Source: Terriglobia bacterium
GTDB taxonomy: Bacteria; Acidobacteriota; Terriglobia; UBA7540
Assembly (NCBI GenBank): GCA_049583595.1
Contig: JBAUWE010000166.1
Coordinates: 4,913 to 68,912, forward strand
Direction of reading: 5' to 3'
DNA: 64,000 bases
Shown here: piece by piece, positions 1 through 64,000 of the stretch
Position numbering within the stretch: position 1 is the stretch's first letter
How the letters are laid out: each line of letters begins with the position of its first letter
The notes under the pieces: model-generated
Database searches by the model: none
Seen by the model: only the letters and a program-made list of their open reading frames with translations
What the model was told of the DNA's origin: nothing
Made by a program: the position numbers and the translations under genes

Positions 1-11
1 AGCGCGCGGCC

Positions 12-977
12 TTACCCGTGCACTTCTCTCGGCCGTACGTCTTCGCCGGCGCGGCTTTGCATGTCACGTTTCCAGTCTTCCAGATGAGGTCCGGCGATGC
101 GCTGGGCGCGCTTCCGCAGGCCCTGCATTTCGTCGGTCGCGAGCGGCTTGAACTGCTGGGCGATGCGGACGTCATCCTCAAGCTGGCCGATGGTGGTGCA
201 GCCGATGGCCGTGCAACTGACGGGCAGGCTGAGCACGTAGCTCAGGCATTCTCGTGCACTGAACGATTGCATGAGCTTGGAGTTGCCGAAGTTCTTCATG
301 CCCTGGATGCCCATGCCACGCTCGGCGGCGACGGGCAGCGTCAGGTTCTGGAAACTCAGGTAGTGGGCGTCCGCAATGTTGAGCGGCATCAGGATGGAAT
401 CGAACTTCTTATAGGCCGCGAGCATGGCCAGGTGCACGTGCGGATCGTGGTGGCCCGTGAAACCGATAAAGCGGCACTTGCCGGCTTTCTTCGCGGCTAC
501 AAAAGCCTCGATGGCGCCGCCGGGACCGAAAATCTGGTCCACCTCTTCCTTTTCGTTCAGGGCGTGCATCTGCCAGAGATCCACGTAATCGGTGCGCAGC
601 CGACGGAGGGAGGTTTCCAGCTCCTTTTCTGCGCCCGCGCGGTCACGCCGGTTGGCCTTGGTGGTGAGGAAGATATGCTTGCGGAATTGCGGCAGCACCG
701 CTCCATAAACTTCCTCGGAGCGGCCGTTCCAGTAGTCGATGGAAGTGTCAAAATAGTTGATGCCCAGGTCGTAGGCGCGCAGCGTGATGGCTTTGGCTTC
801 TTCAAACGAAATCAGCGGAAACCGTCCGCCGGCCTGCCCGATCACCGTCACCTTCACGCCCGTCTTGCCAAAGGTGCGCTGCGGAATGCCGCCCGCCTTG
901 GCCTTGGGAGGCCGCGCACCAGCAGCCGTGGCCGCCAGCCCGGCAAATGCGCTTCCGAAAAATGTTCGTCGCCTCAT
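12..977 (-). CDS. aldo/keto reductase, predicted Tat-exported
   Basis: ORF 12..992. ATG at 977 lies 5 nt after AAGGAGG. N-terminus MRRRTFFGSAFAGLAATAAGA is a twin-arginine signal. AKR-like motifs GINYFDTS and LRTDYVDLWQMH. Confidence 0.85.
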   Translation of the reverse strand: MRRRTFFGSAFAGLAATAAGARPPKAKAGGIPQRTFGKTGVKVTVIGQAGGRFPLISFEEAKAITLRAYDLGINYFDTSIDYWNGRSEEVYGAVLPQFRKHIFLTTKANRRDRAGAEKELETSLRRLRTDYVDLWQMHALNEKEEVDQIFGPGGAIEAFVAAKKAGKCRFIGFTGHHDPHVHLAMLAAYKKFDSILMPLNIADAHYLSFQNLTLPVAAERGMGIQGMKNFGNSKLMQSFSARECLSYVLSLPVSCTAIGCTTIGQLEDDVRIAQQFKPLATDEMQGLRKRAQRIAGPHLEDWKRDMQSRAGEDVRPREVHG

Positions 978-1095
978 ACCGCCTCCTTGCAACTGAGAAG
1001 GTTCTCAAGAATTTACTAAGAAGCCGTCGGGCCCGCCTGATGACTCTTCCCGGTATGAAAAGCTGAAACCAATAACAGATGTTTTCAAAATAATT

Positions 1096-1149
1096 GTAGC
1101 GCTGCCGTCCCGGCGGCAATGTTCAAGGCCGGCAAGACGCCGGCGCTAC
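1096..1149. repeat. REP-like inverted pair of GC-rich ~22-nt units
   Basis: GTAGCGCTGCCGTCCCGGCGGC (1096..1117) and GCCGGCAAGACGCCGGCGCTAC (1128..1149) are imperfect reverse complements in an intergenic region. Related GTAGCGC+hairpin units at 1371..1394 and 10334..10356. Confidence 0.45.
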
Positions 1150-1339
1150 GAAGACTCGTCACTGTATGATGCAACCCTCAGTCGTCTCGCAACCCAGGAA
1201 CCAGAGCTTTGCCGAAAGAAACTTGCGCTGTTCTGGAGTATATCGCAGACAGGCAGCCTCAGACAGTGCTTTCCTTTCTTGGGGATTTGGAAGGAAGGAT
1301 TTATCAGCCGGACGCGACGCGCAGTTGTGCGGAGAAAGT

Positions 1340-1368
1340 TACGTCTCCATCGTCCTCAGGGCCTCGGC
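1340..1368. repeat. 29-nt exact direct repeat, copy 1
   Basis: TACGTCTCCATCGTCCTCAGGGCCTCGGC is identical to 2485..2513. Read on the minus strand it encodes ..AEALRTMET-stop, the C-terminus of the GMC gene. Confidence 0.9.
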
Positions 1369-1461
1369 GAGTAGCGCAGGCCCTTGCGGCCTGCGGTTCT
1401 TGCTTTTTTTTCGCTGACGCTATCTCTGCAAAGGGGCGCCGGAGGCAGCCGTTGCCCTGCA

Positions 1462-2352
1462 TTACCTCGCCTGGAAGCGCGGCACGAATTCCTCGGCGAT
1501 GAAAGTTTCGATGGAAGTGGGCGTGGTATTGCTCTCGGAGCGTGGTTCGAGCGCCACCATGTAACCGCTGTTCAACGCCTCCGACATTTCCAGGAGGCCG
1601 TCCGCCATGCTTCCGGACATCCCCGCTTGCTTCATCGCCGGGCGCAGCATCATCGCCGGAACCTTCTGATATCTGAGGCCGGGTTTACCGACCGCGGTAC
1701 CGATCAGTGAAGCAATTTCAGCGTAGCTCACGTCGCGCTGGCCCAACAGTTCCCGCGCCTGCTTGCCGGTGAAGCCGGGTGCCAGCAGCAGCTCCGCGGC
1801 GGCGGCGCCAATGTCGCGCGTGGCGATCATGGGCAGGGGCAGGTCGGCCCGCAGCACTCCGGCGACCACGCCGAAATGCCGGACCGCCCCGATCTGGGGC
1901 AGAAGGTTCTCCATAAAATAGCCTGCGCGCAGATACACGGCGGCCAGTCCCGCCACGCCGTTCAGCTTCTCTTCCAGGTGATGAATCCCGGTCACCGGCC
2001 CTGTCTTGCCGGGTTTATCCGCGCCAACGCTGCTGAGCACCACCGCCTTCGGAACTCCGGCTTGCTTGAGGGCAGCCGTCAAAGCGTCTGAAACCTGCGC
2101 CTGATAGGCCGGCACGTCCGGAGCCGAAATGTTTGGCGGCACCATGGCATAAACAGCCTCGGCTCCCTCAAAAGCTTTCGCCAGCGCAGCGGCGTCCGTG
2201 ACGTCGGCGACAAAGGCTTCAGCGCCGCGTTGCGTCAAGGGTTCCAGGCGGCCGGCATTCCGCCCGATCACCCGGATTTTTTCGCCGGCGTCCAACAGTT
2301 TCCCGGCAACCACACCTCCGGTGTTCCCGCTCGCGCCCACAATCGCAATCAT
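1462..2352 (-). CDS. NmrA-family NAD(P)-binding protein
   Basis: ORF 1462..2361. ATG at 2352 lies 9 nt after AGGAGG. Rossmann motif IAIVGASGNTGG at the N-terminus. Length and layout are typical of NmrA/HSCARG-like proteins. Confidence 0.85.
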   Translation of the reverse strand: MIAIVGASGNTGGVVAGKLLDAGEKIRVIGRNAGRLEPLTQRGAEAFVADVTDAAALAKAFEGAEAVYAMVPPNISAPDVPAYQAQVSDALTAALKQAGVPKAVVLSSVGADKPGKTGPVTGIHHLEEKLNGVAGLAAVYLRAGYFMENLLPQIGAVRHFGVVAGVLRADLPLPMIATRDIGAAAAELLLAPGFTGKQARELLGQRDVSYAEIASLIGTAVGKPGLRYQKVPAMMLRPAMKQAGMSGSMADGLLEMSEALNSGYMVALEPRSESNTTPTSIETFIAEEFVPRFQAR

Positions 2353-2483
2353 GGCAACCAACCTCCTGAAGGGGATACTCTTTTGGATGTCCCGGCCCGT
2401 CTGATGGGTTCACAAATTGAGGAAGAGTGGCGTTCTGTTCTGCATCGCGCCGGATGCCGCGGCCAGGGGTGGCGGGACTACAT

Positions 2484-4919
2484 CTACGTCTCCATCGTCC
2501 TCAGGGCCTCGGCCAGGTGGTCTGAGGCGCGGATGGCGACGGCCACCACGGTGAGCGTGGGGTTCTTCTCGGAGTAGGACGTAAAGCTTGCGCCGTCGAG
2601 CACCCACAGGTTTTTCACGTCGTGCGAGCGGTTGGTGGGGTCCAGCACGGAGCGTTTGGGATCGCTGCCCATGCGCACGGTACCCACCAGGTTTTCGCCG
2701 TCGAAGTGCGGCTTCATGTTGTCACTGCGCATGGCGAGCACCTTGCCGCCCGCCGCCTCGATGATGGCCCTGCATTTCTCCCTTTCGTCGCGCACCATGG
2801 CCAGCTCGTTTTCGCCCCACTCCAGGTGCATGCGCGCCTTGGGCAGTCCGAACTGATCGCGGGCTACAGGGTCGAGGTCAACGTAGCTCTTTTCGTTGGC
2901 CAGCATTTCACCGTGGGCGCCCAGGTAGACCATCGCCGGATAAATGCGCCGCACCTCCTCGCGATACTTCTCGCCAAACCCCGGAACGTCCGCCGCAAAG
3001 CTGGGGATCTGCACCGGCCCGCTGCGCAGGTCAATCATGTATCCGCGCGCAAAATTCTTGCTGGGGCGCTCGTAATAAAAGTTGGGAATTTCGCCGTGCT
3101 CATCGGCGCCATCTTCGTTCATCACTTTGGCGCCCAGCAGGCGTTCGATGTATCCCACAGCGCCGTCGTAGTGTTCGCTCACCAGGTTCCTGCCCACCCA
3201 GCCGCTCGAGTTCGCGAGGCCCTGCGGGTAGTCTTTGGATTTTGACATCAGCAGGATGCGCACGTCTTCCACGCCGCCGCAGGCCAGCGCGTAGGCGCGG
3301 GCGCGCACCCGATATTCCTTCTTGCTGTGGCGGTCAATAAACACTGCGCCGCTGCAGCGCTTGCCGGTGGCGTCCACTTCAAGCTCGCGCACGATGGCGT
3401 CGCGCACCAGGGTCAGCCGTCCCGTCTTCTCGGCCGCGGGAATGGCCGCGTTGGCCGAGGAATAGGCAGCGTTGATGTCGCAGCCCCGCATGCAGTAGCC
3501 GCAATAGTGGCACGGGGGACGGCCGCCATAGGTCACCGTGTTGACCGCCTTGCGCAAGGCGATCACGTGGTAGTCAGCGCCCATCTTCGTCCGGCACGCT
3601 TCCCGAATCATCTTCTCGCCGCAGCGCAGTTCGAGCGGCTTGATGAAGTGTCCGTCCGGCACGGCGGCCAGCCCATCTTTCGCGCCGGCCACGCCCATAA
3701 AGGTTTCCGCGCGGTCGTAATAGGGAGCCAGTTCCTGGTATCCGAACGGCCAGTCGTCGCCGATGCCGCGGTTCTTGAAGTCCTTCTCGCCAAAGCGCCA
3801 CGAGATGCGCGCCCAGGTCAGCGTCTTGCCGCCCACGGCCGGCAGCAGGGCGTAGTCGATGGGCTCTTCGGGACAGACCACCGGGTTTTTCACATAGAGG
3901 AACCCGGTGTAATCGTTCTCGCCATGCGACTTCCAGCGCCCGCGGAAGGGCAATTCCCACGGGGGAATATGGGTCTTGAAGCGCGCCGGCGAAACCCAGG
4001 TACCGGCTTCCAGCACCACCACCCGCAGCCCTTTTTCCGTCAGTTCTTTGGCCGCGATGCCCCCGGAAGCTCCGGAGCCCACTATGCAGACGTCATAGGT
4101 CTCTTTGGTGATCGCGTCCAGGTCCTGCTTTCCGATGGACTGGCCCCGCGAAACAAACGCGGCGGGAACGATTCGGTAGTTGGAGGATGCAACCTCGTTC
4201 GGCGGACCCTCGTCCGGCACCGCTTCATGTTTCATCGCGGGCGCGCTTGCGCCGTGCGATGGCAGGGCCGCTGTTTTCCCGGTCAGTTCATCGCAGGTAG
4301 GCATCACGCCGTCATTCGGCCGGTTGCCCTTGTACTTCAAGTCGTCCATCAGACCGATCTTTGACGTGTAATAGCCCGTCGCCACGGATTGTTTCGACTG
4401 GACAAAGAACTTCTCGGCCGGTGTCTTCGGCTCCGCCTCATGCGCGGCCAGGCTCGTCAGCAGTTCGGTTCGCTGGGGCAATGAAATAGCGGCAAAGGCT
4501 TTCCCGAACCGCTCACTGCAGGTCTGGTCCAGAGCCTTCAGGCCCTCCGTCCAGGCCCGCTGCTCGGCGGGTTCCGCATGGGTCATGACAAATTCGAGAT
4601 AGTCCTTCACCTGGGCGGCGTAAGCGCCGGGCGCAACAGCATCGTCGGGGATCATCGTCTGGGCCAGCGCGGAGACGGTGAATTTCTGCTGGTCCGTGAA
4701 AAACCCTGAAACCGTGGCCCCGGCCCAATGGCTGGGCTCGTGCTGCAAAGCCGGTCCTGCTGCCGCCGCGCGACGGGGCAGCCACCCCGCGGCGGTTGCG
4801 GCCGTGGCCACGCCCAGCAGGCGGCTGAGCGCCTCTCGCCGGTCGAGCCCTTTCTTGCCGGCGTCTTCATTTTTCGGGCGGCCTGCCGCCTCTTGCCCAT
4901 TGGAGACTTTGTTTTTCAT
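2484..4919 (-). CDS. Tat-exported fusion: gluconate 2-dehydrogenase subunit-3-like domain + GMC-family FAD oxidoreductase
   Basis: 811-aa ORF. Twin-arginine N-terminus LDRREALSRLLGVATAATAAGW. The N-terminal ~200 aa (FFTDQQKFTVSALAQTMIPDD..PGA) resemble the small subunit of FAD-dependent gluconate 2-dehydrogenases. FAD motif DVCIVGSGASGGIAAKEL is followed by a GMC C-terminal domain. Confidence 0.85.
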   Translation of the reverse strand: MKNKVSNGQEAAGRPKNEDAGKKGLDRREALSRLLGVATAATAAGWLPRRAAAAGPALQHEPSHWAGATVSGFFTDQQKFTVSALAQTMIPDDAVAPGAYAAQVKDYLEFVMTHAEPAEQRAWTEGLKALDQTCSERFGKAFAAISLPQRTELLTSLAAHEAEPKTPAEKFFVQSKQSVATGYYTSKIGLMDDLKYKGNRPNDGVMPTCDELTGKTAALPSHGASAPAMKHEAVPDEGPPNEVASSNYRIVPAAFVSRGQSIGKQDLDAITKETYDVCIVGSGASGGIAAKELTEKGLRVVVLEAGTWVSPARFKTHIPPWELPFRGRWKSHGENDYTGFLYVKNPVVCPEEPIDYALLPAVGGKTLTWARISWRFGEKDFKNRGIGDDWPFGYQELAPYYDRAETFMGVAGAKDGLAAVPDGHFIKPLELRCGEKMIREACRTKMGADYHVIALRKAVNTVTYGGRPPCHYCGYCMRGCDINAAYSSANAAIPAAEKTGRLTLVRDAIVRELEVDATGKRCSGAVFIDRHSKKEYRVRARAYALACGGVEDVRILLMSKSKDYPQGLANSSGWVGRNLVSEHYDGAVGYIERLLGAKVMNEDGADEHGEIPNFYYERPSKNFARGYMIDLRSGPVQIPSFAADVPGFGEKYREEVRRIYPAMVYLGAHGEMLANEKSYVDLDPVARDQFGLPKARMHLEWGENELAMVRDEREKCRAIIEAAGGKVLAMRSDNMKPHFDGENLVGTVRMGSDPKRSVLDPTNRSHDVKNLWVLDGASFTSYSEKNPTLTVVAVAIRASDHLAEALRTMET
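2485..2513. repeat. 29-nt exact direct repeat, copy 2 (inside 3' end of GMC gene)
   Basis: Identical to 1340..1368. It covers the last 9 codons and the stop of the 2484..4919 CDS. Confidence 0.9.
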
Positions 4920-5307
4920 CTCGCATCTCCTGCTGGGAGTAAGCCTAGACGCACAAAGCCCTCAACGCTGTGACCAGCATCACGTTTGTTTTTGCAGGGG
5001 AGTGCTCCGGGCCCCTCGTGCAGCGCCGTCGTCTCCATCGCCGCAGCTTCGCCTTCCCTTCTCCATGAGTCTCGCCGGGCTTCGGCTGGCGATCGAGGCG
5101 TAGACTCATCCGGTCGCCGCGTGGTAGTCTGTGCGCCGGGATCGAACGCGAACACCCGTTCGACCGGTCAGGGCGAGCGGCGGGTCTGCTGTGCGGCCTA
5201 TGGCTCCGCCACCCTCGCGCCGGTAGTCACGCAAAGTCTGCAACCACAAAAAGCGTCCTCAACACGCTGCAACAGTGTTTGTCCATTCCAGTGTCAGGAG
5301 GATTGAC

Positions 5308-6594
5308 ATGGACCGCAGAAAATTCATGGAAGCCGGCACGGCATTGTCCCTGGGAGCCTTTGCCGGGGCAGTCACGCCGGAACGCGGCTCGGCTGCGCCC
5401 GCGCCTTCACCCGCTCCCCTTGCTTTTCGCGACGAGCCCAGCAAATTGAAAATCACCGGCGTACGCATGGTCCGCCCCAGGCCCGCAAAACCTTTGCCTG
5501 CCTACAAGCCCGCTCCGGGTTCCTGGAGCACGGGTGGCGCGGTGGTAGCAAATCCCATGTCCATTTATCCCAGATATAAGGCAAAGCGAACATCCTTTAT
5601 GGCCGATGACCTGGGACCGGGCGCCGTCGAGATTTCGACCGACAAGGGGATCAAGGGCATCGGCTTCGGCGGGCCGGGCTGCAGCTTTGTGATCGAGCGG
5701 CACCTCACCAAGTTGCTGATGGGCGAAGACCCTTTCAACGTGGAGGAGCTTTGGGACATCATGTGGCGCTCCACGCTCTACTACGGGCGAAAGGGGCTCG
5801 TCATCAACGCCATCAGCGCGGTGGACCTGGCGCTGTGGGACATCATCGGCAAGGCCCTGGGCATGCCCGTCTACAAACTGCTGGGTGGAGAAACCAAGCC
5901 CCGGATTCCCGCCTACTGCACGGGCAACGACATCGAGCAACACATCAAGTTCGGGTACAAGAGGCTGAAGCTGGCGGTTCCTTACGGGCCGGCCGACGGC
6001 CGCGAGGGGCTGAAGAAGAACGCTGAACTGGTGAAGCAAACGAGAGATGCTCTGGGGCCCGACGGCGACATCATGCTGGATTGCTGGATGGCCCTCACCG
6101 AAGAGTACACCATTGAATTCGCGGAGAGGGTGGCACCCTACCGCGTTTACTGGATGGAAGAGGTCCTGCCTCCCGACGATTACGACGGCTTCAAGCGGCT
6201 CCATTCGCGCATCCGGACCACCAAGCTGGCCACCGGCGAGCACGAGTACACGCGCTGGGGCTTCCGGCTGCTGCTGGAATATAACGCCGTTGACATCTGG
6301 CAGCCCGACATCACCTGGTGCGGCGGGCTCACCGAGTTGCGCCACATCGCCGCGCTGGCCGGCGCTTACAACATTCCCGTGATTCCGCATGCCGGATGGT
6401 CGCACGGCGGAGCGCACTTTATCATGGCCACCACCAACAGCCCCTGGTGCGAAATGTTCCTGCCGCCTCCGGGTGGCCCGCCGGAAGTCTACCAGCGCTT
6501 CGAAGAAGAAAACCAGATCACGCGCGGCCCCGAAGGCATCTACATGCGACCCCCCGACCGCCCGGGCTTCGGATGGGAACTGGTTGTCGATTAG
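5308..6594 (+). CDS. enolase-superfamily (mandelate racemase/muconate lactonizing enzyme family) sugar-acid dehydratase-like protein with Tat signal
   Basis: ORF 5275..6594, start moved to ATG 5308 downstream of AGGAGG. MDRRKFMEAGTALSLGAFAGA is a twin-arginine signal. MR/MLE-type segments AISAVDLALWDIIGKALGMPVYKLLGG and LATGEHEY. Confidence 0.85.
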   Translation: MDRRKFMEAGTALSLGAFAGAVTPERGSAAPAPSPAPLAFRDEPSKLKITGVRMVRPRPAKPLPAYKPAPGSWSTGGAVVANPMSIYPRYKAKRTSFMADDLGPGAVEISTDKGIKGIGFGGPGCSFVIERHLTKLLMGEDPFNVEELWDIMWRSTLYYGRKGLVINAISAVDLALWDIIGKALGMPVYKLLGGETKPRIPAYCTGNDIEQHIKFGYKRLKLAVPYGPADGREGLKKNAELVKQTRDALGPDGDIMLDCWMALTEEYTIEFAERVAPYRVYWMEEVLPPDDYDGFKRLHSRIRTTKLATGEHEYTRWGFRLLLEYNAVDIWQPDITWCGGLTELRHIAALAGAYNIPVIPHAGWSHGGAHFIMATTNSPWCEMFLPPPGGPPEVYQRFEEENQITRGPEGIYMRPPDRPGFGWELVVD

Positions 6595-6661
6595 ATTGCT
6601 GAAATCAGGCCGTTCATGCGGAGGCCGAAAACCGGGATTCATCACTCAAGAGGAAACGCTC

Positions 6662-8398
6662 ATGAATGCTCATTCGAAAAACGCCGGGGCCGGCCGGGAT
6701 CGATTTCAGGCCGTCCGCAGAATGTCTCCGTCCCTGCCAGACTTCCGGCGCGCGGCACGACGGGCCGCGACCATCATCTCGCTGATTGTGGTGTTAAGCG
6801 CCGCACCCGGAATTCTCCAGGCGGCGCCGGGCGGGGTTTCTTTTTCGCAATCCGCCGCGTCCATCAGCGCCTACAATTTTGTGGAAGTCACCGTCCATGT
6901 CACATCACCGGACGCCCGGAATCCATTTATCCAAGCAAGCGTGACCGGGCAATTTGCGGCTGCCGGGCAGGCGCCGACGCAGGTTAATGGCTTTTGTGAT
7001 TCCTCAGACGGCAGCGTGTTTCGCATTCGCTTCATGCCGAACAAACCGGGCGAGTACACCTACACGGTGACGTATCAGCAAGGCGATTTCACAAAGTCCC
7101 ACCAGGGAAACTTTCGCGCGACCGATGGGCATCTCAAAGGGATTCTGCGGGTCGACCCGAAATACCCCTGGCACTTCGTCTGGGAAGGAACGGGGCAGCA
7201 CTATTTCTGGAACGGCACGACAGCGTTCCTGATGATGGGCTGGAGGGACGACAGCGTGGTACGCGGCATCATTGACCGCCTGTCCTCGCTTGAGATTAAT
7301 CGCATCCGCGTGCTGCTTTCCGGACGGGCCGCGCATAGTTTCTGGGGCGAGCCCATCGTCCCGACCGGTGAGTTTCAGCCCTTTCTGAACGTCTGGGCCG
7401 CCGCCAGGCCCACCAGCATTGACAACCCGGGTTTCGACTACAGGCGGTTCAACATAAAGTATTTCCAGAGGTGGGACCGAATGCTGAAGTACGCGCGTTC
7501 CAAGGACATGACGGTCTCGGTGATCATGGAATGGAACGACTCCGAGGTGCATCCTGCCGCCCTCAGTGAAGATGAAAAACGTTATTTCAGTTACGCGGCA
7601 GCCCGCTTCAGCGCGTTTTCAAATATTACCTGGGACCTGGGAGACGACATCAGTTCATTTCGCAGCCTGGGCTGGTCGCATGAAATGGGAGCGCTGCTGG
7701 TGGAAAAGCTGGACCCCTATCATCATCTTGGGACCGATCATCCGGTGGACAACACTCAGCAGGACCGTACCGCAAAATGGTTCGGATTTACTTCTTTTCA
7801 GGAATGGCACCAGCCTTATTATCCCTGGATGCTGAACCAGCGAAAGTTGCAGGCGGCGACCGGACGCATCATTCCGCAGGTGGACGAAGAGTACGGGTAT
7901 GAAGATCATTATCCGAACTGGAGCCCGAACTTTCCCGACGGCCAATCGGCTGAGGCCCTTCGACGCGCGGGGTGGGAGTTCTCAATGGCAGGCACCTACC
8001 AGTCCACCGGAGAAACGGCCAAGCGCGGCACGGGCGTCTGGCCCGACACCGGAGGCGGCTGGGTGAACGGCCGCGGCGACAGCAGCATGGTGATGCTGCG
8101 CGGCTACGCCCACATGGTCGATTTCTTCACCAGCTTTGACTGGTGGAAGACCAATCCCGACGATTCGCTCGTGACCCACGGCGACTTCTGCCTTGCAGAT
8201 CCCGGAAAGATTTATGTGGTCTATCTGCCCATGGCGGGCTCGGTGAAGGTGAAACTTGAGCCGGGCACTTACCAGGCCGAGTGGTTCAATCCTCGCACGG
8301 GAAAGAAAACTCCGCTGCCCGACGCCGAGGGTCCTTCGTGGACCTCCCCAACAGCCCCGGACAGCGGCGATTGGGCAATCCTTCTTCAGAAGAAATAG
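6662..8398 (+). CDS. secreted or anchored DUF5060/DUF4038-type putative glycoside hydrolase
   Basis: ORF 6389..8398, start moved to ATG 6662. Signal-anchor RRAATIISLIVVLSAAPGILQA. An N-terminal beta-sandwich-like segment is followed by a TIM-barrel-like segment. The family assignment is from memory and the activity is unknown. Confidence 0.6.
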   Translation: MNAHSKNAGAGRDRFQAVRRMSPSLPDFRRAARRAATIISLIVVLSAAPGILQAAPGGVSFSQSAASISAYNFVEVTVHVTSPDARNPFIQASVTGQFAAAGQAPTQVNGFCDSSDGSVFRIRFMPNKPGEYTYTVTYQQGDFTKSHQGNFRATDGHLKGILRVDPKYPWHFVWEGTGQHYFWNGTTAFLMMGWRDDSVVRGIIDRLSSLEINRIRVLLSGRAAHSFWGEPIVPTGEFQPFLNVWAAARPTSIDNPGFDYRRFNIKYFQRWDRMLKYARSKDMTVSVIMEWNDSEVHPAALSEDEKRYFSYAAARFSAFSNITWDLGDDISSFRSLGWSHEMGALLVEKLDPYHHLGTDHPVDNTQQDRTAKWFGFTSFQEWHQPYYPWMLNQRKLQAATGRIIPQVDEEYGYEDHYPNWSPNFPDGQSAEALRRAGWEFSMAGTYQSTGETAKRGTGVWPDTGGGWVNGRGDSSMVMLRGYAHMVDFFTSFDWWKTNPDDSLVTHGDFCLADPGKIYVVYLPMAGSVKVKLEPGTYQAEWFNPRTGKKTPLPDAEGPSWTSPTAPDSGDWAILLQKK

Positions 8399-8459
8399 CA
8401 GCCATACATCACATCCTATCCCGGCCGGCACATCCATTGCGGCTCATTCGATGTGGGCT

Positions 8460-10073
8460 TCAGGGCTTGTGGTGTTCGCCCTTTTGGATAAAGGCGGCCA
8501 CGTTGTCGTGCAGTGCTTTCAGTGACGGCAGGTGGGCGTAGACCATGTGTCCGGATTGATAGTGCTTGATTTCGATGTTCTTCTGCAGCCGGACCGGCAT
8601 GGGCAGCTGGCGCATTTCATAGACGCCTTCAAAGAAGGGGGTGGCCAGGTCAAAATAGCCGGAGTTCAACATCACTTTGAGGTCGGGATTATACTTCATG
8701 GCCTGTGCGAGGTCCGTCATCACGTTGGCGGCCTGCGGCACAGGGATAGGCGCGCCGGGAGGCTTGTGGAGGAAGTTCCAGGTGTTCCAGATTTCGATCT
8801 CAGGTTTGTACTGCTTGCCTTCTCCGTACTTCAACTCTTTCCGCACATAGTTGTTGAACGCGGCCACGTAGGCGGCGCTGATGGCCGCCGATTGCGGATC
8901 GTACTCGGCCTCCTTGCTCAGCGGATCGAACGTGGTGCCGGAGAAGCGCGTATCAAGCCGGCCGGTTGTCAGGTCGTCCGAGTCCTGAAGGTTTTTCTCA
9001 AACTCGCCGCCGTTGATGCGCAGGTCCGCCTTTTCGATGTAGGCCACGGGCAGGCCGGTGTACTGGTGCAGCTTTTCGGCGATGGCGTGCTTTTGAGCGG
9101 CTGGAAGCGAGGAGCCTTGTTCCAGCGCCTCGGCGTAATCGGTCATGGCAAAGCGCTCCACTTCTTCCAGCAGCGGCTGCAATTCCCCGGGCGGGTTTGG
9201 CAGTTTGTGGTGATACCAGGCTGTGGCGGCATAGGTGGGCAGCGCCAGCTCATAAGGCAGATCGATGCCGGGGTTGAACTGTGGGCCATCGGGGCTGAGG
9301 TCAAAGTTCAGGATCTGCGACAGCAGAATCACGCCGTTCAGGTCGATATCGTGATCGGTTTCAAGCAGGTTGGCCAGCACCGCCGACCGCGTGGTGCCGT
9401 AGCTTTCGCCAAACAGGTACTTGGGCGAGTTCCACCTGCCGTACTTTGAGAGGAACTGCACGATGAAGTCGGCAAAGGCGTCCGCGTCCTGGTCAACTCC
9501 ATAAAAAGCCTTCTTCGCATTCTTGCCCTGGACGCGGCTGAAGCCGGTCCCCGGCGCGTCCACAAAAACCAGGTCGCTCACGTCCAGCAGGCTGGAATCG
9601 TTGTTCACCACGCGATAGGGCGCCGGCGGCGTGTGCGAATCGTCCGAGGTCACCACGCGCCTGGGCCCGAAAGCGCCCATGTGCAGCCAAACCGAGGAAG
9701 AGCCCGGCCCGCCGTTATAAAGAAAGGTCAGCGGACGGGCATCGCTCTTTTCACCAGACTTGAAATAGGCCACGTAGAACATGCTGGCTTCGGCCGGGTC
9801 ATCTTTGGCGGATTCGTCTGCTTCTTCCGCTGCCTCGCCCGGCTTTTTGGGATGAACGATCAGGGTGCCGGCGTAGGCGTCGTAATTGATCACGTGGCCG
9901 CCCACCGTCACCGAGCCCTGGGTCTCTTTTTGCTGCGGCTTGAACGCTTCGGACTTCGCCGTCTCTGCCTTTTCGGCCGGCTTCTCCACTTTCACCTGGG
10001 CACGGGCTGCAGCAGGCAGCAGTAAAGGAACAATAAATGCGACAGCAACAATTCTTAGAATGAAAGATTTCAC
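8460..10073 (-). CDS. S10-family serine carboxypeptidase, secreted
   Basis: ORF 8460..10079. GTG at 10073 has better spacing from GGAG than GTG at 10079. Signal peptide present. Motifs YNGGPGSSS and GESYGTT are typical of peptidase S10. Confidence 0.85.
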   Translation of the reverse strand: MKSFILRIVAVAFIVPLLLPAAARAQVKVEKPAEKAETAKSEAFKPQQKETQGSVTVGGHVINYDAYAGTLIVHPKKPGEAAEEADESAKDDPAEASMFYVAYFKSGEKSDARPLTFLYNGGPGSSSVWLHMGAFGPRRVVTSDDSHTPPAPYRVVNNDSSLLDVSDLVFVDAPGTGFSRVQGKNAKKAFYGVDQDADAFADFIVQFLSKYGRWNSPKYLFGESYGTTRSAVLANLLETDHDIDLNGVILLSQILNFDLSPDGPQFNPGIDLPYELALPTYAATAWYHHKLPNPPGELQPLLEEVERFAMTDYAEALEQGSSLPAAQKHAIAEKLHQYTGLPVAYIEKADLRINGGEFEKNLQDSDDLTTGRLDTRFSGTTFDPLSKEAEYDPQSAAISAAYVAAFNNYVRKELKYGEGKQYKPEIEIWNTWNFLHKPPGAPIPVPQAANVMTDLAQAMKYNPDLKVMLNSGYFDLATPFFEGVYEMRQLPMPVRLQKNIEIKHYQSGHMVYAHLPSLKALHDNVAAFIQKGEHHKP

Positions 10074-10333
10074 AGTCACTTCTCCGCTGATGAAATAAGG
10101 GGCAGTTCCCCCTCAACTGAAGCAAAAAGGTCAATCTATCACGATTTTGCCTTCGTCGCCTGCGGGAACGGGCGGCGCAGGACAGTGCTGCAACTTTGAG
10201 GCTTGTCATCCGGAAAGGACGGACCGCAGATCAAAGCGGCCAAGCTGGAGCCTGCGTCGAGACTTGTACGACGCGCGCGGTTCAGAAGGGTGTCCCGCCT
10301 TGCGGGATACGACGGTGGGTGAGGGGTCTTTTC

Positions 10334-10356
10334 GTAGCGCCGGGCTTCATCCCGGC
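10334..10356. repeat. REP-like GC-rich hairpin unit
   Basis: GTAGCGCCGGGCTTCATCCCGGC has the same GTAGCGC+hairpin architecture as 1096..1117 and 1371..1394. Intergenic, followed by ATTTTT. Confidence 0.4.
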
Positions 10357-10532
10357 ATTTTTCCTTTCAGGGGAGCGTGGTTTCAGCCACGCCCTAACAA
10401 CACCTGCCCCCGGCGGCTTCAGCCGCTGAAGTGAACCCATGGTGGATGGGTGGCGAATCCCATCGTCTTGTCATGCCGGCGTTTCATCGCGCCCCGGTTC
10501 AGGCATGCATTTTACGGGCCGGCAAGGTCCAC

Positions 10533-10751
10533 CTACCAGATCGCTGCCACAACTGACTTGAATGCGTTGCTGATAATCTCGTAGCCCGGCACGTGCGGGC
10601 CAAAGAACACCATCGCCGACACCGCTGCAATCGCAACCACAAACACGCTCAGTTTGCGGCGTCTCGTGTTCCATTCCTTTTGGTCGTCCAAATCATCCTG
10701 AATGCCACGTATCAACATCAATTCGCCCGATTTTTCCAGTCGTATCGACAT
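10533..10751 (-). CDS. 72-aa single-pass membrane protein, tandem paralog A
   Basis: ORF 10533..10772. ATG at 10751 follows GGAGGGG. MSIRLEKSGELMLIRG, then an acidic linker, one TM helix and the C-terminal ..AIW. About 45 percent identical to paralog B, which lies exactly 350 bp away. Confidence 0.55.
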   Translation of the reverse strand: MSIRLEKSGELMLIRGIQDDLDDQKEWNTRRRKLSVFVVAIAAVSAMVFFGPHVPGYEIISNAFKSVVAAIW

Positions 10752-10882
10752 CGTTCCCCTCCACGTCTTCATGTCGTCCCTGGCGAATTCTCAGGGTCTT
10801 TGCATCCAGGTTGTGGACCCTCTACGGGCACGGGCCGATCTTCGGAGCGTCTTCAAATTGCTCCGCCCGGGTGACGGCCCTC

Positions 10883-11101
10883 TTACCAGATTGCCGTCAG
10901 AACAGACCTGAACGCATGGCTGACTGTTGCCCAGTCCAGCAACGCGTGCGGCCCCATGAAGAGCACTCCGCTCGCCAGCATGATCAGAGCCAGCCACAAA
11001 CCCAGCTGGAGGTATTTGGTCCATTTTCTTGGCTCTTCTGGCTCATCCCTAGTGCCGCGAATCAATATCAGTCCACCCGATCTTTCCAGTCGTATCGCCA
11101 T
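10883..11101 (-). CDS. 72-aa single-pass membrane protein, tandem paralog B
   Basis: ORF 10883..11137. ATG at 11101 follows GGGGAGGG. MAIRLERSGGLILIRG.. with a TM helix and ..AIW. Same length and architecture as paralog A. Confidence 0.55.
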   Translation of the reverse strand: MAIRLERSGGLILIRGTRDEPEEPRKWTKYLQLGLWLALIMLASGVLFMGPHALLDWATVSHAFRSVLTAIW

Positions 11102-11601
11102 TTCCACCCTCCCCTTCCACGTGCGGTTGCGATCCATCCTGCATCAACATTCTCATCAAGGCGTGGAACCTCCGCCGGTACAAGCCGGTCTTCGGAGCGC
11201 CTTCCACGCGCTCCGCACCACGCAACAGCCCGGCGATCATCGAACCCTCAAACCTGCGCACCTGGGGTTTTTCCTTAAGGCTCGTTACTGCAGGCCTTGT
11301 GCGCGTCCCAGCACTCGGAAAGCCCAGGGCGTCGTCTTCTGGCGGAACAGACTCCACCTTCTGGCACCTACTATCATACGTTCGCCCCAAAAAAAAGAAA
11401 TCAGGCGGGAACAGGAAAATCAATCTACAGACACCCGATTCTCTCTAGGGTGTTTCCCGGAGTCAGCAGGCAAAATCGCGCACGCCGCAGACATCCCAAA
11501 CAAATATCCACGCCCTCTCCGAGGAAAGATGGTGGACGCGCATCGCGGCCGGGTGAGGGCGCACGTCTCGAGCAGAGAACTTTCGGGGCATGCCAGGATT
11601 T

Positions 11602-12633
11602 TTATTGTCCGGTTTGCAGGGCGGAGCCTCTCTTCCGCCAGGCCGCGGGAGGTTCACCCACCTGGCGTTTGAAGGCACGGTTGAAGGCGTACTCGGACTC
11701 ATAGCCAACGCGCCCGGCCACTTCCGCCATGTTGTGCCGGCCCTCCGAGAGCAGTTGTTTGGCAAGGTGGATGCGCCAGTTGGTCAGATAGCGCATGGGC
11801 GACTCCCCGATCAGGTCGGTAAACCGGCCGGCCAGTGCTGAACGTGAAACGCCCGCGTCGCGCGCCAGGTTTTCGACGGTCCACGCCCGGGCGGGTTGCG
11901 CGTGCAGCAGATGGATAGCGAGACTGACTTGGGGATCTTTCAGGGCGGCCAGCCAGCCTTTCTGGCCCGGGGCGAGTTCCTGCATGTAGCGCCGCAGGAC
12001 CTCCACGAACATCAACTCCGTCAGCCGGCCCAGCATCAGCTGGCTGCTCGAGCTTTCTGTCTGCGCCTCCCTGGCGAGATAATAAAGCGTAGTATTCAGC
12101 CACATTCCGGCATGGAAAGGAACCGCCCGATCTGAAGACGGATTCGCCGCGCCGGCCGACTCAAAGACCACGCGGCCCTGGCGGTTCCGAATGCACATTA
12201 ATCTTGGAAGGGCGCTGAAGAGCGGCTTGAATCTCTGGTCGCAGTGCAGGTAACCGCACACGAAGCGCGCCACTTCCCCTCCGCCTCCGCCCCTCACCGG
12301 CGGCATTCCCGGCCGGGGGACTTCCGGAACAAGCACCCTCATCGGCGTCGGCTTCAGCGCCAGGTCGCTGCCCATCAGATGCTCGTCGCCCTGGGGAACG
12401 ACAACCACGTCGCCAGCGTCCATCCGCATGGGCGGCTCACCCTTCACCTTCACCCAGCAGGCGCCTTCTACGAGCACATGAAAAATGGTGAAGCACTCGG
12501 CGCTCGGCATAATCACGGACGCAAGGCTTTTCGAGGGTGGGGATTCAATCGCCCACGGAGAGGAAAATTCGGCAACAAAAAACACCGCCCCGGACAGGCG
12601 GACAACCCTCAAGACGTCGGATAGCACGTCCAT
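11602..12633 (-). CDS. AraC-family transcriptional regulator with N-terminal cupin-like domain
   Basis: ORF 11602..12648 opens with TTG. ATG at 12633 gives MDVLSDVLRVV, a typical N-terminus for this subfamily. C-terminal double HTH (SRSALAGRFTDLIGESPMRYLTNWR ... GYESEYAFNRAFKR). Confidence 0.85.
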   Translation of the reverse strand: MDVLSDVLRVVRLSGAVFFVAEFSSPWAIESPPSKSLASVIMPSAECFTIFHVLVEGACWVKVKGEPPMRMDAGDVVVVPQGDEHLMGSDLALKPTPMRVLVPEVPRPGMPPVRGGGGGEVARFVCGYLHCDQRFKPLFSALPRLMCIRNRQGRVVFESAGAANPSSDRAVPFHAGMWLNTTLYYLAREAQTESSSSQLMLGRLTELMFVEVLRRYMQELAPGQKGWLAALKDPQVSLAIHLLHAQPARAWTVENLARDAGVSRSALAGRFTDLIGESPMRYLTNWRIHLAKQLLSEGRHNMAEVAGRVGYESEYAFNRAFKRQVGEPPAAWRKRGSALQTGQ

Positions 12634-12793
12634 CACATTCACCTGCAAGGCTTTACTGCTCTGCGCTGTTCTGGAGCCTCGGACAAGAATCTCAGAGCAC
12701 CGGACATTGTGTCAACTGGAATCTTCGGCCAAACTCGCCTGTATTAACCCTGCTGGGGCGTCAGGAACGGCGGGGTGACAAGAGGAGAACGAA

Positions 12794-13393
12794 ATGAATT
12801 ACAGAATGGAAAAAAATCAGGCGGTCATAGCAAGCCCGGTTGCCCGTCAGCCGGGCGCTGCCGGCATTTCGGCCGGCGTCACGCCCGCAAGCTGGCGCGA
12901 GACGGCAAAGCGCAACTTTATTCTTCAAATGGGATTCGAAGTTCCTGCTCCTGCGGTCCGCGCGCGCCAGTATTCTGCGCTGGTTTTTCAGCCCAAAATC
13001 GTGCTCGTCGCGGTGGTTGCCGGAATCTTTTTCCAGTCGCCGGACGTCTTCGCGGCCCTCGGCGTCGTTCTGTGGTGGAGTGCCCTGTTTCCGAAACTGA
13101 ATCCGATCAGCGCGCTCTACAACCGGACCATCGGCAGGCGGCCGGGAGCGTTTCGTCTTGGCACTGCGCCCATCCCGCGGCGCGCCGCGGAAACGGAGGC
13201 CGGAGCTTTTGCGCTAGCCATCGCGCTGCTGATTCACTCCGGATTCACCCTTGCGGCCGGCGTGCTCCAGGCCATCCTCCTGGCAGCCGTGCTGGGGGTA
13301 ATCATCGCGAGCTTTTGCACCGGGACGTTCATGTATCACCTGGCCCGGGGGCGATGGGGGTTCGTCCGCAAGACCCTGCCGTGGGCAGGCTAA
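12794..13393 (+). CDS. polytopic membrane protein (DUF4395-like)
   Basis: ATG 12794 follows AGAGGAG. About 4 hydrophobic helices. Divergent from the AraC gene. The family name is recalled, not verified. Confidence 0.55.
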   Translation: MNYRMEKNQAVIASPVARQPGAAGISAGVTPASWRETAKRNFILQMGFEVPAPAVRARQYSALVFQPKIVLVAVVAGIFFQSPDVFAALGVVLWWSALFPKLNPISALYNRTIGRRPGAFRLGTAPIPRRAAETEAGAFALAIALLIHSGFTLAAGVLQAILLAAVLGVIIASFCTGTFMYHLARGRWGFVRKTLPWAG

Positions 13394-13459
13394 ATCCGCC
13401 CGCTGAACCGGGACTTCAAAACAACGGGACAAAATCAAATATAAGGAGGCTGCTTATTA

Positions 13460-13737
13460 TGCCAAGGTTTCTTATCGAGGCTCCACATGAACCTGAAAGG
13501 ATGGCCTGCGCTCGCACCGTTAAGATTTTCCTGAACACCGGCTCGCATTTCCTCACCCACGCCGACTGGGGATGCTACGACGGCGAGCACAAGGCCTGGT
13601 TCGTTGCCGAAGTGGAAAACAAAGACGAGGCACGGTCCATCCTGCCTCCGGCGTTTCGCCACGAGGCCAGAATTACGCAGTTAAACTACTTTACCCCGGG
13701 TGAGATCGACGAAATCCTCTCCCACCACGCCGGCTGA
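13460..13737 (+). CDS. hypothetical 92-aa protein
   Basis: ATG 13460 lies 10 nt after AAGGAGG. This is the C-terminal part of ORF 12775..13737; the upstream part overlaps the previous gene in another frame and is not coding. Confidence 0.5.
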
Positions 13738-14197
13738 CCCGGCCCGGCCGATGCAGACCCCGGCCTTCCGGGGTCTGCCCGTTCCCCAAATCCGCCCGGC
13801 GGCTTTGCGCCGCCAGAGGGGAAACGGCCGGCCGAGCCCGCCAGCTTCCAGGCCCGCTTCGCGCCGCCAGGTTCGTTACAAAAACAGGACAGAACAGGAC
13901 AATAACCGGAACCAGCCAGATTGATCTCCGCATCATGGGTGGTTTTATTTATCAGATTCCTGGCGCCGCGCCAACCTGGGAGGTCCTTCAATGCCGCTGG
14001 CACATGAAAGGTTCGGTGGGTTTAAGATTTCCGGGGCCTCGTGCGAGGTCATAAAAACCCCTCACCCGTCCGCGCTCTGGCGGACACCCTCTCCCCTCGG
14101 AGAGGGCTTGGGAAGAATGAAAGACGGCCCGGCACACACCCCTCACCCGGTCCTACCTTGCCGGAACAGCCCGGCATGAACCCCGTAAATCTCCCCG

Positions 14198-17086
14198 CTA
14201 GAAGCTGAACCTCAGGAAGAGATTAATGGAGCGATTGGCTGACTGGTTGTTAAAGAATCCGCCCGCAAGCGAATTGGACTGGCCAAACAGCGGCGACGTG
14301 ATGTTGCCTACGGGTGTTCCCAGGTTCACCTTGTTGAAGGCGTTGTGGGCCATGACGCCCAGTTCAAGCTGGTAACGCCGGTTGCTGCTGGAGCCTCCGA
14401 AACGGGGACCGCCGCCGCCGTCGCTCAGTCCGCGGCCGCCGAGCCCTCCTCCGCCTCGTCCATGGCCATGAAACCCGCCGCCACCGCCGCCGCCAGCCTC
14501 TTTGCCGAAACCGAAGGTCCTGGATAGCCGCGCATTCATGGAGAACTGGCCGGGGCCAGACAGGTAATTGACGGGCACAAGCTGCTGGCCGGAAACGGGA
14601 TCGACGTTAAAGATTCCCAACCCGGTTTGCACACAGGTCGAGCAAAGGGTGGTGGCGAAGGCCGGCCGATCGTTGTAGATCGAGTCCCCGTTCAAGTCCT
14701 GCCCCAGGGTGATGTTATAGGGGCGGCCGGAGCTCAACACCATGAAGGGGCTGAAGCTGAATCCGTAGGGCATGCCGATGGACCCGCCCACGAAAAAGCG
14801 GTTGCGGGTGGCCCACGACGCCGCTCCGTAGCTCTCCGCAAGGTTGTACTGGTTCATGGGGAACGCTCCCCCGCTGGCGTTGGTATTGGCGTAACTCAGC
14901 GTGTAAACGCCGAACAGCGACAGCGAGGGTCCCATGCGGACGCTGAAGTTGGTGATCAGCTGGTTCTCATTGTAGAGTCCGGCGGACTCATACTGGTAAA
15001 TGTTCCCCACGTCTCCGAAAGGCCGAACGCCGCTCGCGGGGTCGGCGGGGTCGTAGGTGCCGGGCAGCGGCGCGTTGATGTTGCGTGTCAGCAGTTGATG
15101 AATCCCATGCGTCGTCACGTAGGTGACGGAGGTCTTGATATTCTTGGTCATCTGCCGTTCCAGCCCCACCGCGCCCTCGATGACGTACGGCGTCTGATAG
15201 TTCGGCGCAATCTGGTAAAGGGTGGGGAATGTGGCAGAACCCGCCAGCATATTCAGAGCCGGAATGTTTCCGGGCAGGAAGTCCGGCGAGTTGACGATGT
15301 ACTGTTGCTGGGTGATGCCGTTCAACTGCTCGGCCTGCAGGATGTTGTCCACCTCAAACCGGTCGTAGAAGATGCCCGCGCCCGCCCGCAGCACGGTCTT
15401 GGGAGCGTTTCCGCCTCCGCCGATCCCCCACGCGAACCCCACGCGCGGCGCGATGTCAAAATGGTCGTTGATGTGGTTCTGCCCTTCGAAACGCAAGCCC
15501 CCCGTCAGCGAAATATTCGGCCGCAGGCGCCACGTGTCCTCGGCATAGAGCGCGAAGTCGATGCGGCTCGCGCTGGCAAGCGGGCTGCCGGCAATGATGG
15601 AGAACTGGCTGGCGCCGCCCCCCCCGGCAATGATCTGCGCCGGAGTCAGGCTCTGCGCGAGGCCCTGGGCATAAATCGAATAGCTGTCAATGCCCGCAAA
15701 TGTGAAGGCTCCGTTATAGCCGCTGGTGGTGTTGACACTCTGGCTGATGTCGCGCACCCGGCCGCCGTAACTCAAGGCGTGTTTGCCCAAGGTCATCGAC
15801 GTCTGGCTCTGCAATTCGTACTGGTTCCCCGTGCTCAATGATGTTCCTTTGTTGCTGCCGCCCCCGGTGAAGGCGCCGATGACGTTCAGGGTCGGGTCGG
15901 TGTTCAGCGGGTTCTGGATATTTTGGGAGCGGCGATACTCGAAGCGGGTCTGGGTGACCGTGCGCGTGCTGATCACCTGCGTGTCACTCACCTGGACCAT
16001 GTTCTCGCTGCCCGTCGAGTTGTAGCCAACTGTTGGAAGCTGGAATTGCCCGATGCCCGCATTCGTATTTTCGTTCGACCAGTGCTGGTAACGGATGGAC
16101 ATCACGTTGTTATTGCTGAGTTGCAGGTCCACGCGCGGGCTGATGTTGGTTCGCGATGAGGGACTGGCGACAGCTTCGTTGAACGAGGTTCCGCCGGGGC
16201 TGAAATTCGCGGCGGGAACAACGGCGTTCACGATGGAGGTGTTGTCCGTGCTCCGGTGAAACATATCGAAAAAGAATGAGGCTTTCTTGCCGATGGGCCC
16301 GCCGAAATTGCCCGAAAACATCTGCGAATGATAGCCCGGCTGGTTCGTCACAAAGGGGTTTCGGGAATTCAGCACCGAGTCGTTGCCGAAAGAAAAGATG
16401 CTGCCGTGATACTTCTGGAAGCCCGGCTTGGTCGTGATGTCGATGCGGCCGTAGCCCAACCGTTCATACGCGGCCGAAAAGGGGTTCTGGTTCACACGCA
16501 CTTCCAGGATGGCCTCTTTGGGCGGCAACTGGCCTCCGGAGAATCCGTCAATATAGATCTGCCCGCCATTCGGTCCCGCCGAAGGCCCGGCAAGTGCCTG
16601 AAGCTCGGCCTGCAAGTCGTCGGGATCATCGGAGAGGGCTTTCAGGTCCTCGCCCTTCAGCACCACGGCGCCGACGTTGTTGTCAGGACTCACGCTGAGC
16701 CCCTGGCTATCGCCCTCTACGGTGACCTGCTGCTTTTCCATGGTCACGGCCAGTTGCGCGTCTACAACCTGCGGATGCCCCGCCGCCACCTGGACGTCCG
16801 CCTTGGTGAAAGTGGCAAACCCCTGGGTGCTGATGGCCACCGAATAGGCGCCGGGCGCAAGATCCTTGAAGGCGTAGCGCCCCTGCTCGTCGGTCTGGGC
16901 CGTTTTTGTTGATTGAGCAGGCCCGGTCAGGGTGACGGTTGCGGCAGGAATGGCCGCACCGGAAGGGTCTGTAACCTGGCCGCTCAGACTGCCGATCCCC
17001 GTCTGCGCAAAAACCGCAGCCGAAATGCAAAAAAACGCCAGCAATGCCCAAAAAGGCCGGCTGAACTTGCCCATTAAGTCAATCAT
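14198..17086 (-). CDS. TonB-dependent receptor, Oar-like (carboxypeptidase-regulatory-like N-domain)
   Basis: 962 aa with a signal peptide. N-terminal GSLSGQVTDPSGAAIPAATVTL motif of the CarboxypepD_reg-like domain, then a long beta-barrel and the terminal ...LFLRFSF. Confidence 0.9.
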   Translation of the reverse strand: MIDLMGKFSRPFWALLAFFCISAAVFAQTGIGSLSGQVTDPSGAAIPAATVTLTGPAQSTKTAQTDEQGRYAFKDLAPGAYSVAISTQGFATFTKADVQVAAGHPQVVDAQLAVTMEKQQVTVEGDSQGLSVSPDNNVGAVVLKGEDLKALSDDPDDLQAELQALAGPSAGPNGGQIYIDGFSGGQLPPKEAILEVRVNQNPFSAAYERLGYGRIDITTKPGFQKYHGSIFSFGNDSVLNSRNPFVTNQPGYHSQMFSGNFGGPIGKKASFFFDMFHRSTDNTSIVNAVVPAANFSPGGTSFNEAVASPSSRTNISPRVDLQLSNNNVMSIRYQHWSNENTNAGIGQFQLPTVGYNSTGSENMVQVSDTQVISTRTVTQTRFEYRRSQNIQNPLNTDPTLNVIGAFTGGGSNKGTSLSTGNQYELQSQTSMTLGKHALSYGGRVRDISQSVNTTSGYNGAFTFAGIDSYSIYAQGLAQSLTPAQIIAGGGGASQFSIIAGSPLASASRIDFALYAEDTWRLRPNISLTGGLRFEGQNHINDHFDIAPRVGFAWGIGGGGNAPKTVLRAGAGIFYDRFEVDNILQAEQLNGITQQQYIVNSPDFLPGNIPALNMLAGSATFPTLYQIAPNYQTPYVIEGAVGLERQMTKNIKTSVTYVTTHGIHQLLTRNINAPLPGTYDPADPASGVRPFGDVGNIYQYESAGLYNENQLITNFSVRMGPSLSLFGVYTLSYANTNASGGAFPMNQYNLAESYGAASWATRNRFFVGGSIGMPYGFSFSPFMVLSSGRPYNITLGQDLNGDSIYNDRPAFATTLCSTCVQTGLGIFNVDPVSGQQLVPVNYLSGPGQFSMNARLSRTFGFGKEAGGGGGGGFHGHGRGGGGLGGRGLSDGGGGPRFGGSSSNRRYQLELGVMAHNAFNKVNLGTPVGNITSPLFGQSNSLAGGFFNNQSANRSINLFLRFSF

Positions 17087-17320
17087 CGTAAGCCTCCACC
17101 ATCTCCGTCTGTCCGTCGTGATACCCGGCCGTTATGGCATGTGCTGATCCGCTTGCGTTGATGAATTACGGCAAGTCGAAACCCGTCATGTCCGTGACGT
17201 CTGAGCCTTTGCTGTCTATCCTGTTCCATGGATCACAACTTCCATCAAAACTGCTCTTTCCGTTGCCTAAGACGGTGCTGCAGGGATGGAGGTTTCCTTC
17301 GGTGTGTTAAATGGATGTAA

Positions 17321-17959
17321 AGACGCCCGCGCCGGCGGCTGGAGAAGAAGCTGGCGGGGATTCCGGGCCGTCTGGCGCAGCTGAAGAAGAGCGGACTGAA
17401 ACGGCGATCGCTGACCGATCCCCAGAGCCGGTTTCTGAAGGAGCGGCGAGGGTACGTGCTGGGCTATACGGTGACGATGGCGGCCAGTGAGGATCATCTG
17501 ATTGTGGAACAGCGGGTGAGCCAGAAGGCCACGGACAACGGCTTGCTGGTTCCGGTGGTGGAAGCGGTGAAGCGGCGCTGCGGAGAGTCGCCGGGACGGG
17601 TCAGTGCGGACAGCGGCTTTTTTGCGCTCGCGGATTTGAAAGTTTTGGAGCAAGAGAAGATCGAGGCTTACGTGCCGGATTCGAACCTGGCGCGGGTGCT
17701 GAACCGGGGCGGGCGATTGCGGTGCCGGGCCACGGACCCGGTGCACCGTCAGATGCGGCGCAAATTGCGCGGCCGGGCTGGAAGGGCGATTTACGGGCGG
17801 CGCAAAGCGCTGATTGAACCGGTGTTCGGAGTGCTGAAAGAGCAACGAGGTCTGAAGCAATTCCGGCGGCGGGGATTGGAGAAAGCGGCGGTGGAGGTGG
17901 CGCTGGCCGCCACCGCCTACAACCTGACGCGGCTTTGGAGCGTCCGACCGGCAGCCTGA
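17321..17959 (+). pseudogene. 5'-truncated IS1182-family (IS4/IS5-like DDE) transposase fragment
   Basis: The open frame runs from the stop at 17318. ..LAQLKKSGLKRRSLTDPQSRFLKERRGYVLGYT..D..VSADSGFF..EAYVPD..YGRRKALIEPVFGVLKEQRGL.QFRRRGL..V..E..L.ATAYNL.RL matches the C-terminal half of IS1182-type transposases. The N-terminal half and a proper start are missing. Confidence 0.7.
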
Positions 17960-18450
17960 ACGCCGGCTAACCAGGTTCCCGAGGAAAAAATCGAGCCTCG
18001 GGATACTGAAAAACTCCAAAGCCCTATCAAATACCGTCCCACCCCCGGCCCTTTGCCCGGCGAAGAGAGTTTCCACACAGACTCTGAAGCCCCTGCACAA
18101 GCCGTCCGATCTCAACGCAGAAACTTCAGCGGCTAAAGCCGGCATTTGCTGCGTTGTTCTACGGCATGCGTAAACTCGTGCCCTTTCACAGGAGCCGGCT
18201 GCGAGATTTCCACGCGCGAATTTGCTTGACTTTTATGGGCTAGCATGGTAGCCTTTTATCATGGTGGCGCCGCTGGCGAGGCCAGGTTGCGCCGCAAGGC
18301 CCGGTCTATCCATTCCGCAGGCTGGAAACAACGTGCTATGAGCTGTAAACTCAATTCCCTGAAGGACGTCCAGGCCCTCCCCAAGGCCGAGGAATCGGCC
18401 ACCCACCTTTTGGAAATTGACGTGCATGGGACAGAAAAACACGATTTTTT

Positions 18451-18545
18451 AAAAACAAAGCCGAGAAGTTGTTGATAATAAATGTTTGCACTGAAAAACA
18501 AACCCAAACAAACCCAAAAACAAAGCCGAGAAGTTGTTGATAATA
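18451..18545. repeat. two perfect 30-bp direct repeats in an AT-rich island
   Basis: AAAAACAAAGCCGAGAAGTTGTTGATAATA occurs at 18451..18480 and 18516..18545. A degenerate third copy starts near 18557. Interspersed AAAAACAAA(C/G)CC tracts. Confidence 0.9.
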
Positions 18546-18855
18546 CGTACATGTGGAAAAAACAAAGCCAAAAACAAACCCGGCCATATTGTTGAAAACA
18601 AATGACTGATGAAAAACGAACCGGAGGCAGATTGGAGATCATCCCGGCGCTCCCAACAGCCCTTGTATCTTCCCTGCCCAGCCTCTCTAGAGCCGCCTGC
18701 CACGCCTGAAACGCCAGCACTCGGAGCCTGAATCCGCGCCTGCTGAAAGCCAACTGATGCTCGTGATGCAAACTGCCGGAAAGCATACGATTGTAGCCGT
18801 CATCCCCGTCCGGCCCGCAAGGCATCGCAGGGCCCGCCTTGCATGGTGCTGCCTG

Positions 18856-18871
18856 TGTGATATGCTTCGCA
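18856..18871 (+). promoter_or_regulatory. weak CRP-type half-palindrome upstream of the GH31 gene
   Basis: TGTGATATGCTTCGCA has one mismatch to TGTGA-N6-TCACA. It lies 52 nt upstream of ATG 18923. No convincing -10. Confidence 0.25.
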
Positions 18872-18922
18872 TTCACCAGATGATCGATCTGCGAATTCAT
18901 GCTGATCTGAAGGGGAATTGAC

Positions 18923-21388
18923 ATGAAAAAGATAGTTGCTCGCCTTCTCCAGGTTCTTCTGCTGGCCACGGTGGCCACCGCAACGGCGCAGGCCGAATGG
19001 CACAGCATCGGCAAGGTGATCGGGTCACAGGTTGAAGGCAGCCGGATCACCTTTCACACCGAGCATGCCGTCGTCCAGGTTTCCGTGCTTGCGCCGGACG
19101 TTGTGCGCGTGCGGGCGGCCCAGGGAACGAGCTTCGGCCCGGATGATTCCTGGGCGGTGGTCAAGAAGGATTGGCCCGCGGTCCACGTGGAGATCAGCCA
19201 CGCGTCGGACGAGGAAGTCATCCGCACCGGAAAACTGGAGATCCATGCCCAGCTCTCGCCCTTCCGCCTGTCCTTTGACGACGCAAGCGGCCGGCTGATC
19301 TCGAAAGACTCGAACGATCTCGGCATGGCGTGGAACGGTAAACAGGTCCGCTGCTGGAAGCAGATGCCTGAGGACGAGCACTATTTCGGGCTCGGTGAAA
19401 ACGCGGGACCGCTCGACAAGCGCGGCCAGTCCCTCGTGATGTGGAACACGGACGCCTACGGCTGGGGAGCGAACACCACTCCGCTCTACGAGACCGTGCC
19501 CTTCTTCATCGGCCTGCGCCAGGGTCGCGCCTACGGCATCTTTTTTGACAACACCTGGCGCTCGTCGTTTGACATGGGCGTCCAGTTCCGCAACAAGTAC
19601 TCGTTTGGCGCGGAAGGCGGCGAGCTGAACTACTACTTCTTCTACGGCCCCGGCCCAAAGAAGGTGGTCGAGGATTACACGGAACTGGTGGGCCGCTCGC
19701 CGCTGCCGCCCATGTGGGCGCTGGGTAACAACCAGTCGCGCTACAGTTACTATCCGGAAAAGAAGGTCCGTTTTATCGCCGACAACTTTCGCATTCGCCA
19801 CATCCCCTGCGACGTCATCTTTCTCGACATCCATTACATGGACGGCTATCGCGTTTTCACCTGGAACAAGGAACGCTTTCCCGATCCCGCCGGGATGATC
19901 GCCCGCCTTCGCAAGCAGGGATTCCACCTGGCCGTCATCATCGACCCGGGCATCAAGACCGACCCTAACTACTGGGTTTACAAGGAGGGCCTCGCAGGCA
20001 ACGATTTTGTCCGCATGCCCGATGGCAAAATCTTCGTGGGCAAAGTGTGGCCGGGCGTGAGCGCCTTTCCGGATTTCACCTCGCCCAAAGTGCGCGACTG
20101 GTGGGGCGCGCTTTACAAAGGGCTGGTGAGCGACGGCGTGGCGGGCTTCTGGAATGACATGAACGAGCCCTCGGTTTTTGAAGTCCCCACCAAGACCATG
20201 CCGCTGGATGCCGTCTTCTACGACCATGGCCTGAACAGCCCGCACGCAAAAGTCCACAACGTTTACGGCATGCAGATGTCCCGTGCTACTGAAGCGGGCC
20301 TGCTGAAGCTGCAACCGAACCAGCGGCCGTTTGTGCTGACGCGCGACACCTACTCGGGCGGCCAGCGCTATGCCGCCGTCTGGACCGGCGACAACACGGC
20401 CACCTGGGAACATCTGCGTATCAGCGTTCGGGAGCTGATGACCATGGGGCTTTCCGGGCTCACGTTTGCGGGCGCGGACATCGGCGGGTTCGCGGGCAGC
20501 CCCAGCCCCCAGCTTTACACCCGCTGGCTCGAGGCCGGAGTCTTCTATCCCTATTGCCGGACGCACACGAATTACGGCAGTGCCAATCAGGAACCCTGGT
20601 CGTACGGCAACCGGATAACCGACATCAATCGAGATTCCATCAACCTTCGCTACCGTCTGCTGCCTTACCTTTACAACGCGTTCTACCAGGCTTCGAAGAC
20701 AGGCCTGCCGGTGATGCGGGCCCTGCTGCTGGACTATCCCGACGACAGCCGGGCCGTCGAGCAGGAGGGCGAGTTCCTTTTCGGGGACGATCTGCTCGTC
20801 GCCCCCGTGATGGAACAGGGCAAGAGGGAACAGACGGTCTACCTGCCGAAGGGAGAGTGGTCCGATTACTGGACGGGCCGCGCCTACTCCGGGCCGAAGG
20901 AAGTTTCTGTCGATGCGCCGCTCAACAGTATTCCCATTTTTGTCCGCGGAGGCGCCATCATTCCTACCCGGCAGCTTGTGCAGTACACCGGCGAAGCCCC
21001 CATCAATCCTTTAACGTTTCAGGTCTACCCGGGCGGCCGCTCATCCCGCGAGTATTACGAAGATGACGGGCTCAGCTTCAATTACCGCCAGGGCGCTATC
21101 CTCCGGGAGCGCCTGACGGCGAACGACAAGCCCAACACGCTCACGCTCTCGGTTTCAGCCCGGCAAGGCTCGTACACGCCGCCCGCCCGCGCCATGCAGT
21201 TTGCGGTGCATCACCAGAGGACCCGGCCGCAGAACGTCACGCTCAACGGCCAGGGGCTGGCGCGTGTGGATTCAAAGGCCGATTTGAAAGACGCCTCGCG
21301 TGGTTGGTTTTACGACGACGTGAGTGACATTCTCTGGATCAGATTCCCAGACCAGGGCGCTGCCGGCACCGTGCAAATCGATAAGTAA
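18923..21388 (+). CDS. glycoside hydrolase family 31 alpha-glucosidase, secreted
   Basis: 821 aa with a signal peptide. GH31 catalytic signature GFWNDMNEPS. Overall GH31 layout (..HIPCDVIFLDIHYMD.., ..WTGDN..). Confidence 0.9.
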   Translation: MKKIVARLLQVLLLATVATATAQAEWHSIGKVIGSQVEGSRITFHTEHAVVQVSVLAPDVVRVRAAQGTSFGPDDSWAVVKKDWPAVHVEISHASDEEVIRTGKLEIHAQLSPFRLSFDDASGRLISKDSNDLGMAWNGKQVRCWKQMPEDEHYFGLGENAGPLDKRGQSLVMWNTDAYGWGANTTPLYETVPFFIGLRQGRAYGIFFDNTWRSSFDMGVQFRNKYSFGAEGGELNYYFFYGPGPKKVVEDYTELVGRSPLPPMWALGNNQSRYSYYPEKKVRFIADNFRIRHIPCDVIFLDIHYMDGYRVFTWNKERFPDPAGMIARLRKQGFHLAVIIDPGIKTDPNYWVYKEGLAGNDFVRMPDGKIFVGKVWPGVSAFPDFTSPKVRDWWGALYKGLVSDGVAGFWNDMNEPSVFEVPTKTMPLDAVFYDHGLNSPHAKVHNVYGMQMSRATEAGLLKLQPNQRPFVLTRDTYSGGQRYAAVWTGDNTATWEHLRISVRELMTMGLSGLTFAGADIGGFAGSPSPQLYTRWLEAGVFYPYCRTHTNYGSANQEPWSYGNRITDINRDSINLRYRLLPYLYNAFYQASKTGLPVMRALLLDYPDDSRAVEQEGEFLFGDDLLVAPVMEQGKREQTVYLPKGEWSDYWTGRAYSGPKEVSVDAPLNSIPIFVRGGAIIPTRQLVQYTGEAPINPLTFQVYPGGRSSREYYEDDGLSFNYRQGAILRERLTANDKPNTLTLSVSARQGSYTPPARAMQFAVHHQRTRPQNVTLNGQGLARVDSKADLKDASRGWFYDDVSDILWIRFPDQGAAGTVQIDK

Positions 21389-21459
21389 AGGTTCAGAGCG
21401 TGCGATACTCCTGACGGGAATTCCCTGCATCCCGCAGACCTGCAATCGGAATAAATGAA

Positions 21460-22365
21460 ATGCGTCAAGAGCACACAGACAGCGCCGTTGAGGGGAAAGA
21501 GGAAGTGCAAAATAAGGCCGGCGCGCAGTCGGGTTCCAGTTCGACACCCCTGCTGTGGCTCACGGTGCTCAGCCTGGACGCGCCCGCGGTGGCGGCGCTG
21601 TGGCAACTGCTTTTTGCCCGGTCATTCCATACCCGGCTTGGGACGAGCACTACCATTCTGCTGGCGCTGGTGGTTTGGCTTATCTACGTGGCGGACAGGC
21701 TGCTCGACGCCTTGAAAGCCCCCGCCCAGGGCGTCGAAGCCACCCGGCACATCTTTTACCGGCGGCACCTGTGGGCATTTCTGTTCCCGCTGTGCATCGG
21801 CTTCCTGCTGGCCGCATGGATGGCATTAACGCGGTTAGACGTGGAGACCTTTGGCGATGGCGTCATCATCCTGCTGGCCGTCGGCGCCTATCTGCTCGCG
21901 GTGCATCTGGTGTCGCCGGAACGCGAATGGTTGCCGAAGGAAATGCTGGTGGGCGTTCTGTTCGGCCTGGGCACATGTTTTCCTGTCTGGGAGCACATGC
22001 CGAACGACACGACGACGATCGTGGCGCCGTTCCTCCTGTTCACGGCCCTCTGCTGGATGAACTGCACGGCCATCGAACACGAAGAATGGAAGCGGCTGCG
22101 CGGGCGCCGTTTCGGCAAGCCGCATCCCTGGACGGTCTGGATGGGGCGCCATTTCTGGTTGCTGTCATTTGTCATAGCCGCCGTTGCCGTCGGCCTCATC
22201 CTGGCCGGAGTCGGGCGCTACCACTGGCAACTTCTGGCAGCTGAGTCGCTGAGTGCTCTGGCCTTCGCGCTAATCCGATACAAGGAGGAATCACTTACAA
22301 TTGACCAGTTCAGGGTGCTGGTGGATATCGCGTTATTCACACCGCTGTTTTTCCTGCCCTTTTAG
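21460..22365 (+). CDS. polytopic membrane protein, function unknown (possibly UbiA-like fold)
   Basis: 301 aa with about 8 hydrophobic helices. YVADRLLD resembles the DxxxD motif of the prenyltransferase fold. This similarity is very tentative. Confidence 0.5.
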   Translation: MRQEHTDSAVEGKEEVQNKAGAQSGSSSTPLLWLTVLSLDAPAVAALWQLLFARSFHTRLGTSTTILLALVVWLIYVADRLLDALKAPAQGVEATRHIFYRRHLWAFLFPLCIGFLLAAWMALTRLDVETFGDGVIILLAVGAYLLAVHLVSPEREWLPKEMLVGVLFGLGTCFPVWEHMPNDTTTIVAPFLLFTALCWMNCTAIEHEEWKRLRGRRFGKPHPWTVWMGRHFWLLSFVIAAVAVGLILAGVGRYHWQLLAAESLSALAFALIRYKEESLTIDQFRVLVDIALFTPLFFLPF

Positions 22366-22443
22366 AAACAGCAGGATTCCAGCGAAGGGGTGGCAATAAT
22401 CCCGCCCTGGCCGTGGCCGCTCGCGGGCTGAAAATTCTGGGAT

Positions 22444-22459
22444 TGTGATATGTATCACA
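22444..22459 (+). promoter_or_regulatory. perfect CRP-type palindrome TGTGA-N6-TCACA
   Basis: TGTGATATGTATCACA. TATGAT (-10-like) lies at 22483..22488, 34 bp from the site centre. ATG 22497 lies only 9 nt after the -10. Confidence 0.45.
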
Positions 22460-22493
22460 GCATCGCATTCTTCGGGTTGTGGTATGATGCGTT

Positions 22494-22850
22494 GTGATGA
22501 GGAAGGCTAAGCCCATCCTGTTGCTGTTGGCGTTTCTTTTTGCGACCTTCGGCGGATGCTTTGGCCCGCTGATGGCGGCAACGCGCACGATGGACTGCTG
22601 CGCCTCGATGCCTTGCGCTCCGGCAAGCCAATCGCGGAATTGCTGCACTCCTCAACTCTCCGGAGCGGCGAGTCATCTACAACAGGCAGCCGAAGTCACT
22701 GCGCCGGCGGTCGCCTTCGCCCTGGTGGCCACGCTTCCGCATTCGAGCGCGGCGCCCGGCGTAGTAAGAGCAGCACACACTCCGTTCCAGGTCCATTGCT
22801 ACTCACCACCCGGTGAGCTTTACACCCTCCACCATTCTCTCCTGATTTAG
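22494..22850 (+). CDS. small exported Cys-rich protein (putative metal-binding), first gene of the efflux operon
   Basis: GTG 22494 or ATG 22497. Signal peptide KPILLLLAFLFATFGG. The mature part carries CC-x4-C and CC motifs (MDCCASMPCAP..NCCTP). Confidence 0.5.
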   Translation: MMRKAKPILLLLAFLFATFGGCFGPLMAATRTMDCCASMPCAPASQSRNCCTPQLSGAASHLQQAAEVTAPAVAFALVATLPHSSAAPGVVRAAHTPFQVHCYSPPGELYTLHHSLLI

Positions 22851-22928
22851 CACCCGCCATCGCGGCGTGAAATCCGTCACGCTACCCGTTTCTCTTTTTC
22901 ACCCCAGTCAGGTTTTTGGAGGTTCGTT

Positions 22929-23666
22929 ATGCGGATGTTTTCGTGTATGGCGTTGTTCTCTCTATTGCTTTGCGGGATTCCCGGCACTGCTATCGCCACA
23001 GGTCCTGCGCCACAAGCCCAATCGGCTTCCGTGGCAACAGTCGCCGAGTGGCAATCGCCGGCCCGGTTGCACCACTTCATAACCAGGACCCGTGGGACCC
23101 TGGTGATCAACGATCAAGGTGTTGAATTCATCCCGAAGAAGGGCTCGTCGCTGCGCTGGTCCTACGTCGAAATTCAGAGTTTCCATCTCTCGGCGCATCA
23201 ACTGGCTATCGAGACTTACCAGAACCGAGGCTGGCGCCTGCACGGCGACCGTGAATTCCACTTCAGACTCACGAACGCTGTGCCACCCGCCGTGGCCGAA
23301 GAGTTCGCCCGCCGGGTGCAAAAACCGGTTGAAAACGGCCGGCCCGATCCAGGCGCTTCCGGCTTTGCGTCCCTGCCCGCGCGTCACCGCACATTCGGAG
23401 GAGGAACCAACGGAGTGCTGCACTTCCGCGACGAAGGGATCGATTACGTCACCACCGGCGGACGCGGCAGCCGAAGCTGGCGCTGGTCCGACATCGAGAC
23501 GATTGCCCATCCCGACCCTTACCACTTCCGCGTGCAGGGCTACCGCGAAACCTTTGAGTTTGAACTCAAACAGCCCCTGTCGCGCAAGCTGTTCGACCGG
23601 CTCTGGGATGAGGTATATGGACGCGGGCTGACGGGTCTTGCATATTCCGAAGGGAGGCAGCAGTGA
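22929..23666 (+). CDS. exported protein with internal duplication (two PH-like modules)
   Basis: Signal peptide present. Two related modules: GTLVINDQGVEFIP..LRWSYVEIQSF and GVLHFRDEGIDYVT..WRWSDIETI. Its stop overlaps the next gene's start (GTGA). Confidence 0.55.
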   Translation: MRMFSCMALFSLLLCGIPGTAIATGPAPQAQSASVATVAEWQSPARLHHFITRTRGTLVINDQGVEFIPKKGSSLRWSYVEIQSFHLSAHQLAIETYQNRGWRLHGDREFHFRLTNAVPPAVAEEFARRVQKPVENGRPDPGASGFASLPARHRTFGGGTNGVLHFRDEGIDYVTTGGRGSRSWRWSDIETIAHPDPYHFRVQGYRETFEFELKQPLSRKLFDRLWDEVYGRGLTGLAYSEGRQQ

Positions 23667-25024
23667 GTATTCTCCATCCACAAAGAATTGGTGATCGCCA
23701 ACGAATGCATGCGGGTTTCAGCCGAAACTGCATTTGGTCTGCTGTTGTTCTGCTGCTTTCCCTCGCGTGCTCAATTTCAGTCCCGGCAAGGGCAGCGCAG
23801 GCCAGTGAACAGTCTACACAGACACAACCGGACGAGGCACCCACGCCCTTATCGCAATTGGTGAAAGAAGCGGAACAAAAGAACCCGCAGATCCTGGCGG
23901 CGCGGCGGCAATGGCAGGCGGCCACGCAGGTGCCCTCGCAAGTGTCGACATTGCCAGACCCGCAAATCAATGTGCAGAACGTTTCCGCTGGAACGCCGCT
24001 TCCCATGGATGGCTTCAGCTCGGTCCAGATGGCCTACCTCGGGTTCGGCGTTTCGCAGAGCATTCCTTACCCCGGCAAGCTTCGCCTGCGCGGCGAGATC
24101 GCCCGCCGCAAAGCGGACACGTTCCGCCAGCGGGCTGACTCCGTCCGCCGCTCCGTCATTGAAAAAGTTAAGACCGCTTATTTCCGTCTCGGCTACGTTC
24201 AGCAGACCCTCTCGATCCTGGACAGGGACGAAAAACTGCTGGACCAGATCGAAAAAATAGCGGATGCGCGATACCGCGTGGGCCAGGGCAATCAGCAGGA
24301 CGTGCTGAAGGCACAACTGCAGCAGACAAAACTTCTGCGGGACACCACCCAATACCGCCAGCAGATGCAGACCCTTCAGGCACAACTGAAACAGCTTCTT
24401 AACCGGCCGCAGGATTCAGCGGACATCACTGCGGAAAAGCTCACTGAAACACCGCTGCCGTTCAGTTCCGATGACCTGCTGTCGGCCGTCCGCACGGGCA
24501 ATCCGGAGGTCGGCGCCCGGCATGAGACGGTGCAGGGCCACAGCCTGCAGGTGGAACTGGCCAAAAAGGATTTCTATCCTGACTTCAATGTTCAGTATTT
24601 GTACCAGCACACCGCGGCACCCTTTCCCGAGCGTTACATGCTCAGCGTCGGCATAAAGATTCCCATTTATCGCAGTCGGCGGCAGCGGCCTGAGGTGGCC
24701 GAAGCAGCCGAGCAACTGAACAGCTCCCGCCGGGCCTACGAAGCTCAGGTCCAGCAGACCTATTTTGAAGTGCGTGACCAATACCTGGTGGCCGACTCGG
24801 ATTCCAAAGTGCTCAGGATTTACCGGGAGGGGTTGATTCCGCAGGCGACGGCCACGTTCCATGCGGGTCTCGCTGCCTACCAGTCCGCCCAGCAGGATTT
24901 CCAGACGCTGCTGGATTCGTTCCTCGACGTCTTTAACCTCGACGTCGAGTACTGGCGCACGCTGGCCGAACACGAAACTGCGTTAGCGAAGCTCGAACAA
25001 ATGACCGGGATTCAGATTCCCTGA
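23663..25024 (+). CDS. cusC: TolC-family outer-membrane efflux protein (CusC-like)
   Basis: 453 aa. GTG 23663 overlaps the upstream stop; the alternative is ATG 23705. Signal peptide present. Two-repeat coiled-coil OMF pattern, with position upstream of the MFP and RND genes. Confidence 0.8.
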   Translation: MSILHPQRIGDRQRMHAGFSRNCIWSAVVLLLSLACSISVPARAAQASEQSTQTQPDEAPTPLSQLVKEAEQKNPQILAARRQWQAATQVPSQVSTLPDPQINVQNVSAGTPLPMDGFSSVQMAYLGFGVSQSIPYPGKLRLRGEIARRKADTFRQRADSVRRSVIEKVKTAYFRLGYVQQTLSILDRDEKLLDQIEKIADARYRVGQGNQQDVLKAQLQQTKLLRDTTQYRQQMQTLQAQLKQLLNRPQDSADITAEKLTETPLPFSSDDLLSAVRTGNPEVGARHETVQGHSLQVELAKKDFYPDFNVQYLYQHTAAPFPERYMLSVGIKIPIYRSRRQRPEVAEAAEQLNSSRRAYEAQVQQTYFEVRDQYLVADSDSKVLRIYREGLIPQATATFHAGLAAYQSAQQDFQTLLDSFLDVFNLDVEYWRTLAEHETALAKLEQMTGIQIP

Positions 25025-25054
25025 GGAAGGCGACCGAGAAGAGAGGAAATTGCC

Positions 25055-26629
25055 ATGAAGGATTATCGCAAAGCTTTTCAGGTGACGCTCGGGTTGAGCA
25101 TTGTGCTTGCCGCAGCTGTGGCCTTTTTCGGATGGCGCTACGTTACGCAGGAGCGGCAGGCTGCCGCGCCGAAAGAGATGACGGCGACCGCCACTGCCGC
25201 CAGCGAGGCCGGCGCGTCTGAAAGTAAAAGCAATTCCGCTGCCGCAGCAGCTCCTGCAAAGCTCACTCCGCTGCAGCTTTCGCCCCAGCGGCTGCAAAGC
25301 ATTGGCGTCACCAGCGGTGAAGTCGAAATGCGTGAGCTCTCAAACGACATCCGCGCGGTGGGCAACGTGGCGGTGGATGAACGGTTGGAAGCTTATGTCC
25401 AGACCCGTTTTTCCGGATGGATTCAGAAGGTCTACGCCAACTCCACATACCAGTACGTGAAAAAAGGCCATCCGCTGTTTACCATCTACAGCCCTGAACT
25501 GGTGACGACAGAGAACGAATACCTGCTGGCAGTGAAGAACCAGGACCTGCTTCAAAGCAGCACCGTGCCAGGTGTCGCCTCAGGCGCCGATTCCCTGCTT
25601 ACCGCCGCCCGCGAGCGCCTGAAGCAATGGGAAATCCCCGCGAGAGAAATCCAGCACCTGGAATCCACCGGCGAGGTACGGCACGACCTTGAGGTTGACT
25701 CCCCCGTTTCCGGCTACATCACGGAGTACAACGCGCTTCCCAACCTTTACGTCAAGCCGGCCACGCGGCTCTACACCATTGCCGATCTCTCGACCGTCTG
25801 GGTCATTGCGGAGATCTTCCAGTCCGACCTGGCGCAGATCAGGGTTGGCCAGCGGGCCACGGTGACCAGTGACGCCTATCCCGGCCGTACGTTCTATGGC
25901 CGCGTGGATTTCATCTATCCCGAAGTCAACATGAACACCCGCACCATCAAAGTGCGCCTTGTGTTCCGGAATCCCGGCCTGAAACTCACGCCGGGCATGT
26001 TCGTTAACGTCGGCCTGAAGGTTCCACTGGGCCGGCGGCTGGCAATTCCCGTCTCCGGAGTGTTTCACACGGGCACTCGCAATATCGTCTTTATCGATCA
26101 CGGCAGCGGCTATCTCGCGCCGCAGGATGTGACCCTGGGGCCGCGCGCGGGCGACTATTACAGCGTGCTGAAAGGGCTGAAGCAGGGCGATAAAATTGTA
26201 ACCTCCGCAAATTTCCTGATCGATTCCGAAAGCCAGCTCCAGGCGGCGCTGGGATCGTTTGCTCCGCCGCCCCCACCCCCGTCGGCCGCAGGCGGGCAGG
26301 CCGCCGCCAAAGCCAACATCGAATTCACCACTTCACCCTCACCTCCGAGGAAAGGTCCGGTCACCGCCAGGGTCAAGCTGACCGGTGCGGACGGTAAACC
26401 GATTACAGGCGCTGAAGTAAAAGTCCGTTTCTTCATGCCGGCCATGCCGGCCATGGGAATGTCGGCCATGCAGAGTGTCTTCACGCTCACCAGCAAGGGG
26501 GGCGGTTACTACGAAGGCAGTGGAAAACTCCAGAGCGGCGGCACCTGGCAGGTGACGGTTTTCGCGCAGGAAAACGGCCAGACCCTGGCCAGCCAGCAAT
26601 TGAGCGTGACCGCAGAAGGGGGGATGTAA
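25055..26629 (+). CDS. cusB: RND periplasmic adaptor (CusB-like) with C-terminal FixH/YtkA-like domain
   Basis: Membrane-fusion-protein core (..GHPLFTIYSPELV.., ..ATVTSDAYPGRTFYGRVDFIYPEV..). An extra ~110-aa C-terminal beta-sandwich-like domain contains the Met-rich motif FFMPAMPAMGMSAM. Confidence 0.85.
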   Translation: MKDYRKAFQVTLGLSIVLAAAVAFFGWRYVTQERQAAAPKEMTATATAASEAGASESKSNSAAAAAPAKLTPLQLSPQRLQSIGVTSGEVEMRELSNDIRAVGNVAVDERLEAYVQTRFSGWIQKVYANSTYQYVKKGHPLFTIYSPELVTTENEYLLAVKNQDLLQSSTVPGVASGADSLLTAARERLKQWEIPAREIQHLESTGEVRHDLEVDSPVSGYITEYNALPNLYVKPATRLYTIADLSTVWVIAEIFQSDLAQIRVGQRATVTSDAYPGRTFYGRVDFIYPEVNMNTRTIKVRLVFRNPGLKLTPGMFVNVGLKVPLGRRLAIPVSGVFHTGTRNIVFIDHGSGYLAPQDVTLGPRAGDYYSVLKGLKQGDKIVTSANFLIDSESQLQAALGSFAPPPPPPSAAGGQAAAKANIEFTTSPSPPRKGPVTARVKLTGADGKPITGAEVKVRFFMPAMPAMGMSAMQSVFTLTSKGGGYYEGSGKLQSGGTWQVTVFAQENGQTLASQQLSVTAEGGM

Positions 26630-26630
26630 C

Positions 26631-29600
26631 GTGATAGCCCGCCTGATTGATTTGTGCGCACGCAACCGCTTCATGGTCTTTACCGGGGTTTTTCTGCTCG
26701 TCCTTTTTGGAATCTGGTCGATGAAGAACATCTCGCTCGATGCGCTTCCCGACATTTCAGACGTTCAGGTGATCATCCACACGCGCTGGGCCGGCCAGCC
26801 GCCGGACCTCATCGAAGACCAGGTCACCTACCCCATCGTCACCACCATGCTCGCGGCTCCCAAGGTGAAACAGGTGAGGGCACAGACGATGTTCGGCGAT
26901 TCCTATGTTTACGTCGTCTTCCAGGACGGGACGGACCTTTACTGGGCGCGGTCGCGGGTCCTTGAATATCTCCAGCAGCTCCAGGGCCAGCTTCCCCCCG
27001 GTGTCAATCCAGTGCTCGGCCCGGACGCTACCGGCGCTGGCTGGGTCTATCAATATGTCATGGTCGATCATTCGCACAAGCACAGCTTGGCGCAACTTCG
27101 CACGCTGCAGGACTGGTATGTCCGCTACTGGCTTGAGACCGTGCCGGGAGTCTCCGAAGTGGCTACAATCGGCGGATTTGTCCGCCAGTATCAGGTTCGG
27201 CTGGATCCGGACAAGCTCCAGGCCTACAACATCCCGCTCTCAACCGTCATCCAGCATGTCCGAGAGAGCACCAGCGAAGTCGGCGGCCGCTTGCTGGAAC
27301 TCGGCGGCGCGGAATACATGATCCGCGGCCTTGGCTATTTCAAATCGCTCGACGACCTTGCCAACATTCCCGTGGGCACACACAACGGCGTGCCGGTGAT
27401 GGTCAGTGACCTCGGGATGGTTTCCTTTGGGCCGGACATTCGCCGCGGAGCAGCCGACTGGAACGGCGAAGGAGAAACCGTGGGCGGCATCGTCGTGATG
27501 CGCTTTGGACAGAACGCGCTGAATGTGATCAACGGTATCAAGAAAAAAATTGCCGACATCAAACCCTCGCTTCCTCCGGGGGTGGAAATCGTTTCGGGTT
27601 ACGACCGCTCGAATCTGATCCACGATTCCATCGGCACCTTACAGCGTGACCTGCTGGAAGAAGCCATCATCGTCAGCCTGGTCATCATCATTTTCCTCTT
27701 CCACTTTCGGTCCGCGCTTATCCCGATCCTCACGCTTCCCATTGCTGTCATCGCTTCCTTCATTCCGATGTATTACTTCCACGTAAGCGCCAACATTATG
27801 TCGCTGGGGGGCCTGGCGCTGGCCATCGGGGTCCTGGTTGACGCTGCGATTGTGATGGTGGAGAACGGCTACCGCGTGCTCTCTGAACGGCAGCAGGAAC
27901 TTGCTGAAAGCGCATCGCAGGACGACCCTCCGGGCAGCGACCAGCCGCCAGGATCGGGTGTCTCTGAAGCGGGCGGTCCCGTGGCCAGCGCAACCCCTCC
28001 ACTAACCATCGGCCGCCGGGAGCGCGCCAAACTCCTGCTGAACGCCGCCCGCCAGGTTGGCCCTCCTATCTTCTTTTCGCTTGTCATCATCGTTGTTTCT
28101 TTCCTTCCTGTGTTTCTGCTGGAAGCCCAGGAAGGCCGGATGTTCCGGCCGCTGGCATGGACCAAGACTCTTGCCATCAGCTTTTCGTCCATCCTGGCCA
28201 TCACACTCATACCCATTCTGATGATCATTTTCATCCGCGGTCACCTGAAGCCGGAATCGGCCAACCCGGTGTCACGCTTCACGCAATTTCTCTATCTGCC
28301 GGTGCTGCGATTCTGCCTGCGCCACCGCCTGCTCGTCGTTCTCGCAAGTTTGGTTTTCCTTGCCGTCACTCTCCCGCTGACCGCCAGGATCGGAAGCCAG
28401 TTTATGCCGCCCTTCTACGAAGGCGACGCCTTATACATGCCGACTGCCTACCCCGGCATTTCCATCACATCCGCTTCCGCCCTGATGCAGGAACAGGATC
28501 GGATCATCAAGTCGTTTCCGGAAGTTGAAAGCGTTTTGGGATATGTCGGCAGATCCAACAGCGCAACGGACAACGCACCGCTCTCAATGTTCGACACGAC
28601 GATCCGATTGAAGCCGCGGTCAGAGTGGCCCAAGGGCATGACGTACTCCAGGCTGATCCAGGAGATGGATGCCCAACTGCAATTTCCCGGTATCACCAAC
28701 ACCTGGACGATGCCCATCCAGAACCGTCTGGATATGGAGTTAACAGGGATCAAAACACCGGTCGGCCTGAAGATCCAGGGTCCCAACCTTGCCGACATTC
28801 AGCAGGTGGGGTCCCAAGTCCAGCAGATTTTGTCAGGCCTGCCGGGAATCCGATCGGTATTCGCCGAACGAGTCGCACAAGGATTCTATGTGAACGTTCA
28901 AGTGAACCGGGCAGTCGCAGCGCGCTATGGGTTAACAGTGGCTGACGTGCAGCGGGCGGTGACATCCGGCATTGGCGGTGAAAACATCGCGGTCAATGTT
29001 CAGGGCCGCGAGAGGTACCCGGTGAACGTCCGCTACAACCGCGACTTTCGGGACAATCTGGACGCGCTGGGTCGCGTGCTCCTCTCCACACCCACCGGAG
29101 CCCAGGTGCCCATCAATGAAGTGGCAACCGTCTCCTTCTCCCGCGGTCCGGCGATGATCCGCGATGAAGACGCGCAGCTCACTGGCTACGTCTTTGTAGA
29201 TTTGAACACCGAAGACTATGGCGGATTTGTGGAGGAAGCAGACGCTCTGCTCCAACAGAAACTGAAACTGCCGGCCGGCGCTTCGTACCATTGGTCCGGG
29301 GAATATGAGTTCCAGTTGCGGGCGAAAAAACGGCTGGAACTGATCATGCCCATCGTATTCATTGTGATCTTCCTGTTGCTCTACATGATCTTCAACTCGG
29401 CTTCGGAAGCCGCCATCCTGATCCTGCCCACTGTTTTTGCGCTGACCGGCGGGCTGATCCTGCAGTTGATCCTTCATTACAATTTCAGTGTGGCGGTCTG
29501 GGTGGGTTACATCGCCCTGTTCGGTATTGCCGTTGAGACCGGCGTGGTGATGGTGGTCTATCTGCACGAAGCGCTGGATAAACGCCTGGCACGCGCCACG

Positions 29601-29897
29601 CCACTCCATCGTGACGATGTCTACCAGGCCACGATGGACGGTGCGGTGTTGCGCCTGCGCCCCAAGCTGATGACGGTCTGTGCGGTCCTGGCCAGCCTGA
29701 TTCCCATCCTGTGGGAAACGGGCGCGGGGTCCGACGTCATGAAGCCGATCGCCACTCCGATTGTGGGCGGCATGATCACTTCCTCGATCGCCGTGCTGAT
29801 CCTTCTGCCTGTTCTATTCATGACGCTTAAAGAGCGTCAATTAAGGCGCGGCACGCTGCGGGCGTCGCAGGACGGCGACAACAAAGAGATAGATTAA
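26631..29897 (+). CDS. cusA: CusA/CzcA-family heavy-metal RND efflux pump, Cu(I)/Ag(I) type
   Basis: 1088 aa with 12-TM RND topology. Positions equivalent to the E. coli CusA three-Met site appear conserved (LYMPT, KGMTY, LDMELTG). GTG start lies 1 nt after the cusB stop. Confidence 0.9.
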   Translation: MIARLIDLCARNRFMVFTGVFLLVLFGIWSMKNISLDALPDISDVQVIIHTRWAGQPPDLIEDQVTYPIVTTMLAAPKVKQVRAQTMFGDSYVYVVFQDGTDLYWARSRVLEYLQQLQGQLPPGVNPVLGPDATGAGWVYQYVMVDHSHKHSLAQLRTLQDWYVRYWLETVPGVSEVATIGGFVRQYQVRLDPDKLQAYNIPLSTVIQHVRESTSEVGGRLLELGGAEYMIRGLGYFKSLDDLANIPVGTHNGVPVMVSDLGMVSFGPDIRRGAADWNGEGETVGGIVVMRFGQNALNVINGIKKKIADIKPSLPPGVEIVSGYDRSNLIHDSIGTLQRDLLEEAIIVSLVIIIFLFHFRSALIPILTLPIAVIASFIPMYYFHVSANIMSLGGLALAIGVLVDAAIVMVENGYRVLSERQQELAESASQDDPPGSDQPPGSGVSEAGGPVASATPPLTIGRRERAKLLLNAARQVGPPIFFSLVIIVVSFLPVFLLEAQEGRMFRPLAWTKTLAISFSSILAITLIPILMIIFIRGHLKPESANPVSRFTQFLYLPVLRFCLRHRLLVVLASLVFLAVTLPLTARIGSQFMPPFYEGDALYMPTAYPGISITSASALMQEQDRIIKSFPEVESVLGYVGRSNSATDNAPLSMFDTTIRLKPRSEWPKGMTYSRLIQEMDAQLQFPGITNTWTMPIQNRLDMELTGIKTPVGLKIQGPNLADIQQVGSQVQQILSGLPGIRSVFAERVAQGFYVNVQVNRAVAARYGLTVADVQRAVTSGIGGENIAVNVQGRERYPVNVRYNRDFRDNLDALGRVLLSTPTGAQVPINEVATVSFSRGPAMIRDEDAQLTGYVFVDLNTEDYGGFVEEADALLQQKLKLPAGASYHWSGEYEFQLRAKKRLELIMPIVFIVIFLLLYMIFNSASEAAILILPTVFALTGGLILQLILHYNFSVAVWVGYIALFGIAVETGVVMVVYLHEALDKRLARATPLHRDDVYQATMDGAVLRLRPKLMTVCAVLASLIPILWETGAGSDVMKPIATPIVGGMITSSIAVLILLPVLFMTLKERQLRRGTLRASQDGDNKEID

Positions 29898-30027
29898 TGC
29901 ACCTAATAATCAACGAGATAGAGACATTTCCCGGGCACTTAAACCGGGATGATTCTTTGTCTCCGTCTGCTTGTTCAGTGGCGAATTTTTAAAGTGATAC
30001 AATGAGAGGCAATTGCAGGAGAAAGCC

Positions 30028-30528
30028 ATGAGGGGCAAACGACTCTCGATCACCATTCTAGCCATCGCGCTGGTCCTCGGCGTGGCATGGGTCATTCATC
30101 GCGAGGTGACGCCGAAACAGCCGGCCGTCTGCGAAATTTGCGGGCGCGGAATTATGAATCAAGTGGAATTTCAGATCGATACGGCGCACGGAACCATTTA
30201 CGCCTGCTGCCCCGGCTGCGCCCTGCACCACATCCTCAACCACCCCGGAGAAGCGCGCAAGGAACTGGCCACCGACTTCAAAAGCGGGCGTCTGATTCCG
30301 GCGCGATCGGCTTATTACGACATGGGCGGCGACGTGCAATATTGTACCCGCCGCGATCCTTCCCTCCAGCGCGTGCCCGGCCAGGGAGTGGAAATGCGCG
30401 TCTATGACCGCTGCCTGCCCGTGCTGGTCGCTTTCGCCTCAAAGGACGACGCCGAGAGTTATCGCCAGCAGCACGGCGGCCGCGTCGTTACGTTCGACCA
30501 GGCCCTCGCCGATGTCCGCAACCGGTAA
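30028..30528 (+). CDS. membrane-anchored TRASH-type zinc-finger + NosL-like metallochaperone-like protein
   Basis: ORF 30013..30528. ATG 30028 lies 6 nt after AGGAGA. N-terminal TM anchor. CEICG-x22-CCPGC fits the TRASH pattern C-x2-C-x19-22-C-x3-C. The C-terminal half is NosL-like (..VLVAFASKDDAESY..). Confidence 0.55.
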   Translation: MRGKRLSITILAIALVLGVAWVIHREVTPKQPAVCEICGRGIMNQVEFQIDTAHGTIYACCPGCALHHILNHPGEARKELATDFKSGRLIPARSAYYDMGGDVQYCTRRDPSLQRVPGQGVEMRVYDRCLPVLVAFASKDDAESYRQQHGGRVVTFDQALADVRNR

Positions 30529-30630
30529 GCCATCCTGCATGGATAGTAAGGCAACAAGCAAGGTGTTGCTGCGCGCAACTCTCCATCCGCTGTCAGGCAT
30601 TCTGGTAGAATTTGAGCCGGTGAAGGTTCG

Positions 30631-31770
30631 ATGTCCAATCGCCTTTTCAATTCTCGGGTGTTGAAGAGAATTGCTCTCCTTTGTGCATGCGGGTCGCTTC
30701 TCAGCACGGCGGCCTTTGCCGCGGATATGCTGGTCTATTCGGTCACCACGGGCCAGGAGGGCCGGTGGGCGCGAATTGAGAAGACCGTGGTTTTTGCGCT
30801 CGACCCCCTGCAGGACCAGCCGCGGGTGGTCTTTTCCGACGCGGGCGCGGATTTCCTGCTGATAACCTCCGGGGAGAGATTGACGGCCGCTACGGGCAGA
30901 CGCGTCTTTGCGCTCGGCGTCGACCGAAAAAATTACCAGAGCGGTTTCCCGCATTTCCCCGCTGCCGTGTACGAACTTTCCACAGACGGCTCAAACCACG
31001 CGCGAAAGATTTTTGACATCGAGGGCGAAAACGGGTCCAGCAATTTTCGCGACCTTTTCGTCAGTCCTTCGGGCTCTAAGATCGGTCACATCAACAATCT
31101 CGGTGGCAAGTGGTATCTCATCCTGCACGACACGGCCACCGGAAAGCTGTTGCTCAAGATGGACCTCACGCCCATCGCGCTCGATTGTTTTGTGAGGGAA
31201 ATCGGCTGGATACCGGACGGCAAGCGCCTGTTTTTCACACTCGAGACCGGGGACGTGGACATGACTTCCAAGGCATCCTACGCGCGCGCCGGCAGTTACC
31301 TGATGCCCGACACAGGCGGCACTCCGGTGCGCGTCCCCCCTGACGTTACCGCGCGTCCCAGGCGCCCGGGCTACCAGCCCGTGGCCGATACCCCACCCAC
31401 GCTGCTCGGCCAGTTGCCCGACGGCCGCTTCCTCCTCAGCGAGTTCCAATGGAAACAGGGCCCGGCGGTCCGGCCCCCGGCGAAAGCAACCACCTTTTTT
31501 TACACGGTGAGTCCAACAGCCATGACACGGAAGGATTTTCTGGCGAGTACGAATATTTTGCTCGGCTCGGTTCACCTCTCTGCCTCCGGCAAGCTGGTGA
31601 GTTATGTTGAGTCGCATGGCGAGCAGCGGGTTGGACGGGACCTGATCGATAACCGAACCGTGCACGTCCTTGATCTGGCTACGGGCAAAGACCAGAACCT
31701 GTTTTCATTCCCTGCAAAGCTCCTCAATCTTCCGGTAACAGAACTGATCGGCTGGCTCGACGAGAAGTGA
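30631..31770 (+). CDS. exported beta-propeller-like protein (TolB/PD40-like repeats)
   Basis: Signal peptide ending AFAA. Repeated motifs VSPSGSKIG, WIPDGKRLFF, LPDGRFLL and LSASGKLVSYV. Confidence 0.5.
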   Translation: MSNRLFNSRVLKRIALLCACGSLLSTAAFAADMLVYSVTTGQEGRWARIEKTVVFALDPLQDQPRVVFSDAGADFLLITSGERLTAATGRRVFALGVDRKNYQSGFPHFPAAVYELSTDGSNHARKIFDIEGENGSSNFRDLFVSPSGSKIGHINNLGGKWYLILHDTATGKLLLKMDLTPIALDCFVREIGWIPDGKRLFFTLETGDVDMTSKASYARAGSYLMPDTGGTPVRVPPDVTARPRRPGYQPVADTPPTLLGQLPDGRFLLSEFQWKQGPAVRPPAKATTFFYTVSPTAMTRKDFLASTNILLGSVHLSASGKLVSYVESHGEQRVGRDLIDNRTVHVLDLATGKDQNLFSFPAKLLNLPVTELIGWLDEK

Positions 31771-31814
31771 GAGAAAACACGCCCCGCGCGGTTTTGTTCC
31801 ATCAATCTCACGCT

Positions 31815-33104
31815 TCACACACTCGCTATTGTTTTGACTATAGCGTCGCCGTTCTTGAAGAGCTCCGGCTTGATTTCGGCGCCGATGCCGGGGGCTTCCG
31901 GGGCTTTGACGTGGCCATCGACGGGCGCGGGCACGTTATTCACAAAGTAAGGATACTGGTGGGCCCATTTCCAATAGTTGCTCTCCATGATCAGGAAATT
32001 AGGGACAGCGGTTGAGACGTGCGCGGCCGAGATGAAGAGCAGCGGGCCGCCGCAGGTGTGGGGCGAAGTGGGAATGGAATAGGCATCGGCCATGTCGGCA
32101 ATCTTTTTGGCTTCTGTAGGGCCGCCGCACCAGCAGAGGTCATACATCGCCACCGAGCAGGCTTTGCGCTCAAAGAAGCGCCGGTATTCGTAGCGGGTGG
32201 CGAGCGTTTCGCTCATGTTCAGCGGCACGCTCGTCTTGGCGGCCAGAGCGGCGTAGGTGTCGGCGTTGGTGTTCACCATCACGTCTTCAAGGTACATGAT
32301 GTTGTAAGGCTCGAGCGCCCTGGCAATGCGCTGCGCGCTCGGCAGGTCGAAATTCCCCCAGCAGTCTACGCAGATATCCATGCGGTTGCCCACGCCGTCA
32401 CGAATGTCACGAATCCATTTCAAACCGCGTTCGAGGGCTTCGTTGGAAAGGTATTTCTCCGGCGCGCGAAAGGGATAGATCTTCATGCCGGTAATCCCGC
32501 GGTCCAGAAGAAAGTGGACGATCTTCATCGTGTCCGGCCCCATCTTCATGTTGTTGATGGCCCAGTAGTCGGTGGTGGTGTTGTAGACGCGCACGCGCTC
32601 GCGCGTTTTCCCGCCCAGGACGCGGTAGAGAGGAAGGCCGGCAGCCTGTCCCAGAACATCGAGCTGCGCCATGTTGAGCGCGCTGAGCAGCCGCATGTCC
32701 GCCCCGCCGGCGTTTCGCATGGACATCTGAAAATAAAAATCGCGCCAGACGCCCTCGATGTCGCGCGGGTCGCGCCCGATGAGTTTGAGCTCTTTGGAAT
32801 AATCCTCGAGTGCGCCCAGCTGGCCGTTGTCCCACGGATAGGTTTCGCCGGTCCCGATAATGCCCTTGTCCGTGTGCAGCCTGACCCACATGAACTCGGC
32901 CCCGTCATCCTTGCTACCGGAGCCGCCGCCGATGTGGAGGTCCTTGCGGAAGGTGACCGCCTCGATCCTGGTGATCTTCATGGATTCGGTGCGATTGCGG
33001 GCTTCCATCGCCGACTGCGGAAGCGCACCCATGCCCACCGCAGCCAGCGATCCCGCGCCTGCCTGCTCCAGAAATTCCCTTCGTGTCGTGGGATTGTTTT
33101 TCAT
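31815..33104 (-). CDS. enolase-superfamily (MR/MLE family) dehydratase-like protein with Tat signal
   Basis: 429 aa. TTRREFLEQAGAGSLAAVGMGA is a twin-arginine signal. MR/MLE pattern (ALNMAQLDVLGQAAGLPLYRVLGG, metal-ligand region DCWGNFD..YLED). Confidence 0.85.
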   Translation of the reverse strand: MKNNPTTRREFLEQAGAGSLAAVGMGALPQSAMEARNRTESMKITRIEAVTFRKDLHIGGGSGSKDDGAEFMWVRLHTDKGIIGTGETYPWDNGQLGALEDYSKELKLIGRDPRDIEGVWRDFYFQMSMRNAGGADMRLLSALNMAQLDVLGQAAGLPLYRVLGGKTRERVRVYNTTTDYWAINNMKMGPDTMKIVHFLLDRGITGMKIYPFRAPEKYLSNEALERGLKWIRDIRDGVGNRMDICVDCWGNFDLPSAQRIARALEPYNIMYLEDVMVNTNADTYAALAAKTSVPLNMSETLATRYEYRRFFERKACSVAMYDLCWCGGPTEAKKIADMADAYSIPTSPHTCGGPLLFISAAHVSTAVPNFLIMESNYWKWAHQYPYFVNNVPAPVDGHVKAPEAPGIGAEIKPELFKNGDAIVKTIASV

Positions 33105-33153
33105 TTCATTCTCCTTTATTCAGGGACCTCTCTGAATAACTGCCGGTGCTTTT

Positions 33154-34431
33154 CTACCACGCCGTCATGGCGTCGGAGAAGAGTTGGGTCAGGTCGTCGG
33201 CGTTGGCGGGGCGGGGAGAGAGTTTGGTAACGCGGTGCTGGGGCAGGGTGCCTTCCACCAGGGCCGGGATGTCTTCCGACTTGTAACCCAGCGCGCCCAG
33301 GCCGTTGGGAACCTCGAGGTCGCGCATGAACTCGACCACGCGGTCTGCAAGAATTTTCCCCGCATCCTGCAGCTTCGCGCCGCTGACTTTGGCTCCCAGA
33401 ATTTCCGCCGCCTTCAAGTGGCGCTCCGGGCAGGCCTGCGCGGTAAAGCGATAGACCGCCGGGGCGTTCAGAATCACCGAGATTCCGTGCGGCACCATCG
33501 GGTGGTCAACGGCGTAGCCGCGAGGCCGAAAGTCCCGCACCAGCCCCGACACGGGATAGGACATGCCGTGCGGCAAGTGCACGCCGGCGTTGCCGAACCC
33601 GATGCCGGCGTAGGAAGAAGCCAGCAGCATGAACGCCCGAGCCTCGTCGTCGGCCGGATCGGCCACGGCGCGCTTCAGGTAAGCGGCCACCAGCCTCAGC
33701 GCTTCCAGGCTCCAGAGGTCGCTGATGGGATTCGAGCCCTGGTAGGCAGGGCGCATGATGGGCCGTTCGGGGCGCGGGCGCTGGAGAAACGGCAGCGCGG
33801 TGTAGGACTCGATGGCGTGCGACAGCACATCGAGCCCCGTGGAAGCCGCCACCGCCGCGGGCACCGTGCGGGTGTTTTCCGGATCGACAATGCCCAGGGT
33901 CGGCTTCAGCCGGCGGTGGGCGATACCCGTTTTGGCGTGGAGCGCGCTGAGGTCAAAGATGGACACGCCCGTGGTCTCGCTGCCCGTGCCCGCCGTGGTA
34001 GGGATGGCAATCAGGGTCTTCAGCGGTCCGGGAACCGGCTGCCCCTTGCCGATAGGCGGGTTGACGTATTCCAGAAAATCCGCCGGATAGCAGGAGTAAA
34101 GGTTGGCGGCCTTGGCGGTGTCCATGGTGGAGCCGCCGCCCACCGCCACAAACGCGTCGAAGTCGTCCGCCTGCGCCGCGGCAATCGCTTCCTGGAAGGA
34201 TTCGTCGGTGGGCTCGGTACGCACGCGGTCAAAAAGCGAGAATCGGATCTTGTGGGCTTCGAGCGATTCCAGCGCCGTCGCCACCGGCGGCAGGTTGCGC
34301 AGGATGGCATCCGTAAAAACGAGAACGTGCCGCTTGCCCAGGTCGGCCATCTCGGCGCCCAGCTCGCGCGTAACTCCCGCTCCAAACCGGATGCCGGAGG
34401 TCACCATCTCAAATGCGTATTCGCGCTCCAT
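33154..34431 (-). CDS. iron-containing alcohol dehydrogenase family, hydroxyacid-oxoacid transhydrogenase-like
   Basis: ORF 33154..34461, start moved to the ATG giving MEREYAFEMVTSGIRFGAGVTRELG, which closely resembles the ADHFE1/HOT N-terminus. GGGS..D and H-rich Fe-ADH motifs. Confidence 0.85.
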   Translation of the reverse strand: MEREYAFEMVTSGIRFGAGVTRELGAEMADLGKRHVLVFTDAILRNLPPVATALESLEAHKIRFSLFDRVRTEPTDESFQEAIAAAQADDFDAFVAVGGGSTMDTAKAANLYSCYPADFLEYVNPPIGKGQPVPGPLKTLIAIPTTAGTGSETTGVSIFDLSALHAKTGIAHRRLKPTLGIVDPENTRTVPAAVAASTGLDVLSHAIESYTALPFLQRPRPERPIMRPAYQGSNPISDLWSLEALRLVAAYLKRAVADPADDEARAFMLLASSYAGIGFGNAGVHLPHGMSYPVSGLVRDFRPRGYAVDHPMVPHGISVILNAPAVYRFTAQACPERHLKAAEILGAKVSGAKLQDAGKILADRVVEFMRDLEVPNGLGALGYKSEDIPALVEGTLPQHRVTKLSPRPANADDLTQLFSDAMTAW

Positions 34432-34794
34432 CCTATCCCCCTGCGGCCGCGCTTTGTACACCCTGCCCGGCCACTTGATTTCAGTGGAAAAATTGCAGCG
34501 CCCAGTATACTACGCGCCCGGGAGGGGGCGGCGGGGAACATGCTTCGGAGGCCTTGCAGGTAACCTCACCCGTAAGACGTTGATTGCAATAAGGCCTTCG
34601 CAAAAGGGGACCTGCAAGAAGCCAAGTGGAGCGAAGGAACTAGAACTAAAGTGGGATTGGCTTCCTTACTTATAGGGTCTATTATACTGGCGTGGTGCAA
34701 AGAGTTGCACACCCGGCACGTCGCATCACAGGAAGTTGCTTTTATAGGTAATTTTTGGTGTGGATGGTCATAGATCGGAAGGGGGAGGACGAGC

Positions 34795-35262
34795 GTGAAC
34801 ATTATGAAAAGCCTCAAGTTAATGCTGAATTCGATGGCTGAACACGCCTCCTGCAGAGTCTTTGTGGCAAACAACACGATCCACCGGAAAGTCCTGATTG
34901 TGGCAGATGAACCCGCAATCAAGAACCTCCTGCTGCTTGTGAGAAAACTGGACAGCCGGCGGGTGGCCACGAGCACAGGAACTTGCCTGTCTACCGTTCA
35001 TCGAAGGACGTTTGACACCGCCATTCTTGACATGAGGTGTTCACAGAGACGGACTGCCTCCAGAGGCTACGGCTTCGGTAAGGTCTGGGCAAACATGACG
35101 GGAAGAGTGCTGGTGATCAACGCCGAAGTCAACAATCAGAAAACATTGGAAATGGCCGAGCGATTCATTTATCATCGGCACACCATCGAGGGTCTTTTGT
35201 TCGATCTGGCAGACCTCGCCAGGGCTCTCGTCGGACGTTCGCCCGCACCACACCGCATCTGA
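34795..35262 (+). CDS. stand-alone receiver-like (REC) domain protein, divergent
   Basis: GTG 34795 lies 6 nt after GGAGG. KVLIVADEPAIKNLL...FDTAILDM... resembles a CheY-like receiver. Located in a locally low-GC stretch. Weak call. Confidence 0.4.
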   Translation: MNIMKSLKLMLNSMAEHASCRVFVANNTIHRKVLIVADEPAIKNLLLLVRKLDSRRVATSTGTCLSTVHRRTFDTAILDMRCSQRRTASRGYGFGKVWANMTGRVLVINAEVNNQKTLEMAERFIYHRHTIEGLLFDLADLARALVGRSPAPHRI

Positions 35263-35732
35263 TCGTGCCGGCAAAGCGAACGGGCACAAACTCAAGCACC
35301 GTTGCGCCGTCGCGTGCCTTCATTGTTTTCCACTGGTATCCCAATCACGAAACCCTGAATAGACTCCGTTTCACGACGGGGTCATGATCAGGGCTTTCTC
35401 GCGCCGTGTCGGCCGGCGAAATCCCCCAGCTGGCAAGCGGCACACGCGGGCACCCTCGACGAAGCCACGGTACCACCCCGACTAGTACTAAAGTTGAATT
35501 GTCAGATTCAGGGCTTCGGGATAGGATGGAGGTGTCATTACGAATGGGCATCTGCCTGGGGAGGGGGACGTCTCGTATGACCTTGTTGCTGCAGTTTCTG
35601 GCTGTTTTCAGCATCCTTTTCCTTTTGTATTTTCACGTGTTTCGCGAGAAGGAACCAGGGCGGAGAAAGACATTGCGCTTTGCTGCTGTGTTCCGCTCGC
35701 CTGATCACCGTTCCGTTACCCGTTCAGAATGG

Positions 35733-35761
35733 AAAAAAGGGCTGTACTGATCTGTACAGCC
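35733..35761 (-). terminator. rho-independent terminator-like hairpin (minus strand)
   Basis: Minus strand reads GGCTGTAC-AGATCA-GTACAGCC followed by CTTTTTTCC: an 8-bp perfect stem plus a T6 tract. No annotated minus-strand gene lies upstream of it. Confidence 0.4.
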
Positions 35762-36034
35762 GCCCGCCGGCGGTGTGCAAAGGCATGGATGGAGTTTCCA
35801 CCCCGCAGGGCCTTCCCGCCTGAAGGCTGAATCTGCAATCCAACCTTTTCCAGCCGAACATCTTCCAGCCGCTAAAACCATATCCAGGAATTTTCCCGTG
35901 CAGAGAAGCCCCCGCAGAACCTCTCGCTTCGCGCGGCGGCAGGCACTACAATAGTAAGTTTCGCACCCGTCGTATGATCATCAAAGGGCGAGGCCATCCG
36001 TGGCTGACCCGATAGCGAGGATAATAACAAGAAG

Positions 36035-37228
36035 ATGAGAGCACTTTTTCTGGAAAACATTCATGAAGCTGCCGCCGCTCCATTCACTCGAGACGGCTAT
36101 GAAGTAAAAACTCTGCACGGAAGCCCGGACGAAGCCGCGCTGCTGAAGGAAGTCAGGGACGTGGAGGTGCTGGGTATCCGCTCCAAGACGAAAGTCACGG
36201 CGCGCCTGCTGGACGCCGCCCCCAAGCTGCTGGTGGTGGGCGCGTTCTGCATCGGCACCGACCAGATTGACCTGCCCGCCTGCTCAGACCGTGGCATCGC
36301 AGTCTTCAACGACCCTCACAGCAATACACGCAGTGTGGCGGAACTGGCGCTGGGTGAAATCATCATGCTGGCCCGGCGCGTCTTCGATGGCAGCGTGGCG
36401 CTGCACCAGGGATCGTGGCAAAAGAGCGCGGCGGACTGCCATGAAGTGCGCGGCCTGACGGTGGGCATTGTGGGCTACGGCAAAATCGGCTCGCAACTTT
36501 CAGACCTGGCCCAGGCCATCGGGATGAAGGTGATTTTCTGCGACGTGACCGAGGTGCTGGCGCGCGGCAACGCCATGAAGGTCACTTTCGAGGAGTTGCT
36601 CCAGAAATCGGACTTCGTCACTCTTCACGTGGACGGCCGCCCGCACAATCGTAACTTCTTTGGCGCGGACGAGTTCCGATTGATGAAAGAAGGATCCTAT
36701 TTTATGAACCTGAGCCGGGGCTTTGTGGTGGACCACGAAGCGCTGGCGGAAAATCTGCGCAGCGGCAAGCTGAAGGGCGCGGCGATTGACGTTTTCCCCA
36801 AAGAACCGAAAACCAAGGGCGGCGAGTTTTCAGACAAGCTGCAGAACCTGCCCAACGTGATTCTCACGCCGCACATCGGCGGAAGCACGGAGGAAGCCCA
36901 GTTCCACATTGCGCACCTGGTTTCTGCACGCCTGCATCGTTACATGGATGCCGGCGACACCATCCTCAGCGTCAACTTTCCGCACTGCCGGCTGGAACGC
37001 ACGCCGGAAAACCACCGCCTGGTGCACATCCACCGCAATCAGCCCGGCATGCTGCTGGCCATCAACAGGGTGATCGGCGACCGCGCCATCAACGTGGAAC
37101 GCCAGGTGCTGGATACCAAGGGCGAAGTCGGCTACGCCATTCTGGACATCAACCAGGAGTTGGATTCCGGCCTGGTCGGCGCGCTGGAAAGCATTCCCCA
37201 CACCATCCGGTCCAGGGCGCTTTACTAG
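36035..37228 (+). CDS. serA: D-3-phosphoglycerate dehydrogenase
   Basis: 397 aa. 2-hydroxyacid dehydrogenase NAD motif VGIVGYGKIGSQ, catalytic-region HIGGST and a C-terminal ACT-like domain. Layout resembles E. coli-type SerA. Confidence 0.88.
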   Translation: MRALFLENIHEAAAAPFTRDGYEVKTLHGSPDEAALLKEVRDVEVLGIRSKTKVTARLLDAAPKLLVVGAFCIGTDQIDLPACSDRGIAVFNDPHSNTRSVAELALGEIIMLARRVFDGSVALHQGSWQKSAADCHEVRGLTVGIVGYGKIGSQLSDLAQAIGMKVIFCDVTEVLARGNAMKVTFEELLQKSDFVTLHVDGRPHNRNFFGADEFRLMKEGSYFMNLSRGFVVDHEALAENLRSGKLKGAAIDVFPKEPKTKGGEFSDKLQNLPNVILTPHIGGSTEEAQFHIAHLVSARLHRYMDAGDTILSVNFPHCRLERTPENHRLVHIHRNQPGMLLAINRVIGDRAINVERQVLDTKGEVGYAILDINQELDSGLVGALESIPHTIRSRALY

Positions 37229-37498
37229 AGCCGCGCCGCGGCGCAGTCTGCCGAACAAGGGCAACCGCGCGGCGCCTGCCTCGAGGCCGGCGGCCGAACT
37301 GACTTCGACCCACTTGCCCGGCTGCCAACCTGCTTACTTTTTCGCTCTTCAGTTTCAACCCACAGAAATTCACAGGCCCGGATCTATCTCCGCTGCCGCA
37401 ACCGGCTTGACAGCCGTTGCCGGCTTTGATAGCGTCCAACGCGTTCTCGATCAATTAGGCCCGGCAGCGGGAATCAATCAGCATTCAAGGAGCCTCTA

Positions 37499-38830
37499 AT
37501 GGACAGACGTGAATACTTTAAGCTTGGCGTTGCAGGAGCCATGGGCGCGGCGCTCTCGGCGCAGCCCGTTGCAGCAAAAGAAGCGGAGGCTCGCGCAACG
37601 CGCGGCCTGCCCACTCCCATCATCAAAGACATTCAGGTGATCGCCACCGAGCCGAGGGGCGTGCGGCTGGTGGTGGTGAAGATCATCACCGACCAGGCGG
37701 GCCTTTACGGTTACGGCTGCGCCACCTTTACGCAGCGCGCCGACCTGGTGGTGCCTGCGGTGGAAAAATATCTCAAGCCGCTGCTGGTGGGCAAACCTTG
37801 CGACCGCATTGAGGACACCTGGCAGGCCTGCTACAACAGTTCCTACTGGCGCAACGGCCCGGTGCTGAACAACGCCATCAGCGGCGTTGACCAGGCGCTG
37901 TGGGACATCAAGGGTCGGCAGGCCAACATGCCCGTCTACCAGTTGCTGGGCGGCAAGGCGCGCGAAGCGGCGCTGGTCTACGGCACTACGGGCGGCACGG
38001 AAGCCTCCGAGGCGGTCGACCGCGTGCGCGGGCTGATGGCCAAGGGCTTCAAGGTGATCAAGGTAATGGTGGGCGTGCCGGGCATGTCATCCTATGGCCC
38101 TTCGAGCGGGCCGCCCCTGCGCGGCTTGCGCCCGGGGCCGGTGTGGGAGCCGGGCCCGTACATGCGCCTCACGCGGCAGGTGCTGGAAGCGTGCCGCCAG
38201 CAACTGGGCGAGGAAATCGAGCTGATCCACGACGTGCACGAGCGCGTGAGCCCGCACCAGGCTGTGCAGTTCGCCAAAGAACTCGAACCCATCCGGCTGT
38301 TCTATCTGGAAGACGTGCTCTCACCCGAGCAGATTGATTACTTCCGGCAGATCCGCCAGCAGTGCACCACGTCGCTGGCCATGGGCGAGCTGTTCAACAG
38401 CCCACACGAGTGGAACCCGCTGATCGAAGGCCGCCTGATCGATTACATCCGCGTGCACATCTCGCAGGCCGGAGGGCTGACGCCGGCAAGGAAGATCGCC
38501 ATCCTGTGTGAAATGTACGGAGTGAAAACCGCCTGGCACGGCCCGGGAGACGTTTCACCCGTGGGCCACACGGCGCAGTTGCACCTGGACCTCGCCAGCA
38601 CCAGCTTCGGCATCCAGGAGGGCGGCATCATCACCGGCCTCGAGGCCGAAATCTTCAAGGGCTGCGCCACCTTCAAGGATGGCTACATTTACGCCAGCGA
38701 CAAGCCCGGCTGGGGCATCGAAGTGGATGAGGCGCTCGCCGCCAAGCATCCCTTCCGCGATGGACCGAACCATCTCGACGGTGGCTGGGGCATCGTCCGG
38801 CGATACGACGGGGCCGTGATTAAGCAGTGA
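37499..38830 (+). CDS. enolase-superfamily D-mannonate dehydratase (ManD)/RspA-like protein with Tat signal
   Basis: 443 aa. MDRREYFKLGVAGAMGAALSA is a twin-arginine signal. ManD-subgroup-like segments (IKDIQVIAT..VVVKIITDQAGLYGYGCATF, AISGVDQALWDIKGRQANMPVYQLLGG). Confidence 0.85.
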   Translation: MDRREYFKLGVAGAMGAALSAQPVAAKEAEARATRGLPTPIIKDIQVIATEPRGVRLVVVKIITDQAGLYGYGCATFTQRADLVVPAVEKYLKPLLVGKPCDRIEDTWQACYNSSYWRNGPVLNNAISGVDQALWDIKGRQANMPVYQLLGGKAREAALVYGTTGGTEASEAVDRVRGLMAKGFKVIKVMVGVPGMSSYGPSSGPPLRGLRPGPVWEPGPYMRLTRQVLEACRQQLGEEIELIHDVHERVSPHQAVQFAKELEPIRLFYLEDVLSPEQIDYFRQIRQQCTTSLAMGELFNSPHEWNPLIEGRLIDYIRVHISQAGGLTPARKIAILCEMYGVKTAWHGPGDVSPVGHTAQLHLDLASTSFGIQEGGIITGLEAEIFKGCATFKDGYIYASDKPGWGIEVDEALAAKHPFRDGPNHLDGGWGIVRRYDGAVIKQ

Positions 38831-39031
38831 ACGCGCGGCGTTTGAATGGGCGAGTGAACAGGTTGCTGCCGAGGCGTACGGCTTGCATGCTTGTATTGTC
38901 CTTGACGATTTCCGTCCGGCTGTGGTGGCCGAAAACGAGCCGTTCTTCCTGTGCCCCAACGCCGTGAACGCAACCCCGGCCATCGACAAGGGCCGGAACC
39001 TGATTCACACGATCGCGCAGGACGGCAAGCA

Positions 39032-39718
39032 TCATCCCTTTGCCTCGTGGCGCAGCCGGCAGAGTCGCGGGTCGACATTTTTCAGCGCTGCGGGCAGTGC
39101 GGAGACGCCGATGGCATCTTCGCCGATGACCTTCCATGCCGGGAACGCCCGCTCGATGTCCTCGGCAGATGCACCGCGCGGCAGCGGCCATCTGCGGCCC
39201 GGCGACCAGGCAATCATCAACAGGGTCGCTCCCGACTTGGCGACCGCACTTACCTCCTGCCCCATGGCCTGGCGCTGCGCGTCATCGAGGCCGTGGAACA
39301 TTCCGAAGTCCAGCACAAATTGGAAGCCGGAGCCGACACCCAGCTTTTGCAGGTTCGTCACGTCACCCTCTACAAGTTGAACATCCACACCGGCGTCACG
39401 GGCCCTCCGGCGCGCGGCGTTCAACGCTTTCGGGACAAGATCGACGCCCGTAACCTGCCAGCCGCGCTGCGCCAATTGGACCGCCTGCATCCCACTGCCG
39501 CAGCCCAGGTCGAGCGCGCGCCCGTAGGGAGGTTGCCGTTCACTCTCCTCACGGTCGAACCTCGCCGAGATCATCGCCGCATCATGCGTGGATGCGCGCT
39601 CCCAGGGTGTGAAGCCGAGTTGGTAGGCGATCCTGTAAAACCATTGCACAACAGCCTCCTTCCCAAAGCCGGCAACGCGAAGTAGCGGCTCGTTTTTTTG
39701 TGATCCGATGGAATGCAC
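39032..39718 (-). CDS. class I SAM-dependent methyltransferase
   Basis: Motif I ALDLGCGSGMQAVQLAQRGWQVTGVD, plus post-I and II motifs. Confidence 0.8.
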   Translation of the reverse strand: MHSIGSQKNEPLLRVAGFGKEAVVQWFYRIAYQLGFTPWERASTHDAAMISARFDREESERQPPYGRALDLGCGSGMQAVQLAQRGWQVTGVDLVPKALNAARRRARDAGVDVQLVEGDVTNLQKLGVGSGFQFVLDFGMFHGLDDAQRQAMGQEVSAVAKSGATLLMIAWSPGRRWPLPRGASAEDIERAFPAWKVIGEDAIGVSALPAALKNVDPRLCRLRHEAKG

Positions 39719-39889
39719 CCAGGAATCGGGCCCTGGCTGATTTTAGCGCAGAAGGAAGGACATGCAGCCACAAAAAAGAGGGGCCGCACACGTTGCAGAA
39801 CGCCGCGATACAAGGGCCACCCCGCGTCACTCTCCACCCTGCAATGCCGGGATTCTTCGCTGCGCTCAGAATGACAGGGCTGGCCGCAG

Positions 39890-42670
39890 CTATGCCGCGG
39901 GGACCTGGTTCTTCAAATTGTAGACAGCGCGCACGGTGGACTCGTCGGCTTTTTCGAGCTTGAAGCCGACTTTTTCCAACATGCGCTGCATTTCGGGATT
40001 TTCGCGCAGGATTTCGGCCTCGACAAAATCCAGCTTCTCGTCGCGGCCAATCTGCAGCAAACGGTTCAGCAGTTCAGTACCCATGCCTTTGCGCTGGTAG
40101 TCGTCACTGATAACAATGGCGACTTCCGCGGCTCGTGTTTCATGCAGCTGGCTGAGGCGGCCCACTCCGAGCACCTGCTTTTCGCCGCTGGCGGGATCGG
40201 TATGTTCAACCACCAGGGCCATCTCGCGGTCGTAATCGATGTAGCAGATGCGGGTGAGGCGGTCATGCTCAATGCGGCGGCTCAGCGAGAGCATGTGGAA
40301 ATAGCGCATGTAGACGCTGCGCTCAGAGAGCGTGTGATGGAACTTCACCATCAGCGGCTCGTCTTCCGGACGGATGGGACGAATGACCACAGGCGTACCG
40401 TCCTTCAAATTCCACTTGTAGCTGTACTGCGCGGGATAGGGGCGGATGGCCGGCTTGGGCAGCTGGTCTTCGCTGACTTCGCTGCTGTGCAGCACCACGC
40501 GCGCGTCGAGCGCAATCATTCCATCGGCCGAGACCAGCAGCGGGTTGATGTCAATTTCGCGGATGCGCCGCTGTTCGATGACCAGTTGGCTGAAGCGCAC
40601 CATCAGGCGTTCCAGCGCGGCAAGGTCGGCGGCTTTCTGCCCGCGCACACCCTGGAGGGCGGTCCAGATGCGTGTCTGCTCCATCATGCGCCGGGCCAGC
40701 GTGGTGTTGAGCGGCGGAATCGCCAGCGCGCGGTCTTTGTAAACCTCCACCAGCTGCCCGCCCGATCCAAACAGCAGGACGGAACCGAACTGAGGGTCGA
40801 AACTGCTGCCCAGAATGACTTCATAACCCTTGAACCCGATCATGGGCTGGACGGTGACGCCCCCGAAATTCCCCGGGCCCGTCTTTTCCAGCACGGAGGC
40901 TTCGATGGCGCGCCAGGCGTGCCGGACGGCGGCTTCATCCCGCAGGCGCAACTGCACCCCGCCCACGTCGGTCTTGTGGGTGATGGTTTCAGAAAGCAGC
41001 TTCAGCACCACCGGGTAGCCCGCCTTCTGGGCAAGCTCCACCGCCTCATCTTCTGATTGCGCCGCAAAGGTGGGAACGGTGGGAATGCCGTAGGCCGCCA
41101 GGAGTTGCTTCGATTCATACTCGTTCAGCAGCGCCCTGCCGGACTGTTGGGCACGCTGAATGATGCCCTGGACCTCGTCGCGCCGGATGCCGTCTTCCTC
41201 GCTGCCTGAAACCAGCATGGGAGTTTCATAAAGGCCGCGCAGGTTGTAACTGTACTTCCACATGTATTGGAACGTGCGGACGGCGGCGTCAGGATAGGGG
41301 AAAGTCGGGATATCGGACCGGTTCAGAATTTCCCGGCCGGCCAGGACTTCAGCGCCGCCCATCCAGCTGGCCAGAATCGGTTTGCCCTTCAGCTTTGAAA
41401 AGCGCTTCAGCTTTTCGGCCGTCTCCGCGGGGTCGGTCATCGCCTGCGGGGCCAGAATCACCAGCAAGCCATCGGCGTTGGCGTCCTGGGCCACAAGCTC
41501 AACCGCCTTGGCGTAGCGGTCGGGCTCCGCGTCTCCCAGAATGTCCACGGGATTGCTGTGGCTCCAATGGGGCGGCAGAATTCCGTTCAGCGATTCGATG
41601 GTTTCATCGGAGAGCACGGCCAGCTCGCCGCCGTGGATGGAGAGGGCGTCGGTGGCCAGCACTCCGGGCCCGCCCGCATTGGTCAGAATGGCCAGGCGCG
41701 GACCTTTGGGGCGCGGCTGTTTGGACAGAACTTCCGCCATGGAAAAAAGATCGGCGATGCTGGAGACACGCAGCACGCCGGACCGCCGGAACGCTGCCTC
41801 CAGAACCTCGTCGCTGCCGGCCAGGGCTCCGGTGTGCGAGGCGGCGGCGCGCGCCGCGGCTTCCGTGCGGCCCGCTTTGATCACAATGATGGGTTTGGAA
41901 AGCGCCACTTCACGGGCGGCGGAAAGAAAAGCCCGAGGATCGCCAACCGATTCCATGTAGAGAATAATGCTGTGGGTGTTGGGATCGTCGCCGAGGTGAT
42001 TGATGAGGTCGCCCCAGCCCACGTCGAGCATGGAGCCAACGGAAACAAAAGCGCTGAAGCCCACGTGCTCGTGCAGGCTCCAGTCAAGAATGGCAGTGCA
42101 GAGCGCCCCGCTCTGGCTGACGAAGGCCACGTTACCCGGCTGCGCGCCCGTGCGCGCGAAGGTGGCGTTCAGGCCGGAGAGCGGGCTCATCACGCCCAGA
42201 CAGTTGGGACCAATCAGGCGTGTCCTGCCGCGGCGAAGCTGGGCCAGGATTTCCTGCTCCATCTCGACGCCGGCGGCCCCGCATTCCTTGAAGCCTGCTG
42301 AAATGACGACAACGCCTTTGACGCCCGCGTCCACACACTCGCCGACGATGCCGGGCACGGTGCGGGCCGGCGTGATGACCACCGCCAGGTCCACAGGTTC
42401 GGGCAGCGCCGCGACACTGGGATAAGCTTTAACGCCCAGCACCTGGCTGCGCTTGGGGTTGACAGGATAAACCGTGCCGCCAAACGGGCTGCTGATCAGG
42501 TTCCACAGGAGAGTGCGGCCCACGCTGGCTACGGCTTCAGTGGCGCCGATGACAGCAACACTTTCGGGATAGAAGAAGACGTCCAGAGGGTGGTGCATCT
42601 GGCGGTAGATGTCGTGCGCGCCTTCGATGGTCTGCTTCGCAGAGGGTTTCATTGGGTTTGCCATAGTCAC
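39890..42670 (-). CDS. Pat/YfiQ-like protein: ADP-forming acyl-CoA synthetase-like domains fused to a C-terminal GNAT acetyltransferase
   Basis: 926 aa. N-terminal CoA-binding (VAVIGATE..), succinyl-CoA-ligase-like and ATP-grasp segments, then a C-terminal GNAT motif ([14 protein letters not shown]). The start is uncertain: GTG 42670, ATG 42664 or ATG 42652. Confidence 0.85.
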
Positions 42671-42796
42671 CTTTCTATTCTGAACGCTATCGGCAGATCA
42701 ATTCAAGAGTTTGTGGCATCTGCCCTCGCAAATTTCCCCGCCACGCGCCGTGGCCGCGCTTGTAAAGCAGACTGCTTCTCAGGGGAAGCCCCCTTC

Positions 42797-43681
42797 TCAG
42801 ATGTGCACGGCCAGGACGGGACTGGTTCCCAACTGGATCACGCGTTGCGTTGTGGAGCCGAACAAGGCAAGGTCCACCGCGTTGCGGCCTCGCACTCCCA
42901 TCACCACAAGGTCGATCTCATTCTCAAGGGCAATCTGAAGAATCTCCTGGTAGGGCCTGCCGATGCGGACAGCAGCATGCACTTTGCACCAGTCGCCGGC
43001 TTCCGGCGGCGCCAGTTCCTCAAGCCTTCGGGTGACGTCACCCACGCACTTTTGCAGGTCATCAGTGGGAGGCACGTCTTCAAGAACGTGGAGCAGAGTG
43101 AGGTCCGCGTTGTACTCCATGGCCAGTGACAACGAGTAGGTAAGGGCGCGGGTCGAATAATCGGAAAAGTCCGTGCAAAAGAGAATCTTCTTCAGCCGCA
43201 CCGGCTCCTCGGCGTCCTCCGGATGGACGAAATCGTGGGCGGGCTTGCGAACCACCAGAACGGGACAATGGGCTTTCCTTAAAATTTTCTCGGTCACCGA
43301 TCCCATGGTCAGATGGTCAAACCCGTGGCGCCCGTGTGTTCCCATCACAATCAGATCGGCAGCCTGGCTTTCAGCGAAAGCCAGAATGCAATCCGGCACC
43401 GTTCCCTTGTGCACGAAACGCTGGATTTGAAATCCATTTCCCCGGCGCGCCGACATCAGGTCAGAAAGTTTCTGGTCGGTACTGGCTTCAAGGTTCCAGA
43501 AAACTTCGTTGATGGCGTCCGGAAAAGCGTAGTAGGGATAGGTGGAAGTCAGCGGTTGGATGACGTGCTGCAGCAGCAGTTTTGCGGCGTAATGCTGTGC
43601 CAATGACTGGGCGTATTCGTAAGCCTTGACAGAGTACTCAGAAAAGTCAACCGGGCAGAGAACCTTTTCGATTCTGAGCAT
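42797..43681 (-). CDS. tandem-domain universal stress protein
   Basis: ORF 42797..43819, start moved to ATG 43681 after GAGGAG. Two UspA domains, each ending ..GSVT/GSTT..PVLVV. Confidence 0.85.
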   Translation of the reverse strand: MLRIEKVLCPVDFSEYSVKAYEYAQSLAQHYAAKLLLQHVIQPLTSTYPYYAFPDAINEVFWNLEASTDQKLSDLMSARRGNGFQIQRFVHKGTVPDCILAFAESQAADLIVMGTHGRHGFDHLTMGSVTEKILRKAHCPVLVVRKPAHDFVHPEDAEEPVRLKKILFCTDFSDYSTRALTYSLSLAMEYNADLTLLHVLEDVPPTDDLQKCVGDVTRRLEELAPPEAGDWCKVHAAVRIGRPYQEILQIALENEIDLVVMGVRGRNAVDLALFGSTTQRVIQLGTSPVLAVHI

Positions 43682-43854
43682 CGCGGCTCCTCTCAAAAAA
43701 ACCGCTGGGAGGAGCGAGTCCCCGTCTTGCTGGGGCCGGCTGGCTTGCCTCTCCTGCCCAGAAGCTAACCTGCACTCCTCGCAGCTATCCCTCCCAGCAG
43801 ACGACAGGCTAACAAACACAGCGGCGCAATGCCGTGACCAGGGTTACCAGCGGT

Positions 43855-43870
43855 TGTGACCGTGCTCACA
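43855..43870 (+). promoter_or_regulatory. perfect CRP-type palindrome in the divergent USP intergenic region
   Basis: TGTGACCGTGCTCACA. GACAAT (-10-like) lies at 43892..43897, 32 bp from the site centre, oriented toward the USP gene at 44031. Confidence 0.5.
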
Positions 43871-44030
43871 GCCCCCATGCGTTCATGGCGGGACAATTAA
43901 AAAGGAGGATCCGGCCCGAAAGGAAAGATGGGGATCCGGGCAGGGTTCGCCATAGAGAGAGAGTCCCGCTTGCAGGCCTCCGGGTGCTCGCCAAAAACTT
44001 CCGTCGCCTGCGGCGGAAAAAGGAGCAAGC

Positions 44031-44535
44031 CATGGAAAAACCAAAAGTGATGGTTGCGTTGCGAGACACAGAAACAGCGGGTAGCCTGACCAAACTGGCC
44101 TGCCAGATGGCCAGTCTGGCGGGAACCACCGTGATCGCGTTGCACGTGATTGAGGTGCCGCCGGGTTTGCCCATCGACGTGATGGATCCCGTCTTCGAAC
44201 GGCCCGGACAACAGGTGCTCTCACTGGCCCGGCAGATTGCCTCCAACAATTTCTCCATGCACATCTCGGCGAAACTGCTGAAGGCGCGCAACGCCGGCGA
44301 AGCCATTGTGGGTGAAGCAGCAGAAGAGGAAATTGACCTGCTGGTCATCGGATACCACCACAATCACGGCCTTGCTGAAACGCTGCTGGGTTCCACGGTG
44401 CAGCACGTCACCCGCCATGCGCCGTGCAGGGTGCTGGTGCAGGTTCCCGCGCCCAGGTCGAAAGGCCAACCGGTTGCGGTGAGCGAGGAAGAGGCGGAGG
44501 AAGACGTCGAAACGAAGAAGCCGGAAGCCGCATAA
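44031..44535 (+). CDS. universal stress protein
   Basis: ORF 43834..44535, start moved to ATG 44031 after GGAGCAAGCC. UspA motifs (VIALHVIEVP.., GYHHNHG..LLGSTVQHVTRHAPCRVLV). Confidence 0.85.
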
Positions 44536-44643
44536 GAAACCAGAGCCCGCGGCGGCCACTTCTCTGGAACCGGACAAAGAATGGTGAAATGATAGGGAAC
44601 ACTCGACCGAGAATAATCTAACAGCGAATAAGGAGGAGTGGCG

Positions 44644-44916
44644 ATGCGGCTATCGGTAAAGGGTCTGGCCCTGGCAATCGGAATCCTGTGGGGTGGGTGT
44701 ATCCTCCTTGTGGGAATCGTGAACCTGATATCACCTTCCTACGGAGTGGCTTTTCTTCAGTGGGCAAGCTCAATCTATCCGGGCTTTCACAATTCGCACC
44801 ACTTTCTGGATACACTGGTCGGCGCAATCTACGGGCTGGTGGACGGAGGGATCGGAGGAGCGGTTCTGGGCCTGCTTTACAACTGTTTCGCCGGGGGCGC
44901 CAAACAGGCGTCCTGA
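44644..44916 (+). CDS. small membrane protein (2-3 TM), unknown function
   Basis: ATG 44644 lies 7 nt after AAGGAGGAG. Gly-rich hydrophobic helices. Confidence 0.5.
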   Translation: MRLSVKGLALAIGILWGGCILLVGIVNLISPSYGVAFLQWASSIYPGFHNSHHFLDTLVGAIYGLVDGGIGGAVLGLLYNCFAGGAKQAS

Positions 44917-45070
44917 TCCCGCTTATTGCGCGGGCCATGCGCAGCACGAGCTGAAGATTCACATCCAATGTGTGAAGGGAGGGGCCGGCTCTGCCGCTGG
45001 ATGAAGCGTTGCTCCAACCACCCGCAGGGACCGAAGCTTTCGATAAAACCCGGCGTTCATTTCAGGGTGA

Positions 45071-45412
45071 GTGAAACCCTGTCCTGACCGGCCGCTTGTC
45101 AACTCCTACGCAACAGCTTCGCGCGCTTTCAATGTCACCGTGAACAGAAGATTCAAACGCTGGCTGGTCATCATTTCCGGATGGAGCTTTGTCGCGCTGG
45201 GTGTGGCAGGCCTTTTTCTGCCCATTCTCCAGGGCGTTCTGTTCCTTCTGATCGGTTTAACCATCCTCTCCACGGAATACGTTTGGGCGCACAAGCTGCT
45301 CCAGAAATTGCGGAAGCGGTTCCCTTCCCTCACCAGCAGGTTTGATACAGCCAAATTGCGGGCCCACGCCTGGCTGAAGCGCGTTTTCCCTTCCAAGTCC
45401 GACGGCGTGTAG
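45071..45412 (+). CDS. small membrane protein, PGPGW/YbaN-like
   Basis: GTG start, uncertain. IISGWSFVALGVAGLFLPILQGVLFLLIGLTILS pattern resembles the PGPGW/DUF454 families. Confidence 0.45.
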   Translation: MKPCPDRPLVNSYATASRAFNVTVNRRFKRWLVIISGWSFVALGVAGLFLPILQGVLFLLIGLTILSTEYVWAHKLLQKLRKRFPSLTSRFDTAKLRAHAWLKRVFPSKSDGV

Positions 45413-45497
45413 CGCTGAAGCTGACGATTGCCGGCCGCCTGTATGGGGGGGGGCATCATCAGACACGACGATCCATACGGAGGTCGTCACAGGGTTT

Positions 45498-45513
45498 GGT
45501 GACGCAGCTCACC
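45498..45513 (+). promoter_or_regulatory. CRP-type palindrome, part of a 29-nt composite motif
   Basis: GGTGACGCAGCTCACC. It belongs to TCGTCACA-N7-GTGACGCAGCTCAC (45484..45512), which recurs at 50514..50542. CATCAT (-10-like) lies 32 bp from the centre. Confidence 0.45.
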
Positions 45514-45551
45514 GTAGAACAGACGAAACTGGACCATCATAAGTTATGGAA

Positions 45552-45663
45552 GGAGGGTGGACGCGGGCGAATAGGAAGCAAACCATAAACGGAGCACGGC
45601 GGCAGCAAACACGGAGCTCCGTAAGGCCAGCGACTTAACGCGGCCGATTCGCCCCCACCCTCC
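45552..45663 (+). ncRNA. candidate structured small RNA (long interrupted stem)
   Basis: GGAGGGTGG(acgc)GGGCGAAT at 45552..45572 pairs with ATTCGCCCCCACCCTCC at 45647..45663, giving 17 bp. Inner hairpin CGGAGC/GCTCCG. A second hairpin GCCCGAA-TTCC-TTCGGGC at 45678..45695. Lies in a 635-bp gene-free gap. The strand is inferred from the upstream promoter model only. Confidence 0.25.
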
Positions 45664-46047
45664 TGAGCACTCCTTGAGCCCGAATTCCTTCGGGCCTTCA
45701 TCTATCATCACCGTAAAGCCTGCCTTTCTTTATAGCCTTCAAGCGGGAATGGTATGTTAAATATATAGGTGTCCTGCCAAGGCATGGGGTACAAGCGTGG
45801 CTTGGGAAATAGAGGCGCGGTCCCTTCCAGACCTCGGGGGCCCGGCCTCACGTGGAAACGTCACACTCCCCCCGTTTAAGTGGCCGCAGTGTCCGCCTCA
45901 GCGGGCAGGATTCGCCACCTTTCGGAACTGTGTATTCCACGGTTCCGGCCGGAAGGCGGGCCAACCCTTTTTGCTGAACAGTTTTGCGAATGAAACCAGA
46001 CCTGAGCCTGCGTCGTCGAAGTTTCCAGGGCAAGCGATTCGTTTATA

Positions 46048-48525
46048 TTGCGCTGTTCCGCTCAGTTCGGGTCAGGACCGTTCAGGCGCGCCAGGATTAA
46101 CCAGCAAGAAGACGGGCAATTCTGCAACGATCACAAATTTCAGCAGCCCTTTGCACTCGAGGTAGCGGTGGCTTTGAACAACACTCCCGACCCCAGGAAC
46201 CTCCATTCGCATCCCGGCCAGACGGCCGCAAAACAGCCCGAGGTGAGCCAGAGAGAAACCCAGGCCCTCTTCGAACAGTTCTTTGAGGCGTCGCCTGACG
46301 GCGTCCTGGTGGTGAACTCGAAGGGTTTCATCACACGCGTGAACGCCCAGACAGAAAAAATGTTCGGGTACAGTCGCACAGAGTTGCAAGGCCAACCCAT
46401 CGAGGTCCTGGTTCCGGACCGTTTCCGGAAAGCACATGCAGAGTACCGCGGCAATTATCAGGACGAACCTCACATGCGCGCCATGGGCGCAGGACTGGAA
46501 CTGTTTGCCAAGCGCAGGGATGGAAGCGAATTCCCTGTTGAAATTATGCTGAGCCCCATTCGATCCGGTAAAGAATCGATGGTACTGACTGTGGTTCGCG
46601 ACATCACCCTGCGCAAGCAGGCGGAGGATGGTCTACGCACCAGCGAAGGGCAGCTCCAAAGCATTCTGGACAATTCAACCACCCTCATCTACGTCAAGGA
46701 CCTCGAAAGCCGCTATCTCCGCGTCAACCGCCGATTTGAAGAGCTTTACAACATCAAGAAGGGCCAGGCCAAAGGCAAAACCGATTACGACCTGTTCCCG
46801 AAAGAAATGGCGGAGAGCCTGAGGGCCAATGACCAGAAGGTTATTGAGGCCGGCGGCCCATTGGAATTTGAAGAAGTGGTCACCCACTCCGGCGGCATTC
46901 ACACCTACATTTCAATCAAGGTCCCTCTGTTTGACCCCCGGGGGCGGCCTTACGCAGTGGCCGGCATCTCCACCGACATTACAGAACGGAAGAAGGCCGA
47001 GGAAGCTTTGCTGCTGGAGATCAGCATGGTCCTTCTGGCGAACCTGGATGTTCGAGAGCTTTTCACCGCGATCTCGGCAACGCTTCGCCGGATCATGCCC
47101 CACGAGTACGCGTCGCTCGCTCTTTACGAGCCCGAAAGCAAGGATCTGCGTCTGCTTTCATTGGAACAGCCTGAAACGGAAACCACGCTCGGAAAAGAAA
47201 TGCTCTCACCTGCCCAGGAAGCCCTGGCGGGCCGCGTGATGAATTCCCGCCAGCAGCTGATCGTCAACGATCTTGAAAGCAGCCCCGCCAGATCCAAAGC
47301 CACCGACCGCCTGAGGACCGAAGGCGTGAAGTCCGCCTGCTTCCTGCCGCTCATCACGCAGGATCGCGTCCTTGGAACCCTGAACCTGGTGAGCCGGCAG
47401 AAAGGCGCGTTTGACCAGCAGCACGTCGATCTGCTTCAGCAGGTGACGGGCCACGTGGCCATCGCCCTGGACAACGCTCTCACTTACCGCAAAGTGGCTG
47501 AGCTGAAAGAACGGCTGGCTGAAGAGAAACTCTACCTGGAAGAAGAAATCCGCACTGAATATCATTTTGAGGAAATCATCGGCGAAAGCGGCGCCCTCAA
47601 GCGAATCCTGAAGCAGGTGGAATCCGTCGGCCCCACCAATGCCACCGTCCTGATTCTGGGCGAAACCGGTACCGGGAAGGAATTGATCGCGCGCGCCATT
47701 CACGATTTAAGTCCCCGTCGTGACCGCACTTTTGTCAAACTGAACTGTGCCGCCATACCCACAGGACTGCTGGAAAGCGAGCTGTTCGGACACGAAAAGG
47801 GGGCCTTTACCGGCGCCATCTCGCAAAAGATCGGCCGGCTGGAACTGGCCCACCAGGGAACCCTCTTCCTGGATGAGGTGGGGGACATCCCCCTTGAGCT
47901 TCAGCCCAAGCTGCTACGGGCCATTCAGGAGAAGGAATTCGAACGGCTGGGCAGTACGAGAACGATCCCTGTAGATGTTCGTCTGCTTGCGGCAACCAAC
48001 CGCGACCTAACCAGGATGGTCGCCGACCGGCAGTTCCGCAGCGACCTTTATTACCGCCTCAAGGTCTTCCCTATCACCGTTCCTCCTTTGCGGGAGCGCG
48101 CCGAAGATATTCCTATCCTGGTCCGATACTTTGCCCAGAAACATGCTGAGAGAATGCACCGGCGCTTCGAGATTATCCCACCCGAGGTCATGGAGGCGCT
48201 CACCCGCTGGCACTGGCCCGGCAACGTGCGAGAACTTGAGAATATTATCGAGCGAGCCGTCATCCTTTCTCCCGGGCCGGTTTTGCGGATTCCGCTTGCG
48301 GAACTGTCGCCCGCCGAGAGCGAAAAAGGTAACGGTCGTGGCTCCGGGACCCTGGAAGACGCCGAACGCGAACACATCCTCCGCATCCTGAGAGAGACTC
48401 GCGGAATCATCGGCGGTCCCAACGGAGCAGCTGCCCGCCTGGGGCTGAAGCGAACGACGCTGAATTCCAAGATGCGGAAGTTGGGAATTACACGGGAAGA
48501 GATCGGAAAAACGCCTTCTTCGTGA
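46048..48525 (+). CDS. sigma54-dependent transcriptional activator (PAS-PAS-GAF-AAA+-Fis HTH)
   Basis: Two PAS domains and a GAF domain. AAA+ module with GETGTGKE and the diagnostic ESELFGHEKGAFTGA motif. C-terminal HTH AARLGLKRTTLNSKMRKLGI. The start is uncertain (TTG 46048 or GTG 46168). Confidence 0.9.
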   Translation: MRCSAQFGSGPFRRARINQQEDGQFCNDHKFQQPFALEVAVALNNTPDPRNLHSHPGQTAAKQPEVSQRETQALFEQFFEASPDGVLVVNSKGFITRVNAQTEKMFGYSRTELQGQPIEVLVPDRFRKAHAEYRGNYQDEPHMRAMGAGLELFAKRRDGSEFPVEIMLSPIRSGKESMVLTVVRDITLRKQAEDGLRTSEGQLQSILDNSTTLIYVKDLESRYLRVNRRFEELYNIKKGQAKGKTDYDLFPKEMAESLRANDQKVIEAGGPLEFEEVVTHSGGIHTYISIKVPLFDPRGRPYAVAGISTDITERKKAEEALLLEISMVLLANLDVRELFTAISATLRRIMPHEYASLALYEPESKDLRLLSLEQPETETTLGKEMLSPAQEALAGRVMNSRQQLIVNDLESSPARSKATDRLRTEGVKSACFLPLITQDRVLGTLNLVSRQKGAFDQQHVDLLQQVTGHVAIALDNALTYRKVAELKERLAEEKLYLEEEIRTEYHFEEIIGESGALKRILKQVESVGPTNATVLILGETGTGKELIARAIHDLSPRRDRTFVKLNCAAIPTGLLESELFGHEKGAFTGAISQKIGRLELAHQGTLFLDEVGDIPLELQPKLLRAIQEKEFERLGSTRTIPVDVRLLAATNRDLTRMVADRQFRSDLYYRLKVFPITVPPLRERAEDIPILVRYFAQKHAERMHRRFEIIPPEVMEALTRWHWPGNVRELENIIERAVILSPGPVLRIPLAELSPAESEKGNGRGSGTLEDAEREHILRILRETRGIIGGPNGAAARLGLKRTTLNSKMRKLGITREEIGKTPSS

Positions 48526-48651
48526 CGAAATGTCGCCACCTGATTATTCGCCGTCATCGCTCCCTTCGTCACCATAGGACCTACCCCCGACCCCATGCTG
48601 CTAATCGATTGAATTTAAAACACAAATTAAGGGTTAAGAAATTTGACTCTT

Positions 48652-48666
48652 TGGAAGGTCGAGTGC
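48652..48666 (+). promoter_or_regulatory. candidate sigma54 (-24/-12) promoter
   Basis: TGGAAGGTCGAGTGC has GG and GC at the canonical 12-nt offset. An AT-rich tract precedes it. About 80 nt upstream of the CDS at 48745. Several mismatches to TGGCACG-N4-TTGC. Confidence 0.3.
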
Positions 48667-48744
48667 CTTTCGTAGGAGGGAGAACCAAGTCCGTGCGCCC
48701 TGAAAGGAAGGCGCAAGTGGACAATCGTCAGGAGAAGCAACACC

Positions 48745-49161
48745 ATGGCGGAACAAATCAATGCTCTACTGGTTCACGCTAAGGACCAGTCGTATGCCGA
48801 TTTAACGCCGGTCCTCGGGTCCCTCAGCATCAAAGTGGTCCACGCGCAAAGCTTCAGAGAGGCTTCCGTGCTGCTGAAGAAGCAGGGCGCAATCGACCTG
48901 ATTTTTACAGGGACGAATTTAGAGGGCGGTGGATGGGCTGATGTTCTGGCGCTGGCCCAGCATGCAAAGAGCTACCTCCCCGTCATAGTGGTCTCCCGAA
49001 TAGTGGACGCAGGGCTCTATCTGGATGCGCTCGGGCGAGGCGCCTTCGATTTTGTGACGCCACCATTTCTGACTTCTGATCTGGCGCACATTGTTCGTTC
49101 GGCGATTTATAGAGAACTTGTCAGCGTGAAGCAGGACTTGACGGCTCCGCCCGCAGCATAA
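48745..49161 (+). CDS. pseudo-receiver (REC-like domain lacking canonical phospho-acceptor residues)
   Basis: CheY-like fold pattern. The acidic pair is replaced (ALLVHAKDQS) and the phospho-acceptor position reads DLIFTGTNLEGGGW. Confidence 0.6.
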   Translation: MAEQINALLVHAKDQSYADLTPVLGSLSIKVVHAQSFREASVLLKKQGAIDLIFTGTNLEGGGWADVLALAQHAKSYLPVIVVSRIVDAGLYLDALGRGAFDFVTPPFLTSDLAHIVRSAIYRELVSVKQDLTAPPAA

Positions 49162-49210
49162 ATTTGATTGGAAAGTGTTTTTTTTCGGCCATGCCAGGGT
49201 TGGCAACCCA

Positions 49211-49226
49211 GGGGCAAAGAAGTAAA
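49211..49226 (+). promoter_or_regulatory. candidate sigma54 (-24/-12) promoter
   Basis: TGGCAACCCAGGGGCA. TGGCA matches the -24 element, GC sits at the correct 12-nt offset and GGGCA substitutes for TTGCA. About 130 nt upstream of the STAS gene. Confidence 0.35.
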
Positions 49227-49356
49227 GCGGGGCGGTACCGTATGGACAGGGACCCCATCGCTGACGACAGGTGAATGCGTCAGGAATCGTAATGTGTTAC
49301 GGACTCAGGAGCGGGGTACGCCGGTGAGATTTTTCTTATTCCAAGGGCGGTGAAAA

Positions 49357-49653
49357 ATGCTTAAAATAACGTTTAAGGACACGCCGGGGAGTACAAAAGT
49401 GAAACTGGAAGGTAGGCTTGCCGGACCGTGGGTCGAAGAGCTGGAGCGGAGTTGGACAGAACACTCGCCTCAAGCTTCTGAAAATGTCATAATAGATTTA
49501 TCGGATGTGACCTACATTGACCCTGAAGGGAAAAGACTCTTGGCCCGCATGGTAGACAAGGGGTTCTGCTTCGAGGGAACGAACTTAATGACAAAATATG
49601 TAATTGATGAAATTACACGTGTTGGAATACGTTCGGGTAGGAACGGAGGTTAA
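49357..49653 (+). CDS. STAS-domain protein (anti-sigma-factor-antagonist-like)
   Basis: 98 aa. ..VKLEGRLAGPWVEELE...VIIDLSDVTYIDPEGKRLL.. is a typical STAS/SpoIIAA-like pattern. Its stop lies 1 nt before the next start. Confidence 0.7.
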   Translation: MLKITFKDTPGSTKVKLEGRLAGPWVEELERSWTEHSPQASENVIIDLSDVTYIDPEGKRLLARMVDKGFCFEGTNLMTKYVIDEITRVGIRSGRNGG

Positions 49654-49654
49654 G

Positions 49655-50371
49655 ATGAGATCGCCATACGGATTGGAACTGGTCGAAGATTGCCACACCT
49701 GCTCGAACAAGGCCGACGGGTTCTTTTGTGATCTTTCTCCGGAAGGACTGAAAGCATTCGAGGCGATCAAGTACACGACTGCGTATCCCTCTGGCGCGGT
49801 GCTGTTTGTGGAAGGACAATCCGCCCAGGGTGTTTTTCTGCTCTGCAAAGGCCGCGTGAAGATCTCAATGACCTCCGCCGAAGGCAAGACACTGATTCTG
49901 AGAATCGTTAAGCCGGGAGAAATCCTGGGATTGCATGCGACGGTTTCTGACACTGCTTTTCAGGCCACCGCTGAAACTCTGGAGCCCTGCCAGGTGAACT
50001 TCATCAAACGCGACGACTTCCTGCGTCTGCTTCGGGACCATGGAGACGCCTCCATCCACGCGGCGCAGCAGTTGAGCGGCAGTTATCAGACCGCGTGCGA
50101 GCAGGTGCGCTCACTGGGTCTTTCACAGTCAGCGCCGGAAAAGCTGGCCCGCTTCCTGCTGGATTGGTCGTCTAAAGGGCAGTCTTCCAATCAGGGAATC
50201 CGGGTGAAACTCACGCTGACTCACGAGGAGATCGGCCAGATCATTGGAACTTCCCGGGAAACCGTGACGCGCACGCTGAGCGAATTCAAGTCCAAGCACC
50301 TTGCCGAGCTGAAGGGCTCGACCCTGGTGATCCAGAACAAGACCGCACTCGAAGCTTTCCTGGGCGGCTAG
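49655..50371 (+). CDS. Crp/Fnr-family transcriptional regulator
   Basis: ORF 49604..50371, start moved to ATG 49655 after GGAGG. cNMP-binding-like beta-roll (GAVLFVEGQSAQGVFLLCKGRVKIS). HTH with recognition helix SRETVTRTL, the R-E-x-x-x-R pattern seen in CRP. N-terminal C-x2-C-x8-C. Confidence 0.88.
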   Translation: MRSPYGLELVEDCHTCSNKADGFFCDLSPEGLKAFEAIKYTTAYPSGAVLFVEGQSAQGVFLLCKGRVKISMTSAEGKTLILRIVKPGEILGLHATVSDTAFQATAETLEPCQVNFIKRDDFLRLLRDHGDASIHAAQQLSGSYQTACEQVRSLGLSQSAPEKLARFLLDWSSKGQSSNQGIRVKLTLTHEEIGQIIGTSRETVTRTLSEFKSKHLAELKGSTLVIQNKTALEAFLGG

Positions 50372-50527
50372 CCCCGACAAACATCTCCACTCGCTTTGAA
50401 GCCCCTGAGACGGAAGCTCCACCTTTCCCCGGGAAGCGCTGGTGGGGTTGTCTGCACCCCGAATGAACCTCCCAAAGGTCCTGCGCGGGACCGCAGGAAA
50501 ATAAGGCTGGATTTCGTCACAATCACA

Positions 50528-50543
50528 AGTGACGCAGCTCACT
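50528..50543 (+). promoter_or_regulatory. CRP-type palindrome, second copy of the 29-nt composite motif
   Basis: AGTGACGCAGCTCACT within TCGTCACA-N7-GTGACGCAGCTCAC (50514..50542). TAAACT (-10-like) lies at 50565..50570, 32 bp from the centre. Confidence 0.45.
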
Positions 50544-50585
50544 GCCAAGCTTAGAACCCTTCTCTAAACTGTACCTAACATACCG

Positions 50586-50656
50586 CCCGGGAATCCGCCC
50601 CAGCGGCCGCCGATTTGCCCCACACGCGCCGTTCGATTCCCGGGTTTACCTTTTTT
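50586..50656 (+). terminator. long hairpin + T-tract (terminator-like)
   Basis: CCCGGGAATC (50586..50595) pairs perfectly with GATTCCCGGG (50635..50644) and is followed by TTTACCTTTTTT. Confidence 0.4.
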
Positions 50657-50693
50657 CAGGGCCTTTTACCCCTCTCCAAAACTCGTAAAGAAG

Positions 50694-50897
50694 CTATCGA
50701 CGCCCAGCCAACTTTTGCTGCAAGGCGGCAGCGCGGGCGGCCAGGGCATCCACTTTGTCCATCTTCTGGAGGTGCCTTTCGACGCTGGCATACAGGCTTA
50801 GCGTTTGCATTAGTCGCGGATAGTCCGGGCCGTAGTTATCTTCCTGGATTTTCAGCGCTCGCTCATAAAGCGGCTCGGCTTCCGAATGTTCGCTCAC
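50694..50897 (-). CDS. 67-aa TPR-repeat fragment (possible gene remnant)
   Basis: EAEPLYERALKIQEDNYGPDYPRLMQTLSLYA resembles a single TPR_12-type repeat. Far shorter than normal TPR proteins. Confidence 0.3.
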   Translation of the reverse strand: MSEHSEAEPLYERALKIQEDNYGPDYPRLMQTLSLYASVERHLQKMDKVDALAARAAALQQKLAGRR

Positions 50898-51060
50898 GCC
50901 TCAGAGCAAGCCTTCGGTCGGTAGCGAACGGCAATACACCTCGCAGCAGAGGGGCAAAGCGTGAAGCACATCGCTGGAAATTGGTACGATTTTCAAGCTC
51001 ATGCCGGCGGGAAACACCCATGCAACCTCACAAGGGCCTGTGAATAGCGGCACTCGGCAG

Positions 51061-51076
51061 GGTGATAGTCATCACT
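51061..51076 (+). promoter_or_regulatory. CRP-type palindrome upstream of the HTH-less cNMP-domain gene
   Basis: GGTGATAGTCATCACT. TAAACT (-10-like) lies at 51099..51104, 33 bp from the centre. ATG at 51128. Confidence 0.5.
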
Positions 51077-51127
51077 GCGCGCCTGTTGCCCTGCCGGGTA
51101 AACTCGCCTTAGATTGAGGGTAGTTCC

Positions 51128-51604
51128 ATGAAGAAAATCCACCCTCCTCCTGCCGGAGATCCCAAGGCGAGTAAAATGAGAAAACCTTTGCCACCTGTGG
51201 CGCTCACGGCGTTAAGGACCATTCAGACAACCCGGGTCTGCCCGAAAGGGCACGAGCTTTTCCTGGAGGGACAATCGCCGCAAGGCATCTTTATCCTCTA
51301 CGCGGGCCGCGTCGAGCTTTCCGTAACCGACGCACATGGCCGGCAGGTGGCACTGGGCACGGCGCTGCCGGGAGATGTTCTGGGACTGAGCGGGGCGTTT
51401 TCAGGAAAACACTATGAGGAAACGGCCGTGGCAGCGGTCACCTGCCGGACCGGCTTCGTCAAGTGCCCGGACTTCCTCCACTTCCTGGGCCATTATCCCG
51501 CGGCTGCCTTCTGGGTTGTCCAGTTCTTAAGCGACCGTGTAACCACCACTCTCGACCAGCTCTCCTGCATCCATCGCCAGCCGCTCAAAGGTCTTCGGCA
51601 TTAG
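51128..51604 (+). CDS. cyclic-nucleotide-binding-domain protein (Crp/Fnr-like sensor domain without HTH)
   Basis: 158 aa. Beta-roll pattern GHELFLEGQSPQGIFILYAGRVELS. It ends just after the dimerization-helix region, and no DNA-binding domain is encoded before the stop. Confidence 0.75.
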   Translation: MKKIHPPPAGDPKASKMRKPLPPVALTALRTIQTTRVCPKGHELFLEGQSPQGIFILYAGRVELSVTDAHGRQVALGTALPGDVLGLSGAFSGKHYEETAVAAVTCRTGFVKCPDFLHFLGHYPAAAFWVVQFLSDRVTTTLDQLSCIHRQPLKGLRH

Positions 51605-51645
51605 CGAAGCGGGTCAGCCCCCTCTGCGTCCGGAGTTCGGCAGCC

Positions 51646-52662
51646 TCAGTAGTGGCCTTCCTCCAGCCGCACCTTGCCGTGGAACACGCGGTGAACGTAA
51701 GTGCTGTAAACGACCACGGCCATCATGCCAAAAGCATTGGCAATCAGGGACACGCGCAGAGCATGAGGTGAAGAAGCAGCGTTGTATATGTCCAGGCTGT
51801 ACTGCGGCTGAACGGTAGAAGGAAGAAGGTTTGGAAACACCGTCAGCGCAGCGGTCAGCATCAGGGCGACGACGAGCAGCACCGAAGACCGGAAGGCGGC
51901 GTTGCTGCGGTCCGCCCCGCGTGACAAAAAGCCCCAAACCAATGCCACCAGAATAAAAAAGGGTATCACCCATGCCGCAGGATGAACCTGGAACGTGCGC
52001 GGACTGCCGGAAAGGACAATAAACGTGGCGATCGTAACCACAATCACCATCGCCACCGTGACCCACCACAGCGTGCGCGACCACCTGACGGCCCTCTCGA
52101 ACAGCGCGCCCTCTGTCTTGACCCGCAGGTAATTCGATCCGTGCCAGGCCAGGACCACCACGCTCAGAATACCCGTGAGCAGCGCATAGGGGTTCAGCAT
52201 CAGGGCAAACGTTCCCTGGAAATATCCGTCCGCGCCGATCGGCAAGCCGCGCACCACGTTCCCCAGGGCAACGCCCAGCAGCAAAGCCAGCAGGATGCTG
52301 CCGACCCAGAAACCGCCGTCCCAGAGCGTCCGCCACAGGGGATTTTTGGACTGGCTTCGAAACTCAATGGAAACACCGCGCAGGATCAGCAGCCAGAGCA
52401 CCAGCATTAAAGCCAGGTAAAAACCGCTGAAAGCCACGGCATAAACCCGCGGGAACGACACCACCATCATGCCTCCGGCGGCCAACAGCCAGACTTCATT
52501 GCCGTTCCAGACAGGCCCGATGGAATTGAGCGCCAGGCGCCGCTCATCATCGGTTTTTGCAATCCAGAGCGACATGGATCCAACTCCCAAATCATATCCG
52601 TCCAGCACGGCGTAAGCTGTTAACATCGCTCCAAGCACCCAAAACCAGATTGCGTTCATCAC
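51646..52662 (-). CDS. cydB: cytochrome bd ubiquinol oxidase subunit II
   Basis: 338 aa. N-terminus WFWVLGAMLTAYAVLDGYDLGVG is a CydB hallmark. 8-9 TM helices. Confidence 0.92.
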   Translation of the reverse strand: MMNAIWFWVLGAMLTAYAVLDGYDLGVGSMSLWIAKTDDERRLALNSIGPVWNGNEVWLLAAGGMMVVSFPRVYAVAFSGFYLALMLVLWLLILRGVSIEFRSQSKNPLWRTLWDGGFWVGSILLALLLGVALGNVVRGLPIGADGYFQGTFALMLNPYALLTGILSVVVLAWHGSNYLRVKTEGALFERAVRWSRTLWWVTVAMVIVVTIATFIVLSGSPRTFQVHPAAWVIPFFILVALVWGFLSRGADRSNAAFRSSVLLVVALMLTAALTVFPNLLPSTVQPQYSLDIYNAASSPHALRVSLIANAFGMMAVVVYSTYVHRVFHGKVRLEEGHY

Positions 52663-52757
52663 TCAGAACCTCCATCGGCAGGAATCGTTTCGAATGGTTC
52701 CTGCAACACGCCGGCCCGTGGCCGCGGCTGCTTTCTGTTAGTCCATCCGCCAAGGCG

Positions 52758-54092
52758 CTAGGCCTGCGCCGCTGTGTTTTCGTGCGGCCCGTGGTGGATG
52801 ATGCGAGCCACAAGGAACAGGAAAAGAATGCCCAGCATGGCATAAATTCCGGCAAACCCCATCGTGGTGAAGATGGTTTCTCCGGCGGCAACGTTGGCGG
52901 AAGTTCCCGCCGGCGTTTTCATCAGTCCATACACCAGCCAGGGCTGCCGGCCCACTTCAGAAACCAGCCACCCGGCCTCATTGGCAATATACGGAAAAGG
53001 AATGGTGAGCATCAGCATCCACAGGAACCAGCGGTTGGAGTGAAGCTTGCGCCTCCACAGAAGGAACAGGCCGATCAGCATCTGGGCGATAAAGATGGTT
53101 CCCAGCCCCACCATGATGTGATAGCAGTAATAAGTGAGTTCAACGGGCGGCCAGAGGTCCCTGGGATAGCTGTTCAGCCCGTCGACGGTAGCGCGAAAAT
53201 TGCCATAGGCCAGGAAGCTGAGAAATTCCGGAACGTAGATGGGATCAATCAGCTTGCCGGTTTGCGTATCCGGCATTCCGACAATGGCCAGCGGCGCGCC
53301 CTGCTCGGTTTCAAAAAGGCCTTCCATAGCGGCAAGCTTGGTGGGCTGGTATTTCACCACGCTGGCTCCGTTCAAGTCTCCGGTGGGAAACAATTGAGTC
53401 AGCGAAAGAATCACTCCGGCCACAATCGCCGTCTTCACGGACAACATGCCGAACTCCCGGTGACGGTCCGACAGAAGATAGAAGGCGCCAATGCCGCCGA
53501 TCACAAAAGCCGCTGTCAGCAACGACCCGTTGATGGTGTGGGCATATTGCCAGATGGCGTAAGGATTCAGCAGCACCGCCCAGAACGATTTCAACCGGAT
53601 GGCGCCGGAGGGGTCCATCACATAGCCCACCGGGTGCTGCATCCAGGCGTTGGTGGCAACAATAAAATATCCTGACAGCAGGGACCCGCCGGCCACGCCG
53701 AGGCCTGAAATCCAGTGGAGAGTCCTGCCCACGCGCTTCTCGCCCGCCAGAAACATCCCCAGAAATCCGGACTCCAGAAAGAACGCGTAGACGCCTTCCA
53801 GCGGCAGCGTCTGCCCGAAAACGCCGCCGCCAAAACTTGAGAAGCGACTCCAGTTGGTACCGAACTCAAACTCCAGCGGAATGCCTGAAACAACTCCCAG
53901 GGCAAAATTGACGGCAAAGATCTTGGCCCAGAACTGGGCCGCGTCGGCATAGCGTCTTTCCTTTGTCAGCAAGTGAAGGGTTGAAAAAAGGGCGATGAAA
54001 AAGCCCAGTCCCATGGTCAGAATGGGAAAAAGGTAGTGAAACATCACCGTGAAAGCGAACTGAATGCGGTGGGCAAAAACAGCTTCGTTCAT
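52758..54092 (-). CDS. cydA: cytochrome bd ubiquinol oxidase subunit I
   Basis: ORF 52758..54236, start moved to ATG 54092 after GGAGGG. Typical CydA motifs: RIQFAFTVMFHYLFP, a short Q-loop region and GWLVSEVGRQPW. Confidence 0.92.
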   Translation of the reverse strand: MNEAVFAHRIQFAFTVMFHYLFPILTMGLGFFIALFSTLHLLTKERRYADAAQFWAKIFAVNFALGVVSGIPLEFEFGTNWSRFSSFGGGVFGQTLPLEGVYAFFLESGFLGMFLAGEKRVGRTLHWISGLGVAGGSLLSGYFIVATNAWMQHPVGYVMDPSGAIRLKSFWAVLLNPYAIWQYAHTINGSLLTAAFVIGGIGAFYLLSDRHREFGMLSVKTAIVAGVILSLTQLFPTGDLNGASVVKYQPTKLAAMEGLFETEQGAPLAIVGMPDTQTGKLIDPIYVPEFLSFLAYGNFRATVDGLNSYPRDLWPPVELTYYCYHIMVGLGTIFIAQMLIGLFLLWRRKLHSNRWFLWMLMLTIPFPYIANEAGWLVSEVGRQPWLVYGLMKTPAGTSANVAAGETIFTTMGFAGIYAMLGILFLFLVARIIHHGPHENTAAQA

Positions 54093-54248
54093 AGACCCTC
54101 CCTCGGGCAGATACGGACCACGTTGGCAGCGCACGCCGGCGCCGTGAAGAGAAGAGGCCGTCGATCCAAGGGCAGGCTGGATAAAACCAACTGCCTGCCC
54201 CGGCGCGCTCCGGAAAGTGGGGGACCGGCCTGCCACCTTAACGCTGCT

Positions 54249-55484
54249 CTAATCCAAAAATCGGTGCTTATCCTGACCTGCAAGCCGCCAGCATTCCTGA
54301 GCAATCGCCCACTCTTCGCGCGCCGCCACCACAACCACGTGGACGGCGGAATCCGGACTTGCGATGTCGCAATCGACAGGCGACTCGTCGTTCTTCCGCC
54401 GGTCGAGCTTGAGGCCAAGAAATTCAAAGCCGGAGCAGGCTGCGGCGCGCACCTCAGGCGAGTTCTCGCCGATGCCACCTGTAAAGGCCAGCGCATCGAT
54501 GCCGCCGAGCGAAGCCGCCATGGCTCCCACAAATTTCCGCAACCAGTGAATAAACGTATCAAAAGCCAGGCTGGCGCGGGCGTTTCCGCTTTCGACGGCG
54601 GAGAGGATTTGCCGCATGTCGTCAGACACACCCGACACTCCCAGCAGGCCGGACTCGCGGTTCAGGAGTTCCTCCAGCCGGTCAGCGGAATACTTTTCTT
54701 CCCGCAGCAGATGAATGAAAATTCCGGGGTCGATGCTGCCGCTGCGGCTGCCCATCATCAGTCCTTCGAGGGGCGTGAAACCCATCGTCGTATCCACGCT
54801 GTGCCCATTCCGCACCGCAGCCAGCGAACAACCGTGACCCAGGTGACAGGTGACAATCCGCAACGATTCGAGATCCTTGCCCAGAATCCGGGCCGTGCGC
54901 CTGGCGCAGTACTGGTGGCTGATGCCGTGAAAACCGTAGCGGCGAATGCCCCGCTCGTACCAGGCGTAAGGGCCGGGGTAGATCAAGGCGTGCTTCGGGA
55001 GGGTCCGGTGAAACGCCGTGTCAAAAACAGCCACCTGAGGCCGCGACTTGAAAATCTGCTCGGCCGTGTCAATGCCGCTGACCTCGGCAGGATTGTGCTC
55101 CGGAGCAAACGCCGCGAGGCGGCTGATCTCCTGCTTCACCTCAGCCGTCACCCGCGTGGGCGCTGAATATTTCTCGCCCCCATGAACAACGCGATGGCCC
55201 ACCATATCCACTTCTTCCGGATGGGCAAGAACACGCGCCGGACCTTCCCAGAGAGTCTGCAACAATTGGCCGGCGGCCGCACTTTCCGAATCAATTCCGG
55301 GCTGCTCGTCCATCACCGGACGGCCCTCGCGCCTGACCCTTAGCCGCACATTCCCGAACGGCTCTTCCCATTCCACGTGCCCTTCCCATAACGGGACAGG
55401 CGGCGTTTGGGGCAGGGATTCCGCCAGCTCGTAGAGGCAACTCTTCAGGCTGCTTGAGCCCGCGTTGAGCACCAGGACTTTCAT
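54249..55484 (-). CDS. ackA: acetate kinase
   Basis: MKVLVLNAGSSSLK N-terminus, then ..RRYGFHGISH.. and ..GGIGENS.. motifs. Confidence 0.92.
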   Translation of the reverse strand: MKVLVLNAGSSSLKSCLYELAESLPQTPPVPLWEGHVEWEEPFGNVRLRVRREGRPVMDEQPGIDSESAAAGQLLQTLWEGPARVLAHPEEVDMVGHRVVHGGEKYSAPTRVTAEVKQEISRLAAFAPEHNPAEVSGIDTAEQIFKSRPQVAVFDTAFHRTLPKHALIYPGPYAWYERGIRRYGFHGISHQYCARRTARILGKDLESLRIVTCHLGHGCSLAAVRNGHSVDTTMGFTPLEGLMMGSRSGSIDPGIFIHLLREEKYSADRLEELLNRESGLLGVSGVSDDMRQILSAVESGNARASLAFDTFIHWLRKFVGAMAASLGGIDALAFTGGIGENSPEVRAAACSGFEFLGLKLDRRKNDESPVDCDIASPDSAVHVVVVAAREEWAIAQECWRLAGQDKHRFLD

Positions 55485-55656
55485 GCGACCTTAGGATGCT
55501 CCATCTGGCACCTGTTCGCGCCTTCCCTTCGAAAGCGGTTGGCTACCTCGCGCAACCCTTCAGACAGGCATTGAGTGAGAGATTTACACCGCAGAATACC
55601 ACCGGCCGCCGGCGTCCGCAACCCGGCACTCAGATGATGAAGCGGCGGCCGACCCA

Positions 55657-57129
55657 CTATTGAGAAGGTTCCGTGGCCCCACCCAAACCCAGGTCCGTCA
55701 GGATCTTCGGGTTGGCTTCACCCATGGAAAGCAGGTTGTGGCAGACGTTGCAGTCTTGCGGGACCATCTTGCTGGAGTCAGAGGCCTCATGCAATGCTCC
55801 ATGGCAGCGGAAACATCCAGGGAAGTTCATGTGTCCGAGGTTGTCAGGGTAGGTTCCCCAGTTCACCTTCATCTTGGGGAAAACATTCTGCTGGTAGATA
55901 GCAACCAGGCCCTTGACGGCCTTGGAAACCTCCGCACGGTTCTGAGAAAAGACCTGGGGGTATTTCTCGCTGTAGTACTTGACCAGGCCGGAAGAGATCT
56001 TTTGTTCAGCTTCCTTCTGGCTGTCGTACTTGCCCTGTAAGAGCGACAGCCCTTCCTTTTTTACAAAGGGGAGGGATGTTGGGACGGCCCCATTGGCCAT
56101 GGCTTGGTCTATCGCGTCACCGGGCAGATGGAAAACGTGGGTAGGCTGGTTGTGGCAATCGATGCAATCCATCACCCGGCCGCTTCCGGGGTTGACGGTT
56201 TTGGGATCCGTCTTCTCACCGACAAAGAGCGTTTTCCTGCCCGTCTGCGCATTGCTGTACTCAGCCCAGTTCACCTTCTGCCGGCTCGAGTCTGACCCGT
56301 AGCGGATGGTGATTCCGGGTCCGACGTGGGCGCCATGGATTCCGCCCTGGCCGTATCCTCCACCGATGTGCATGAGCAGGACCGTCTTGGAGAGAGTGTT
56401 GGTTTCATCGTCAGCGTAATGCGGAATGACCACCAGGCGGTTGCCTTCAAACCTGGCCGGCCAGTGGCACTGCTCACAGGTCTGCCGCGCCGGCCGCAGG
56501 TTGGTGACCGGAACCGGAATCGGACGAGGGTAGGCACTAAAGATGGTTGCAAAAACCTGATAGGTGCCCGACAACTTGCTCCGCACAAACCATGAAGCGC
56601 CCGGACCGATATGGCACTCGACACAGGCCACGCGCGCGTGGGGCGAGTGTTCATAGGCAACATATTCCGGCTGCATGACCGTGTGACAGGTCTTTCCGCA
56701 GAAGGTCACGCTATCCATATAATTGACGCCGGAGTAAAGAAGCTGGGCGCCGATAATCACATTGACGACGGTGGTAACACCCACGAAAAACAGGAGCCGA
56801 CGCAGTTCTATATTCTTAAAATCCAGAGGGGGAAAATCGGAAGGATAGATGCCCCTGTGCCGCTCACGCCGGGCCCGAAGAACAATGCCTAACGGGATGA
56901 GGATGAGTCCGCCGAAGAAGACCGCGGGCAGACCCATAAAGGTCAGGATCCCGGCGTAGGGATTGTCGGTGAATCCGCGAAAGATGACCGGCAACAGCGA
57001 AAGCCACAGGACAGCGCCGGTGGTGACCAGCACAACTCCGATCCGGCTGAGCCAATTCCCTGAAAGGTAAATGTATGGAGAAAGCCATGCCTTTAATCCA
57101 TTGCCTTGATTAACCATCCGTGCCTTCAT
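55657..57129 (-). CDS. inner-membrane multiheme cytochrome c, ImcH-like (NapC/NirT-type quinol dehydrogenase region), 6 CXXCH
   Basis: Three N-terminal TM helices, then FCGKTCHTVMQPEY..SPHARVACVECH, the NapC/NirT/NrfH-type motif. Six CXXCH motifs: CGKTCH, CVECH, CEQCH, CIDCH, CFRCH, CNVCH. The start is ATG 57129 or 57117. Confidence 0.8.
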   Translation of the reverse strand: MKARMVNQGNGLKAWLSPYIYLSGNWLSRIGVVLVTTGAVLWLSLLPVIFRGFTDNPYAGILTFMGLPAVFFGGLILIPLGIVLRARRERHRGIYPSDFPPLDFKNIELRRLLFFVGVTTVVNVIIGAQLLYSGVNYMDSVTFCGKTCHTVMQPEYVAYEHSPHARVACVECHIGPGASWFVRSKLSGTYQVFATIFSAYPRPIPVPVTNLRPARQTCEQCHWPARFEGNRLVVIPHYADDETNTLSKTVLLMHIGGGYGQGGIHGAHVGPGITIRYGSDSSRQKVNWAEYSNAQTGRKTLFVGEKTDPKTVNPGSGRVMDCIDCHNQPTHVFHLPGDAIDQAMANGAVPTSLPFVKKEGLSLLQGKYDSQKEAEQKISSGLVKYYSEKYPQVFSQNRAEVSKAVKGLVAIYQQNVFPKMKVNWGTYPDNLGHMNFPGCFRCHGALHEASDSSKMVPQDCNVCHNLLSMGEANPKILTDLGLGGATEPSQ

Positions 57130-57398
57130 CCTCCTCAGGCTGCCTTGAATTGCCGGCCCAACCCCGCCGCCGCTCTATTGGAGCTTCCCCTTACCCTCAA
57201 CGGGTGCGGACTCTTCTCCTTTGTCTCATCCGCGGACGCCGCAGATTGCCTCAAGCCTTCTATCCTATCAGCATCAGGAACAAACCCGGCAGGTTGCCCC
57301 CCGTTGAAATCGTCGTTTAGAAACTGCCTTGGCCGTCGCAACTGATGAATACGACAAACGAGTTTTCCCAATACGCTATGCCCGCAACCAGACCGCGC

Positions 57399-58226
57399 TT
57401 ACCGCCGGAAAGAAAACAGCGTGAGCAGAAGCAGAATAAAGCCGGTGGCGATGGCGGCAAAGCCCACAACCATTCCGAACGTCACGAACCATCGTTGGGG
57501 TTCCCCTGCACGGAAGCTCTCAAGTTTTCCCTGCTCCACGAGCCGTTCGTACTCCTCGGGATGCTTTTCGGCCAATTCTGTTTCCGTCTGGCGCCCGGTG
57601 AAAATCACTTTATCCATCGGGAAGCTGCCGGGGCGCAAGTGAGTATTGAAAAAGTGAATCGTGAAAATGAACCACACCGCCAGCAGCGCCTCGTCGCCAT
57701 GAAGAAGCAGCGCAACGTTAAACCACGAGCCCGGCACAAATCTGGCCACAAAGGGGGCAAACCACATGCTATAGCCGGAGAGCCCAATGACACCCATGCC
57801 CCAGAAGACAGCCCAATAATCGAACTTCTCCCAGTAGGCAAAGCGATCGAATTTCGGTTTGGGACCCAGTCCAAAGAACCAGCGAAAATGCGCTCCCATT
57901 TGAGCAAGGTCCTTGGGCTGCGGCACAAGGGATTCGGGCCCCCAAAGCATCCCAAACTTTCTTTTGACAAAAACCTGGCGGAAAATGTTCCCCACATGAA
58001 AAAGAAATGCCGCCGTCAGCAAGACACCAAAGGCTTTGTGGAAAAAGAGAATGGCGCCAAACCCTCCCACCGCGTGCGCAAAGCCGGACGCCCAGGCGGC
58101 ATAACTGAAGCGAAGCGTCAGGCCGGTCAGCGCCAGGCCCAGAAAAGTGGAGAACAGGGTCGCGTGAAGCAACCGCTTGCCTGGGGAAAACCGATAGTAA
58201 TAGCGGACCTGCTCCCCTTGATTCAA
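57399..58226 (-). CDS. membrane b-type cytochrome (FdnI/HydC, Ni_hydr_CYTB-like)
   Basis: 275 aa. TTG start lies after GAGGTGAAG and 18 nt after the upstream stop. Four or more TM helices with conserved His (RLLHATL.., LFFHKAF.., LLLHGDE.., TIHFFNTHLRP). Confidence 0.7.
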   Translation of the reverse strand: MNQGEQVRYYYRFSPGKRLLHATLFSTFLGLALTGLTLRFSYAAWASGFAHAVGGFGAILFFHKAFGVLLTAAFLFHVGNIFRQVFVKRKFGMLWGPESLVPQPKDLAQMGAHFRWFFGLGPKPKFDRFAYWEKFDYWAVFWGMGVIGLSGYSMWFAPFVARFVPGSWFNVALLLHGDEALLAVWFIFTIHFFNTHLRPGSFPMDKVIFTGRQTETELAEKHPEEYERLVEQGKLESFRAGEPQRWFVTFGMVVGFAAIATGFILLLLTLFSFRR

Positions 58227-58244
58227 TACTTCACCTCAGCGGCG

Positions 58245-59459
58245 TTAATCAGACGCGGTTTCCTCACCCTTGCCTCCACTCTTGCGACGCTCCACCATGG
58301 AGCGGATAAACCACAGAATTGTATGCAACCCGAAAAAGGTAAAGACCGCCAGCATCAGGAAATTCATAAAGCGCGCCGTGTAATAAAGTCCCGGGTAGTG
58401 CGTCCTGTCGCGGTGATTGGCATGCGGGTCATAAGAGGTGAAACTCCTCGTAACCTCCCCGTGACAGTTGCCGCAGGTCTTCGCCAGGTTTGCAGGCGCA
58501 ATGGAAGATCTAGGGTCGGAGGCAGGAAGAATTTCGTGAGCTTCGTGGCAGCTCCAGCAACGGGCTGTCACCACAAACCCCAGCGTCGTCACCTGGCCGT
58601 GGAACGTGTCGTGGTAGGTCTCCGCCCGGCCGGCGTGGCAGCTTCCGCATTTGGCCGTCGTCTTCAATTGCCAGGCCGCCGTCCTGACACTCTCGATGGA
58701 ATGCGCTGTATGGCAACTGGTGCAGACGGGTGCTTCAGAGGCGCCGGCCTTGAGAGCTTTGCCGTGAGCACCCATCAGATACTTTGCCTCGATCCCGGCG
58801 TGGCATGAACCGCACGTCGCGGGAACATTCATTCGAAACACCTTGCTGTTCGGATCTTTGGGGCCCAAAATCTTGTGCGCTCCATGGCAACTGGTGCAGG
58901 TTGCCGCAACCAGCAGGCCATCGCGCGTGAGGGCAAACCCATGAATGGAATCGATGTAGAGCGCGTAGACGTTCGGCAGACCGTACTTTTTTGCCAGTTC
59001 GGGATTTCCGTGGCAGGTTCCGCAGGTCCGCGGCAGATTCAGCGCATAAACCGGCGACCTCGAATCGTGAACGGAGACAATGGAATGCGGGTTTCCGTGG
59101 CACTTCAGGCAGGCCGGCGATGAAGCACTTTTCATCACGGCCTCGTGGACGCTGTCATTGACGTCCGAACTCTCAGTGGAGTGGCAGGCGCCACAGGCCA
59201 CTTTCTTGACCGGCAACTTGTGAGGGAATTCCGTGACGTCGGAATGACACGCCTGGCAGCCTAGCGCCCCGTGAATGGAAGAACTGAATTCCTTCGGATC
59301 AACCCGGAGACTGTGGCCCTGCTCATCCACAAAACCGGACTGGCCGTGGCAGCCCAGGCAGGCACTGTCCTGCAGGGAGCCGGAACCCTGAGCCCAGCAT
59401 ACAGATGTGAGCAGAAACACTACTACCGACACCCCAACACACCGCTGCCAAGCGTTCAT
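58245..59459 (-). CDS. 11-heme c-type cytochrome with C-terminal TM anchor
   Basis: Signal peptide. Eleven CXXCH motifs: CLGCH, CQACH, CGACH, CLKCH, CGTCH, CTSCH, CGSCH, CTSCH, CGSCH, CWSCH, CGNCH. C-terminal hydrophobic helix FMNFLMLAVFTFFGLHTILWFI. Confidence 0.85.
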   Translation of the reverse strand: MNAWQRCVGVSVVVFLLTSVCWAQGSGSLQDSACLGCHGQSGFVDEQGHSLRVDPKEFSSSIHGALGCQACHSDVTEFPHKLPVKKVACGACHSTESSDVNDSVHEAVMKSASSPACLKCHGNPHSIVSVHDSRSPVYALNLPRTCGTCHGNPELAKKYGLPNVYALYIDSIHGFALTRDGLLVAATCTSCHGAHKILGPKDPNSKVFRMNVPATCGSCHAGIEAKYLMGAHGKALKAGASEAPVCTSCHTAHSIESVRTAAWQLKTTAKCGSCHAGRAETYHDTFHGQVTTLGFVVTARCWSCHEAHEILPASDPRSSIAPANLAKTCGNCHGEVTRSFTSYDPHANHRDRTHYPGLYYTARFMNFLMLAVFTFFGLHTILWFIRSMVERRKSGGKGEETASD

Positions 59460-59489
59460 TTTGAGCCGTCATTTCCAGGGAATCAAGGC

Positions 59490-59771
59490 TCATCCCGGTA
59501 ATTTGGCGCCTTGCTGCCACACGTAATACAGGTACATGACTCCAATCAACAGACCGTAAGCCACCACGAGGGCCGTCAGGATCTTGCCCCACCGCTCGAT
59601 GACTTCCAGTTTATGGCTGAGCTTAACCTGGGCGGCAACTTGTGGCGCGTCACCGTCCAGCACATGAATCGATTCGTCTTCGTGGCTGGCCATCATATTC
59701 CGGTAGATGGCCAACACACCAACCACCACCACAAGAGGTATCCATGTTGCAAGATAAAACGTGAGGTTCAT
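59490..59771 (-). CDS. 93-aa two-TM membrane protein, unknown function
   Basis: ORF 59490..59789. ATG 59771 lies 5 nt after GGAGG. Two hydrophobic helices flank an acidic loop. Confidence 0.5.
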   Translation of the reverse strand: MNLTFYLATWIPLVVVVGVLAIYRNMMASHEDESIHVLDGDAPQVAAQVKLSHKLEVIERWGKILTALVVAYGLLIGVMYLYYVWQQGAKLPG

Positions 59772-59825
59772 ACCAACCTCCAGTCGCAATTACTGCGGGT
59801 TCCAGGCCCGGGAAAATTCCGGGAG

Positions 59826-60059
59826 CTACTTCTTGCCTTCCTTGGCCGCAGATTCACAAGCCTTCAGATTCTTCTTCTTTGCATAGCACTTGCCCACATC
59901 GTTCAGTTCTTTCTGGCCCATTTTCACATGGCATGTATTGCACGAGACCTTCTCCTTCTTGGCAATCTTCATGTTGCCAAAGGAAGTGAGAGAAGACATC
60001 GCGAGAGCCACGCCCAAGGTGATACCGAATACTATAAGTTTCCTGATGGTGCTCATCAT
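59826..60059 (-). CDS. 77-aa Lys-rich mini monoheme cytochrome c, exported
   Basis: ORF 59826..60077. ATG 60059 lies 5 nt after GGAGG. Signal peptide. Single CNTCH motif and three additional Cys. The mature part is very Lys-rich. Confidence 0.55.
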   Translation of the reverse strand: MMSTIRKLIVFGITLGVALAMSSLTSFGNMKIAKKEKVSCNTCHVKMGQKELNDVGKCYAKKKNLKACESAAKEGKK

Positions 60060-60111
60060 TACGACCTCCGGACTCAACGAACAGGTGATGGCGTCTTTCC
60101 TGAATCGGGTT

Positions 60112-60459
60112 CTATTTCTTCTTACCTAGCTGGCGAATGTATGCTACCAGGCCGTTAATTTCATCCTTCGAGAACTGGCTGCCGTAGGCCGGCATGACTC
60201 CTTTGCCCTTGGCGATGATATTGTGAAGATCGGCGTCTGATTTCGACTGCACAGCCTTCGAGCGCAGGTCGGGAACCTTCATGCTTTTCCCCATGGGACT
60301 GTTCCCGCTGCCGTCCTTGGCATGGCACATCACGCACTTGGCATCAAACGTGGGCTGGCCGCTCTTGGCCTGCACCTGATAGGCAGGCGTCAGAAGCCAT
60401 GCGCCGGCCATCAGCGCTGAGAAGACCGCAAGTGCTGCGGTGTTAACGACCTTATTCAT
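60112..60459 (-). CDS. class I monoheme c-type cytochrome, periplasmic
   Basis: ORF 60112..60465. ATG 60459 follows AAGGAGGAAG. Signal peptide. CVMCH plus a distal Met in ..KGKGVMPAY.., typical of c551/c6-like cytochromes. Confidence 0.85.
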   Translation of the reverse strand: MNKVVNTAALAVFSALMAGAWLLTPAYQVQAKSGQPTFDAKCVMCHAKDGSGNSPMGKSMKVPDLRSKAVQSKSDADLHNIIAKGKGVMPAYGSQFSKDEINGLVAYIRQLGKKK

Positions 60460-60553
60460 TATCACTTCCTCCTTCGTGGCATCCCTTATTAAGAAACACG
60501 TGCCTCTATATCATCTCTTGTTTCAGGTCAGATTTCAACCGGCCATGCTTTCG

Positions 60554-62548
60554 CTAGAACTCACGCGTAAAGCGAACCGTCAGCATGTTGGCTCCGAAGT
60601 TGTTGGCGGTGATGATTTCCTGGATGTAATAGGTGCGCTGCAGATCCACAGAAAGCCGGCCGGTCTTGGGGATATTGAAATAAACCGTGCCCGTACCGAG
60701 CGGCCAGGTCAGCGGTCCGTAAACCGGACTGGTCCCAGCTTCTTCACCGAGCCCTGTGGTGCGCACAAAGTTTCCGGTAAAGCGGATGCCAAAGTACTTG
60801 ACCGGTTCAGCAGCAAGCCCTGCCTGCCAGATGCGGTTGAGGGCCTGGTCCCGGAGGGCGTAAGCCGTCCCGGGCGTCGGAACTCCTCGCTGCCAGGCGA
60901 TGATGCCCGTAGCCAGTTCGTTGTCGTAAGTGAGCCCGCCGAAAAGAGAGTATTTCGGGTTAATCGTGTAATTCAGCATCACGGAATTCGAATGGACCTT
61001 GGCGCGGTAATCCGTGGCGAGGAGTTTTTGATCGACCATATAAAGCTCGTCGCTCAGAGTGAGCTTGTCCGTCAGGTGGAGGTTCCCCACCACGCGTCCG
61101 GTGGTATTGGTGTGCGCAGTCAGCGCAGTGTAGGAGGCGCCGTTATTGTAAGTCCGCAACTCACCGCGAATGTCGAACCGCTTGAAAGGCCGGTAGAAGG
61201 CGCTGATGGAAGGAGATACGGCGTGATTTTTAAGTGAGCGAGCATCATCAATTACGCCATCTTCCCTCATCTCGACGTCAGACTTGTAAAGCTGAACACC
61301 CGGGCTGAGCACCAAGTTGTGGACCGGCGTGAAGACCATCTTCACATCGCCCTCATGCAGGGTGAACTTCCAGTCATTGGCAAACTCCCCGTTCGTAGGA
61401 TCCGTTCCATTAAACAAAGCGGTGAAGATACCCTCGGTCGTGGTGCTAAACCTGCTGTACCGGTAATCGAAATCGATGTCCCACCAGGGGGTGACGTGAT
61501 AGGCGAACCCCTGTCGAAAAATATGGTTGGGCTCGCTGACGGTTGACCGTCCGGTTTCAGACACGGCGTAGGGGTCCGGGTTGTCGCCGTTGAATGACCG
61601 GTCGAGCCGGGCCGGGCCACTGTAGCGGTAAAAGATGTAACTACCACGCATGTCGAGACGGGAAGAGGGTTTCCCTGAATAGGAGAATTCACTGACCGGC
61701 GTCGACAACCTACGGTAGTCCGTCCAGGAAGCCTGCGTCAGGGGCTGGAGAAGATTGCTGGCGGTCGTCGTGTCAATCGCAAGTTGGGGTGAAGTAACGT
61801 TGTTGAAACCCGTGTCGGATGTAAAAGTCTGGAAGCCAACGTTGTAATGCAAGCTCCATTCATGCCAGGTGTAGTCAATGCCGCCCGTGAAGCGGTTGGT
61901 GTTGTCAAACGTGGGCGCATACAGGTAGTAAGCGTTCGCCCTGGCAAAGCCGCCTAAACTACCCGGCTGGTCAAAGAAGTAAGGCGAGAAGGTCGTGAAA
62001 GTCGCGCCGCTGAAAGAAGTCTTGTAATACTGGAAGTGGAAACGCAGGTTGTCTGTGGCGTGCAGGGTAAAGTCGACGGAACCGACTTTCCTCACATTCG
62101 CCCAGTCGTGGTTGTCAGTAAGCCCCGTGGTGTTCCGTGTTGGTAGAATCACCCCGTCATTCTGGTTCCAGTAAAAGTACGACTGGCGCCAGTTGACTCG
62201 CAGATCATAGAGCTTGGGCTTGGAGAGGGTGAACTGCGCACTCGGATAAGGATCTCCGCCCATACCGCTCGTGGTCAGCGAAAAGTTGTTCGCAAACGGG
62301 TTGGTCCCGTCGTTGTGGCCGAAGAGGCTGAAGTCCATAAGCCTCGGCCCACTCTTCAGATTGTAAAGCTCCTCGAACATCGGCTGATAGCCTTTGACGT
62401 CCGTGAAGCGGTATCCCATGCTGGCGGAGCCTTGGACCCCGAAACCTCCCCACTGAAGCGGAGGTTCGCTTTGGCCCTGCGCCCTGAGCACAGGCAAACT
62501 CACCAGAAAGGCTAACATCAGGAAAAACAGACCGCGTGTGATTCTCAA
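60554..62548 (-). CDS. large outer-membrane beta-barrel protein, MtrB/PioB-like porin candidate
   Basis: 664 aa. TTG start lies 6 nt after GGAGGAGG and 14 nt after the stop of the MtrA-like gene. Signal peptide ..PVLRAQG. Alternating aromatic and polar beta-strand pattern throughout. Terminal ..VRFTREF. No Cys in the whole protein. Confidence 0.65.
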   Translation of the reverse strand: MRITRGLFFLMLAFLVSLPVLRAQGQSEPPLQWGGFGVQGSASMGYRFTDVKGYQPMFEELYNLKSGPRLMDFSLFGHNDGTNPFANNFSLTTSGMGGDPYPSAQFTLSKPKLYDLRVNWRQSYFYWNQNDGVILPTRNTTGLTDNHDWANVRKVGSVDFTLHATDNLRFHFQYYKTSFSGATFTTFSPYFFDQPGSLGGFARANAYYLYAPTFDNTNRFTGGIDYTWHEWSLHYNVGFQTFTSDTGFNNVTSPQLAIDTTTASNLLQPLTQASWTDYRRLSTPVSEFSYSGKPSSRLDMRGSYIFYRYSGPARLDRSFNGDNPDPYAVSETGRSTVSEPNHIFRQGFAYHVTPWWDIDFDYRYSRFSTTTEGIFTALFNGTDPTNGEFANDWKFTLHEGDVKMVFTPVHNLVLSPGVQLYKSDVEMREDGVIDDARSLKNHAVSPSISAFYRPFKRFDIRGELRTYNNGASYTALTAHTNTTGRVVGNLHLTDKLTLSDELYMVDQKLLATDYRAKVHSNSVMLNYTINPKYSLFGGLTYDNELATGIIAWQRGVPTPGTAYALRDQALNRIWQAGLAAEPVKYFGIRFTGNFVRTTGLGEEAGTSPVYGPLTWPLGTGTVYFNIPKTGRLSVDLQRTYYIQEIITANNFGANMLTVRFTREF

Positions 62549-62562
62549 GCGACACCTCCTCC

Positions 62563-63957
62563 TTATTTCAGCAGGAACTCATCAAAGTTCGATCCATGGA
62601 CCGCCACGTGGCAGCGTGTGCAGGGTCCAGAACCCTGGTAGCCACCCCGGCCGTGTGGTACGTTCGCCTGGCCGTGGAAGCCCGACGTGCCATGAATGGC
62701 GGAGTGGCACTGCAGGCAGAGCAGCCGCTGCTCACGGCGCTTCAGCAGGAAGTTGTTCACGCTTCCGTGCGGAGAGTGGCAAGCCGTGCAGCCTTCAACT
62801 CTCACGACTGCGTGCTCATAGACAAACGGCCCGCGCTTTTCCACGTGGCATTTGACGCAGCTCTCCCAATTCGCTTGCGTAAGCTGGTGGTGATTCATGG
62901 TGCCGTGCGGGTTATGGCAATCGGTACACTTCATGAAGCCCTCGGGAACCCGGTGATGCTCCGGCAATGCGAATTGCGCTTGCACAGTCCGGTGGCACCC
63001 GAAGCAAAGCTCAGGTTGCGGCTTCTTCAACAGGCCGTCATTCAGCCAGGCATTTTCCTCTTTCAGCCTTGGCACAGAGAAAAACGATGCCTGCGCGGGC
63101 TGGAGCGCGGGCTTCCCGGCATCCGCCACCTCAACCGGATGGATGCTATGGCAGTCCATACAACTGACTCCTGCCGTCGCATGAACCGAGTGCTGGAAAG
63201 CATCCTGCGGTGTCCCTGTCTGGTGGCACTGCATGCACCGCGCGGAGTTGTCCTTGGGGTTGGCGTCAAACTTGAAGATGAGCTTCATGCCCGCTTCCAT
63301 CTTGGCAACATCGCCAGCCGCATTCTGCTCAGCATTGGCGTGGGCGGCGCCCGGCCCGTGGCAGATCTCGCATCCCGTCACGTGCTGTGGCCCGGAGGGC
63401 GGCGGAGTTTGCGCCGATTCGTTCTGGTCCTGTCCCTTCAACGTCATCAGGTAATCAACAAGCTCGTTGAGGTTCTGGGTAGGGGTGTGCGGGGGAAGCG
63501 TGGGCATGATGGTTCCGGCCCGCCGCTTCAGCATCCGGTCCATCAACTCCTGGCGGGTCCTGCGCGCGCCCACGTCACCCAGGGCCGGGCCGGCTGTGCC
63601 GCCCTTGCCGCCAATCTGGTGACATCCCGCGCACATCATGTCGGTATAAAGCTTCCTGCCCGCCGCAACGGAGGGCGACTCCGCCGCTCCGGGGGAAGCC
63701 GGCGTGGCCTCGACCGCCCCGCCCTGTTCACCATGAGGCGACTTGAAAAATTGCCGGGCCTCCGCACGGTGGCAGCCCGCGCAAACCTGGGGACCAACAT
63801 AATCATTCGGATTGGTCTCCACAGGCGGCGTCCAGGCAACCGATGGCCCCTTGGCAGGGGCTGGCCGCCTTTGGGCGTAGAGAAATGCCGTGGGCAAAAA
63901 TCCAGCCAGGCAGATCAGCAACGCGGCGGTTTTGATGAAACTCAGCAGTCGCTTCAT
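62563..63957 (-). CDS. MtrA/DmsE-family-like multiheme c-type cytochrome, 11 CXXCH (decaheme core + inserted class I heme domain)
   Basis: ORF 62563..63990. ATG 63957 (MKRLLSF..) gives a signal peptide. Eleven CXXCH motifs. The C-terminal ..CTRCHVAVHGSNFDEFL resembles the DmsE/MtrA-family ending. Lies directly upstream of the barrel gene. Confidence 0.8.
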   Translation of the reverse strand: MKRLLSFIKTAALLICLAGFLPTAFLYAQRRPAPAKGPSVAWTPPVETNPNDYVGPQVCAGCHRAEARQFFKSPHGEQGGAVEATPASPGAAESPSVAAGRKLYTDMMCAGCHQIGGKGGTAGPALGDVGARRTRQELMDRMLKRRAGTIMPTLPPHTPTQNLNELVDYLMTLKGQDQNESAQTPPPSGPQHVTGCEICHGPGAAHANAEQNAAGDVAKMEAGMKLIFKFDANPKDNSARCMQCHQTGTPQDAFQHSVHATAGVSCMDCHSIHPVEVADAGKPALQPAQASFFSVPRLKEENAWLNDGLLKKPQPELCFGCHRTVQAQFALPEHHRVPEGFMKCTDCHNPHGTMNHHQLTQANWESCVKCHVEKRGPFVYEHAVVRVEGCTACHSPHGSVNNFLLKRREQRLLCLQCHSAIHGTSGFHGQANVPHGRGGYQGSGPCTRCHVAVHGSNFDEFLLK

Positions 63958-64000
63958 GTCGCTCTCCCCTCTTTCACATTCGTTAACCATTGAATTCCTC

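Follow-up and report, generated by a model that had tools for sequence, protein, structure and literature searches.

A Crp/Fnr-family regulator of Terriglobia and its predicted GTGA-N6-TCAC regulon

In soils, Acidobacteriota belong to the most abundant bacterial groups, and full-text literature searches turned up no account of a transcription-factor regulon in this phylum. A 64-kb stretch of DNA from a member of the Terriglobia (hereafter the window) encodes a 238-aa Crp/Fnr-superfamily regulator (49655..50371, + strand) that combines a CRP-type recognition helix with an N-terminal cysteine motif. We consider it probable that the regulator belongs to an undescribed Crp/Fnr subfamily, acting as a class II activator via GTGA-N6-TCAC sites and controlling a hypoxia/nitrosative-stress persistence regulon.

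Domain architecture and recognition helix of the regulator

The protein comprises cNMP_binding and HTH_Crp_2 Pfam domains, and its matches place it within the superfamily (PF00027, 1.5e-19; PF13545, 2.9e-18; PF00325, 6e-8; all above the Pfam cut-offs). An N-terminal C13-x2-C16-x8-C25 motif precedes a cNMP-like beta-roll, followed by the HTH with its recognition helix R201-E202-T-V-T-R206 within GTSRETVTRTL. A sequence-only reading of the window had proposed both the CRP-type helix and the C-x2-C-x8-C motif; both are present, and C13, C16, C25, R201, E202 and R206 are all invariant among 119 homologs of 63-95% identity. In E. coli CRP the R-E-x3-R helix consists of R180, E181 and R185 and the box is TGTGA-N6-TCACA; FNR has an E-x2-S-R helix and a TTGAT-N4-ATCAA box. 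E. coli CRP is the closest relative of solved structure (5e-18, with FNR at only 6e-9), and in the alignment the regulator's SRETVTR pairs with SRETVGR of CRP. The helix, R-E-T-V-T-R, does not follow the FNR pattern.

Like E. coli CRP and the actinobacterial Crp/GlxR proteins, the regulator has the R-E-x3-R helix and, in its predicted sites, the TGTGA-N6-TCACA core and class II placement at -41.5. It differs from them in its additional N-terminal Cys-rich extension, in its predicted targets, which are hypoxia/stress rather than catabolic genes, and in its cAMP contacts, which are not conserved (E72, R82 and S83 of CRP correspond to L, F and Q in the HMMER alignment). We predict that the signal is not cAMP. 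Scores against the NCBIfam models were far below their cut-offs for the CRP equivalog NF008732 (79.6 bits versus 266), for FNR NF008365 (49.2 bits versus 228) and for FnrL. When only the sensor half was compared with the PDB, no solved structure spanned residues 1-21, and an AlphaFold2 model built from a 40-sequence alignment was poor (mean pLDDT 59).

The palindrome and its promoter geometry

Exact GTGA-N6-TCAC occurs eight times in the window against 0.62 expected, a number reached by none of 100 shuffles. A genome-wide scan, set beforehand as a test of the motif, found it enriched in non-coding DNA of the 4.86-Mb genome, with 59 occurrences at N6 versus 5-16 for every other spacer from N0 to N15, and 47 non-coding versus 7 coding sites at 16 bits or more, a coding/non-coding split that rests on gene calls from a crude custom caller. 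The classical FNR box TTGAT-N4-ATCAA occurs 0 times in the genome and TTGA-N6-TCAA is without enrichment. Two palindromes that had been placed at 50528..50543 and 51061..51076 were found at 50529..50542 and 51062..51075, and three further sites given as 22444, 43855 and 45498 exist at 22445, 43856 and 45499. The other exact sites in the window are at 4970, 22867 and 37676. The 37676 site is probably due to chance because it is intragenic and without promoter geometry, and the 22867 site is doubtful on account of its score of 12.5 bits, the A at position 5 and the lack of a correctly placed -10.

The proposed class II arrangement, in which TAAACT hexamers lie 32-33 bp from the palindrome centre, was recovered both locally, with hexamer centres at 32 bp (50565..50570) and 33 bp (51099..51104), and genome-wide as a fixed distance between palindrome and -10. 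TANNNT begins 29.5 nt from the site centre at 15 sites, 30.5 nt at six and 31.5 nt at three, and these 24 positions fall on 23 of 58 non-coding sites; other offsets have ∼0-3 except for 51.5, where the peak is that of the tandem sites. The composite pattern of site plus -10 matches 28 times in the genome at the class II offset versus 2-6 times elsewhere, and the proximal site is frequently accompanied by another one 22 bp upstream. No sigma-70 -35/-10 pair was found within 50300..51200. With a site near -41.5, a -10 and no -35 hexamer, these sequences have the appearance of class II activator-dependent promoters. We predict that the R-E-x3-R helix reads the palindrome t-GTGA-y-N4-r-TCAC-a, that a dimer near -41.5 activates -35-less promoters with a TAnnnT -10, that many promoters bind a further dimer, placed exactly 22 bp upstream (near -63.5), and that divergent regions have one dimer per direction. 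Transcription would then start ∼41-43 nt past the site centres, near 50577, 51111, 45547, 22495, 43799 (minus strand) and 4935 (minus strand).

Predicted sites at class II-type offsets precede each of the loci that the sequence-only reading had linked together, namely universal stress protein (USP) genes, a metal-efflux operon, a cNMP-domain protein and two non-coding loci. Between the divergent USP genes (43834..43869) two sites, GTGACCAGGGTTAC with one mismatch and GTGACCGTGCTCAC, stand in tandem at a distance of 22 bp. Each has the -41.5-type offset to a -10 of one direction, TAGCCT for the minus strand and GACAAT for the plus strand. The predicted operator GTGATATGTATCAC (22445..22458), with TATGAT at offset 31.5, is upstream of the OEP/CusB-like/RND efflux operon, and the same promoter is found in G004 and G013. 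A further predicted operator (4970..4983; TAGGCT at offset 29.5, minus strand) is upstream of a fused gluconate-2-DH-subunit-3/GMC oxidoreductase gene (2484..4919, minus).

The regulator locus and two putative small RNAs

The regulator is preceded by a STAS-domain gene (49357..49653, +) whose stop lies 1 nt before the regulator ATG, and the two are probably co-transcribed and translationally coupled. The STAS call is marginal (Pfam E 1e-4, 22.4 bits versus a cut-off of 22.6); the gene pair is syntenic at all 12 same-genus loci and at four of five other-genus loci (L014-L016 and L018). A receiver-like gene (48745..49161, +) lies ahead of the STAS gene as part of this conserved array and likewise scores under its Pfam cut-off (Response_reg E 3.6e-6, 27.6 bits versus 30.2).

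The palindrome downstream of the regulator recurs, with a variable spacer, in 12 same-genus genomes and also in a second genus. This predicted proximal operator, GTGACGCAGCTCAC (50529..50542), is centred at about -41.5 of a putative promoter whose -10 hexamer TAAACT (50565..50570, +) starts 29.5 nt from the site centre and reads TAGACT, TAAATT or TATATT in relatives. At about -63.5, 22 bp further upstream, is a decayed distal site, CTGGATTTCGTCAC (50507..50520), of which the right half is intact; 9 of 12 same-genus relatives match GTGA-N6-TCAC exactly at this site. The predicted product is a conserved, structured ∼75-nt RNA (sRNA-1; 50581..50655, +), comprising a 10-bp closing stem CCCGGGAATC/GATTCCCGGG, two unpaired stretches with CCCC and a T-rich tail. 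Its core is nearly 100% conserved across 13 genomes while the flanks diverge, and a covariance model matches it in 12 of 14 same-genus and 4 of 5 second-genus genomes, always adjoining the regulator. We rejected the view that the hairpin (50586-50644) is a mere terminator of the regulator gene on account of the conserved operators and -10 between stop codon and hairpin, the invariance of the loop across two genera, and the single-copy nature of the element. A tRNA-like origin of the GTTCGATTCC stretch was likewise discarded, ARAGORN having found nothing.

The next predicted operator, GTGATAGTCATCAC (51062..51075), with a TAAACT -10 (51099..51104, +) starting 30.5 nt from its centre, stands in front of a sensor-only Crp/Fnr paralog of 158 aa (51128..51604, +) comprising a cNMP-like domain and no HTH. 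This gene was present in the fetched flank of 8 of 12 same-genus loci and by the sRNA in 3 of 4 second-genus loci. A second copy of the operator GTGACGCAGCTCAC (45499..45512), with a TCAC half-site upstream (45487..45490) and a -10-like CATCAT at offset 29.5 (45535..45540), precedes a four-helix RNA of ∼125 nt (sRNA-2; 45547..45670, +) predicted from covariation. Compensatory changes occur at 6 of its 31 pairs, 97.7% of cells are paired versus 40-52% with partners slid, and it is conserved in 11 same-genus relatives. Rfam holds no family for either RNA, and RNAduplex comparison of both seed regions with 3,442 translation-start regions gave no clear outliers and no common top targets. As a functional analogy, an sRNA that would be driven by an O2 regulator and bears C-rich unpaired stretches resembles E. 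coli FnrS and Bacillus RoxS/RsaE.

Reader of the sites, likely signal and predicted regulon

Among 41 related genomes the tandem motif is almost confined to those that encode the regulator subfamily. It occurs 17-40 times in each of the 13 same-genus genomes with the subfamily (including G000, the genome of the window), 0 and 1 times in G002 and G005, which lack the subfamily but have three other Crp/Fnr types, and 0-2 times in 16 genomes without a homolog. Counting against our preferred explanation, the G021 ortholog is without the Cys triad yet its genome retains tandem sites, and genomes with orthologs of 43-60% identity (G015, G022, G031 and G035) have few or no tandem motifs. The earlier proposal that the local regulator reads these sites stands insofar as the motif tracks the subfamily; its extension to every site is less certain because two paralogs, on contigs C559 and C196, carry the same SRET[IV][TS]R helix as the focal protein and could read the same sites. 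ANR acts upstream of DNR in a cascade in which the two share one box, and the paralogs here may likewise have a common box. Most sites could be read by a C559- or C196-type paralog, leaving the focal regulator to act on its neighbours only or upstream in a cascade, and a tandem site 50 nt upstream of the C196-type paralog, conserved in G000, G004, G008 and G013, fits such a two-regulator, one-box scheme. We regard this as unlikely given that four genomes of four genera (G017, G020, G021 and G023), in which a focal-type ortholog is the sole one at E<=1e-30, still contain 4-9 tandem and 7-17 composite-promoter matches versus 0-4 in controls, and that the focal regulator's own 71-kb contig contains a cluster of 11 of the 59 non-coding sites. 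An unrelated redox repressor as the reader is very improbable. The Rex box, TTGTGAA-N4-TTCACAA, has the same half-site spacing as GTGA-N6-TCAC and Rex prefers A at position 5. Rex regulons often contain cyd and fermentation genes. The boxes of Rex and those of HcpR1/CRP type are reportedly identical (PMC5701242). We rejected Rex as the binder, as PF06971 was not found in five genomes of the genus (G000, G002, G004, G005 and G008) while control genomes scored, and position 5 is A in merely 6% of sites; the fixed -41.5-type offset to a -10 without a -35 element is moreover an activator signature.

As to the signal, the Fe-S idea raised speculatively from the sequence gains strength because the Cys triad is invariant in the 119 homologs, and the most likely sensor would be C-x2-C-x8-C plus a further conserved cysteine holding an O2/NO-labile Fe-S cluster. 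Three invariant N-terminal cysteines together with a Cys in E-T-x3-C resemble what we take to be the arrangement of E. coli FNR, with three N-terminal and one central cysteine (here C112, in 111/119), and predicted targets such as PFOR, qNOR, feoB, hemA and USPs are typical of O2/NO-responsive FNR/ANR/DNR regulons. Alternatively, though less probably, the motif may bind Zn structurally or work as a thiol/disulfide redox switch of the kind seen in CprK or Cmr. Its spacing is not that of FNR, and the FNR-type models score far too low; with C64 invariant and C148 in 117/119 homologs, both alongside the less conserved C112, other ligand sets or disulfides are allowed. The literature searched yielded no relevant account of regulators with a C-x2-C-x8-C motif, nor of an FNR/CRP regulon in Acidobacteria.

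The Fe-S-sensing class II activator that we favor resembles several known systems without coinciding with any of them. Like the proteobacterial [4Fe-4S] O2 sensors FNR, ANR and FnrL, it has an N-terminal Cys triad and a central Cys, and from class II sites it would likewise activate a regulon of anaerobic type (feoB, hemA, USPs, respiratory genes), but it differs in its R-E-x3-R helix, its cysteine spacing, the lack of their TTGAT-type box and its frequent tandem sites exactly 22 bp apart. Fnr of Bacillus subtilis/cereus is an Fe-S O2 sensor of the Crp/Fnr family with a CRP-like TGTGA-N6-TCACA box; its cluster is held by C-terminal cysteines, whereas the conserved motif here is N-terminal. HcpR1 is thought to sense through haem. 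Desulfovibrio HcpR/HcpR1 responds to nitrosative stress (PMC5701242) and has a TGTGA-N6-TCACA box. The regulator matches it in this box and in its helix, which has R at positions 1 and 6 and E at position 2, but HcpR/HcpR1 is not known to have the Cys-triad extension or the 22-bp tandem architecture. Identity with HcpR was rejected, as the gene whose control marks an HcpR regulon, hcp (PF03063), was not found in G000 (95.5% complete; controls scored). The mycobacterial DosR dormancy regulon is a functional analogy, brought to mind by the predicted targets USPs, an alpha-crystallin-type Hsp20, nitroreductase, a hibernation factor and alanine dehydrogenase, but its regulator is NarL-type rather than Crp/Fnr.

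The predicted targets comprise PFOR, quinol NO reductase (qNOR), USPs, Hsp20, nitroreductase, the ribosome hibernation factor HPF, HemA, alanine dehydrogenase, FeoB, multiheme cytochromes, the second Crp/Fnr paralog, the sensor-only paralog and the two sRNAs, and the regulon of ∼25-50 promoters looks like a hypoxia/NO persistence programme. A fuller reading, which we offer tentatively, makes the Cys-motif (probably Fe-S) subfamily the master switch behind a dormancy-like low-O2/NO programme in abundant soil Terriglobia. Two adjacent dimers would bind in a fixed 22-bp register at -41.5 and -63.5, the switch would be wired to the STAS/receiver partner-switch module of the regulator's own operon, the HTH-less paralog would tune the regulator and could form inactive heterodimers, and part of the output would pass through two possibly sibling C-rich sRNAs. 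If true, sRNA-1 and sRNA-2 would be some of the earliest proposed cases of sRNAs linked to a regulator in Acidobacteriota.

The locus provides a testable genome-wide regulon model for the acidobacterial response to fluctuating O2, built on an operator motif and a promoter architecture and extending to ∼25-50 target promoters, two sRNAs and the sensor-only paralog. N-terminal Cys sensors usually go with TTGAT boxes, and CRP helices with cAMP; in this subfamily both pairings appear to fail, which matters for the annotation of thousands of similar metagenomic proteins as ‘CRP/FNR family, cAMP receptor’.

Palindromic sites and promoter layout

The palindrome GTGA-N6-TCAC occurs eight times in the window, which spans G000:C166:4913-68912, against an expectation of 0.62. 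In the whole source genome (G000; 4.86 Mb, 748 contigs, 58.5% G+C), of which 83% is covered by gene calls from a simple codon-usage caller built for this analysis, the N6 spacing has 59 non-coding and 50 coding copies, as opposed to 5–16 non-coding copies for the other spacers between N0 and N15. Position weight matrix matches of at least 16 bits number 47 in non-coding and 7 in coding DNA, the latter being four times larger, and the extended motif reads t-GTGA-y-N4-r-TCAC-a, position 5 being A in only 6% of sites. One exact copy (37676..37689) lies within a coding region (37499..38830), lacks a -10 at the class II distance and is probably due to chance.

For the 58 non-coding sites that were usable, TANNNT begins at a distance of 29.5, 30.5 or 31.5 nt from the site centre in 15, six and three cases, respectively, with roughly 0–3 cases at each remaining offset and a second peak at 51.5 nt (six times) that is due to tandem sites. 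The composite of site, 22–24 nt and TANNNT has 28 matches compared with 2–6 at shifted offsets, and loosening the -10 to NANNNT accommodates 38 of the 58 sites. Taking the hexamer as -12 to -7 places the site centre at -41.5, and a search for a -35 hexamer at the site promoters found none. This is the class II layout put forward in the sequence-only reading, and the sites it pointed out are real.

The tandem register TCAC-N8-GTGA-N6-TCAC is a new finding: it occurs 23 times against 0–3 for gaps of 4–13 nt, and it also accounts for an otherwise odd enrichment of TCAC-N8-GTGA. Two regulator dimers would occupy -41.5 and -63.5, and between divergent genes, such as the universal stress protein (USP) pair (43834/43856) or those on contig C196 (29716/29739), each dimer would be the proximal site for one direction. 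Just past the window end (G000:C166:69475-70000, window-equivalent 64563..65090) two perfect sites, GTGAGCTTGCTCAC and GTGACGGTAATCAC, stand in tandem with a 22-bp spacing. They are followed by TAGCCT at offset 29.5 and then ∼450 nt without a convincing ORF, possibly a third non-coding unit under the same control or an overlooked small gene. Additional sites occur at window-equivalent 64287 and 65557.

The regulator and its neighbors

The regulator gene (49655..50371(+), 238 aa; cNMP_binding, HTH_Crp_2, and Crp domains) starts at an ATG at 49655, preceded 8 nt upstream by GGAGG and shared by 115 of 119 homologs; public homologs carry the label Terriglobia. A CRP-type helix had been proposed, and its S-R-E-T-V-T-R indeed aligns (HMMER) onto S-R-E-T-V-G-R of Escherichia coli CRP, its top-scoring solved relative (5e-18, compared with 6e-9 for Aliivibrio FNR). 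The same alignment puts L, F, and Q at the positions of E72, R82, and S83, the cAMP contacts of CRP, making cAMP an unlikely ligand. The DNA-reading head thus resembles CRP, whereas the cysteine motif sits in an FNR-like position. C13, C16, C25, C64, R201, E202, and R206 are invariant in the 119 homologs (63–95% identity), 117 of them retain C148 and 111 retain C112, and the residues between the cysteines vary freely. No curated NCBIfam model (including CRP, FNR, FnrL, FixK, NtcA, and FtrB) reaches its cut-off and no solved structure covers residues 1–21; the protein therefore belongs to the Crp/Fnr superfamily outside the described subfamilies, as judged from these comparisons.

Orthologs in other genera also have C-x2-C-x8-C, with the exception of that in G021 (locus L018 on contig C144; 60% identity), which has lost the triad (ACQKGS...FFY) but retains tandem sites both 3' of the gene and at other places in its genome. 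This ortholog is a natural case for asking if DNA binding requires the cysteines.

A STAS-domain gene has its stop codon 1 nt ahead of the regulator ATG, and a receiver-like gene lies further upstream (together 48745..49653). This array is conserved at 12/12 same-genus loci; in other genera the STAS gene is directly upstream at four loci (L014–L016, L018) and the receiver-like gene is present at L016–L018. The conserved placement and the 1-nt gap hint at a partner-switching input to the regulator. A 67-aa ORF between sRNA-1 and the sensor-only paralog (50694..50897(-)) matches only the C-terminal part of TPR_12 (4.4e-8) and looks like a gene remnant, in a spacer whose length differs between relatives.

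Co-occurrence with the motif and rival binders

A site lies 50–175 nt 3' of the regulator stop codon in 12/12 same-genus genomes with an ortholog (92–96% identity), as a perfect tandem pair in nine, with fixed half-sites and variable spacers. A second genus (regulators 86–89% identical) keeps the order regulator, tandem sites, -10, and sRNA, followed at 3/4 loci, within the fetched flank, by a further site and the sensor-only paralog (51128..51604(+) in the window). Across 41 relatives, tandem motifs number 17–40 in the 13 same-genus genomes with the regulator subfamily (G000 included), 34, 9, 7, 7, 4, and 4 in six other genera with it, and 0–2 in each of the 16 genomes lacking a homolog at E≤1e-30, related genomes not being independent and co-loss of other genes being possible. 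A reversed-pattern control gave 0–2 per genome. Distant homologs (43–60% identity) in G015, G022, G031, and G035 go with tandem motifs that are few or lacking.

The half-site spacing of this palindrome is also that of Rex boxes (PMC5701242), and a Rex-type protein would be a rival, though improbable, binder. A Rex domain was not found in five genomes of the genus, although control genomes scored, and the Rex base preference at position 5 differs from that of our sites. The FNR-type box TTGAT-N4-ATCAA has no occurrence in G000; a further paralog there, C44_8618, has an FNR-like helix (SPETVSR, E-x2-S-R) and an N-terminal C-x2-C, and its type is absent from G002 and G005. These two same-genus genomes (98% complete) lack all three R-E-x3-R paralogs and have three composite-promoter matches each, compared with 17–25 in their kin. 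The VRELVSR-, VRDLVSR-, and TRSRVSH-type paralogs are nevertheless present in both, which rules these types out as the binder.

The remaining R-E-x3-R paralogs, the C559 type (SRETITR, Cys triad absent) and the C196 type (SRETVSR, no Cys), could on helix sequence read the same box. The motif is still seen in four genera with only a focal-type ortholog, which argues that the focal type suffices. In four genomes (G000, G004, G008, and G013) a conserved tandem site precedes the C196-type gene, which suggests, by analogy, an ANR-DNR-like cascade in which the Cys-motif sensor would drive a second sensor with the same box. In G000 (C196:26838-29760) this gene is divergent from a VRELVSR-type paralog with GTGA-N6-TCAC between them, and a tandem site beside the pair is flanked by a radical-SAM gene and ligA. 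The sequence-only interpretation passed the genome-scale computational test that it had named; that the focal paralog itself binds the sites, that it activates, and what it senses are inferred.

Small RNAs and the predicted regulon

The two non-coding loci proposed as site-linked units are both conserved. sRNA-1 (50581..50655(+)) follows the site at 50529 and TAAACT; its core of ∼66 nt scarcely varies across 13 genomes and is ∼95% conserved in the second genus, while the promoter spacers and downstream DNA diverge. It is single-copy, has no Rfam match, and occurs only in genomes with the regulator (12/14 same-genus genomes, absent from G002 and G005). It is predicted to fold into a long hairpin that leaves two CCCC stretches unpaired and is followed by a T-rich tail, the stems varying too little among relatives for covariation. 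sRNA-2 (45547..45670(+), predicted ∼125 nt) lies behind the site at 45499 with CATCAT at offset 29.5; six compensatory pairs support a four-helix structure, as do 97.7% paired cells, compared with 40–52% when partners are slid. A 20-nt stretch, GC(C/G)GCCGATT(T/C)GCCCC(A)CAC, is common to both, and their local alignment score of 23 (shuffle mean 14.4) was reached by 4/1000 shuffles, which is no more than suggestive; they may be siblings with a common seed. A duplex scan of both seed regions for targets, covering 3,442 translation-start regions, gave neither a clear outlier nor a leading target in common.

We took genes 3' of correctly spaced or nearby sites as predicted targets. For energy and redox metabolism these include pyruvate:ferredoxin oxidoreductase, a quinol-type NO reductase (NorB plus a cytochrome-c-like domain), a multiheme cytochrome c, a NapH/Fer4_5 membrane protein, citrate synthase, a GMC oxidoreductase, a radical-SAM enzyme, and a nitroreductase; for stress and persistence, three USP genes (two tandem-domain), Hsp20, an S30AE/HPF-CSD protein, thioredoxin, PCMT, and alanine dehydrogenase; for haem and iron, HemA and FeoB; and for regulation and transport, a LuxR-type response regulator and a CusCBA-like efflux operon. 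The 71-kb contig bearing the regulator holds 11 of the 59 non-coding sites, which adjoin ackA, cydAB, and a multiheme conduit operon. This predicted set presumably resembles the FNR/ANR/DNR regulons and the mycobacterial DosR dormancy set. We describe a Crp/Fnr regulator that combines its parts in an unusual way and has a well-defined predicted regulon, in a phylum that has received little study.

Follow-up and report, generated by a model that had tools for sequence, protein, structure and literature searches.

The eight-gene array described here, from an uncultured member of the Terriglobia (Acidobacteriota), very probably encodes an Mtr/Mto-type trans-envelope electron conduit that functions between the outer membrane and the quinone pool. 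The array (g1 to g8, Table 1) occupies positions 55657-63990 of the window, by which we mean the whole stretch of 64,000 nucleotides that was analysed. ORFs called over the whole window place all eight genes co-directionally on the minus strand, exactly where the preliminary description had located them. Between the longest ORFs, the gaps from g1 to g8 measure 14, 88, 34, 36, 30, 18 and 269 nt. The values of 94, 52 and 54 nt given earlier for the second, third and fourth gaps result from later start codons of g3, g4 and g5, which are consistent with the lengths called for these genes in relatives (115, 76 and 93 aa); the other four gaps are unchanged. Counted from its likely start at the MKRLL signal peptide (63957), g1 lies 43 nt from the edge of the window, close to the 40 nt estimated before. 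The array carries 30 heme motifs, as first counted, but they are not all CXXCH: 29 are, and one is CX3CH (C144 of g8). In a six-frame translation, 29 CXXCH motifs fall within 55657-64000, versus one in the remaining 55.6 kb of the window, a clustering far beyond chance. The component identities first proposed (an MtrAB-like pair, soluble cytochromes, a split CbcL-like protein and an ImcH-like protein) held up, whereas completeness of the array, like its co-transcription and the direction of electron flow, is something that we infer.

Table 1. Features of the putative electron conduit locus and its neighbourhood.
Feature	Coordinates	Strand	Details
g1, MtrA/MtoA-like cytochrome, predicted periplasmic and outer-membrane-inserted	62563..63990	-	475 aa, 11 CXXCH
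Predicted class-I (His/Met) monoheme cytochrome c domain inside g1	63388..63729	-	~107 aa; between MtrA-type heme 1 and heme 2
g2, Cys-free outer-membrane barrel, predicted MtrB-like sheath	60554..62548	-	664 aa; begins 14 nt past g1 stop codon
g3, predicted soluble class-I monoheme cytochrome c	60112..60465	-	117 aa (115 aa in relatives), signal peptide, 1 CXXCH (CVMCH), MPAY Met ligand motif
g4, mini monoheme cytochrome	59826..60077	-	83 aa (77 aa from later ATG; 76 in relatives), 1 CXXCH
g5, small 2-TM protein	59490..59789	-	99 or 93 aa; two hydrophobic helices
g6, 11-heme periplasmic cytochrome	58245..59459	-	404 aa, 11 CXXCH, signal peptide, C-terminal TM anchor
g7, b-type cytochrome (FdnI/HydC/Ni_hydr_CYTB type)	57399..58226	-	275 aa, five hydrophobic helices
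g8, ImcH-like inner-membrane cytochrome	55657..57129	-	490 aa, 3 TM, CX3CH then 5 CXXCH; 269-nt gap upstream
ackA (acetate kinase)	54249..55484	-	172 nt past g8
cydA and cydB (cytochrome bd quinol oxidase)	51646..54236 (cydA 52758-54236, cydB 51646-52662)	-	PF01654 and PF02322 in syntenic genes
Second gene with cNMP-binding domain only	51128-51604	+	near CRP/FNR-family regulator
CRP/FNR-family regulator	49604..50371	+	cNMP_binding, HTH_Crp_2 and Crp domains; syntenic in L001, L003

As initially proposed, g1 is a cytochrome of the DmsE/MtrA family and a predicted heme wire. It matches TIGR03508 (DmsE family) at 211 bits, above the curated cutoff of 192.2, and solved MtrA (6r2q_A) with an E-value of 4.3e-31 and nine aligned heme motifs. 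Eleven non-motif histidines are invariant in 33 g1 homologs, a number sufficient for ten bis-His hemes. The domain inserted in g1 (residues 108-185 match PF00034 and PF13442) is a predicted class-I His/Met cytochrome; its CAGCH and G-T-I/V-M-P motifs are conserved, and comparison with the 10-heme forms shows the insertion as a clean indel. The barrel encoded by g2 has no Pfam match at all, and hence none to MtrB/PioB. PF11854 is matched by 6 of its 29 homologs (best E 1.5e-8), so that the profile search suggested for this family succeeded in those few homologs and not in g2 itself. Strand number, a further check, came out as expected: the AF2 model (pLDDT 72) contains about 26 strands and its top Foldseek match is MtrB (6r2q_B; E 1.4e-11, TM 0.57/0.58), with other barrels among PDB folds reaching a TM of at most 0.37. 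On this model, g2 is an MtrB-like sheath of about 26 strands, and together with the spacing of the two genes these matches bear out the decaheme-plus-porin arrangement. The region beyond the window edge could be read in relatives that are 94-96% identical; neither the window nor the 8.5 kb upstream in these close relatives contains an MtrC/OmcA-like gene.

The inner-membrane components were recognised in similar ways. g6 (TM helix at 367-385) aligns to residues ~30-350 of fused homologs with 33-42% identity (E 1e-59 to 1e-102), and g7 matches PF01292 at 30.9 bits (cutoff 30.1), with His 21, 63, 176 and 191 within helices. Among the best 150 representative g7 homologs, about 100 are 400-1126 aa long and match g7 only in their C-terminal ~265 residues. 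As g6 and g7 are collinear on the same set of fused multiheme-c/cytochrome-b proteins, they are predicted to be the N- and C-terminal halves of a split CbcL/MtoC-type multiheme-c/diheme-b protein, in line with the original reading; the likeness to Geobacter CbcL is one of architecture, drawn through the fused homologs rather than by direct sequence comparison. g8 was likewise correctly recognised as a NapC/NirT-like protein: it scores 34.9 against PF03264 (cutoff 24.1), shows NrfH-like similarity too, has TM helices at 32-50, 66-84 and 109-127, and matches each published ImcH feature. Its predicted architecture is that of ImcH, the comparison with the Geobacter protein resting on this signature rather than on direct sequence comparison. 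Its likely start is M5 at 57117, the first ATG being unconserved among relatives.

Three small genes lie between the barrel gene and g6. g3 matches PF13442 (E 2.4e-15) and its closest solved relatives are c552, c6 and CcoP domains, from which we assign it as a c6/c552/CcoP-type class-I His/Met cytochrome. The class named in the preliminary description stands; the parallel drawn there with MtoD is qualified, no similarity to MtoD being detectable. g4 has a mature length of about 45 aa with a conserved KEKxxCTxCHVKMG motif and Cys pair, and in three rearranged loci (L015, L016 and L051) its homolog is the immediate neighbour of the ImcH-like gene. g5 has no Pfam or NCBIfam match and is unusually conserved, with 84-92% identity in loci whose barrel reaches only 70-75%.

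The locus is not unique: it belongs to a family that is conserved in Acidobacteriota and takes several architectures. Its core (MtrA-like cytochrome, barrel and class-I cytochrome) was found in at least 79 species of Acidobacteriota, each represented by a MAG. In L083, L084 and L062 the core is accompanied by a NapC/CymA-like gene, in L085 and six sister loci by a fused CbcL-like gene together with an ImcH-like gene, and in L015 and L016 by an ImcH-like gene and mini-cytochrome on the opposite strand. Of 63 loci that could be scored, 42 have a g3 homolog downstream of the barrel gene. Outside the window's clade, a separate downstream g3 accompanies none of 12 11-heme forms and 26 of 35 10-heme forms. 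This fused-or-separate pattern suggests that the class-I cytochrome is a direct partner of the periplasmic end of the MtrA-like protein. As far as gene order can tell, recurrent and rearranged co-location in at least 79 species-level genomes shows functional linkage. It is very improbable, in our view, that the MtrAB-like pair and g3 form one unit and g4-g8 an unrelated periplasmic reductase pathway, adjacent by chance or co-regulation only. Such a division would fit the 269-nt gap before g8, which may separate two transcription units, the distant loci, most of which hold g1-g2(-g3) only, and the opposite-strand position that the ImcH-like gene and g4 can take. However, the core repeatedly adjoins some quinone-linked cytochrome, drawn from three non-homologous module types in several orientations, a non-orthologous fused CbcL-like gene occupies the g6/g7 position in sister loci, and no alternative terminal reductase is encoded near the array.

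The genes around the array also bear on its role. The same strand does continue into ackA and cydAB, as noted at the outset. ackA is syntenic in most close relatives (missing in L001, split in L003), and cydAB recurs close to the mtrAB-like pair, in three distinct arrangements. The CRP/FNR-family gene is a candidate regulator of the array; its recognition helix, SRETVTR, resembles that of E. coli CRP, SRETVGR. A CRP-type palindrome, TGTGA-N6-TCACA, is about 31-fold enriched upstream of g1 homologs, and one copy lies at a Usp promoter in the window. The window also encodes tandem Usp, Fe-ADH and an ADP-forming acetyl-CoA synthetase-like protein. By gene content, this neighbourhood (with its CRP/FNR regulators and ackA) appears low-oxygen and fermentative in character. 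Glycoside hydrolases, pectinase and esterases are abundant in the window and in related loci, and the glycoside hydrolases in the window point to a heterotroph.

We lean towards outward electron flow, and consider it somewhat probable that the array oxidises menaquinol and reduces soluble or chelated Fe(III) and humics outside the cell at low oxygen. Menaquinone as the quinone type, and heterotrophy, are assumed from general knowledge of Acidobacteria and the gene content of the window. The CRP-family regulator would switch the array on when oxygen is limited. At the inner membrane, menaquinol would be oxidised by the ImcH-like g8, probably with g4 and g5, and also by the CbcL-like g6/g7 pair, and g3 would ferry electrons across the periplasm. 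By analogy to solved MtrA, electrons would enter g1 through the fused class-I domain, at the periplasmic tip by heme 1, and exit at heme 10 at the cell surface. With no MtrC-like surface cytochrome present, electrons would go not to mineral surfaces but to diffusible oxidants such as soluble or chelated Fe(III) and humic quinones. Cytochrome bd oxidase may be an alternative menaquinol outlet given traces of oxygen, and ackA may supply ATP from incomplete oxidation to acetate.

Several observations favour outward flow. Each inner-membrane partner in the window is a quinone-linked module, and the only role ascribed to ImcH to date is quinol oxidation; in Geobacter it is used with acceptors above -0.1 V. 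The lack of a cytochrome c oxidase in the array and its flanks, the recurrent proximity of cydAB, the apparent low-oxygen, fermentative neighbourhood, the glycoside hydrolases and the palindrome enrichment are in keeping with it. [quoted passage not shown] Against it, His/Met class-I cytochromes usually carry electrons toward terminal oxidases, not low-potential decahemes. The Fe(OH)3/Fe2+ couple, calculated from standard values, lies near +0.4 V at pH ~5, which makes high-potential class-I carriers compatible with outward flow from menaquinol.

The main rival is inward flow through an Mto/Pio-like Fe(II)-oxidising system, which we regard as possible but rather unlikely. Here the surface-exposed MtrA-like heme would oxidise Fe(II) or reduced humics, and the electrons would travel by way of the fused class-I domain and g3 to a heme-copper oxidase whose genes lie elsewhere. 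On a side branch, the ImcH-like and CbcL-like proteins would reduce quinone, and cytochrome bd would serve microoxic conditions. Gene content supports this: Fe(II)-oxidising Mto and Pio systems share an MtrA-like protein, barrel, class-I cytochrome and NapC- or CbcL-type protein without MtrC, the surface cytochrome likewise missing here. The genes of the widespread acidobacterial form with four members (MtrA-like, barrel, class-I cytochrome, NapC-like) match in content those of mtoA-mtoB-mtoD-cymA in Sideroxydans, and CbcL homologs (MtoC) are found in mtoAB clusters of Fe(II) oxidisers. The carriers that g3 resembles normally feed oxidases. However, no cytochrome c oxidase was found in the array or its flanks, or linked to it in any locus examined, and the oxidase that is linked, bd, is fed by quinol, not cytochrome c. 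Menaquinone has a potential of about -74 mV, and at acidic pH reducing it with electrons from Fe(II) would demand a large energy input. Such a reaction would also be useful mainly to autotrophs, whereas the window appears to encode a polysaccharide-degrading heterotroph, and ImcH is not known to act in quinone reduction.

CbcL/MtoC and CymA/ImoA-type modules are thought to be reversible, working in both directions, which also counts against a strictly outward flow. They leave room for an improbable third reading, a bidirectional or non-respiratory redox valve. The menaquinone pool would come to equilibrium, by flow either way, with redox-active organic matter outside the cell. Alternatively, the conduit would feed electrons to an extracellular reaction, for instance Fe(III) reduction that drives Fenton-type attack on plant polymers, or else to a surface enzyme, as in DmsEF-DmsAB. 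The two or three alternative inner-membrane modules of the family and the abundant polysaccharide-degrading enzymes and esterases would suit such a role, and peat Acidobacteriota transcribe Mtr-like clusters where inorganic acceptors are undetectable. Yet none of the loci examined has a linked gene for an extracellular redox enzyme, the sequence offers nothing for Fenton chemistry, and this reading overlaps with the outward-flow model rather than replacing it.

Mtr/Pio-like genes have been reported in Acidobacteria before, and CbcL-type genes beside an Mtr-type outer-membrane module have been described too (MtoC, MtrH), so the combination called unusual at first is so only in part: it is the adjacency of ImcH of which a 2018 survey found no case. 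Relative to known Mtr/Pio-like systems, the new points are this adjacency, the split CbcL and the 11-heme MtrA. The locus would thus represent a variant of known iron-respiration systems, from an uncultured member of a very abundant soil group.

Eight open reading frames (ORFs) of the sizes reported in the preliminary description were found on the minus strand, forming an array whose genes we refer to as g1–g8, and ackA and cydAB follow downstream on the same strand, as had been described (Table). The array does carry 30 heme-binding motifs, but these are 29 CXXCH motifs (11 + 1 + 1 + 11 + 5 over the heme-bearing genes) and one CX3CH motif in g8, rather than 30 CXXCH. In a six-frame translation, 29 CXXCH motifs fall inside the cluster versus one in the other 55.6 kb of the window. 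The longest ORFs leave gaps of 14, 88, 34, 36, 30, 18 and 269 nt; the previously listed gaps of 94, 52 and 54 nt correspond to later starts, which agree with the gene calls in related genomes (115, 76 and 93 aa). Scans for sigma-70 promoters and intrinsic terminators gave results at or below shuffle expectation and are uninformative on co-transcription, Rfam and tRNA scans across the window gave no matches, and an alignment of the 269-nt spacer between g7 and g8 showed only moderate conservation and no clear motif.

Table. Coordinates of the array, its neighbours and related features; L001, L003, L004 and L015 are related loci in other genomes.
Feature	Sequence	Coordinates	Strand
Array g1–g8	window	55657–63990	minus
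g1, MtrA-like cytochrome	window	62563–63990	minus
g2, Cys-free 664-aa barrel	window	60554–62548	minus
g3, class-I monoheme cytochrome	window	60112–60465	minus
g4, mini-cytochrome	window	59826–60077	minus
g5, 2-TM protein	window	59490–59789	minus
g6, 11-heme anchored cytochrome	window	58245–59459	minus
g7, predicted b-type cytochrome	window	57399–58226	minus
g8, ImcH-like cytochrome	window	55657–57129	minus
ackA	window	54249–55484	minus
cydAB	window	51646–54236	minus
cydA, longest ORF	window	52758–54236	minus
Gene with cNMP-binding domain only	window	51128–51604	
CRP/FNR-family regulator	window	49604–50371	plus
Sigma-54 activator	window	46048–48525	plus
Perfect TGTGA-N6-TCACA site	window	43855–43870	
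Acetyl-CoA synthetase-like fusion, tandem Usp, alcohol dehydrogenase	window	39890–43819 and 33154–34461	minus
RND efflux set	window	23663–29897	plus
Perfect TGTGA-N6-TCACA site, in spacer before 22929	window	22444–22459	
811-aa GMC-family fusion protein	window	2484–4919	minus
Palindromes upstream of g1 homolog (beyond window position 64000)	L004	7998–8013 and 8296–8311	
ackA, as two ORFs	L003	15311–16524	
Region lacking ackA	L001	16894–17747	
ResB-like and CcsA-like ORFs, bc-type cytochrome b ORF	L015	5612–8479 and 723–1811	

The first gene of the array had been likened to the DmsE/MtrA family, and this holds: g1 scores 211 bits against TIGR03508 (curated cutoff 192.2) and aligns to the solved MtrA (6r2q_A) with an E-value of 4.3e-31, nine of its CXXCH motifs (C207 to C457) being in register with those of MtrA. 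Rather than the exactly ten motifs typical of the family, g1 has 11, of which ten are MtrA-type and one lies in an inserted class-I His/Met domain, and 11 invariant histidines outside the motifs are available as distal ligands for the MtrA-type hemes. Homologs of g1 occur in two forms, a ten-heme form with thirty residues between heme 1 and heme 2 and an eleven-heme form with about 107 residues more at this place, and their alignment shows a clean indel there. Ten-heme orthologs without the insert are found in sister loci. The insert contains a conserved CAGCH, a G-T-I/V-M-P Met-ligand motif and, at residues 108–185, the Pfam class-I cytochrome c signature. As the AF2 monomer model of g1, made from 33 homologs, was unusable (mean pLDDT 46.5), the placing of this domain is based on the published structure of MtrA together with the alignment. 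In the MtrAB structure, heme A1 and the N-terminus extend some 20 Å into the periplasm, to the place at which soluble carriers bind, and by analogy we infer that the inserted domain would sit at the wire's periplasmic entry.

Outside the window's clade, and with kinship ignored, a separate class-I gene was found downstream in 26 of 35 ten-heme loci versus none of the 12 eleven-heme loci; those eleven-heme loci that were examined are bare two-gene units. The window's clade carries both the insert in g1 and the separate g3. This fused-or-separate pattern in the gene content suggests that the class-I cytochrome may be a direct partner of the MtrA tip. That a class-I cytochrome occurs naturally fused into MtrA, at its periplasmic end, bears on how electrons enter or leave the wire, and could be of use in engineering.

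g2 begins 14 nt past g1, and the pair is conserved in 79 loci. The proposed check of the barrel with HMMs gave a divided answer: g2 itself is too divergent, with no Pfam or NCBIfam match and none to PF11854 (MtrB_PioB) even at E up to 10, but 6 of 29 homologs reach PF11854 (best E 1.5e-8). Relatives of g2 were used for comparisons (no exact copy was found in public assemblies). A profile of the 29 homologs matched nothing among PDB sequences, MtrB included, even at E up to 10, so the link to MtrB came solely from comparison of folds. The AF2 model of g2 (pLDDT 72, pTM 0.61) has about 26 long strands, MtrB having 26, and its top PDB fold is MtrB (6r2q_B, E 1.4e-11, TM 0.57/0.58), whereas other large barrels (TonB-dependent receptors, LptD) reach TM values of 0.26–0.37. 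In terms of the two outcomes that would have told against the preliminary description, an unrelated outer-membrane protein or a barrel of far too few strands, the model points the other way: g2 is a predicted MtrB-like barrel large enough to sheath a decaheme.

The remaining genes encode small periplasmic or membrane proteins and the putative inner-membrane modules. g8 has three N-terminal transmembrane (TM) helices by hydropathy (peaks at 32–50, 66–84 and 109–127), a CGKTCH motif (CX3CH) at C144 directly past the third helix, and CXXCH motifs at 169, 218, 322, 439 and 460. Residues 114–198 match PF03264 (NapC/NirT) with 34.9 bits (cutoff 24.1), and g8 also matches the NrfH model (E 1e-14) and the NrfH structure 2j7a (E 6e-4). 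The published definition of ImcH comprises three TM helices, NapC/NirT homology, CX3CH as first motif and then 5–9 CXXCH. The parallel with ImcH drawn earlier is consistent with this definition, and g8 is called ImcH-like here by these described features.

The parallel of g6 and g7 with CbcL stands as to architecture but not as to gene structure. CbcL, MtoC and MtrH are defined in the literature by 3–23 CXXCH and mostly six TM helices; g6 has 11 CXXCH and one TM helix and g7 five helices, which makes six in total, but they are two genes 18 nt apart, not a single polypeptide. In five fused proteins, g6 aligns to the N-terminal multiheme part (33–42% identity) and g7, collinearly, to the C-terminal part (44–48%), and sister loci hold one fused gene of 571–600 aa with nine CXXCH in the g6/g7 position. 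About 100 of the best 150 representative homologs of g7 are 400–1126 aa long, with the match confined to their C-terminal ~265 residues. The b-type fold match of g7 rests on a marginal PF01292 score (30.9 versus 30.1); three of its five hydrophobic helices exceed the scan threshold and the remaining two were recognised by inspection of the sequence, His 21, 63, 176 and 191 lie inside predicted helices, and no PDB relative was found. Collinearity with the fused forms indicates that g6 and g7 are a split CbcL-type protein, a classification made from sequence features.

g3 encodes a periplasmic monoheme class-I cytochrome with a signal peptide and one CXXCH (PF13442, E 2.4e-15). It parallels MtoD in being a class-I monoheme in the cluster, as had been proposed, but the 48 PDB matches at E up to 0.01 are c552, c6, CcoP and similar proteins, none named MtoD. 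g3 itself is a class-I His/Met cytochrome of the ordinary kind. The mini-cytochrome g4 has about 45 mature residues and a conserved KEKxxCTxCHVKMG motif. Its homolog directly adjoins the ImcH-like gene in three related loci (L015, L016 and L051) in which the latter has moved, either onto the opposite strand or past the barrel gene to its far side, and we take g4 as a partner of ImcH because this adjacency persists in rearranged loci. g5, a 2-TM protein of no family, is the most conserved gene of the array, being 84–92% identical in loci whose barrel is only 70–75% identical. A divergent copy of g5 lies upstream of the cytochrome gene, on the opposite strand, in L033. By genomic linkage, g4 and g5 are candidate partners of ImcH. 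In L015 and L016, ResB-like and CcsA-like ORFs, recognised by sequence features, lie immediately upstream of the mtrA-like gene and suggest system II cytochrome c biogenesis, and in both an ORF with the features of a bc-type cytochrome b adjoins the ImcH-like/mini-cytochrome pair.

The locus had been presented as unusual, but it belongs to a common, conserved family. More than 800 members of the barrel family can be detected, and the barrel was found in 79 species-level genomes, all of them MAGs and nearly all Acidobacteriota (Terriglobia, Bryobacterales, Ca. Acidoferrum, Ca. Sulfopaludibacter, Pyrinomonadaceae and Polarisedimenticolia). Locus L044 (DATHRB010000071.1), labelled Verrucomicrobiia, has a 51% identical barrel and the full mtrA-like/barrel/class-I core; its label could reflect mis-binning or inter-phylum transfer. 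Three architectures occur: a two-gene unit with the eleven-heme cytochrome (A); the MtrA-like gene, barrel and class-I cytochrome with a 213-aa NapC/NirT protein and a small protein, in L062 followed by cydAB (B); and the window's type (C), with mini-cytochrome, 2-TM protein, fused or split CbcL-like protein and ImcH-like protein, after which ackA and cydAB come in most cases. Three non-homologous quinone-linked modules are found joined to the core, in several orientations, and cydAB accompanies it in three arrangements; it is mainly this recurrence in rearranged contexts which argues that the genes work together. ackA is split into two ORFs (241 + 161 aa) in relative L003 and missing from L001, while both keep cydAB, so ackA is not obligatory in the unit. 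The longest ORF of cydA (492 aa) in the window extends about 48 N-terminal residues beyond the 444-aa calls in relatives, and translation probably begins at the methionine of MNEAVF near 54092.

The first gene lies close to the window edge, and the DNA beyond position 64000 was checked through relatives for a surface cytochrome gene. No MtrC/OmcA-like gene was found in the window, within 8.5 kb upstream of g1 in L004 (barrel 94% identical) or L001, or in loci L083–L087. In two Danish soil MAG contigs with 94–96% identical barrels (L004 and L034), the region upstream of g1 holds, besides about 1 kb of non-coding DNA, biotin genes, a small ORF rich in Cys and the gene of a large surface-type protein without hemes, and L001 is similar. 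With no such cytochrome gene upstream in relatives, the array begins with g1.

The spacer upstream of g1 contains two blocks conserved across relatives, each with a perfect TGTGA-N6-TCACA palindrome. Over all fetched loci, 24 such sites lie in 46.8 kb of g1-upstream DNA versus 21 in 1278 kb elsewhere (~31-fold), and 18 of 67 related loci have perfect CRP-type palindromes 76–607 nt ahead of their mtrA-like gene. The window itself has two perfect sites, one of them 36 nt upstream of the tandem universal-stress-protein (Usp) gene. A classical FNR site was dropped as a candidate for the array: matches to the FNR box TTGAT-N4-ATCAA in the window and L004 were at chance level, and the CRP-type palindrome emerged instead. 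A CRP/FNR-family regulator is syntenic with the array, and its recognition helix, SRETVTR, is close to that of E. coli CRP. From these sites and this synteny we infer a putative regulatory link of the regulator and the palindromes to the array. At its N-terminus the regulator also has a CxxC-x8-C motif that recalls FNR-type sensors. A second gene encodes only a cNMP-binding domain, and 1 kb away from the regulator there is an 825-aa sigma-54 activator whose sensor domains are PAS, PAS and GAF.

Near the array, the window also encodes a 926-aa fusion of an ADP-forming acetyl-CoA synthetase-like protein with a GNAT acetyltransferase, a tandem Usp and an iron-containing alcohol dehydrogenase; these genes, ackA and cydAB lend the region the character of low-oxygen, fermentative metabolism. 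A tripartite RND efflux set resembling Cus/Czc, made up of an outer-membrane factor, an AcrB-family pump and a membrane-fusion protein that bears a YtkA-like domain, may serve metal export. An 811-aa protein fuses a gluconate 2-dehydrogenase subunit-3-like domain to a GMC-family FAD oxidoreductase.

Among named systems, the array shares with Mto (MtoAB-MtoD-CymA/ImoA of Sideroxydans lithotrophicus ES-1; MtoAB-MtoC-MtoD of Gallionella ES-2 and Dechloromonas) a decaheme MtrA-family gene beside a 26-strand barrel gene, the lack of MtrC, and a class-I monoheme and a quinone-linked NapC- or CbcL-type cytochrome in the same cluster; the four-gene content of Mto recurs in sister loci L083 and L084. 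Unlike Mto, it lies in a heterotrophic context in Acidobacteriota, g1 has the extra class-I heme domain, g3 has no detectable MtoD similarity and g2 falls outside the MtrB/PioB Pfam model. The window also adds the ImcH-like gene, mini-cytochrome and 2-TM protein, its CbcL-type protein is split, ackA and cydAB are linked, and electrons would, if anything, run in the opposite direction, outward. As in Shewanella MtrCAB (6R2Q), the cytochrome gene, which aligns to MtrA, precedes the barrel gene with its MtrB fold, but the window has no MtrC/OmcA, the barrel is only ~12% identical to MtrB, the periplasmic carriers are class-I monohemes rather than STC/FccA, and the inner-membrane partner is not CymA.

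Like ImcH of Geobacter sulfurreducens (GSU3259), g8 has three TM helices, a NapC/NirT-like region, CX3CH first and a length near 490 aa, but it has five rather than six CXXCH and adjoins an mtrAB-like pair and a conserved mini-cytochrome. In CbcL (GSU0274), MtoC and MtrH, an N-terminal multiheme c domain is likewise followed by membrane helices, six in total and of the FdnI/HydC b-type fold that is predicted for g7, and MtoC and MtrH lie within mtrAB/mtoAB-type clusters; in the window, however, the protein is split after the first helix into g6 (404 aa) and g7 (275 aa), with 11 hemes versus nine in the fused sister-locus form. Two other candidates were rejected: a DmsEF-type system feeding an extracellular molybdoenzyme, as no such enzyme gene is linked in any locus, and a Geobacter Pcc/Ext-type porin-cytochrome complex, as g1 passes the DmsE/MtrA model and the best fold of the barrel is MtrB.

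PioAB homologs in Acidobacteria, the dominance of Acidobacteriia among DmsE/MtrA and MtrB/PioB matches in tropical soils, CbcL-type genes within mtoAB/mtrAB clusters and transcribed Mtr-like clusters in peat Acidobacteriota were already known. In a preprint (Fiorito et al. 2026), the EET1 and EET2 clusters of peat Acidobacteriota also come from uncultured Terriglobia, combine syntenic porin and multiheme genes, have low identity to Shewanella and Geobacter proteins and have been proposed to be linked to organic-matter respiration. They were located via extracellular multiheme cytochromes and all have a surface cytochrome, unlike the array, and ImcH, CbcL and cytochrome bd go unmentioned in the main text of the preprint. 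A 2018 survey of quinol oxidases reported no mtrAB/mtoAB adjacent to imcH, which the array contradicts. In the literature covered, mostly outside subscription journals, we found no description of the array, the eleven-heme MtrA form or the ImcH/mini-cytochrome pair.

The preliminary description left the direction of electron flow unread, and sequence indeed cannot settle it. Inward flow, that is Fe(II) oxidation, would fit the gene content, which the Fe(II)-oxidising Mto/Pio systems share, and the usual role of class-I cytochromes in feeding oxidases. However, the quinol oxidase bd is the only oxidase linked to the array, and none of the loci examined has a linked cytochrome c oxidase, and we regard Fe(II) oxidation as the main rival but the less likely direction. 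Both observations favour outward flow from menaquinol, towards which we lean slightly, as does the quinone coupling of every linked inner-membrane component in the window. The neighbourhood also resembles a heterotrophic island geared to low oxygen and acetate formation. The one role known for ImcH to date is quinol oxidation in the service of high-potential acceptors (above -0.1 V), and MtrAB without MtrC is still able to reduce soluble Fe(III) chelates; by analogy, both would favour the outward direction. By our own calculation, Fe(III)/Fe(II) lies at about +0.4 V in soil of pH near 5, which puts class-I carriers on a downhill path from menaquinol and adds to the case for outward flow.

Taken jointly, the array may be a complete, self-contained high-potential exit of abundant soil Terriglobia, passing electrons from menaquinol to Fe(III) in organic complexes and to humic matter in acidic, oxygen-poor soil, with g4 and g5 as the partners of ImcH and the fused class-I domain as a docking or entry heme that replaces the free carrier where fused. 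This combination is speculative, and we think it improbable that all of its parts hold.

The general phenomenon is known already, and the weight of the finding rests on the abundance of the phylum, the leads to ImcH partners and the fused entry heme. Acidobacteriota are among the most abundant bacteria of soil and peat, and hardly any of their anaerobic energy metabolism has been tested. For this phylum, the locus provides a compact and conserved candidate pathway, amenable to cloning, that would lead from the quinone pool to the cell surface. If flow is inward, a major heterotrophic phylum would join the Fe(II) oxidisers. If it is outward, the locus would support iron and humic respiration by Terriglobia as a sink that competes with methanogenesis in peat and wet soils.

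Follow-up and report, generated by a model that had tools for sequence, protein, structure and literature searches.

The window analysed here, i.e., the whole stretch of 64,000 nucleotides, encodes close to its end a cytochrome of the MtrA/DmsE family carrying eleven heme-binding motifs, and the question that this locus raises is whether the segment that holds the additional motif is a genuine class I cytochrome c domain nested inside a decaheme wire and, if so, what it might do there. A sequence-only reading had proposed such a domain at 63433-63675, described it as c551-like, and suggested that its heme would be a high-potential entry or exit point fitting an Fe(II)-oxidation direction.

The translation does contain the peptide on which this proposal was based, GRKLYTDMMCAGCHQIGGKGG..GPALGDVG..RAGTIMPTLP..LVDYLMTLKG, with VCAGCH (heme 1) on one side and GCEICH on the other, and the segment corresponds to residues 106-186 of the longest open reading frame. 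The 475-aa protein contains 11 CXXCH motifs (residues 70, 120, 207, 252, 277, 329, 355, 378, 401, 425, and 457), in agreement with the proposed increase of the heme count from 10 to 11, and a motif scan of the protein revealed no CX3-4CH motifs. The true start is likely the ATG at 63957 (Met12), which has the Shine-Dalgarno sequence GAGGGGAG in front; MKRLL is the start of the homologues as well, and the range of residues ~95-175 formerly given for the domain is right only if numbered from this methionine. The cytochrome carries a predicted signal peptide and, therefore, it should be a periplasmic protein. An overlapping plus-strand frame (62596-63993, 465 aa) was treated as a mechanical antisense open reading frame of GC-rich DNA, and Rfam and tRNA scans of the window gave no matches. 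The features of the locus are collected in Table 1.

Table 1. Features of the cytochrome gene and its neighbours (window positions; residues numbered on the 475-aa frame).
Feature	Position	Strand	Remarks
11-heme MtrA/DmsE-family cytochrome	62563..63990	-	longest ORF 475 aa; TIGR03508, MtrA 6r2q_A match, 11 CXXCH
Predicted Sec signal peptide (residues 12-39)	63874..63957	-	MKRLLSF...AFLYA, followed by QRRP; hydrophobic residues 14-32; cleavage site inferred
Heme-1 CXXCH (C70-H74) of decaheme core	63769..63783	-	in the 10-heme relative P0027, aligns with MtrA CLMCH
Conserved distal His86	63733-63735	-	
N-terminal linker (residues 87-105), Ala/Pro/Ser-rich	63676..63732	-	fast-evolving
Inserted class I cytochrome c domain (residues 106-186, 81 aa)	63433..63675	-	Pfam, AF2, Foldseek, dN/dS
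Class I CXXCH (C120-A-G-C-H124), 11th heme site	63619..63633	-	102/102 carriers; checked on DNA
Met162-Pro163, predicted distal (sixth) heme ligand motif	63502..63507	-	102/102 carriers; ligation inferred
C-terminal linker (residues 187-203), Ala/Pro/Thr-rich	63382..63432	-	pLDDT < 50 at 189-201; fast-evolving
Decaheme core, hemes 2-10 (residues 204-475)	62566..63381	-	colinear with MtrA residues 94-326; nine CXXCH and distal His invariant
664-aa putative outer-membrane beta-barrel porin partner	60554..62548	-	signal peptide, C-terminal Phe
117-aa class I monoheme cytochrome c (c6/c552/CcoP-like, with GVMP)	60112..60465	-	PF13442 57 bits; PDB matches c-552, CcoP, c6
Small (76-83 aa) secreted monoheme protein, CNTCH motif	59826..60077	-	conserved in L083, L085
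93-aa ORF, two transmembrane-like hydrophobic stretches	59490..59771	-	orthologues in L083, L085
404-aa 11-heme cytochrome, C-terminal TM segment	58245..59459	-	with next gene a split CbcL-like unit
275-aa membrane b-type cytochrome (Ni_hydr_CYTB / FdnI-like)	57399..58226	-	in L083 fused to a 9-heme cytochrome, 572 aa
490-aa NrfH/NapC-type multiheme quinol dehydrogenase, three N-terminal TM (ImcH-like)	55657..57129	-	PF03264; TIGR03153 partial match

The assignment of the segment to the class I cytochromes c was sustained by profile searches, modelling, and structural comparison. Residues 108-185 match the Pfam models PF00034 (Cytochrom_C; 38.3 bits, cut-off 21.3, E=3.5e-9) and PF13442 (Cytochrome_CBB3; 27.8 bits, cut-off 27). 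The AF2 model of the inserted domain has a pLDDT of 75 and a pTM of 0.71, and in the model of residues 96-192 there are helices at model positions 11-23, 45-59, and 76-87, i.e., protein residues 106-118, 140-154, and 171-182. When this domain model was compared with the PDB using Foldseek, all 50 of the 50 best matches were class I cytochromes (probability 0.87-1.0, query TM-score 0.43-0.68), the nearest being NorC, SorU, c6, c553, and the cytochrome c domains of caa3 and cd1, which either carry electrons or form the domain through which electrons enter an oxidoreductase. Sequence and model together display the class I pattern of an N-terminal CXXCH, a distal Met in a loop some 35-45 residues further on, and N- and C-terminal helices. 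The term c551-like is acceptable at the level of the fold, but not for the c551 family, since the NCBIfam c551 model NF045774 gave 18.2-21.8 bits against a cut-off of 118; the insert is classified here as a generic class I/CBB3-type domain and not specifically as a c551. As for the heme, the CXXCH, G128, G130, G131, G159, M162, and P163 are invariant in 102 of 102 carriers, and the domain contains no other conserved His in these 102 carriers. The invariant Met-Pro, already pointed out as distal, provides the sole plausible sixth ligand, and the 11th heme is most likely ligated by His124 and Met162. The full-length AF2 model, built without hemes (pLDDT 57, C-terminal half < 50), is too poor to position the domain with respect to the heme chain.

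The protein that hosts the domain belongs to the DmsE/MtrA decahemes. It scores 211 bits with the NCBIfam model TIGR03508 (cut-off 192.2), in two stretches, and matches MtrA (6r2q_A) with E=4.3e-31, hemes 2-10 being aligned, while hemes 1-2 of the 10-heme relative P0027 align with MtrA too. The ten core CXXCH are conserved, and 12 non-motif His are invariant in alignment A1. In the TIGR03508 type there are ten hemes, not more, and the linker from heme 1 to heme 2 is short; the cytochrome departs from it with its 11 CXXCH and with 132 residues between the heme-1 and heme-2 motifs. This linker measures 22-35 aa in all of the ~75 decaheme genes among the genome-representative matches listed and also in syntenic 10-heme orthologues. 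In the same scan, which bears on the ancestral state and not on carrier counts or taxon assignment, the inserted domain was found in none of at least 80 loci among the matches listed, all of them encoding 10-heme homologues, and close 10-heme relatives show in the alignment a clean ~100-aa gap at the position of the insert. A relationship with ExtS would have just 33 bits in its favour (cut-off 100), and TIGR03507, which represents the outer-surface deca- and undecahemes MtrC/OmcA/UndA, gave no match to the cytochrome at E<=1. By the linker lengths and the alignment gap, the segment has genuinely been inserted into the MtrA architecture, after heme 1 and before heme 2.

Since it matches the Pfam models, belongs to a gene that is also found, identical, on an independent Logan contig, and is present in 102 of the 121 aligned sequences, the inserted segment is neither a chance resemblance nor an assembly artefact. 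The carriers amount to approximately one 50%-identity cluster, i.e., a narrow family; the segment is not a conserved part of the whole MtrA family but is restricted to one narrow clade. Short-query protein searches with the insert, or with the related repeat described below, returned almost no matches, owing to the word index. The domain has been kept, with invariant key residues, across a clade in which identity falls to about 55%; it is under purifying selection, with a dN/dS of 0.076 compared with 0.097 for the core. Both linkers keep their lengths tightly while their sequences drift: the N-terminal one, rich in A/P/S/G, spans 17-22 aa (median 20, 96 homologues), and the C-terminal one 15-19 aa (median 18). 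The domain is optional in nature. The loci L083 (11-heme) and L085 (10-heme) represent the same locus, from a response regulator through cydAB, and their cytochromes are syntenic orthologues with and without the domain; moreover, P0036 is a clean in-frame deletion of the domain with respect to P0011, and three further junction types without the domain occur among close relatives. The heme-1 flank shows 62-67% identity in the 10-heme orthologues versus 79-88% in 11-heme relatives with a core of about the same degree of similarity.

The neighbouring genes are those of a putative two-gene conduit and its candidate quinol-linked partners. The putative porin gene always adjoins that of the cytochrome in L001, L082, L083, and L085; its product gave no match, MtrB included, to Pfam, NCBIfam (E<=1), or PDB sequences, and does not fall by sequence in the MtrB/PioB family. 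The gene order decaheme, porin, monoheme cytochrome c, inner-membrane cytochrome, without MtrC, is shared by the window, L001, L083, and L085, no MtrC-like surface cytochrome being present in the related loci. The 117-aa cytochrome is conserved in L083, L085, and L001. It was discarded as the origin of the insert, with 22% identity versus the 44-48% shown by the modules of the NapC/NirT inner-membrane cytochrome P0210, which carries the same class I module four times in tandem, with the same motifs and similar linkers. The inserted domain and the 117-aa cytochrome are both basic (pI ~9.8 and ~9.7, respectively), which gives no hint of an obvious electrostatic pairing between them. The 490-aa quinol dehydrogenase contains five CXXCH, one CX3CH, and three TM-like segments, and acetate kinase, a Crp regulator, and the quinol oxidase cytochrome bd belong to the further context. 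Among the scanned ORFs of the window (39890-64000) there was neither a cbb3 or caa3 oxidase nor a bc1 complex or any gene for carbon fixation.

Taking all these data together, we consider it probable that the cytochrome is the MtrA/DmsE-type wire of a two-gene porin-cytochrome conduit, in which the inserted class I domain serves as a tethered electron-exchange module. In this soil-type bacterium of the Acidobacteriota (Terriglobia-like), the decaheme cytochrome would lead electrons between periplasm and cell surface, and the 81-aa domain, held on both sides by Ala/Pro-rich linkers of ~20 and ~18 aa, would bind an 11th heme between hemes 1 and 2. By analogy with MtrCAB, where heme 1 of MtrA faces the periplasm (PMC12203936), and given the adjacent 664-aa OMP-like gene, the cytochrome would be inserted in the barrel of its outer-membrane partner, with its heme 1 on the periplasmic side. 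Because heme 1 of MtrA is the periplasm-facing end of the wire, the extra heme would be placed at the periplasmic tip, which makes a tethered periplasmic relay the best reading and the former idea of an entry or exit point a reasonable one. Met ligation, the periplasmic position, and the relay role are what we infer from these comparisons. As a built-in adaptor or shuttle, the module could connect the chain of bis-His hemes with partners in the periplasm or the inner membrane, for which the 117-aa cytochrome c, the small monoheme protein, and two quinol dehydrogenases, the CbcL-like and the ImcH-like one, are the candidates. A precedent for such contacts is the His/Met monoheme cytochrome PmcA, whose interaction partners include MtoA as well as the inner-membrane ImoA (PMC13390432). 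The natural dispensability of the domain and the basic character that it shares with the 117-aa cytochrome speak against the relay reading.

The tandem modules of P0210 fit a function of the module as an electron carrier tethered in the periplasm. A bolder extension, which we regard as rather improbable, is that the module (CxxCH-IGG-GG...GP-L...MP-LP...DYL with Ala/Pro linkers) is a portable tethered shuttle used at both ends of the periplasmic gap. If so, one copy would be placed on the outer-membrane MtrA-like wire and four on P0210, the periplasm would be crossed by exchange between tethered modules instead of by freely diffusing cytochromes, and the 10-heme and 11-heme orthologues would represent the diffusive and the tethered version of one pathway.

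The periplasmic position of the insert is also compatible with electrons moving inwards, i.e., with a high-potential His/Met heme that pulls electrons towards cytochrome c and terminal oxidases as acceptors in a conduit specialised for the oxidation of Fe(II) or minerals. This possibility, close to the one originally advanced, agrees with the lack of an MtrC-like surface cytochrome, the C subunit being generally missing from the conduits of Fe(II) oxidisers (10.1101/695007), and with a gene order like that of mtoAB-mtoD-cymA; in addition, according to PMC12203936, the titration of PioA, an MtrA homologue from Fe(II) oxidation, extends to +250 mV, and a study cited there ascribes this potential to His/Met hemes. 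The structural part of that argument has stood, but the step from ligation to function has not, because in the Mto system of Sideroxydans the His/Met PmcA has a potential of -143 mV and the bis-His MtoD one of +155 mV (PMC13390432), and thus His/Met ligation does not predict the potential in such pathways. The neighbouring functions also speak against it, since they are quinol-linked (CbcL-like, NrfH/ImcH-like, cytochrome bd) and accompanied by acetate kinase, with none of the oxidases, bc1 complex, or carbon-fixation genes searched for in the ORFs mentioned above, and so do the existence of orthologues without the domain and the interpretation of Acidobacteriota porin-cytochrome clusters as systems of outward transfer (bioRxiv 10.64898/2026.05.27.727921). 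We consequently hold a specialised Fe(II)-uptake conduit to be unlikely; the genomic context is at least as suggestive of a heterotroph that sends electrons outward or in both directions as of Fe(II) oxidation, and for the direction of electron flow it slightly favours the former.

That orthologues can dispense with the domain while the rest of the cluster is unchanged could also mean that it lies outside the main electron path and is involved in redox or ligand sensing, gating or rectifying, protection against ROS, or assembly or plugging at the porin mouth, and the diverged heme-1 flank of the 10-heme orthologues hints at a local structural coupling. Nevertheless, the strict conservation of heme attachment and Met-Pro together with the low dN/dS fit a redox-active heme, the nearest structural relatives are all electron carriers or electron-entry domains, and the same module occurs in tandem on the quinol dehydrogenase P0210, which leaves a role outside electron transfer as improbable in our opinion. 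The clean secondary deletion in P0036, of which there is at least this one case, and the three other domain-free junctions might even be taken as signs of an evolutionary accident, i.e., a neutral accretion heading for loss, but the retention of the domain and of its key residues across the clade, with drifting linkers and a dN/dS of the domain no higher than in the core, makes this very hard to believe. The tethered periplasmic relay is, in consequence, the reading that we retain.

There is still debate on the exchange of electrons between the periplasm and the porin-cytochrome conduits of the outer membrane, and the partners of MtoA have been revised as recently as 2026. The protein described here is a natural fusion of a monoheme carrier to the periplasmic tip of the wire, and the orthologous loci that differ essentially by the domain, one of them by a clean deletion, offer a ready comparison for rate, direction, and partner specificity. 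It also bears on annotation and on iron-cycle gene surveys of Acidobacteriota, which are abundant in soils and peat and whose electron-transfer clusters are only now being catalogued.

The closest known system is the MtrA/DmsE branch represented by MtrCAB of Shewanella (PDB 6R2Q), with which the cytochrome shares the ten core CXXCH and the distal His, in colinear order, as well as the adjacent porin gene. It differs from MtrA in having 11 hemes, the class I domain and its two linkers between hemes 1 and 2, no MtrC-like partner in the related loci, and a porin without detectable similarity to MtrB/PioB. In being a two-component conduit without a surface MtrC it resembles the MtoAB-MtoD/PmcA-CymA(ImoA) system of Sideroxydans lithotrophicus ES-1 and PioAB of Rhodopseudomonas palustris, and the order decaheme, porin, class I monoheme, inner-membrane multiheme is that of the Mto pathway, where PmcA docks on MtoA and on its inner-membrane partner. 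However, the class I heme is here covalently built into the decaheme and also encoded separately, the N-terminal extension of PioA is heme-free, unlike the insert, and the host has an Acidobacteriota heterotroph-like genome instead of being a known Fe(II) oxidiser. The EET2 MtrC-DmsE-porin-CytC clusters of Bryobacterales (bioRxiv 10.64898/2026.05.27.727921) come from the same phylum and likewise contain a DmsE-family cytochrome that adjoins a porin without a conserved-domain match, modelled in that work as a 26-strand MtrB-like barrel, but there the DmsE homologue, with 10 hemes, goes together with a 10-heme MtrC-like protein and a 4-heme TsdA-like cytochrome; an inserted monoheme domain is not mentioned in the main text of that preprint or in the supplements searched.

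The domain itself has the fold and the CXXCH...Met-Pro arrangement of NorC, caa3 subunit II, the N-terminal domain of cd1 NirS, CcoP, and SorU/SoxX, in which it constitutes the electron entry point and is terminal or a separate subunit, whereas here two adjacent heme-binding motifs of a multiheme chain enclose it. The undecahemes UndA, OccP, UetJ, and OmhA, which are likewise associated with extracellular electron transfer and bind eleven c-type hemes, have unrelated architectures, being extracellular MtrC/OmcA-type cytochromes or long heme wires that contain no class I domain and fall outside the MtrA family; identity with UndA, OccP, and UetJ was rejected on their published descriptions. A class I domain inserted in an MtrA-family wire was not found described in the literature searched; the domain-bearing MtrA-like cytochrome is a variant of the family and does not represent a new kind of system.

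The gene under study encodes a 475-aa cytochrome containing 11 CXXCH motifs (residues 70, 120, 207, 252, 277, 329, 355, 378, 401, 425 and 457), and a motif scan of the whole protein revealed no CX3-4CH motif. The protein passes the curated cut-off of the NCBIfam model for DmsE-family decaheme cytochromes (TIGR03508; 211 bits vs 192.2), and its best solved relative is MtrA from the MtrCAB complex of Shewanella baltica (6r2q_A, E=4e-31). The true start is probably the ATG of Met12, which is preceded by GAGGGGAG and yields an ordinary signal peptide ending in ...AFLYA/QRRP; MKRLL is also the N-terminus of several homologues. An identical gene is present in a second, independent public contig, and the same architecture was found in about 100 clusters at 90% identity (JGI, ENA, NCBI, Logan), and thus it is not an assembly artefact. 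An unsupported 465-aa ORF runs antisense over the entire gene and is most probably a side effect of the high GC content of the coding sequence.

The peptide that the sequence-only reading had singled out as a nested class I heme domain is found in the ORF translation at residues 106-186. Residues 108-185 pass the gathering cut-offs of both Pfam Cytochrom_C (38.3 vs 21.3) and Cytochrome_CBB3 (27.8 vs 27). Residues 96-192, modelled on their own with AlphaFold2 (pLDDT 75, pTM 0.71), show the helix pattern expected of class I, and when this model is compared with the PDB by Foldseek, each of the best 50 matches is a class I c-type cytochrome, including NorC, XoxG, SorU, c553, c6, c551, c552, SoxX and the cytochrome c domains of caa3 and cd1. 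The three approaches bear out a class I cytochrome c domain. The term c551-like, also used in that reading, is appropriate for the fold but not for the subfamily, since the c551 model scores 18-22 bits vs a cut-off of 118.

That this segment is an insertion in an MtrA/DmsE-type decaheme protein, as had been proposed, is agreed upon by the alignments to 10-heme relatives, the comparison with MtrA and a survey of linkers. Precisely this segment is missing from close relatives (351-376 aa; 64-80% identity over the aligned columns), so that the alignment has a single, clean gap, about 100 columns wide, from the heme-1 motif to that of heme 2, and the 10-heme relative P0027 is colinear with MtrA over hemes 1 and 2, which it spaces much as MtrA does. 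For the survey, decaheme genes were taken from 80 genome-representative loci among the matches listed, mostly from Acidobacteriota (Bryobacteraceae, Terriglobia, Pyrinomonadaceae and others). In all of the about 75 genes recovered the heme1-heme2 linker has 22-35 residues, and the class I segment appears in none of the 80 loci, so that the short linker is ancestral and the domain derived. When 1.84 billion 50%-identity representatives were searched exhaustively, the insert was retrieved in one full-length protein (P0001) and two fragments, followed by 10-heme proteins of 50-55% identity; thus, the 11-heme family amounts to roughly one 50%-identity cluster. The published undecaheme cytochromes UndA, OccP and UetJ have unrelated architectures. 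Acidobacterial MtrA homologues were noted earlier (PMC3669403), and a 2026 preprint (10.64898/2026.05.27.727921) describes MtrC-DmsE-porin-CytC clusters of Bryobacterales in which the DmsE homologue has 10 hemes and the porin was modelled as MtrB-like. Our full-text search found no mention, within the library covered, of any MtrA-family protein that has a class I domain nested inside it.

The domain is not fixed among orthologues. The 11-heme P0009 (locus L083) and the 10-heme P0108 (locus L085, from an NCBI MAG) occupy the same locus, matching the window: response regulator, 122-aa gene, small gene, cytochrome, porin, 116-aa cytochrome c, 76-aa monoheme protein, 93-aa membrane protein, inner-membrane cytochrome unit, 487-aa NapC/NirT protein, acetate kinase (only in L085 and the window), cydAB and a Crp-type regulator. 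P0036 corresponds to its sister P0011 minus the domain, a natural in-frame deletion keeping the outer stubs of both linkers; judged from the sequences it is a clear secondary loss, offering a ready-made domain-deletion variant. Three further junction types occur among the forms without the domain. When a neighbour-joining tree is built from the C-terminal region common to both forms, 10-heme forms fall at several positions within the 11-heme clade; they may have lost the domain independently or have arisen by exchange with decaheme alleles. Their heme-1 flank diverges from our protein somewhat more than expected from the core: residues 63-86 are 62-67% identical in 10-heme orthologues (core 83-86%) and 79-88% in 11-heme relatives of similar core (85-89%). 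Either co-adaptation with the domain or a tract of recombination could account for this divergence.

In the 102 carriers among 121 aligned homologues, C120, C123, H124, G128, G130, G131, G159, M162 and P163 never vary. The insert has no further conserved His in these carriers, and thus Met162 is predicted as the only plausible sixth heme ligand. The dN/dS values are 0.076 for the domain and 0.097 for the decaheme core against L083, and 0.117 and 0.141 against the more distant L082, where dS is near saturation. By its conserved residues and low dN/dS, the insert is judged to be functional. The flanking linkers, rich in Ala, Pro, Ser and Thr, change fast in sequence, and their lengths are held at 17-22 (N-terminal) and 15-19 residues (C-terminal). 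In the full-length model the N-terminal linker has low pLDDT (block means 58-67), and residues 189-201 of the C-terminal one fall below 50.

Concerning the origin of the module, the class I cytochrome of 117 aa, two genes downstream, was rejected as its source, being only 22% identical. A 50%-identity representative search brought up, outside the window, P0210 (688 aa), which carries four tandem class I domains on its N-terminal side, joined by Ala/Pro/Ser-rich linkers, and two TM segments plus a NapC/NirT tetraheme domain in its C-terminal part. This protein looks like an inner-membrane quinol dehydrogenase bearing a string of tethered monoheme modules. Three of the four copies are 44-48% identical to the insert and share with it the motifs CxxCH-IGG-GG..GP-L...MP-LP...DYL and similar linkers, which indicates that the module also serves as a tethered periplasmic extension of an inner-membrane quinol dehydrogenase.

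Features of the window in and around the 11-heme cytochrome gene
Feature	Position	Strand	Remarks
MtrA/DmsE-family cytochrome	62563-63990	-	475-aa ORF
Probable start, Met12	63957	-	ATG
Heme-1 motif	63769-63783	-	
Class I domain	63433-63675	-	
Class I CXXCH	63619-63633	-	confirmed on DNA
Met162-Pro163	63502-63507	-	confirmed on DNA
Antisense ORF	62596-63993	+	
OMP-like protein	60554-62548	-	664 aa; signal peptide, C-terminal Phe; no family match
c6/c552/CcoP-like monoheme cytochrome	60112-60465	-	117 aa
Small CNTCH monoheme protein	59826-60077	-	76-83 aa; secreted, single CNTCH, Lys-rich C-terminus
93-aa ORF	59490-59771	-	two TM segments; between small monoheme and multiheme genes; no family match
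11-heme cytochrome	58245-59459	-	split CbcL-like unit with the next
b-type membrane cytochrome	57399-58226	-	
NrfH/NapC-like protein	55657-57129	-	490 aa; three N-terminal TM-like segments, five CXXCH, one CX3CH
Acetate kinase	54249-55484	-	
Cytochrome bd (cydAB)	51646-54236	-	
Crp-family regulator	49604-50371	-	Crp/cNMP-binding
ADP-forming acyl-CoA synthetase fused to GNAT acetyltransferase	within 39890-48525		926 aa; Pat-like
Tandem universal stress protein	within 39890-48525		
Sigma-54 activator	within 39890-48525		825 aa; PAS and GAF sensor domains

The cytochrome-porin pair is the core of the cluster, the only part conserved in L082. The small CNTCH protein, kept in syntenic loci and matching no Pfam family, may be a minimal monoheme carrier, and the 93-aa ORF has orthologues in L083 and L085. 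The inner-membrane unit varies: the window (57399-59459) has an 11-heme cytochrome and a separate b-type cytochrome, L083 (14611-16329) a fused 572-aa CbcL-like protein with nine hemes and cytochrome b, and L085 (14176-15099) a 307-aa protein with a single CXXCH. The NrfH/NapC-like protein, 81-87% identical in syntenic loci, has an architecture reminiscent of ImcH. The genes for acetate kinase, cydAB and the Crp regulator (49604-55484) directly adjoin the electron-transfer cluster, as they do in L085 and, without acetate kinase, in L083. L001, L082, L083 and L085 showed no MtrC-like surface cytochrome; the window stops 10 bases upstream of the cytochrome gene.

In MtrA, heme 1 is on the periplasmic side (PMC12203936). 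By homology, a domain placed between the motifs of hemes 1 and 2 would have to loop out at the periplasmic tip, and for this reason we read it as a module that would exchange electrons in the periplasm while tethered to the decaheme core. The sequence-only reading went further, taking the His/Met-ligated heme as a possible high-potential entry or exit point that would fit Fe(II) oxidation. PioA lends this some weight, since it titrates from -400 to +250 mV, a range attributed to His/Met hemes by a study cited in PMC12203936, and electron uptake fits the Mto/Pio-like two-component layout. However, the step from ligation to potential is undercut by the Sideroxydans proteins, where the His/Met PmcA lies at -143 mV and the bis-His MtoD at +155 mV (PMC13390432). 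As these values conflict, the potential of the insert cannot be taken as given. As to direction, outward or bidirectional transfer fits the neighbourhood of quinol dehydrogenase, cytochrome bd and acetate kinase, and agrees with how Acidobacteriota clusters in peat are now interpreted (10.64898/2026.05.27.727921).

Among the matches listed, the closest genome-representative relative is L001 (9950-13950, Bryobacteraceae MAG), with a 10-heme cytochrome (56% identical), a porin (48%), a 106-aa monoheme protein and a 208-aa triheme membrane protein in a Mto-like gene order. Together with one source name, the best relatives of this kind point to an Acidobacteriota/Terriglobia-like host. For the proposed tethered module, the best biochemical precedent is PmcA of Sideroxydans (PMC13390432), a His/Met monoheme cytochrome with MtoA and, in the inner membrane, ImoA as interaction partners.
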